Positions 1-64,000 of a stretch of 64,000 nt of DNA are shown here, piece by piece. Source of the DNA: Macrostomum lignano (Eukaryota); the NCBI GenBank assembly GCA_002269645.1, contig NIVC01001215.1:86022-150021 (forward strand). The letters run 5' to 3'. A model generated the notes under the pieces. That model had not been told where the DNA came from and made no database searches. It was given only the letters and a program-made list of their open reading frames with translations. Both the position numbers and the translations under genes were made by a program. The first letter of the stretch is position 1, and every line of letters starts with the position of its first letter.

Positions 1-296
1 CCACTTCAGACTTGCCTAATGGAAGCACTGAGCTTTTAAATGCGCTGAGCAAGCCGCTGGGCCTTACTAAGTTCCTAGAAAAAAAATAATTGTAATATCT
101 TGCTTTCTGGACTTCTAATGTACATGTATGTTTACATAGGCTTTTTTATGTTGATTCGAAGGCTGCCTACTAGTTAATTTTTTTAAATGTAAGAGGCGAG
201 ACATAAGCAATTTTTTTTAATCTTGACTTCTGGGAAACTGCTAGAATTAGGGACAGTGGGTTTTAAACTTAATAATTGTTGTTAAAGGGGCGCCAA

Positions 297-526
297 GGGG
301 GCCGTAGCCCAGCGGTAGCGCAGCTGCTCTGGTGTGGCCAGCGACCCAGGCTCGATTCCAAGTGCAGTCATTAATTTGGGCTGAATTAGAATTTCGGCTT
401 GGCTCTGCTCGTGCAATTAACGGCCTTGAGAGCCAACCCCCAAGGCGCAGTGAAGTGTACATGCCTAACGATAAATATAAAGTTAGGGCCGCTGTACACT
501 CCTGTGTGTGTGTGTGTGTGTGTGTG

Positions 527-558
<32 letters not shown>

Positions 559-649
559 CTGCGTACGTATCCGCGCGCTTGTATGCCTGCTCAGGGGAGT
601 CGGCGGAAGGCAGTAATGCCTCTCGCTGGTTGTGTGCCATGTCGCTTAA
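297..649 (+). mobile_element. tRNA-derived SINE with 13-bp target-site duplication
   Basis: Starts GGGGCCGTAGCCCAGCGGTAG (A-box-like, 305-318) with B-box-like GGCTCGATTCC (349-359). Internal (TG)n tract. Flanked by direct repeat AAAGGGGCGCCAA at 284-296 and 650-662. Confidence 0.6.
503..557. repeat. (TG)n microsatellite inside the SINE
   Basis: Near-perfect TG run with one interruption. Confidence 0.95.
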
Positions 650-1799
650 AAAGGGGCGCCAAATCAGTGGGCAGTAAAGTTTTGAGAGCCTATGTAGAAC
701 AATACATAACCCTTAAATTGCATCCGATGAGCTTATATGACGTAAAAATTCGCCTCCGAAGAGCTTTCATTTGAAAGTTATGTCTTCCTTTCGCATACTA
801 GCTGCATGGTCAAGAAATTCTGGCCTTAGTATAGGCCATAGTGCTCAATGTTGACGCACTCTTAGGACCACTCAGAATACTCGTATTTTACTATAAGATG
901 CAATAATAGTCGAAGTCGAAGACGATAGTTAATAGACAACGATTTTATGTTATATTTGCAGATATTTTCTGAACTTCTGAACTAAATTCAAACAAAACGC
1001 AGCCAAACTTTATGGATTCAAAAGTTTAAGAGTTTGTAACGGAATTTTCACTTTGGGCTTTTCATACGAGCGTATTACCAATTCCAGAATCAGAATCGGT
1101 TCGGATCTTCCAAGAAAAACAGCAGTATAACTATTTAATTCTGTTGAATGTTTGACTGCCTTAACAACCTCACTTTGCACAATTTTTCACTTTCTTCTTG
1201 GCGATTGTCATTCAATAATAAAAACTTTATAGCACATATCTCCTCTAGTTATGGAGACAAAAAGTTATACTTCACAAATTGGTTCTGGTTCTGGAACCAG
1301 AACAAGCAATATGAAAAGGCCCTAGGTACGGTCTAACGCGGCGCGCAGCTCAGCTCGCCGTGCTCCCGTCTAAACGCCATAATTTTAGTTGCTGTATTAC
1401 CGACTAGACGGTCGTCAATAGGCTGAGCTAGGGCCTGCGCAAGTAGAAGAATTGGAAACTATGTTTCTTGGAAAATTTTGAATTTAGGAGGCCAGGTTTT
1501 TTTCAAAAAATACATTACAGAAACAGGTTTTCATTTTTATAGGGCCTAGCTCTATTGATATTTTCTATACTATGCCTAAAAAAATAAAATGCATGGCATA
1601 GCTTTACTCATCATTTTTATAAATCTATTTATCTTTTCTATCTGTTATATAATATTGTTATAGTCAACTAGAGCCTCAGGCTAAGAATTATAAAATTGAT
1701 TCATGAGATGAAACCAATGAGCCAAGCTTTTTTATTTTTTTGGTTTCAAGGCTATCAAGACTATAATACTATAGGCCTATAAATTATAAGTGCAATATA

Positions 1800-3262
1800 T
1801 ATTTAATAAAAAATAATTTTTTAAACAAAAAGCTTTTTAGAAAGTAATAGAACTAGAACTATAAAAAGGCAAATTATCTCAAATGATAGGCCTAGTTAGG
1901 GCAAGCCCCTTGGCCCCCACTCTGGCAAATGTCTGCTTGGCCCACTGGGAAACCAAAAATTGGATGTCTCTTAACTATGCCCCAAATTCTACAGGCACTA
2001 CATCGATGATACGTTTGCTATCTTAAATTTGATCAGGAGCAAAAAATTGATCAGTTCCTCCACGGCCCACGCTCTCAACTCCACTCATAAGAACATCAAA
2101 TTCACGGTTGAACATGCTGTTGACCAGACTCCTATTCCTGGACATTGGCATTGACTACAGACAGTAAGGAAACCCTCTCCACAAAAGTCTTCCATAAGAA
2201 AAGCTTTACCAATCTCATTCTCAATTTCCAAGCCACTTGCCCCAGACAATGGAAAACTGGGCTTGTGAGGTGTTTGCTCCATAGGCATAGAGCTTTCACT
2301 ACCTATAACACCTGGATCAACTTTGACTGGGAGGTGCAGTTCCTTACCAGACTGTTCTATCAAAATGACTACCCCGTTTGTCTGGTTCAAAAAATCATCA
2401 ACAAGTTCATCTCGGACAAAATCACCAAACAAAAACCTAAGCAATCTGTTACCACTGAAGAATTTGAACCCATTCTGCGTCTCCCCTTCCTCGGACCTCC
2501 ATCTCTAGCCTTGAAAAACAGAATGCATAGGTTATTCTTTGCCTCTTTCAATAGTAATATCCAGGTTGTCTTCTACATAAACAAGATTGGAAACTTTGTT
2601 AGCAGATTAAAGTTGCGTGTTCCTCGTACTCTGTGTGCAGGTGTTGTTTACCAATTTAACTGCTCTGTGGACCAGAGCGTCTCCTACGTGGGGAAAACCA
2701 AAAGACACCTACACACGAGGATCAGGGAACACTGGCTCAAACCACCTGCTATACAAACTCACCTCTTTGAATGCACTAACTGCAATGACTGCAAACCAGA
2801 AGAACACTTTAAAATCATTGACCAAAGCCATACTGATGCCAAACTTAGAATTCTCGAGGCCCTACACATAAAAGCTCAGTCCCCAAATCTCAACACCCAA
2901 TTACAACATAATGGTGCAGGTCACGTTCTCTGCGTTTTCTGAACAGTGAGTGACACAAACGTGTATGCTGTGTACACTTAACTTGACGTTCATTTACTTA
3001 AGCTACCACCCCTGATTCTGCCTTTTGACCACTGAACAAGAATTGTGTACTTTTGGTTTATTTTCAATCTTAATCTATAATTTTCTCTCCTACCTACCTA
3101 TGTATGTTGTTAAAGCCAAGTTGTAATCAATTGTTTTCAATCTTACCCTCCTTATCTATGTACGTTGCAAAAACCAATATTTAATCAATTGTTTTCAATC
3201 TCACTTTCTCAAATTGTTCTAATAAAATCCTAACGATGCACAATGGTGTGCAAAGTTGTTAG
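1800..3262 (+). mobile_element. Penelope-like element (RT + GIY-YIG endonuclease), decayed and frameshifted at the 5' end
   Basis: Broken RT motifs: GxPLAPTLANVCLAHWE (about 1900-1955), PKFYRHYIDDTF (YIDD 1999-2010), LNSTHKNIKFTVE, LFLDI. These are followed by open ORF 2145-2942 with thumb region and GIY-YIG signature SYVGKTKRHLHTRIREH...HFKII...LRILEALHIK...PNLN. The 5' boundary is approximate. Confidence 0.88.
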
Positions 3263-3962
3263 AAATTGCAATCATATTCAAATATTGATATTAAGCTTTC
3301 TAAAATGCTAATAGGTTTTGTTCATCTCTTGTCATATTTAATTGCTGATTAAGTGGCAGTTTTGGTTGTCAACTCAGATTCAGTTCCAAATCAGTAGGAT
3401 TTGGAGCTCCTCATAGGTGACTGGCCTTGGGATATGATCAGTTAAGTTTAATGTTTGGCATCTATTAGTAGGATTTGTTGGTGCAGCTTCGGCTGTGGTG
3501 GCATGGTTTGGGGTCTGGAGCTCCTTCTATATGATCGCTACTTAGACCAATTGCCATGTTGTTGAGGTGCCTAAAGGTCAATCTTTGTCAATGGCTTTGG
3601 CATCATTATTGTTGGATTTAGATTTGTCAGCAGATGATAAGGTGTAGCAGCTGTCAGCATTGCTGCTGAACCTCACTCTCTTAAACACCAGATAGCAAGC
3701 AGGTTGGCAGCGGTTGTCACTGGCTATGCTATGGTCCCAGTCCTTGTCACCTTCAGCTAGTAGATGGTGGCTCCTAGTAAGGCAACATGTTGTGCTGCTA
3801 AAGCTAGTAAATAACCTCTGCATGTCTCGATAATGGCTGGCAGATGGCCTTGGCTTTGTTGCCGGCAGGTGCAGCACTGTCAGTGGTTTGCTGTCAGCTG
3901 TTGATGATGTTGGCAACATAGCCTTGCCATTGGACTCCTTCAATGTTGCCTCAGTAGTAGAC

Positions 3963-3986
3963 TAGGGTTAGGGTTAGGGTTAGGGT
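3963..3986 (+). repeat. Short interstitial (TTAGGG)n telomere-like tract
   Basis: TAGGG TTAGGG TTAGGG TTAGGG T. Confidence 0.6.
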
Positions 3987-4645
3987 ATTACAATATTATA
4001 AATATTATGTTTCTATAAGGTAGGCCTACAGTTTAAAGTTATTGTTATTGCTTTTATAAAATCTTCATTTTTTAATGAGTAAGTCCCTCTATTATAATAA
4101 ATAGTAAATATTTCTTAATATCTATTTAAAATATTTTGAGTTTTTTGTTAGTTCTAGGCTAGAAATACTGATATCATATATGCAATTTCTAAAATTATAT
4201 TATACTTGTCATGTGGATTAGTTTTGACTAAAAATATGGTAAGAGTTTTTATTAAACATTATTTGCAAAGTTTTTTATCATAATAGTCCCTAGTAGTACT
4301 TTCTTAGCCCTAATTTAGAGATTTGAACAGTATTATTTCTTTGTATTATCATTTGTTAAGCTTTGGATTTTATAATTAATATAAAGTCTATAATTATATC
4401 TTATATTCATTGAGCTAATAGCTTAGACCTGAGATTTTTTAAAAAAATAAAAAATAATATAAATTTATATTGATACACTGTTTGATTGAAACAAATGCAA
4501 TCATTGAGAATTTTTTTAGCCTGCTTAATCTATTTTAATAGACGAATTAACTGAATATAAGCATTAGTTTAAATGTTAACTAGAGCAATGAGAGAACAAA
4601 TGGGGTTGCAGGCCCAGGACTAAAAAATTCTATGAAGGCAAGGTG

Positions 4646-4792
4646 CAAGAGTATTAGTGTAAGAGTATTGGTACAAGAGTATTGGTACAAGAGTATTGGT
4701 ACAAGAGTATTGGTACAAGAGTATTGGTACAAGAGTATTAGTGTAAGAGTATTGGTACAAGAGTATTGGTACAAGAGTATTGGTACAAGAGT
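4646..4792. repeat. 14/15-bp minisatellite (CAAGAGTATTGGTA)
   Basis: About 10 tandem units. Confidence 0.95.
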
Positions 4793-5013
4793 AAAGCTAA
4801 TAAGTCATAACAAGCATACAGTCATTCTCAGTTTAGTCAATTAAGGTGCAAGCAAGCTCAGTGTTGCCTCAATATTTTTTAATCAATTGCCCTTTGTAAA
4901 TTCACAGTTAAAAAATAGAAAACGTAAATGTCTGATTTTATACACATTCTGACAGCTTGATTGAGAGCCAACCTGGAAACTGAGATGTCAATCACCTTCT
5001 GCAGCTCCAGGCA

Positions 5014-5559
5014 ATGCCAGCAACTGGCCAGAAGCAGCAGTTTGCCAACCTCTTGTGCGAGTACTGCGGCGATGAGCCCGCTGCAGTGGCCTGCTCTGCG
5101 CCCCGCTGCAAGCGCCTCTGCTGCGCCTGCGACGCTGTCTGGCATGGCCACCCCGAGCGCCGCAGCCACCGCGCCACCCGCAAGGAGATCCCCCAGGCTG
5201 CCTCGAGCTCTACGCGCCATCAGTCGGCTCGGCTCAAGGCTGAGGACGCCCCGTGTCCAGCGTGCACTCTGCTGAACCCGCCCGATGCCCACAGTTGCCG
5301 CTTGTGCAACACTCCGCTGCCACCGCGAGCGGCTGGTGCCGATGTTGCCCACCTGGAAGGTGTCGACCTGCGCGCCAGCATGATGGCGCAGGAGCGGCGC
5401 CAGCTGGCGCTGGTCAACCGGCTGCACCAAGAGTACCGAAGCCTGGCTTCTGGCAAGCACCTGGAGTGCCGGGGTTCGGCCTCTGATAAGCACCTGGAGT
5501 ACCGGGGCTTGGCCTCCGACAAGCACCTGGAATACCGGGGCCTGACCTTCCAAAAATAA
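5014..5559 (+). CDS. HOIP/RNF31-like B-box + RanBP2/NZF zinc-finger protein (181 aa, single exon)
   Basis: CEYCGDEPAAVACSAPRCKRLCCACDAVWHGHPERRSH resembles the HOIP B-box (C..CD..xHGHPxRxH). CPACTLLNPPDAHSCRLCNTP is an NZF. AATAAA overlaps the stop at 5555-5560. The C-terminus is a 33-bp x3 coding repeat. Confidence 0.7.
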   Translation: MPATGQKQQFANLLCEYCGDEPAAVACSAPRCKRLCCACDAVWHGHPERRSHRATRKEIPQAASSSTRHQSARLKAEDAPCPACTLLNPPDAHSCRLCNTPLPPRAAGADVAHLEGVDLRASMMAQERRQLALVNRLHQEYRSLASGKHLECRGSASDKHLEYRGLASDKHLEYRGLTFQK

Positions 5560-6196
5560 ATTTTAATGCGTTTATCGAATCGTGTTTTCGTAGCCAACAG
5601 ATCGTTTTGGTTTGTTTGCCGATCTGCTCTGGTGACTTGCAGTTGTGCAATAATGAAATCCAACCGTTTCTGTTTCAATGACATTGTTCTGCTTTCATTC
5701 AGTACCTTTGACCCGGTGTCGCATTTTATGCTCACAAAGCAGATTTTTCTATATTTATTCGGGAGTGCTTAAAAGTATCCCTTTATTGCTCCAGTTTACC
5801 TTAGCGTTACCGTTGCCTCACTGGTTGCATTATATTCTATCCGGCTTGATGTCAGTCTGTTTTTGGTTATTTTCTCAGTTTTATAATACAAGCATTTGCT
5901 ACCAATTGAACCGAATTGAAGTTTGTTACTTTATCAACTTTTTGACTGCTTATTAGCCTAAATTTTACCTGTCAACGAATGAGACTACTTCTAATTTAGT
6001 TTGTAAGTAGTAGCTTAGCAAATTATGCTAGGGGACAGGGTAGCTCAGCGGTAAATTTCGCTAACTTTCTCACGCTACGAACCCTGGTTGTTTGACCGCC
6101 CCCTGATAATAATATTATTATTTGTACTCGTAGTAGTAGTAACTTATGTTGAAAATATAACAAAATTTCTGTCTGGCAACTGCAGCTGATTGCCCA

Positions 6197-7307
6197 ATGA
6201 CTAGCAGCGCTACAGTGGTGCTGGCCACCTCGGCCGAGACCTTCGAGTCCGCCCTGGCCTCCGCCAAGCCGGGCGGCCTCTGCCTGCTGCACTTCAGAGC
6301 TGACTGGGCGGCCCAGTGCGTCCAGATGTCGCTGGTGATGGACGAGCTGGCCAAGGAGCCGGCCTACTCAGCTGTCACTTTTGTCAATGTGGAGGCTGAA
6401 CAGGTGAGCTGTGCGGAGCTGCTTGCTGGTCAAAGTGAGTCGCAAAATCCATTTGATTCAATCAAATCGCATGCAGGTGCCGCAGGTAACCAGCAGGTTT
6501 GGCGTCCTGGCGGTGCCCACCTTTCTGCTTGTGCGCAGGGCGGCTGAGAGCCAGCAGCCGCAAGTTATGGACCGCCTGAACGGTGCTGACCCCGCGGCCC
6601 TGGCCGCCAAGCTCTCGGCCGCTGTGTCCGCCACCGCCCCGGCTACCGGCGGGGACGTCGCCGCGGCGCCAAAAGAGACGCAGGCGCAGCTGGAGGCCCG
6701 CCTGAAGTCGCTGCTGACCCGCTCGCCAGTCTTGCTGTTCATGAAAGGCTCGCCAGACGCGCCTCGCTGCGGCTTCAGCCGGCAGATCGTGGAGCTGCTG
6801 CGGAAGCACGCCGAGGTGGCGCCTTTCGACCACTTCGATATCCTCACCGACCAGGCCGTGCGAGAGGGCTTGAAGAAGCTGAGCAACTGGCCAACCTACC
6901 CGCAGCTGTACGCAGCCGGCGAGTTGCTGGGCGGTCTCGACGTTGTTCGCGAGATGGACGAGGCCGGCGAGCTGGGCCCCGCGCTGAAAGCCGCCGTGAC
7001 GGCCCGCCTGGAGAAGCTGGTCAAGGCCGCGCCAGTCATGCTGTTCATGAAAGGCTCGCCAGACGCGCCCCGCTGCGGCTTCAGCCGGCAGATCGTGGAG
7101 CTGCTGCGCTCCGAGGGCGTCCAGTTCGGCCACTTCGACATCCTGCAGGACAATTCCGTGCGAGAGGGCCTGAAGAAGTTCAGCAACTGGCCGACCTTCC
7201 CGCAGCTGTACGCTGATGGGCAGCTGTTGGGCGGCCTGGATATTGTGCGGGAGATGCAGCAGGCCGGTGAACTCAAGGAGTCCCTGCCGGCCAGTTGCCG
7301 AGCTTAG
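6197..7307 (+). CDS. GLRX3: Glutaredoxin-3 / PICOT (Trx-like + 2 CGFS monothiol Grx domains), 345 aa
   Basis: Exon1 6197-6403, GT-AG intron 6404-6476 (73 nt, phase 0), exon2 6477-7307. Motifs [11 protein letters not shown] and two copies of [19 protein letters not shown]...FDIL...VREGLKK.SNWPT.PQLY..G.LLGGLD. Confidence 0.97.
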
Positions 7308-8257
7308 GGGAAGCCATGAGTTGCCAGCGACTTCAGACTTGGCTGAACTGGGCTTAGATTGGGTTTTCATACAGTCCGCCATGGCAACACTTTGATGCGT
7401 AGATCATTTCTGTAAACTTCGAATATCCCGGTTGCCATGGCGAACTTCAGCTAACTAGCAAGATGGATTGATTTCCAACAATAGACTCTGCTTTGACCAC
7501 CTGGTTTGCGCCTTGGTTTGCATGGCAATATCAGCAATATTGTGACCGTAGTGTTCTGGACTAGCAGGACCATCTGAGAGCGGTTCAGCACTCTCTTACC
7601 GTGTTAATTTGCTTCAGTGTTCGATGCTTTTACTAAAGAAACTCGGGGTTCAGAATGGAACTCTGTGTGTTTGCTAGTTACCAGCCTCATTCTTTAAACC
7701 TTCCGTGACTTTTATTTGCTTCATTCTTTGTCCGTTACATTGAGTTCTAATTAATACTCTGGCCAGCAGTCTGGCAGCCTTAGGGCACCTCGGCTGGCGC
7801 GGGTCGATCGATGCCTCCCCCCAGCAAGTCTCAGCTCCCGCCCGCTGGTCGGACAAAATCGATTTCTGGGCCTCATGGAAACGGGCAGAAAACTTCATCA
7901 GCTGCCACTAAAAATTGATCGCGCCCCTTCGATCGATTCTTCAGAAAGGCCAGCGTTTTTAGATAGCGGATACAGACGTGTGGCTCCATTTGGCCTGTTT
8001 CAAAAACATTTTCAGCAACATAGGAACATTGAGATGGCTACAATAGATTACTATCGTCAGCTGCAATGAGCTTGAGTGTAAGGAAAGTCTTCACGAGTCT
8101 CTTGGCGAAATTCAATGCAGTCATTTTATCATCATCCAGCACTGGCAAGCACATTATTCATATTTTGCAAGCACATTATCACTTAGCCGAATGACATTTA
8201 TTATACGAGCAACGGAAATAACATAAATTTCAATTTGTCATCGTGACGAGTTCGCCA

Positions 8258-9109
8258 TTACTTGTCAAAGTCAGAGCCCTCGTCACGCAGCTTTTGCTGC
8301 ACAGCCCGGAAGAACTGCTCTCCGTCGCGCTCGGCAAACTTAAGCATGTCCTGCTGCGCCGCCTTGGCGAAGGCCGGATCCAGCTCCTTAAGCTCGCGGC
8401 CCGTCTGCATGGCCAGCAGCTGGTACATGGCGCAGCGCTCCAAGTAGTAGGAGTAGTGGAAGGCCATGGCCGCGGTTCCCGCTAGTACCAGGTAGCCGTG
8501 GTTGGCCATCATCAGGCAGGTCTTGTCAGGTGCCAGGCAGGAAGCCAGCCGAGCGCCCTCTGAGTCCTGGACGGAGACGCCGCTGTAGTCCAGATCGTAG
8601 GCGATGCTGCTGAGAAAGTACAGGCAGTTCTGGTGCACCATGCGCAGTCGGGAGTCCTGTAGGCAGCTGAGGGCGGTGGCGTACGGACTGTGCAGGTGGA
8701 AGACCGCCTTGGCCTCGGGCCGGGCCTCGTGCAGCGGTCGGTGGATTGTGGCCGCGGACGTCTCGGCGCGACCGTTGCCCTCCACTACCCGACCTGCAGC
8801 GTCGAGGCCGACCAGGTCGGAGGCGCGCACGCGGGACCAGTGCAGGCCGTAGGGCACCAGCAGCATCAGCTCGGCTCCGGAGCCGTCAGCCGATGGCGTC
8901 ATCAGGCTGAGATGGTTGCAGATGCCCTCGTTGTAGCCCAGCTGGTCCAGGGCCCTGTAGGCTGCCGCCAGGTCCACCCTGGCTTGCCAGTTCTGCTGAG
9001 CCGCTGTTGTGGCGCACCGTTTCTCGCTGAGCTGGCGGATGCCGGTGGCCACCGGCTGCAACAGCAGGCGGCACCGCGTCCAGCCGTTGCGTACTGCTGC
9101 AGTCAACAT
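8258..9109 (-). CDS. Class II aldolase/adducin-head family protein with N-terminal mitochondrial-like presequence
   Basis: Intronless 283 aa. Motifs RVDLAAAYR...EGICNHLS...PYGLHWSRVRASDL...IHRPLH..RPEAKAVFHLHSPYATALS...MMANHGYLV retain the Zn-binding His residues. Arg-rich, acid-poor N-terminus. Confidence 0.9.
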   Translation of the reverse strand: MLTAAVRNGWTRCRLLLQPVATGIRQLSEKRCATTAAQQNWQARVDLAAAYRALDQLGYNEGICNHLSLMTPSADGSGAELMLLVPYGLHWSRVRASDLVGLDAAGRVVEGNGRAETSAATIHRPLHEARPEAKAVFHLHSPYATALSCLQDSRLRMVHQNCLYFLSSIAYDLDYSGVSVQDSEGARLASCLAPDKTCLMMANHGYLVLAGTAAMAFHYSYYLERCAMYQLLAMQTGRELKELDPAFAKAAQQDMLKFAERDGEQFFRAVQQKLRDEGSDFDK

Positions 9110-12100
9110 TTTTCACTCGGCTTAGTATTTAACAGTCTGTCTCACCTCGGCCTAGAGAAGCTTTAATGGCATTTGTTCTTCTCTTTATATGGTAGCAAGA
9201 TAAGTGTACACTGCTAACTGCTTTGTACACCCTCCGTGCAGAGATATGACACTCTACGCTCGTACACTGTTGCGAGAATATGAAAATTAGCTAATAATCT
9301 TCAAGTATGTCTGTTTATGCACCTGGCTGAGCCTATACTGTGCCCTGCTGCAGCTACAACTCTTGCACCCCCATTAGCTGACCTGCCCTTCGCCACCACG
9401 ATTCTGCTATTCCAAGACAGTTTTCTGTGCAAAGTACTTTAAAGAAAAATGATGCCTTGGGCTTAGCCAATGCTACACTGTCTGCAGTCAGCCACTGTGC
9501 AGGATGCAGGATTGGATGCAGGACTACCCTTTCAAAGCAAAAGCCGTTTTGGAGTCTTTATTGTAGTTTAAAGAAGCCAGAGAGCTAAAGGGCTTGAGAT
9601 CCACTTATGAATTGCGCTGAAAATTAAAGAGGACAGAAAGCAGCCGGTCGTGCTGGGCAGGAAGCTCTCAGTCCAAAGGCGATCCTTCTTTAGAAAGTTC
9701 GGCACAAAGGGAGATCGGGATAGGGAAGGGGACAGCGCGGGCGCCCTGCTGCAGCTCACTCGACCATATCTATCGCTACGAGACAGCCGGTTGCTGTCTT
9801 ATAAAAAATCTGGCAAGCAATTATAGAGCGGCCATTCCGATGGAAGACACTGCAGTGAACCTGGTAGGCATGTTTGAGGCCATAAAGCTGGATGTGGGTG
9901 GCTATTATCTTTTTATTCCCATTTTCATTGATGGGAGAATATTGAATTCTGCATTCTCTAGGTGTTTTATTGATGCAGCATCCCAAAATAAACTCTGCCA
10001 AGCTTGGAAGTGAAAAGTACAAAAAGATCTTCTCAATGGAGAGAGGAGGTACGGGCAGAGCACAAGCAAATTTATGCTCTGCATGCCCTAGCACTCAGCC
10101 TAGCGGAGATTCGCTTACCTGAACTATTATAATGTCCGCTGCTGCAATACCTCCGCGTGCCAAAGCTAGCATGCAGTGCTCAACAGCCCCGCTGCCGCTC
10201 ATTAAGACAGAGTAGAAGCTGCTCTACTGAGCAACTGCAGGTCAGACGAACTCTGCCCAGCCGAGTCCCCGTGCCCCCCCCCCCCACCCTGGCCCGAGCG
10301 GCCCAGCCAGCGGAGGAAAAGGCAGTGTCTTCCGTTTCGTGAGGCAATTTCCCGTTTTCACGCGTAATGCGAAGTGACGCGCCTTCCCTCCTCTGTCGCG
10401 GGTGCGAGAGAGGGGCAGCTGAGACAGGCAGAGAAATAGGCCTCCACAGCGGCTGCAGCTGAAGGGATGATGCTTGGATTCCAGAGCCTCCAGTCCGATG
10501 CAGTGAGTTAATCCGATTGTGTGTCATAAGTTGAGAGCAGGCATCACGGGATCTCGCTGAGCTCCCTCTCGAGTTGCAGCGCCTTCAAGTCGTGCAGAAT
10601 TCTTATTAGTAGATTTCTTTTGAATTCACAGTCAGTTATTTCGGCAAAAATACAAATTATAGCCCATGTCCCTCTTGAGCGAAGCCGTTGCCTTGTTTGA
10701 GTCCGGTGCTCTGAGCAGGGGGTGTCGGGTTGCTCTCGTGTTGAAGTGGCTCGCAGCTCCAGCCGGAATTCACGCCGGGAGAAAATTTTGAAGCCGCTGT
10801 GCTGCACTTTCTCTCAACCAACGAGTCCAGAGACTCGTGAGGGGCTCAGAAATTCTCATCAGCTTTTCTGTCCCCTGAAGTTCCGCCCCATCCCCTGTGT
10901 CCCTGGGGTGAGGCCGCCGGATTAAGCTGAAATCGGGAGCAGATTAGTGACAACTTCGCCCGGGGCGGGCCGCCAGCCTCAAAGCAAATTGGGATTAACT
11001 TCATCGCGAACGCCGCTCAGGACTGCGTGATGAAGATGCAAACTTTTATAACTCGCAGGGCTGGCTAAGCATGCGGCTGACTCTATCTCGGAGCAAATTA
11101 CGCCCACATCGACTCAAGGATTTTTGTAGTGTAGGAGACGTGAAAGACGGAGGAGCTCTCTGAAGGCTCTCAGCTTTAAAATGAGTTCTCATGCTCAAAA
11201 ACGCTTTCTCAATGCATGGGCGGGCAGAGCAATTTTTCGTTCCTAGAGTAGCTGCTATGATCGGAATCTCTTTGGAGAATCTCCCGCCTAAGACTGATGG
11301 GACTTTTAAAGCTGCCCCATCGTGATGGCCGAGCGCGGGCTAATTTACCGATCTCTGCTCTTGCATGATCTGTAGCTCGAGAGTTTGAGAAGACAGACAG
11401 ACAGAAACTAGGAGAAAGTGGAAGAGGCACAGGCAGCTTCTTGGGAGGGCAAGCGACCTATTACTAGAGACCGTCACTCCAGCGCGCTGCCGGTGTTCCC
11501 GCAGTGGTCCGCTAGTCTGGGACTTCGGAGGGGGAGGCAACTCGCGTGTCGCCGTGAGCAGGCTGGGATAGATGAACAGGGAGTGGGCTGCATGCTGCCA
11601 CTCCCACTTGCCTCTGAGTCTCCCGGCAGGCCTCAAATTCAAAGTTGGGTGCGCTGGCCCGGGAGAGGGCTGAGGTTTCTCCGGAGCAGCAGGGCAGGGC
11701 AGGCGGCCAAAGAGATTCCTGAGGGAGGGGGGAATCGCAGCAGCCTTCGCGACTCTTCCGCCGCCCCACCCGGGCTGGCAAACAGAGTGAAAGTACGAGC
11801 AGCGCTAGGCCCCCTTCGCTGCCATTCGACTCCGTATGGCACGGCGGGCTTCAATATTAATTTCATGCCACGGGTCATGCAGCTCTCCTTATGACTGTCG
11901 GTGCTTCATTTTCTTCTGCTCGGCGCTCGGTCCGCATGAGCCTGGCTCTGCTGAAAGTCATCGGTCTCGATTAATCCTTGATGTAGAAGCGCGCTATGAG
12001 CTTGTGGCCAAAGCCTGTGTAAAAGCCGAGACCAACAATGGAGACAAAAGTGCAAGTCTGGGGTTTCGGGGGAACTAATGAAATCAGTGCGATAAAGCTC

Positions 12101-13293
12101 AGCTGCTCAAACTAGCTCGAGGTGGTCGGCCTGAGCGGCAATAATTATTCAATTATTTCGGCTTTACCGCTCGCTGGAGCCACCCGGCCCGTGGACTAAA
12201 TGCATTAGTAGTAAAAGTGCACCGAAGGGTGACCGCTACTGAAAGCGCACCGCGTCGGCTAGGAGAAACTGCGGATCGTGTCTGACTCTGCGCTAACATG
12301 CCAAGGGCTCCAGCGAAAAGTGCCAGACCTGCCTGTTGCCGACTTCGTTGTGCTGGTTCCCAGTCCGCGAGAATCTGTCGTCAGGGCTTTGCTAATTGGC
12401 TTCGCCCGCCTTATGCGGACGACTTCCTGCCGGCTGCATTCCTCTTGCGGGAGGGGATTGTCGCTTGAATAATCTTTCTCTTGTTTACCTGTCAGGCTGC
12501 GAATCTTTTAGGGGTGTTAGGAGAGGCTGGGGCTGAGGTGCCGGCCAGGCAGAACACAGAACCATTAGGGAGTACTCTGCAGATAAGCAAGAATTTCCCA
12601 GCTGCCTTGTTCCAGGAATTCAGCTGCGCCATCTGTATCCAACTGTCTTCCTGCGTCGAAACTGAATACAAGGCACCTTGCTGGCTTTCTGCTGAGCAAA
12701 AAAAATTCAGCATAGCATGAACAGCTCCCTCAGGCTTTGCACTAACACTGAGTTCTCAGATTCTGCTGCGAGTTTCCCACTGAGCCATCGATCACTGCAA
12801 CAACAATGGGAAGGCGGGTTGTGGCGACCGCTCGCTGGGGGGACAGAGGGCAAGGGGAGACCCTGCCCGTCCGCTCCGGATCGCACCGGTTTCCCTGCGT
12901 GAGCGCCACCTCACCTCCGACCGTTCATCCCTAAACAGTCTAGCGGGCCAATGGGAGCCGAGCAGGCCCGCGCTGCTCTGCAGCCCCTCCCAGAGGGGGA
13001 TTCTCCCGCGGCCTTCTGCAGCAACTCAGCCCGTGACCCGTCCATAGCAGCCTCGCCAAGCCTTTGCGCACAAGCGAGCTGAACGGCTGTACGCCAGTCC
13101 CCGCGGGCTGATACTTCAGAGAGTTGGAATTCGGCCCACCCGAGCGCCACCGAATTAGCACGGCCATCCAAAGTTTCAGCGGGAATTCAGACACCGACAG
13201 CTCGGATCACCGGCCTGGTCCCAGGGTTTTCCGTCCTCTGTGCGGCAGTTGCAGCGAGGCCTCCAGCCGACCAAAGCCGCATGGGCGTCGGGG

Positions 13294-13690
13294 CCCGCGA
13301 TCGCGCCAGCAGAAGCCGCTAGCCTCCGTCTGAGGCGCCCGCGATCGCGCCAGCAGAAGCCGCTAGCCTCCGTCTGAGGCGCCCGCGATCGCGCCAGCAG
13401 AAGCCGCTAGCCTCCGTCTGAGGCGCCCGCGATCGCGCCAGCAGAAGCCGCTAGCCTCCGTCTGAGGCGCCCGCGATCGCGCCAGCAGAAGCCGCTAGTC
13501 TCCATCTGAGGCGCCCGCGATCGTGCCAGCAGAAGCCGCTAGTCTCCATCTGAGGCGCCCGCGATCGTGCCAGCAGAAGCCGCTAGTCTCCATCTGAGGC
13601 GCCCGCGATCGCGCCAGCAGAAGCCGCTAGCCTCCGTCTGAGGCGCCCGCGATCGCGCCAGCAGAAGCCGCTAGTCTCCGTCTAAGGCGC
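13294..13690. repeat. 44-bp GC-rich minisatellite directly upstream of the LGIC-A start codon
   Basis: About 9 copies of CCCGCGATCGCGCCAGCAGAAGCCGCTAGCCTCCGTCTGAGGCG, ending a few nt before ATG 13696. Confidence 0.95.
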
Positions 13691-13695
13691 CCGAG

Positions 13696-14639
13696 ATGGC
13701 GCCAGCGCGGCTGCTCCTGGTTCTGTTGGCCGTTCTGCTGGCCTGGGTGCAGGTTGCGGACTGCGGCGCCGCACCCAACTACACGAACATCGTGGACCGC
13801 ATCGTGTTCCACATCTTCCGCGGCTACAACAAACACCAGCGGCCCGTGCCCGCTAGCCGGCAGAAGCCGGACGGCACCATAGAAGAGGATTCGACCGACG
13901 TGGACGTCAACATGAAGATTCTCAGCATCAACAAGGTGGACGTCATCAACATGGAGTTTACGCTGGACATGTACCTGCGTCAGTTCTGGAAGGACACGCG
14001 GCTACGCTGGGATCATTACAAAGACTTCAGTTTCTACAACGAGTCCATCGCCATCCCCGCCAAGAAGGAGCACCTGTGGCTTCCAGACCTGTTCTTCCGT
14101 AATGGAAAGGAGGGTTACCTGCACAAAATGACTCAGCCTAACTATCTGATCAGAGTTGAGCCCGACGGGCAGATCCTGTATTCGCAGAAGGTTACCATGA
14201 AGTTCTCGTGCCAGATGCAGTTGCAGACGTTTCCCATGGACACGCAGACGTGCTTCGTGAACATCGGCAGCTACGGATACACCACGAGGAACCTGCTGTT
14301 CAAGTGGAAGCGGGACGGGCTGAAAGACCCGGTGGAGCTGGACGGCTCCATGCAGATTTCCGAGTTCAACGCGCCCGACTTTGCTGAGAGCCACGACTGC
14401 ACTCAGGGCAGCGCGACCAGCACAGGGAGCTACGCGTGCCTGAAGGCGATCTTCAAGCTGGAGCGGCAGCTGGGCAGCTACCTATCCGGTACCTACATCC
14501 CCGCCATCCTCATCGTGGCGGTCTCTTGGCTCAACTTCTGGATCAGTATTGAAGCCGTGCCAGCCAGGGTCTCCCTGGGCCTGCTCACCCTGCTGGGCAT
14601 CCTCACCCAGGGCATGTCAGTCATCAACAACCTGCCCAG
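13696..14639 (+). CDS. Cys-loop anion channel (GluCl/GlyR-like) variable exon A: signal peptide + ECD + TM1-TM2
   Basis: Signal peptide, WLPDLFF, Cys-loop CQMQLQTFPMDTQTC, second loop-C disulfide DCTQGSATSTGSYAC, anion-selective PAR motif. Ends CCC AG|GTAGG (phase-2 donor at 14640). No TM3-TM4 exon seen before 28519. Confidence 0.9.
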
Positions 14640-15596
14640 GTAGGCCATTCTTAGTCAGCTGTTTTCAAGAAAATTGAGGTTACTTTTATTTCTTAATTGG
14701 TGCCCTTTTTGAGCATTTGACGGCTCACTGAAAGTGCCCATCCAGTCTGCTCACTGCGGTCTCTCATGCCAGTTTTCAGTCTTGCCCTGTCAGCAAGTCA
14801 TGCGCCCGTTTCGCGGGCTCAGGCCCAGAGCTTGTGGTGCTCAGCTCACCCGATATCTAGAAATCCAGCTCCTCTCCGCTTACTCACCCAGCCTCTCTCG
14901 GCATCTTCATTCCCTCCTCAATCCGCGGCTGCATAAGTTCAGAAGCGGCCCTAATCCTCAGGCTGAGCCTTCTTTCTCACGGGGACAGGTGAAGAGAGCC
15001 CACCAGTGCGATCTCAAATCATTATTTATGCAAGCCAGGTGGGCCGCCCGAATCCCAGCTGTAGGCGGTCAGAAAGCCGCACCCTGCGCCGGACTGTCGC
15101 CGGAAACGGCCCAGTTTCTCCATAAATGCATCAAAACAGCCAAGCTCAGTTTTTTCATCTGGCCTCTGCAAGCCTTTGAGGAGCTTTTCCTCTAGAAAGA
15201 CACAAGCTTCAAGACGCATTCGCTTCTTGAGTGCCTTCTGAACATGCAGGCTGACGGCTGTTGCGATTGCCTATTAATTTCAGCTCCGATGAGAACTGTG
15301 CTCAAAGCCCCGCTTTTCATCTTTTAATATCCGAATCCCCTTTGAGGGCCTCTTTTTCGAGAAGAGGCAGGGAAAGCTCAGGCCAGATTATCCCCTTGGC
15401 TCCGTCATGGCGCTCTCCTAATCCGTCTTGTGCGGGATCAGAGCGGTGGGATCTGAAACTCCTTGCCGATTTCTCTGCGCCGTTAAAATCCAGACGCCAA
15501 TTATGTTCACTTTTCATCCCACATCATCTCTCACGCACCATCCTATGTTTGCATCCCCTTCTCCCGTCTCCTGCATCTCCTCTCCCCGCCCTCCAG

Positions 15597-15930
15597 CATC
15601 TCATCACACTCTGCTCATTCCACCATCTCATCACACTCTGCTCACCCCACCATCTCATCACACTCTGCTCACTGTTCTATCTCATCACACTGCTCACTGC
15701 TCCATCTCATCACACTGCTCACTCCACACCATCTCATCACACCCTGCTCACTCCACCGTCTCATCACACTCTGCTCATTCCACCATCTCATCACACTCTG
15801 CTCACCCCACCATCATCACACTCTGCTCACCCCACCATCTCATCACACTCTGCTTACTGTTCTATCTCATCACACTGCTCACTGCTCCATCTCATCACAC
15901 TCTGCTCACTCCACACCATCTCATCACACA
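15597..15930. repeat. Degenerate 24-29-bp minisatellite (CCATCTCATCACACTCTGCTCACT)
   Basis: About 12 tandem variant units. Confidence 0.9.
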
Positions 15931-16871
15931 GTGAGGGCAGAGTGTACTTTGTGGAGGCGTTGGTTTCGGTATCCGCGGGCTTTGACTTGCGCAGCCTCCA
16001 AAATCAGTGGCCACTTGCTGAGGATTCGGTTGATTTAATTTCTAAAAATAGATGCACTCTAAATCATTTAGAATTTGAAAAGCTGTCTCTGTTACTCTGT
16101 TGCCATTTATTCCTACCTGTTCTCGTGACAGGGTCGCATGAACTGCAAATATTCCAGAAGCAACTTCACCTCTTCAAAGCTATGGGACTCGTTGCTCTGG
16201 ATTAAAATAGACGAGGACCACTAGCAAAACGTTTTTCCAAAAATTCTTGAAGAAAGTGCTCACTATGTAGGAGCTGTTCCGCTTTTGAGCTTAAAATGAG
16301 AATGACAAAATCCATTGGTTCAGTCCCTGTCCCAATGGATTCAACTCTCCTTTCACCCTGATTTTTAATCCCCGGGCACTCAATAAGCGACGAGATTCGA
16401 CATGGAATTCAAGACCTGGGGCAGTTCTGCACCGACTACGGTACAGCAGCTGCAAACAGCTGTTTCATGCATCAGTTCGACCACAGGTCAATAATCATGA
16501 ATTTATGAAATGCTCAATCAGCCTGTGCGCAAAATGAAGTACATTGAAATAAGCTCAACTGTACCGCTCTAGCCAAAGCCTAGCCAATTATCGAAATTAT
16601 AGAAAGCAAAGTCCTACTCATGCACTCTGCCTGTGTAAGCTGGACTGCTCAGAATGAAGCATTTCAATGCTTCCTACTGAAGTCCCCTGAGCCACCGGCT
16701 TTGCTACACATTCTACTGTAAGTAGTCTGCTTGGTTGAAAATTCACTGGATTTTTAAATGCACCAGCGTGTAAGAAGCTTAATTTTTAGTTAAAGGCTTG
16801 TGCGGACCATTCAGATATGGAATTTTTTTTCATTTCTCAAAGAGGGAAGGTTTGACTCTCCGACGATTCTT

Positions 16872-19008
16872 ACAGTGTTCAGGTCTATGATTGTGTGCTG
16901 TGCACAGTGTTCCATGTCTATGATTGTGTGCTGTGCACAGTGTTCCATGTCTATGATTGTGTGCTGTACACAGTGTTCCATGTCTATGATTGTGTGCTGT
17001 ACACAGTGTTCCATGTCTATGATTGTGTGCTGTACACAGTGTTCCATGTCTATGATTGTGTGCTGTGCACAGTGTTCCATGTCTATGATTGTGTGCTGTG
17101 CACAGTGTTCCATGTCTATGGTTGTGTGCTGTGCACAGTGTTCCATGTCTATGATTGTGTGCTGTGCACAGTGTTCCATGTCTATGATTGTGTGCTGTGC
17201 ACAGTGTTCCATGTCTATGATTGTGTGCTGTGCACAGTGTTCCATGTCTATGATTGTGTGCTGTGCACAGTGTTCCATGTCTATGATTGTGTGCTGTGCA
17301 CAGTGTTCCATGTCTATGATTGTGTGCTGTGCACAGTGTTCAGGTCTATGATTGTGTGCTGTGCACAGTGTTCCATGTCTATGATTGTGTGCTGTGCACA
17401 GTGTTCCATGTCTATGGTTGTGTGCTGTGCACAGTGTTCCATGTCTATGATTGTGTGCTGTGCACAGTGTTCCATGTCTATGATTGTGTGCTGTGCACAG
17501 TGTTCCATGTCTATGATTGTGTGCTGTGCACAGTGTTCCATGTCTATGATTGTGTGCTGTGCACAGTGTTCAGGTCTATGATTGTGTGCTGTGCACAGTG
17601 TTCCATGTCTATGATTGTGTGCTGTGCACAGTGTTCCATGTCTATGATTGTGTGCTGTGCACAGTGTTCCATGTCTATGATTGTGTGCTGTGCACAGTGT
17701 TCCATGTCTATGATTGTGTGCTGTGCACAGTGTTCCATGTCTATGATTGTGTGCTGTGCACAGTGTTCAGGTCTATGATTGTGTGCTGTGCACAGTGTTC
17801 CAGGTCTATGATTGTGTGCTGTACACAGTGTTCCATGTCTATGGTTGTGTGCTGTGCACAGTGTTCCATGTCTATGGTTGTGTGCTGTACACAGTGTTCC
17901 ATGTCTATGATTGTGTGCTGTACACAGTGTTCCATGTCTATGGTTGTGTGCTGTGCACAGTGTTCCATGTCTATGATTGTGTGCTGTACACAGTGTTCCA
18001 TGTCTATGATTGTATGCTGTGCACAGTGTTCCATGTCTATGATTGTGTGCTGTACACAGTGTTCCATGTCTATGGTTGTGTGCTGTACACAGTGTTCCAT
18101 GTCTATGATTGTGTGCTGTACACAGTGTTCCATGTCTATGGTTGTGTGCTGTACACAGTGTTCCATGTCTATGATTGTGTGCTGTACACAGTGTTCCATG
18201 TCTATGGTTTTGTGCTGTACACAGTGTTCCATGTCTATGGTTGCATGCTGTACACAGTGTTCCATGTCTATGGTTGTGTGCTGTACACAGTGTTCCATGT
18301 CTATGGTTTTGTGCTGTACACAGTGTTCCATGTCTATGGTTGTGTGCTGTACACAGTGTTCCATGTCTATGATTGTGTGCTGTACACAGTGTTCCATGTC
18401 TATGGTTGTGTGCTGTACACAGTGTTCCATGTCTATGGTTGCGTGCTGTACACAGTGTTCCATGTCTATGGTTTTGTGCTGTGCACAGTGTTCCATGTCT
18501 ATGATTGTGTGCTGTGCACAGTGTTCCATGTCTATGATTGTGTGCTGTGCACAGTGTTCCATGTCTATGATTGTGTGCTGTACACAGTGTTCCATGTCTA
18601 TGGTTGCGTGCTGTACACAGTGTTCCATGTCTATGGTTGCATGCTGTACACAGTGTTCCATGTCTATGGTTGTGTGCTGTACACAGTGTTCCATGTCTAT
18701 GGTTTTGTGCTGTACACAGTGTTCCATGTCTATGGTTGTGTGCTGTACACAGTGTTCCATGTCTATGGTTGTGTGCTGTACACAGTGTTCCATGTCTATG
18801 GTTGTGTGCTGTACACAGTGTTCCATGTCTATGGTTGCGTGCTGTACACAGTGTTCCATGTCTATGGTTGTGTGCTGTACACTGTTCCAGGTCTATGATT
18901 GTGTGCTGTACACTGCTCCAGGTCTATGATTGTGTGCTGTGCACAGTGTTCCATGTCTATGGTTGCGTGCTGTACACAGTGTTCCATGTCTATGGTTGCG
19001 TGCTGTAC
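16872..19008. repeat. 33-bp satellite (ATGATTGTGTGCTGTGCACAGTGTTCCATGTCT)
   Basis: About 65 units. Palindromic CTGTGCACAG/CTGTACACAG core. Occasional 32-bp variants mark blocks. Confidence 0.98.
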
Positions 19009-19826
19009 TCAGCTCTTCGGTTGAGCTACAGATCATTTAGAAAATTTAATTCAATTAAGTAATTTGCTTAGCAGAAGCTCCTCAAAACCCGGTCCCCAGG
19101 AACCCAGGTGTGGAACAGGCTGATGAGCTGCAGGTCCAACACCGGCAAAAGTCGGTTCAGTCTCTCTCGCATCGACAGTCGCCCAGCCCTGAATTGGTGC
19201 CAAATTGCTTGACAATTTGCTCCAGCGGGGATCGCATGCGCCAAATTGATTAAAGTAATATGGGAGCTTTTTGGCCGAATCCAGTCAGACCCGGAGTTGC
19301 TGAGCGCAGATAAGAGAGGCTGGGCTGAGCTGCAGCTCACCACTCAGAGTGAGGAAGTGGCAGTGCGGACTCACTCTGCTGCTGTTGTCTGCCTGGCAGC
19401 GGTGGGGCTCTAATGGCCGGCCGGTGTGGCTGCTGACAATGCGGGGCAGAGGCCAGGGATAATGAAACCGGGCCGGGGCAGGCCGGATTAAAGCCGGCTC
19501 GCCGAGCCGCTGCGGTCATTGGCTACCAAAGGCCAGGGAAGAGAATGAGCGGGAGAGGAAAATGGGAAGCGGATAAGAGTGTTGTTTGCGCGAGACTGAT
19601 CCCCAGAACAGATATAGGAAATACTCAAATAGCGACTGCAGCCCCGCATGTCCTCCTGGCTCACCGCTACCGGCATTTGAGCTGGGAGCTAAGCTGCTCT
19701 GCTCCCATTAGCCCGGGCTGGCAGGTGCTGACAATTCCTGCTCCCAGCCTCGCACTTGCCGATAGCCGCTCCCAGGAGAGCGCAGAGACAGCCGGAGAGG
19801 AGAGCATCGAGAGCCAGCCATAGGCC
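18213..19826. repeat. Copy 1 of a 1614-bp direct duplication (satellite part + about 820-bp unique segment)
   Basis: Matches 24080-25693 at constant offset 5867. The ORF track gives identical peptides at 19068/24935, 19337/25204, 19488/25355 and 19545/25412. Confidence 0.95.
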
Positions 19827-19854
19827 AGCCATTTTTTTTTTCTCAATTTTTGCA

Positions 19855-20973
19855 ATGGCTGACCGCGACAAACTTATGCACCTGAGCAAGGTGGCTCTGC
19901 AAGCCTTGTGTGCCCACGCTAACATAAGCAGTCGGGGCAACAAGGCCGACCTTGTCAGCGCCCTTCTCGCAGCCCCAGACCAGTCGTGGACAGATTCGCT
20001 GTTGCAGAACATGGAGCAATCTGAGCAAGAAGCCGAAGCAGACGACAACATCAGTACGGAGGCGGCTCGGGAGTCGGCGGCGGGCCTGGACGAGGACATC
20101 GCGAAGGCGGAGAAGGAGATCAGACTGTTGCAGCTACGCAAGGAAGCCGCTCAACTCAAGAGGGAGATCGGAGATCTGCAGCGCGAGTGTCCATCCACGC
20201 GTCCTATGAATCGCGGTGAGTGTGCCAAGCCTGCTGGCCCCAGTTACTTTCCTGATGGGTGTGATGATGCTGGATTAGACCAAGAAGATAATGGCAATGA
20301 GCTGCTTGACAGATTGTTGTCACAGAACAGGGCCAATGAACGGATGGAGTCTTCTGGTAGACGTAAGGCTCTCCTGGTTCGTGATTTCCTCGACGGCTTT
20401 GAGCAGGAAGAGGTGCTGGCTAATGGTTCTGGTGGCCGAATCACTTACAAGAGCAGAAAACCTAATCCAGATAGCATCACGGCAGCGCAGTATTTGGTAG
20501 GCAATTGCAGGCTGATGATGCAGATGATCAAGGATGGTGCCCTGGTGACTAGTAGAAATGGAACTGCCGACACGACTGATTTGATGAATTACTTACGCTA
20601 CTCAATACAGATTGGCGAGCTGTTTGACGGGGGCTTCGGCCTGGCGCAGGTGAATCGTTTTGACGAGGACTACCGCACTAGGCAAGCTGAAACTGGCATG
20701 CGATGGGGCAAGGAGTCTTTCCAACTCGTTGCTAAGCACTTAATCAGAACTGGAACTCCAGCAAACCATGGAGTCAGCAAGTCATTGCCCCAGCCACGGC
20801 AGCAGCGTTTTCAAAAACCAATAGACCCCAAGAGCCTCAGAACGCCAGACGGGGAAGAGATCTGCTTGCACTTTAATCGCCGGGGGTGCTTCCGGTCGAG
20901 CTGCAAATTCCGGCACGTCTGCCGCATCTGTTTCGAGGCCCACCCTGAGGCCAACCATTCGACAAAAAACTGA
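19855..20973 (+). CDS. Ngaro Gag-like ORF with N-terminal SAP-like motif, coiled coil and C-terminal Cys/His finger
   Basis: ATG 19855. LMHLSKVALQALCAHANISSRGNKADLVSALL (SAP-like). IAKAEKEIRLLQLRKEAAQLKREI (coiled coil). CLHFNRRGCFRSSCKFRHVCRICFEAH. Confidence 0.85.
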   Translation: MADRDKLMHLSKVALQALCAHANISSRGNKADLVSALLAAPDQSWTDSLLQNMEQSEQEAEADDNISTEAARESAAGLDEDIAKAEKEIRLLQLRKEAAQLKREIGDLQRECPSTRPMNRGECAKPAGPSYFPDGCDDAGLDQEDNGNELLDRLLSQNRANERMESSGRRKALLVRDFLDGFEQEEVLANGSGGRITYKSRKPNPDSITAAQYLVGNCRLMMQMIKDGALVTSRNGTADTTDLMNYLRYSIQIGELFDGGFGLAQVNRFDEDYRTRQAETGMRWGKESFQLVAKHLIRTGTPANHGVSKSLPQPRQQRFQKPIDPKSLRTPDGEEICLHFNRRGCFRSSCKFRHVCRICFEAHPEANHSTKN

Positions 20974-20981
20974 AGTCTGCG

Positions 20982-22793
20982 ATGCTCTGTTTTAATCCTA
21001 AAATTTTGCCTAATGCTCAGCCTGCTTTAAATTTTAACAATCCTGTCGTTGGCAGTGCAGGGGGTCGCCTGCGTTTTTGTTCGTGGGATTCTGAGCTTGA
21101 GAATGACCCTGATCGGAATTTTATCCTAGACGGCATCGCAAATGGTTTTCGCATTACTGATGGCAAAGGGCTTTGTGAGACTTTTAATGCCAATTACATG
21201 TCTACTTCTACTTTTCATCGCGCTGTTGAGCTGCAAATTAAGGAAGAGATTGAGAATGGCAGGTATTTGATTGTGCCTAAGAAGCCTACGATGGTCAGCC
21301 CTCTGGGAGCAATTCCCAAGGATAACGGGAAGGCTCGACTTATTCATGACTGCAGCACGCCTCCGGGCTACTCGGTAAATGACAACTATACGAAGAAGCT
21401 GAGCCCCAGGTTTGAGTCCGTCAAGAAGGTTGCAGCCTCTATCGGCAAGGGCTGGTTCATGGCAAAGCTTGACTTGTCGCAAGCTTACAGAAGCGTGGCG
21501 ATCCATCCGGATGATTACCAGGCGACCGGCATTGGTTGGCGTTTTAAAGGCAACCGTGATCTGACATGGCTTGTCGACACCCGGCTACCCTTTGGTAGCT
21601 GCGCCTCGGTCGAGATTTTCTACCGGCTTACTCAAGCGGTCAAGAGGATGATGGTGCGACGCGGCGTGGCCAATATTTCGGTTTACCTGGATGATTTTCT
21701 GGTTGCAGCCGAGAGCGAGAAAGAGTGTATGGATGCTCTGAAAGAGCTGATTAAGCTGGTTCGCCAGTTAGGTTTTGGTGTCAATTGGAATAAAGTGGTT
21801 GAACCTACGCAATGCTTGGTGTATCTCGGTGTGAAGATTGATACTGTCCGTGGAGTTCTTAGTGTGCCGGCGGAAAAGTGTGAGGAAATGCGCACCACAC
21901 TGCTTAACTTTTCGCAGCGCAGGCGTCTCTCGAAACGACAGCTTTCGTCGCTTTGTGGCAAGCTCAGCTGGGTCGTCCAGGTGGTGCACGCTGGGAGTTG
22001 CTTCCTAAGACCCCTGTTCGACCTGCTTAATGCCCTGGAAAAGCCACATCACAAAGTGCGTGTGTCCGCTGACACTGTGCGTATTTTACTCTGGTGGCGA
22101 GGTGCCCTTCTGAAGCTGCCTGATTTTCAGCTTTGGAGAAGTTGCACAAACGGCTGGATCATCGAAACCGATGCGAGCAGTGCTGGTGGCGGAGCCATTT
22201 TGCGCAATGGTAGCGGTATGGTGGATTGGCTGTACGTCAATTGGGATCTGGATGCTGGAGGAAAGTTTAAAGACAAGCATATCACGTACAAAGAAGCTAT
22301 TGTTCCGCTGCTGGCTATGGTTCGCTGGGGTGCCTTTTTAAATGACAGTTCGGTCGTGGTCTACTCCGACTCTAGTGCGGCTGTTGGCATGATTAACAGA
22401 GGTTGCTGTCGGCAGCCTGAGTTGCAGCCGCTGTTCCAGACTGCCATGCTCATTGCTGTTAGGCGTGGGGTTGAGGTGCGCGCTTTTCATGTGCCTGGCT
22501 GGTACCATGTCTTTGCGGACCCGTGCTCTAGGCTGCACGCCGTGGACAAAATGCGCGATTTTTTATTTCGGGTGTATGGCTCTGTTGACTGCTGTTTTAA
22601 CGAGATCGCTAGCCATGCTTTCTGCCCTGCTGCCTCCGTTTTTCTAATTTTACAGGCCCTCCGCGCCAGACTCCCGACCGCCTCAGCAAGCGTTGCGCAT
22701 TTATCCTGGGCAATGCCTACGCGCCCCGCACGAAGCGGAGTTACCGGTCGCAGCTCGCGTCTTGGCTGCGATTTTGCAATTCCCGGCACCTGA
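20982..22793 (+). CDS. Ngaro reverse transcriptase + RNase H
   Basis: SPLGAIPKDNGKARLIHD, KLDLSQAYR, RLPFG, VYLDDFL, YLGVKID, ETDAS, ITYKEA, YSDS, FADPCSR. Confidence 0.95.
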   Translation: MLCFNPKILPNAQPALNFNNPVVGSAGGRLRFCSWDSELENDPDRNFILDGIANGFRITDGKGLCETFNANYMSTSTFHRAVELQIKEEIENGRYLIVPKKPTMVSPLGAIPKDNGKARLIHDCSTPPGYSVNDNYTKKLSPRFESVKKVAASIGKGWFMAKLDLSQAYRSVAIHPDDYQATGIGWRFKGNRDLTWLVDTRLPFGSCASVEIFYRLTQAVKRMMVRRGVANISVYLDDFLVAAESEKECMDALKELIKLVRQLGFGVNWNKVVEPTQCLVYLGVKIDTVRGVLSVPAEKCEEMRTTLLNFSQRRRLSKRQLSSLCGKLSWVVQVVHAGSCFLRPLFDLLNALEKPHHKVRVSADTVRILLWWRGALLKLPDFQLWRSCTNGWIIETDASSAGGGAILRNGSGMVDWLYVNWDLDAGGKFKDKHITYKEAIVPLLAMVRWGAFLNDSSVVVYSDSSAAVGMINRGCCRQPELQPLFQTAMLIAVRRGVEVRAFHVPGWYHVFADPCSRLHAVDKMRDFLFRVYGSVDCCFNEIASHAFCPAASVFLILQALRARLPTASASVAHLSWAMPTRPARSGVTGRSSRLGCDFAIPGT

Positions 22794-23656
22794 CGCCGCT
22801 GCGGGCAGAGCCTGTGCACGTGGCTGAATACCTGGCTGAGCTGTCCACCCGGCTGTCAGCCTTTCGGAGTTGCCAGGCGTATGCTAACGCGGTCTCGCTG
22901 TACTTCAGAGCTCTCGGCCGGCCGGACCCGTGCGAGTCGCCGATGGTTAAGCTGGTGCTTCGTGGTCTTCGCCGGTGTCTCAGTCGGCAGCAGCGCTCAA
23001 GGGAGCCATTCAGAGTCGCGGATCTCCTCAAGCTACACGCCCACCTGGACCAACGTCTGAAGAGTGACATCGCGTTCTGGGCAGCAGTTCTGGCAGCCTG
23101 GTGGGGTATGCTGCGAAAAGCGAATGTGACGACGCAATCGGGGCAGCTCGATCTGTGGTGCGACCTGGCAGCATCGAGCATCGTCTTCTCAGAGTACGAC
23201 TGTGAGCTCACTGTGCGGCATTCGAAGACCAACCAGTTTGGCGATCGAGTTCAGCGAGTGTTTCTTCCGAAACTGCCTGATGGAAGCTTGTGTGTCCTGT
23301 GTCCGTTCCGTGCGCTCGAGCGGCAGCTACGGACAAACCGAATCGGCCAGGCGCCGCGTCCGGTTCACCTGTTCTCCACGTGGTCGTCCGCGGGATGGTT
23401 GCCTCTGACGGCTAGCAGGTTTGATAGCCGGCTTCGTTCGCTCTGCACATCGGCGGGTTTGTCGCCACGCGAGTTCACTGGCCACGGGCTGCGGCGGGGC
23501 GGCGCTACGGCAGCCATGCAGCTCGGTGTTCCACTGCCGATGATCAAGAAGCTGGGCGACTGGAAGGGCAACTCAGTGTTTCGCTATCTATCTGTTCGGG
23601 ACTCGGATGCCAGGGCGGCTGTGCATGGCTTGGCTCGTCGGGTTGGCGCGCTCTAA
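22656..23656 (+). CDS. Ngaro tyrosine recombinase (frame open from 22655; no AUG in the first 50+ codons)
   Basis: AYAPRTKRSY...WLRFC N-terminal domain. Catalytic motifs WWGMLRKAN, SKTNQ, GHGLRRGGATAA, LGDWKGNSVFRY. Confidence 0.93.
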
Positions 23657-23700
23657 CTCTCTCTCTCTCTCTCTCTATGTCGAACTTTCTGGTTTGGGTT

Positions 23701-24081
23701 GGGCCAGGCTCGAACCTGCGCCTCTCGTGCCAACTGCCTTGACTTCGTCTCACTGGTTTAATGGTCCGACCGGGCGTAGCTTGGTTGGGTGTTAAACCAG
23801 TGGGGCGTGGCTCTTGTGCGTTGGTGCGGGGGTGGGGGCCGGGCCTTGGTCACGTGCCCGCGGCCTGGGTGGCGGTTTTTTTAATGCGGTGCGGGCTGTC
23901 GCTGACCCGCCAAGCGCGTATTGATTTTTTTTTCTCGCTTTTAAGTCTCCAAGGTTTTTATTCGGCTTTTAGTCCGGTAAATTAAAGTTAATAAATACGC
24001 TCGAATACTCGTACAATAGGGCCAGGCTCGAACCTGCGCCTCTCGTGCCAACTGCCTTGACTTCGTCTCACTGGTTTAATG
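23701..24081 (+). repeat. Split direct repeats B1 (23701-23763) and B2 (24019-24081) of the YR retrotransposon
   Basis: Identical 63-mers GGGCCAGGCTCGAACC...CACTGGTTTAATG separated by 255 bp. Confidence 0.95.
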
Positions 24082-25693
24082 CTGTACACAGTGTTCCATG
24101 TCTATGGTTGCATGCTGTACACAGTGTTCCATGTCTATGGTTGTGTGCTGTACACAGTGTTCCATGTCTATGGTTTTGTGCTGTACACAGTGTTCCATGT
24201 CTATGGTTGTGTGCTGTACACAGTGTTCCATGTCTATGATTGTGTGCTGTACACAGTGTTCCATGTCTATGGTTGTGTGCTGTACACAGTGTTCCATGTC
24301 TATGGTTGCGTGCTGTACACAGTGTTCCATGTCTATGGTTTTGTGCTGTGCACAGTGTTCCATGTCTATGATTGTGTGCTGTGCACAGTGTTCCATGTCT
24401 ATGATTGTGTGCTGTGCACAGTGTTCCATGTCTATGATTGTGTGCTGTACACAGTGTTCCATGTCTATGGTTGCGTGCTGTACACAGTGTTCCATGTCTA
24501 TGGTTGCATGCTGTACACAGTGTTCCATGTCTATGGTTGTGTGCTGTACACAGTGTTCCATGTCTATGGTTTTGTGCTGTACACAGTGTTCCATGTCTAT
24601 GGTTGTGTGCTGTACACAGTGTTCCATGTCTATGGTTGTGTGCTGTACACAGTGTTCCATGTCTATGGTTGTGTGCTGTACACAGTGTTCCATGTCTATG
24701 GTTGCGTGCTGTACACAGTGTTCCATGTCTATGGTTGTGTGCTGTACACTGTTCCAGGTCTATGATTGTGTGCTGTACACTGCTCCAGGTCTATGATTGT
24801 GTGCTGTGCACAGTGTTCCATGTCTATGGTTGCGTGCTGTACACAGTGTTCCATGTCTATGGTTGCGTGCTGTACTCAGCTCTTCGGTTGAGCTACAGAT
24901 CATTTAGAAAATTTAATTCAATTAAGTAATTTGCTTAGCAGAAGCTCCTCAAAACCCGGTCCCCAGGAACCCAGGTGTGGAACAGGCTGATGAGCTGCAG
25001 GTCCAACACCGGCAAAAGTCGGTTCAGTCTCTCTCGCATCGACAGTCGCCCAGCCCTGAATTGGTGCCAAATTGCTTGACAATTTGCTCCAGCGGGGATC
25101 GCATGCGCCAAATTGATTAAAGTAATATGGGAGCTTTTTGGCCGAATCCAGTCAGACCCGGAGTTGCTGAGCGCAGATAAGAGAGGCTGGGCTGAGCTGC
25201 AGCTCACCACTCAGAGTGAGGAAGTGGCAGTGCGGACTCACTCTGCTGCTGTTGTCTGCCTGGCAGCGGTGGGGCTCTAATGGCCGGCCGGTGTGGCTGC
25301 TGACAATGCGGGGCAGAGGCCAGGGATAATGAAACCGGGCCGGGGCAGGCCGGATTAAAGCCGGCTCGCCGAGCCGCTGCGGTCATTGGCTACCAAAGGC
25401 CAGGGAAGAGAATGAGCGGGAGAGGAAAATGGGAAGCGGATAAGAGTGTTGTTTGCGCGAGACTGATCCCCAGAACAGATATAGGAAATACTCAAATAGC
25501 GACTGCAGCCCCGCATGTCCTCCTGGCTCACCGCTACCGGCATTTGAGCTGGGAGCTAAGCTGCTCTGCTCCCATTAGCCCGGGCTGGCAGGTGCTGACA
25601 ATTCCTGCTCCCAGCCTCGCACTTGCCGATAGCCGCTCCCAGGAGAGCGCAGAGACAGCCGGAGAGGAGAGCATCGAGAGCCAGCCATAGGCC
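24080..25693. repeat. Copy 2 of the 1614-bp duplication (33-bp satellite 24080-24875, then unique segment upstream of LGIC-B)
   Basis: Matches 18213-19826. Confidence 0.95.
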
Positions 25694-25700
25694 GATCGCG

Positions 25701-28700
25701 ATGCACTTTTGGTGCCGCCTGCTGCCAGCCCTGCTGGCGGTCGCTGCTGTGTTCGCCACCGAGGAGATTCAGCCGACCAGCGGGTCAGTTCGGCCGAACT
25801 ACACCAACATCGTGGACCGCATCGTGGAGGCGATCTTCCGCGGCTACAATAAGCACCAGCGGCCGGTGGAGATGCCGCCGAAGCCGGACGGCCAGCCGGC
25901 TGAGCCCGCCCCAGACGTGTCCGGCTCCAGCAAGCCGGTGCAGCCATCCACGGCCGTGGACGTCAACATGAAGATTCTCAGCATCAACAAGGTGGACGTC
26001 ATCAACATGGAGTTTACGCTGGACATGTACCTGCGTCAGTTCTGGAAGGACACGCGGCTGCGCTGGGATCATTACAAAGACTTCAGTTTCTACAACGAGT
26101 CCATCGCCATCCCCGCCAAGAAGGAGCACCTGTGGCTTCCAGACCTGTTCTTCCGTAATGGAAAGGAGGGTTATCTGCACACCATGACTCAGCCTAACTA
26201 TCTGATCAGAGTTGAGCCCGACGGGCAGATCCTGTATTCGCAAAAGGTTACCATGAAGTTCTCGTGCCAGATGCAGTTGCAGACATTTCCCATGGACACG
26301 CAGACGTGCTTCGTGAACATCGGCAGCTACGGATACACCACGAGGAACCTGCTGTTCAAGTGGAAGCGTGACGGGTTGAAAGACCCGGTGGAGCTGGACG
26401 GCTCCATGCAGATTTCCGAGTTCAACACACCCGACTTCGCCATTGTGGAGGACTGCACGCAGGGCAGCGCGACCAGCACAGGGAGCTACGCGTGTCTGAA
26501 GGCGATCTTCAAGCTGGAGCGGCAGCTGAGCAGCTACCTGGCCGGCACCTACATCCCCGCCATCCTCATCATTGCCGTCAGCTGGCTCAGCTTCTGGGTC
26601 AATATAGAAGCCGTGCCCGCTCGGGTTACGCTGGGCCTGCTCACCCTGTTGGGTATCCTCACCCAGGCATCCACCGTGATGGCCAACCTGCCCAGGTAGG
26701 GACTGCAGACTCTCCTAGGCATCTACCTTGATGGCCAATCTGCCCAAGTAGCAGGTGCTGATACAACAGGAGGAGGGGGCTGCAGGTCTCACACAGGTCT
26801 GCAGCTCTCACACAGGTAGGAGGGACTGCAGGTCTCACACAGGTCTGCAGGTCTCACACAGTTCTGCAGGTCTCACACAGTTCTGCAGGTCTCACACAGT
26901 TCTGCAGGTCTCACACAGTTCTGCAGGTCTCACACAGTTCTGCAGGTCTCACACAGTTCTGCAGGTCTCACACAGTTCTGCAGGTCTCACACAGTTCTGC
27001 AGGTCTCACACAGTTCTGCAGGTCTCACACAGGTCTGCAGGTCTTACACAGTTCTGCAGGTCTCACACAGTTCTGCAGGTCTCACACAGGTCTGCAGGTC
27101 TCACACAGGTCTGCAGGTCTCACACAGGGCTGCAGGTCTCACACAGGTCTGCAGGTCTCACACAGTTCTGCAGGTCTCACACAGTTCTGCAGGTCTCACA
27201 CAGGTCTGCAGGTCTCACACAGTTCTGCAGGTCTCACACAGGTCTGCAGGTCTCACACAGTTCTGCAGGTCTCACACAGTTCTGCAGGTCTCACACAGGT
27301 CTGCAGGTCTCACATAGGTCTGCAGGTCTCACACAGGGCTGCAGGTCTCACACAGGTCTGCAGGTCTCACACAGGTAGGAGGGACTGCAGGTCTCACACA
27401 GGTCTGCAGGTCTCACACAGTTCTGCGGGTCTCACACAGTTCTGCAGGTCTCACACAGTTCTGCAGGTCTCACACAGTTCTGCAGGTCTCACACAGGTCT
27501 GCAGGTCTCACACAGTTCTGCAGGTCTCACACAGGTAGGAGGGACTGCAGGTCTCACACAGGTCTGCAGGTCTCACACAGTTCTGCGGGTCTCACACAGT
27601 TCTGCAGGTCTCACACAGTTCTGCAGGTCTCACACAGTTCTGCAGGTCTCACACAGTTCTGCAGGTCTCACACAGTTCTGCAGGTCTCACACAGGTCTGC
27701 TACAAAGTGATTAATCAAATGAATCTCCTTTTCCGACTGTTTTAAGCGACCGCTAACTTCACACAAAGGGTGCCCGATTAAAGAGGTCTTGACTGTTCGC
27801 CTCAATGAGTAATAAAGAATCTGGGCAAGGATCGAGGGTGAGGCCGGTGAGATCAAAGTCCTCACGGAGCCCTTGGCGCCGGCGAGTCCGGGCTGAGCAG
27901 TTCTCATTAGCACTGGCTGCCAGATCTCGCTGGCTGATTAAAGACTGCTAAAAACTCAATTTTATCGCCCACGGCACGAGTCCGGGGAGTCTCTGGGGCT
28001 GCTGCGGGGTTGATGGGGCTGCCAGCACTCTGGGCTGAGCTGCTCAGTCTGGCTTAATCCTGGTCCTATCGCTGAGTTCGGCAGAAAGTGCAGAATGAGG
28101 GCGTCATAAATCCCCTCCGCTGAGCTCAGATTAAGTGTCTAAGCTGCTTCTCCCTGTGGCTTCGTCAGCTTTCAAGCCTGCTTGCGGTGGTGGCTCCTGA
28201 TTTATGGAGCAGGGCAGGGTCTAAGCAGCCTCAGGAGTCACTCAGTTTGCTCAGTTCGCCTTCTCAATTCGCCTGTGCCCCAGAAATTTTTCTACAAGGA
28301 CCGCGTCGCGGCAGGCCAATTTGCAGAGGAGAGATCGGAATTTTCAACTCCAAGATTTTGCTGATTTTTGCAAACTTCTAAACTGATAAACTTGAGAATG
28401 CAACACTGCTAATTTTTTCGAGGTTGTGTTGAAAAAAGCAGAAAATATCAGACAGGGCTCTGCAGTGCCTTTTTTATTCAGTCTACCTGACTAACCCTCC
28501 GCCCCGCCGCCTTCACAGGGTTGCCTACATCAAGGCCATCGACATCTGGATCATCGCCAGCATCATGTTCGTCATCGGCGCCCTCATCGAGTTCGCCGTG
28601 GCCTCCTTCCGGGCGCGGCGCACCAAGATGGAGAGCTGGCAGCAGGAGATCCGCAACGTCGTCCGCTCCGAGCTGCAGCGCCTCGCCGTCATCCGCGGCC

Positions 28701-28999
28701 CGCCGCCCGGCCTGCCGTGCGGCCACATCGGCGGCGGCCACGGCTATCCCGGCTTCCCGGAGGAGCTCGAGGATCTCCTGGCTGTCAGCGTTGAAGAGGG
28801 CGGCGTCGGCGGCGGCGTCAGTGGCGGCGGCAAAGGCGGCGCGCCGCCAGCCTCGCCAGTGCCCGCGCCGGACTCGGACATCGACGCGTACAGCCGCTTC
28901 CTGTTTCCCGCCTGCTTCCTGCTGTACAACTGCTTCTACTGGCTGTACTACCTGGTGCTGGTGGTCAAGATCAACCCGCCAAAGGCCGAGGCCAAGTAG
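25701..28999 (+). CDS. Complete Cys-loop anion channel subunit B (GluCl/GlyR-like), 491 aa, 2 exons
   Basis: Exon1 25701-26695 (signal peptide MHFWCRLLPALLAVAAVFA, ECD, TM1-2, AG|GT phase 2). Exon2 28519-28999 (cacag|G GTT GCC TAC: VAYIKAIDIW...TM3, Gly/Pro-rich loop, DIDAYSRFLFPACFLLYNCFYWLYY TM4). The join is in frame. Confidence 0.95.
26779..27700. repeat. 19-bp intronic minisatellite (CTGCAGGTCTCACACAGTT)
   Basis: About 48 units, with variant units containing GTAGGAGGGA similar to the intron 5' end. Confidence 0.97.
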
Positions 29000-30842
29000 C
29001 CGCTGCCGCCGTCTGCCAGGTGACTTCAGATGACCTCTCCGTCTTTGCAGGGATGACAGCCGTTTAACAGCCGTTTAACAGCCTTCTACTTCTCGGAGTA
29101 GTGCGGAAATCAATGTGGCTGGCTGACTTGAATGGCTTCTCACTGATCTGTTTGAATGCTCCCCGAGTCCTGCTCCAGAATTTGAGTTTAACTGTATTCG
29201 AAATGGCGCCCAGTCCAATGAATGGGGTTTGAAGGCTGTTCATGCCCGTTCTGCCGCTCACCTCTCTGTTGCTGTTAGATCGCATAAAAGTACACCCCAG
29301 TCGCTGTTAAATTAAAACAAATCCAGTTTTGTTAGGCGACTCTCCCGTGCTGACTTTGGATGGCGCGAATTTCTGTAGCGAGCTGCGTTTTGTTTGGCGT
29401 CGCGCTTTTTTGGCTGCCACGAGCGCAGGTTTGCTAATGCGCACGAGCATCTGCATGCGTATGCAGCCCCTCTCCAATAACTGCATGCATCATCTGTTCT
29501 CAATTTCTGTTCATTAGCTGTGCTGATTTTAGCAAATGCTTCACTTATTCTATTCAAATTGTATTGTCAGTCCCCATCCCAACTTGCTAATTATTGAAGC
29601 CCTTTCTATCAGGCAGACACTGGGGACAAAAATATTTCGCTCGCTCTGATTCGCGATATAAATGCACATTTAATTAGCCGCTGTCATGGAATTGATTTTC
29701 GCTGTTCTACCAAAATCATGGCGTTCGTTTTATGCTTCAAACATGTTTTACTTCTTTGCTGCTTTAAAGGCTAAAAGCTAAAGGCAAAGATATGTGCGGC
29801 CATTCCGCTGTACGCAGATGCCCTTATTGCAGGGTGCACAGCCATGGCTTGATATTGTGTAGCTGGGGTGCGCTCGTCGCCTCCACAGCCGAGCCCTGGT
29901 CCGCTGGCTCGTGTTCGATAGGCTACTAACCTGAAGGCTTGTGAAACGCGTTTGGTTAGTCTTTGGCCATAGACATCTCAGCGGGCGGGCTGCTGTAGGC
30001 TGACCCGTAGGCTGACTAAACACTACTGTCTATGGCCATAACTGCACCAAATGCAAGTCTTTTGTGCAGTGTGGCTTGAACCTGATGAAGTTGGCCATGG
30101 AGAGCACAGAATTCTTATTGCATTTCAGCTTCAGATTAAACAAGGATTTAAGTTAGCATCCAGAGAGACCAGTGTCTCTGAACCTTACTGTAAGAATTAA
30201 AACAGAATATTTGTTTACACTGATGTCGTAGGAAATGTTCTGCCTCAGCTGCACAGACTACAGTGCAAATCAATTTCACAACATACGCAGTAGCCCACTG
30301 GGTAAGTTCAGAATGTTCTTTAAAGCGCAGTTCTCAAAGCTTCACCAAATTTGCAGGAAAAGTTGATCCAGTTTTACCTTCAATGCTGCTCATTGGAATC
30401 AATATTTTAAAGCGGGTTGCGGGTCTGTGGCACGGCCGAGTGATGAATAATTCCTGCTTTGCGTTTGTTTTGAGCCTCGGCTACCCGCAATTATTGCTGC
30501 ACCGTGAGAGTCCCAGCGGGGATGTTGCTAGGCTTGGGGCTGTCAGCGGAGTGCCACACACAGTTGCTGGTCTCGCGGCACATCAAGAGCTCACCCGACC
30601 GAGGCGCTGCGCACTGGGCCGACGCCGCCGCCTCCCTCCCCCCCCCCCGGTTCGCTCGAAAAGATCGGAATGGACTGACCAATTTGCTGGGACTGCCTGA
30701 GTGCTCGCTCAGTGACAGGCCGGGTGCCTCTGGCCTGAGTCTGACTGAGTTCGCGAATCTGAGCACTGGCTGAGCTCTTAAAGTAGCTGTAACAAGGTCT
30801 CACTGCTGATGACGCCCGGGTTGTATTTTGAGCCTCGCCATG

Positions 30843-31956
30843 TTGGTGTCTGAGTCTCAGTCACTTGGTGTCTGAGTCTCAGTCAGTTGGTGTTTGAGTC
30901 TCAGTCAGTTGGTGTCTGAGTCTCAGTCAGTTGGTGTTTGAGTCTCAGTCAGTTGGTGTCTGAGTCTCAGTCAGTTGGTGTCTGAGTCTCGCCCAGTTGG
31001 TGTCTGAGTCTCAGCCAGTTGGTGTCTGGGTCTCGCCCAGTTGGCGTCTGAGTCTCGCCCAGTTGGTGTCTGAGTCTCGCCCAGTTGGTGTCTGAGTCTC
31101 GCCCAGTTGGTGGCTGAGTCTCATCCAGTTGGTGTCTGAGTCTCGCCCAGTTGGTGGCTGAGTCTCATCCAGTTGGTGTCTGAGTCTCGCCCAGTTGGTG
31201 TCTGAGTCTCGCCCAGTTGGTGTCCGAGTCTCATCCAGTTGGTGCCTGAGTCTCGCCCAGTTGGTGTCTGAGTCTCAGCCAGTTGGTGTCTGAGTCTCGC
31301 CCAGTTGGTGTCTGAGTCTCAGCCAGTTGGTGTCTGGGTCTCGCCCAGTTGGCGTCTGAGTCTCGCCCAGTTGGTGTCTGAGTCTCGCCCAGTTGGTGTC
31401 TGAGTCTCGCCCAGTTGGTGGCTGAGTCTCATCCAGTTGGTGTCTGAGTCTCGCCCAGTTGGTGGCTGAGTCTCATCCAGTTGGTGTCTGAGTCTCATCC
31501 AGTTGGTGTCTGAGTCTCGCCCAGTTGGTGTCCGAGTCTCATCCAGTTGGTGCCTGAGTCTCGCCCAGTTGGTGTCTGAGTCTCAGCCAGTTGGTGTCTG
31601 AGTCTCGCCCAGTTGGTGTCTGAGTCTCAGCCAGTTGGTGTCTGAGTCTCGCCCAGTTGGTGTCTGAGTCTCGCCCAGTTGGTGTCTGAGTCTCGCCCAG
31701 TTGGTGTCCGAGTCTCATCCAGTTGGTGCCTGAGTCTCGCCCAGTTGGTGTCTGAGTCTCAGCCAGTTGGTGTCTGAGTCTCAGCCAGTTGGTGTCTGAG
31801 TCTCGCCCAGTTGGTGTCTGAGTCTCAGCCAGTTGGTGTCTGAGTCTCAGCCAGTTGGTGTCTGAGTCTCGCCCAGTTGGTGTCTGAGTCTCATCCAGTT
31901 GGTGTCTGAGTCTCGCCCAGTTGGTGTCCGAGTCTCGCCCAGTTGGTGTCTGAGTC
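30843..31956. repeat. 22-bp minisatellite (AGTTGGTGTCTGAGTCTCGCCC)
   Basis: About 50 units. Confidence 0.97.
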
Positions 31957-32004
31957 TGAATATCTGTATCTCATCATCCTGCTGCTCTGATTCAAACTCT
32001 TCGT

Positions 32005-40469
<8,465 letters not shown>

Positions 40470-40657
40470 GGCGGGCTGCTGCAGTCGTCTTGACGTCTCG
40501 GCCCAGTTTGGCGGGCAGTTACGGCAGCTGCTCACTCAGAGTTTGCTGCAAGATCGGCCACCTGCCCGCCTCTTCATCCCGAGAAGCCGCTGCAACCCTC
40601 CTTCCCCCGGCCTCCTTCTCTTACCCTCGGCTTTGTCTTGCAGCTTCTGTGTCCGAT

Positions 40658-40671
40658 GTGGCCTTGGCAAC
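40658..40671. promoter_or_regulatory. RFX X-box about 190 bp upstream of the CFAP97-domain gene ATG
   Basis: GTGGCC-TT-GGCAAC fits GTNRCC-N0-3-RGYAAC. A further GGCAAC half-site lies near 40923. Confidence 0.45.
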
Positions 40672-63940: not shown

Positions 63941-64000
63941 GATGACAGCATTCGTCCTAGAAGGCATGGCCCCAGACTGGACGACGATCATGATGAGTCG

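What the first reader, a model, noticed from the sequence alone, without database searches (positions are those of the whole stretch)
13696..28999. Protocadherin/UGT1-like architecture in a Cys-loop ion channel: two variable first exons, one constant exon
Exon A (13696-14639) and exon B (25701-26695) each encode signal peptide + ligand-binding domain + TM1-TM2 and end at the identical phase-2 donor CTGCCCAG|GTAGG. Only one TM3-TM4 exon (28519-28999) was found, and both join it in frame (474 and 491 aa). A is stop-free and diverged from B at many synonymous sites, which argues against a dead fragment. Promoter choice could therefore yield subunits with different binding loops and pore helices on a shared C-terminus. 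I do not know of this arrangement for pentameric channels.
Basis: partly seen in the sequence, partly recalled or inferred. Interest (0 to 1): 0.85.

Follow-up and report, generated by a model that had tools for sequence, protein, structure and literature searches.

The report
Flatworm chloride-channel gene with two first exons
A glutamate-gated-chloride-channel-like gene of the flatworm Macrostomum lignano carries two intact alternative first exons (each encoding signal peptide, ligand-binding domain and M1-M2) ahead of one shared M3-M4 exon: the upstream exon is already joined to the shared exon in the public transcript-based annotation, while the second is under clear purifying selection but has never been seen spliced.

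Summary
Exon A (13696-14639) and exon B (25701-26695) both end CTGCCCAG|GTAGG in phase 2. The window has one M3-M4 exon, C (28519-28999). A+C is 474 aa and B+C is 491 aa.

The window is Macrostomum lignano Mlig_3_7, contig NIVC01001215.1. The gene belongs to the flatworm SmGluCl-2-like chloride-channel clade.

The exact 474-aa A+C protein is a transcript-derived annotated product (PAA70662.1/PAA71747.1, Mlig000841.g2/g5) at two other copies of the locus, and both keep the A-B-C order.

B+C is not annotated anywhere. However, B is intact in all four copies examined. Its 11 new changes are all synonymous (P about 1e-7).

A and B are an old pair (dS 0.4-0.6 in the flanking parts). A 462-nt central tract has been homogenised by gene conversion, so binding loops A, B, D and E are identical. 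They differ in the N-terminus, the loop-C stem, M1 and M2 (positions 2' and 15'-20').

In this copy only, a tyrosine-recombinase retrotransposon (19827-24064) sits between A and B. The annotated transcript here splices A into it, giving a truncated 381-aa product.

Verdict: probably a real two-variable-exon, one-constant-exon channel gene, with B→C still unproven.

The parts
13293..13706 (+). 44-nt minisatellite (9.4 copies) running up to and over the ATG of exon A. The start codon lies in its last, degenerate unit.
   Evidence: The last 100 nt before the ATG are identical in the two other copies of the locus.
13696..14639 (+). Variable first exon A: ATG, signal peptide, whole extracellular domain, M1 and M2. 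Ends with a phase-2 donor, CCCAG|GTAGG.
   Evidence: Identical to residues 1-315 of PAA70668.1 and of the 474-aa PAA70662.1/PAA71747.1.
13900..14361 (+). Gene-conversion tract in A. Its partner in B is 25956-26417. 8 differences in 462 nt.
   Evidence: Patchwork sharing of A states among B copies.
14640..28518 (+). A-to-C intron of this copy (13,879 nt). It contains exon B and the retrotransposon.
16872..19012 (+). 33-nt minisatellite (65 copies). The left breakpoints of both rearrangements seen at this locus fall inside this array.
18200..19826 (+). P1: extra copy of B's native upstream region. 99.75% identical to P2.
19827..24064 (+). Tyrosine-recombinase (DIRS-order) retrotransposon body. 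It holds a gag-like ORF with SAP motif (19855-20973), an RT ORF (20982-22793) and a tyrosine recombinase ORF (22814-23656). It is absent from the two other copies.
20008..20209 (+). Cryptic exon inside the gag ORF, read out of frame. It follows the acceptor TTGCAG| and forms the 66-aa tail plus stop of the annotated 381-aa product Mlig026840.g2.
24065..25693 (+). P2: native upstream region of exon B, made of the 33-nt minisatellite (24080-24879) and 814 nt of unique sequence. It is present upstream of B in every copy and is the candidate B promoter or leader.
25701..26695 (+). Variable first exon B: own ATG, own signal peptide, extracellular domain with a 13-aa N-terminal insert, M1 and M2. 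Same phase-2 donor as A.
26696..28518 (+). B-to-C intron (1,823 nt) containing a 19-nt minisatellite (26826-27700).
28519..28999 (+). Constant exon C: M3, intracellular loop, M4 and stop codon (28997-28999).

Best explanation
This is one copy of a Macrostomum lignano anion-selective Cys-loop subunit gene of the flatworm SmGluCl-2-like clade. It is built as two tandem, paralogous 'variable' first exons and one 'constant' last exon.

**Layout.** Each variable exon carries its own start codon, signal peptide, complete extracellular domain, M1 and M2. Each ends in the same phase-2 donor. Neither has an acceptor, so transcription starting at A or at B can only splice forward to C (M3, loop, M4).

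**Shown.** A to C is used. The exact 474-aa product is a transcript-derived annotated protein at two sister copies of the locus.

**Inferred.** B to C is also used, probably from a start site in B's conserved upstream region P, or less likely by spliced-leader trans-splicing. The inference rests on three points: B has been kept open and under purifying selection, it keeps a working-looking donor, and C is the only in-frame partner.

**Consequence.** The two subunits would share every known glutamate-contact residue. They would differ in the N-terminal extension, the loop-C stem, M1, the pore-lining 2' residue (Ser versus Thr) and upper M2 (15'-20'). The expected diversification is therefore in gating, conductance, allosteric pharmacology or assembly, not in agonist identity.

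**History.** A and B are an old duplicate pair. Their middle part is repeatedly homogenised by gene conversion.

**This copy.** A tyrosine-recombinase retrotransposon, together with a 1.6-kb duplication of B's upstream region, has recently landed between A and B. A cryptic acceptor inside it captures A's donor in the annotated transcript. That predicts a truncated product with the extracellular domain, M1 and M2 only.
For: **Architecture**.

**Identity of the locus**: the window equals NIVC01001215.1 with 0 mismatches over 26.5 kb.

**Family**
- Pfam Neur_chan_LBD at 2e-45 and Neur_chan_memb at 1e-26.
- About 50% identity to SmGluCl-2 and other flatworm GluCl-like proteins.
- Cys-loop, loop-C Cys pair, PAR motif, and the loop A Arg, loop D Arg, loop E Ser, loop B Tyr and loop C Thr/Tyr are present in both A and B.

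**A to C**
- The exact A+C sequence equals P0124 (PAA70662.1 and PAA71747.1, Mlig000841.g2/g5).
- It is placed at L003 and L002.
- The annotation is RNA-based.
- The L002 intron is 12.8 kb, beyond the pipeline's 10-kb merge rule.

**Layout conserved**: A-B-C in L003 and A-B-C-B-C in L002.

**Selection between copies**
- A: 6 of 6 variable codons are synonymous.
- C: 4 of 4 are synonymous.
- B: 13 of 15 are synonymous. The 2 amino-acid changes are two-nucleotide switches to the A state, which indicates conversion.
- 11 B changes are new states not found in A, and all are synonymous. The expected synonymous fraction is 0.23, so P is about 1e-7.

**Deep A/B divergence with both ORFs open**: dS 0.40-0.64 and dN/dS 0.33-0.46 outside the conversion tract.

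**A-type is an old conserved type**: the M. lignano paralogue P0029 shares A's state at 19 of 25 sites where A and B differ.

**Neither exon looks degenerate**: outgroups side with B at 11 sites and with A at 9.

**Retroelement and trapped transcript**.
Against: - No B+C protein or fragment is present in the 5.8-billion-cluster protein database. This holds for a search with the whole 491-aa product, a search with exon C alone, and an exact look-up.
- The only annotated B product is a 261-aa frameshifted CDS in this copy.
- No B gene is called at L002 or L003.
- B's promoter is unknown. The sequence just upstream of its ATG is purine-rich and would be a poor trans-splice acceptor.
- The annotation kept only dominant isoforms (TACO --isoform-frac 0.75), so absence is weak evidence, but it is still absence.
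- Reads cannot distinguish the A and C exons of the window from those of L003, because they are identical. A to C is therefore not shown for this copy itself.
- The A-to-retroelement model could owe something to the pipeline's transcript-merging rule, although the junction is an exact GT...TTGCAG pair.
Confidence: 0.6

Rival explanations
1. The gene has a single isoform, A+C. B is a silent duplicated exon stranded in the intron and does not contribute to any complete subunit.
For: - Only A+C is annotated.
- No B+C product exists anywhere searched.
- The middle of B is kept like A by gene conversion.
Against: - Conversion from A cannot preserve the B-specific parts (N-terminus, loop-C stem, M1-M2). 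These differ from A at dS 0.4-0.6 yet contain no stop or frameshift.
- 11 new substitutions among B copies are all synonymous.
- B keeps the family-consensus residue at 11 sites where A has changed.
- The donor and the first ~100 nt of intron are identical in all four B copies.
Confidence: 0.2
2. B is expressed, but only as a truncated protein (extracellular domain, M1 and M2). If the intron is retained, the stop TAG follows the donor at once. Such a protein could act as a modulatory or dominant-negative partner. Selection would then act on that product, not on B+C.
For: - AGG TAG ends the ORF exactly at the donor.
- The annotated B product here is a short one.
- The truncated A product Mlig026840.g2 shows that such transcripts are assembled.
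Against: - A conserved canonical donor identical to A's, 1.8 kb from a strong acceptor in the right phase, is hard to explain if it is not used.
- No family member in the searches ends after M2, except for evident mis-predictions.
Confidence: 0.1
3. The layout is an assembly artefact. A and B belong to two separate genes or haplotypes, and A's own M3-M4 exon was lost.
For: - The assembly is highly redundant (PMC5730564).
- The contig holds an inverted second copy of the locus.
- This copy has a 99.75% identical 1.6-kb repeat.
Against: - The same A-B-C order is found in three assembled copies, one of them on another contig. The copies differ in minisatellite lengths, in the retroelement and in point substitutions.
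- A and B are far too diverged in their flanks to be alleles.
- An RNA-derived product joins A to C.
Confidence: 0.03

Closest known systems
UGT1A and clustered protocadherin loci (variable first exons spliced to shared constant exons). Recalled from general knowledge, not tested here.
   Same: - Tandem paralogous first exons, each with its own ATG and a donor but no acceptor.
- One shared downstream exon.
- The upstream variable exon skips the downstream one. This is shown for A to C.
   Different: - There are only two variable exons.
- The constant part is a single exon encoding two transmembrane helices of the same domain, so the splice boundary cuts through the channel domain at the M2-M3 linker.
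- Separate promoters are not shown.
- Use of the second variable exon is not shown.
- One copy (L002) has duplicated the B-C unit, so the constant exon is not strictly unique.
Nematode avr-14 (GluCl alpha3A/3B) and C. elegans unc-49. The avr-14 facts come from PMC8841521. The unc-49 facts come from general knowledge.
   Same: One Cys-loop chloride-channel gene yields subunits that share one half of the protein and differ in the other half, through alternative use of large duplicated exon blocks.
   Different: This is the mirror image. In those genes the N-terminal ligand-binding part is shared and the C-terminal channel part alternates, through alternative 3' exon sets. Here the N-terminal part plus M1-M2 alternates and M3-M4 is shared, through alternative first exons.
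Schistosoma mansoni SmGluCl-2 (Smp_015630)
   Same: - It is the closest functionally characterised relative, at about 50% identity.
- It forms a homomeric glutamate-gated chloride channel (PMC3757052).
- It has the same loop A arginine solution for glutamate binding (PMC4338433).
- It has two isoforms that differ near the N-terminus.
   Different: - SmGluCl-2 is encoded in a single exon.
- Its isoforms are functionally indistinguishable and differ by a short N-terminal segment, not by a whole duplicated exon.
Mutually exclusive exons in insect RDL, GluCl and nAChR alpha6, and alternative signal-peptide first exons of GABRB3. Recalled from general knowledge.
   Same: Duplicated exons within a Cys-loop subunit gene are used to diversify subunits.
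   Different: Those alternatives replace short internal segments or only the signal peptide. Here about two thirds of the subunit is replaced.

Membership tests
Cys-loop / pentameric ligand-gated ion channel, anion-selective GlyR/GluCl-type | Neur_chan_LBD plus Neur_chan_memb domains | tested here: met
   Pfam 2.2e-45 and 1e-26 on the A+C product. Both are above the curated cut-offs.
Cys-loop / pentameric ligand-gated ion channel, anion-selective GlyR/GluCl-type | Cys-x13-Cys loop, second Cys pair in loop C, four transmembrane segments, PAR motif before M2 | tested here: met
   CQMQLQTFPMDTQTC, DC...YAC and AVPARV are present in both A and B. M3 and M4 lie in exon C.
Flatworm (lophotrochozoan) glutamate-gated chloride channel, SmGluCl-2-like | Loop A Arg (FFRNGK) plus loop B Tyr, loop C Thr/Tyr, loop D Arg and loop E Ser, as listed in PMC4338433 | tested here: met
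   All are present and identical in A and B in the alignment with SmGluCl-2.
Flatworm (lophotrochozoan) glutamate-gated chloride channel, SmGluCl-2-like | Channel opened by L-glutamate | not testable with these tools
   Needs expression and electrophysiology.
Variable-first-exon / constant-exon gene (UGT1A or protocadherin type) | Tandem paralogous first exons, each with its own ATG and 5' splice site and no 3' splice site | tested here: met
Variable-first-exon / constant-exon gene (UGT1A or protocadherin type) | Every variable exon is spliced to the same constant exon in mature mRNA | tested here: inconclusive
   A to C holds, from the exact transcript-derived product. B to C was not found in any resource. 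It is inferred only from selection.
Variable-first-exon / constant-exon gene (UGT1A or protocadherin type) | A separate promoter in front of each variable exon | not testable with these tools
   B's upstream region P is conserved in all copies. No start-site data are available.
unc-49 / avr-14 type alternative splicing | Shared N-terminal part with alternative C-terminal channel parts | tested here: not met
   The polarity is the opposite.
DIRS-order tyrosine-recombinase retrotransposon (the insertion at 19827-24064) | gag-like ORF, reverse transcriptase and tyrosine recombinase in that order, with no DDE integrase | tested here: met
   RVT_1 at 6.9e-17. Phage_integrase at 1.2e-5, just below the curated cut-off. 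SAP at 1.3e-4.
DIRS-order tyrosine-recombinase retrotransposon (the insertion at 19827-24064) | Own terminal repeats (inverted, or split direct repeats) | tested here: not met
   - Only 28 nt precede the gag ATG.
- The flanking 1.6-kb direct repeats are host sequence, present once in the uninterrupted copies.

The most novel reading that the evidence does not exclude
Both first exons are used in vivo, from separate start sites, so one flatworm gene makes two Cys-loop subunits. These would have the same glutamate site and the same M3-loop-M4, but different N-termini, M1, pore 2' residue and upper M2. That would be the first variable-first-exon/constant-exon pentameric channel gene, and the mirror image of unc-49 and avr-14. 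The two products may co-assemble into heteromers encoded by a single locus. The locus would also still be evolving: gene conversion between the variable exons, duplication of the B-C unit in one copy, and retrotransposon capture of the A donor in another.
Probability: 0.55. Interest if true: 0.62.

Novelty: new variant of a known kind. Interest (0 to 1): 0.5.

Why it matters
**Where channel subunits can be split.** If both isoforms exist, a pentameric channel subunit can be cut at the M2-M3 linker and recombined by splicing. One module (extracellular domain, M1 and M2) is swapped against a fixed M3-M4.

**A natural experiment.** This tests which properties reside in M1/M2 and the N-terminus and which reside in M3/M4. 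It complements the nematode cases, where the other half is swapped.

**Relevance to drug work.** Flatworm GluCls are studied as anthelmintic targets. M. lignano is a transgenic model in which isoform-specific knock-outs are feasible.

**Annotation.** Exon B is currently either unannotated or annotated as a frameshifted fragment. The copy in this window is annotated as a truncated protein because of a retrotransposon.

**Limits.** There are only two variable exons, the arrangement is lineage-specific in a highly duplicated genome, and the second isoform is unproven.

Tried and rejected
1. **A hidden M3-M4 exon between A and B.** tblastn found none in the window or in L002.
2. **Exon C peptide search.** I looked for any M. 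lignano protein and its N-terminal partner. Only three distant non-Macrostomum hits came back, so it was uninformative. The exact-sequence look-up was what found A+C.
3. **The 1.6-kb repeats as retroelement terminal repeats, which would make B's upstream region transposon-derived.** Rejected. The same sequence sits once, directly upstream of B, in the copies that lack the element. Its left end also lies inside a host minisatellite.
4. **Other genomic copies of the element.** An exact look-up of the RT ORF found nothing.
5. **The paralogous locus of P0029.** It is not in the contig collection. Its three database models all stop being channel-like after M2, so they say nothing about its partner exon.
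6. **Reconstructing the annotated 261-aa B product.** A 13-nt gap allows 72 possible sequences, so I abandoned this.
7. **The same architecture in other flatworms.** I compared 27 related proteins for pairs with identical C-termini but different N-termini. None were found apart from short N-terminal insert variants in Schistosoma.
8. **Literature.** There was no hit for 'alternative first exons' plus 'Cys-loop', none for the gene names, and nothing relevant for pLGIC alternative promoters.
9. **L003 in Python.** It could not be loaded, so it was analysed through the alignment tools.

Full report
**1. What is in the window**

Exon A (13696-14639, 944 nt) and exon B (25701-26695, 995 nt) are open from an ATG to the same donor, CAACCTGCCCAG|GTAGG, in phase 2. 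Exon C (28519-28999, 481 nt) follows a strong acceptor with a UACUAAC-like branch motif and a long pyrimidine run.

A+C is 474 aa and B+C is 491 aa, without stops. tblastn of both products against the whole window finds no second M3-M4 segment.

**2. Where it comes from and what family it is**

The window is identical to Macrostomum lignano assembly Mlig_3_7 (GCA_002269645.1), contig NIVC01001215.1, with 0 mismatches over 26,514 nt. Window position equals L001 position plus 3695.

The product has Neur_chan_LBD and Neur_chan_memb domains. Its best relatives are flatworm GluCl-like subunits, at about 50% identity to Schistosoma SmGluCl-2.

Both A and B carry these features:
- the Cys-loop, the loop-C cysteine pair and the PAR anion motif;
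- the residue set that Lynagh et al. (PMC4338433) tie to glutamate recognition in lophotrochozoan GluCls: loop A Arg in FFRNGK, loop D Arg, loop E Ser, loop B Tyr and loop C Thr/Tyr.

SmGluCl-2 itself is a single-exon gene (PMC3757052). The intron at LPR|V is thus a feature of this lineage.

**3. A and B are an old pair with a homogenised middle**

The divergence between A and B is mosaic:

| Region (A codons) | dS | dN or dN/dS |
|---|---|---|
| 69-222 (central tract) | 0.07 | dN 0.004 (8 nt differences in 462) |
| 27-68 | 0.64 | not computed separately here |
| 223-315 (loop C stem, M1, M2) | 0.40 | dN/dS 0.33 |

The signal peptides are barely alignable. Similarity ends 5 nt after the donor.

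Among the four B copies available, several variable sites in the central tract simply toggle between the B and A states. Gene conversion between A and B is therefore ongoing.

Loops A, B, D and E are consequently identical in A and B. The amino-acid differences are (prime numbering by my alignment to GlyR, from general knowledge):
- the signal peptide;
- a 13-residue insert in B before the first beta strand;
- AESH versus IVE at the loop-C stem;
- four M1 positions;
- M2 2' (Ser versus Thr);
- M2 15'-20' (GMSVIN versus ASTVMA).

**4. Is A joined to C?**

The exact 474-aa A+C sequence is in public databases as PAA70662.1 and PAA71747.1 ('hypothetical protein BOX15_Mlig000841g2 / g5', UniRef A0A267FF10).

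The Mlig_3_7 annotation is built from RNA-seq (StringTie/TACO), a de novo transcriptome and TransDecoder. It is not an ab initio prediction (PMC5730564).

The product is placed at two other copies of the locus:
- L003, an inverted copy on the same contig (record 51026-79662);
- L002, contig NIVC01001142.1.

A caveat is the pipeline's rule of merging an ORF transcript with a downstream poly(A) transcript within 10 kb. Two points argue against that explanation. The junction is exact at donor and acceptor. And the L002 model spans a 12.8-kb intron, beyond the rule's limit.

I take A to C as shown for the locus. It is not shown for the window copy itself, whose A and C exons are identical to those of L003.

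**5. The layout is conserved**

- L003 has A, B and C in the same order without the retroelement.
- L002 has A-B-C-B-C. A unit of about 5.96 kb is duplicated in tandem. The unit consists of the 33-nt minisatellite, B's upstream region, B, the intron, C and about 1 kb of 3' flank.

These copies differ by point substitutions, minisatellite lengths and rearrangements. They are independent witnesses and rule out a simple mis-join.

**6. Is B a live exon?**

Directly, I could not show it:
- No B+C protein or fragment turns up with the full product, with exon C alone, or by exact look-up.
- The only annotated B product is a 261-aa CDS in this copy (25701-26499). It needs a 13-nt gap and ends at an out-of-frame TGA.
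- The annotation kept only dominant isoforms (--isoform-frac 0.75), so a minor isoform would be lost.

Indirectly, the evidence is good:
- Between copies, A has 6 variable codons and C has 4, all synonymous.
- B has 15 variable codons, of which 13 are synonymous.
- The 2 amino-acid changes in B are two-nucleotide switches to the A state.
- Eleven B changes are new states absent from A, and all are synonymous. The expected synonymous fraction is 0.23, so P is about 1e-7.

Further indirect evidence:
- Outside the conversion tract, B has stayed open over dS 0.4-0.6.
- B retains the outgroup residue at 11 sites where A has changed, against 9 the other way. Neither exon is decaying.
- The M. lignano paralogue P0029 shares A's state at 19 of 25 sites where A and B differ. 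The A type is therefore an old, conserved type and not a recent wreck.
- B's upstream region P is conserved in front of every B.

C is the only in-frame partner for B. B to C is thus the most economical reading. It remains an inference.

**7. What is special about this copy**

Between A and B lies a 4.2-kb element (19827-24064) containing a SAP-containing gag-like ORF, an RT ORF (RVT_1 6.9e-17) and a tyrosine recombinase ORF. It is a DIRS-order retrotransposon.

It is flanked by a 99.75% identical 1,629-nt direct repeat (18200-19826 and 24065-25693). That repeat is host sequence. It occurs once, directly upstream of B, in L003 and L002. Its left end lies inside the 33-nt minisatellite.

Both junctions show short microhomology (AGCCAT, and TGGTTT..TG). 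The event looks like a duplication-insertion and not a clean recombinase integration.

The annotated gene here (Mlig026840.g2, PAA70668.1, 381 aa) is exon A spliced from 14639 to a TTGCAG| acceptor at 20008. It then reads the gag region out of frame to a stop at 20207-20209. If that model is real, this copy makes at least some truncated product with the extracellular domain, M1 and M2 only.

**8. How it most likely works**

| Step | Status |
|---|---|
| Two first exons, one last exon, compatible phases | shown |
| A to C | shown by annotation |
| A, B and C all under purifying selection | shown |
| B is transcribed from its own start in P and spliced to C | inferred |
| The two subunits differ in gating, pore or allosteric properties and perhaps in cell type, not in agonist | inferred |
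| The two subunits may co-assemble | inferred |
| The retroelement acts as a splice trap for A in this copy | probably shown |

**9. Comparison with what is known**

The logic resembles UGT1A and protocadherin loci. Membership is only partly met: there are two variable exons, B's use is unproven and the promoters are unknown.

Within the channel family, the known large-block alternatives (avr-14; unc-49, general knowledge) have the opposite polarity. I found no description of this polarity in the literature searched or in 27 related flatworm proteins.

**10. Verdict**

This is a real and already partly annotated gene with an undescribed second first exon. I class it as a new variant of a known kind. 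Interest is moderate. A junction-read search would settle the open point quickly.

Noticed in passing
L003 (NIVC01001215.1 51026-79662, reversed) versus window 3696-30209: The same contig holds an inverted second copy of the whole locus, including the upstream glutaredoxin and aldolase_II genes. The centre of symmetry lies about 1.3 kb left of the window start. Exons A and C and B's upstream region are identical to the window, but the retroelement is absent and B differs at 7 sites. This is either a real recent inverted duplication or a palindromic assembly join of two haplotypes or homeologues.
   Followed up: partly
L002 (NIVC01001142.1) 8165-19305: A third copy of the locus has the order A-B-C-B-C. 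A unit of about 5.96 kb is duplicated in tandem. The unit runs from the 33-nt minisatellite through B's upstream region, B, the intron and C to about 1 kb of 3' flank. Its left breakpoint is again inside the 33-nt minisatellite. The second B-C unit lies downstream of a complete C exon, so it would need its own promoter to be expressed.
   Followed up: partly
window 18200-25693: The retroelement insertion comes with a 1,629-nt duplication of host sequence. There is microhomology at both junctions and no terminal repeats of the element's own. Its 3' end carries an exact 63-nt direct repeat (23701-23763 and 24019-24081) whose sequence looks like the T-arm half of a tRNA on the opposite strand.
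   Followed up: partly
window 25701-26499: The deposited annotation has a separate 261-aa 'gene' on exon B. Its coordinates only fit if 13 nt are skipped, giving a frameshift and an out-of-frame TGA at 26497-26499. This suggests that a de novo transcript containing B exists but differs from this genomic copy. Whether that transcript continues into exon C could not be seen.
   Followed up: partly
proteins P0029, P0125, P0126 (UniRef, M. lignano): An A-type first exon exists elsewhere in the genome. It is about 80% identical to A, and M2 through GMSVINNLP matches A except for two conservative changes. All three database models lose channel similarity right after M2, as if its M3-M4 partner were also far away or shared.
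   Followed up: partly
window 13293-13706 and 25694-25700: A's start codon lies in the last degenerate unit of a 44-nt minisatellite. The 7 nt between B's upstream region and its ATG (GATCGCG) match the core of that unit. This hints that the two exons once shared a 5' leader from which the A-side minisatellite grew.
   Followed up: no
window 30829-62251: Minisatellite density is very high. At least 14 further arrays are present, with periods of 11-45 nt. Examples are 33613-36027 (12 nt, 196 copies), 44543-46115 (12 nt, 131 copies) and 56883-58674 (23 nt, 77 copies). Many create long spurious ORFs on both strands.
   Followed up: no
window 49355-52981 (+): An uninterrupted 1,208-codon ORF with only weak, sub-threshold TPR matches. 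It contains a 24-nt in-frame repeat at 51629-52016.
   Followed up: partly
window about 6200-7307 (+) and 8258-9109 (-): The annotated upstream neighbours are a thioredoxin/glutaredoxin-domain gene and a class II aldolase-domain gene. Both are repeated in the inverted copy.
   Followed up: no
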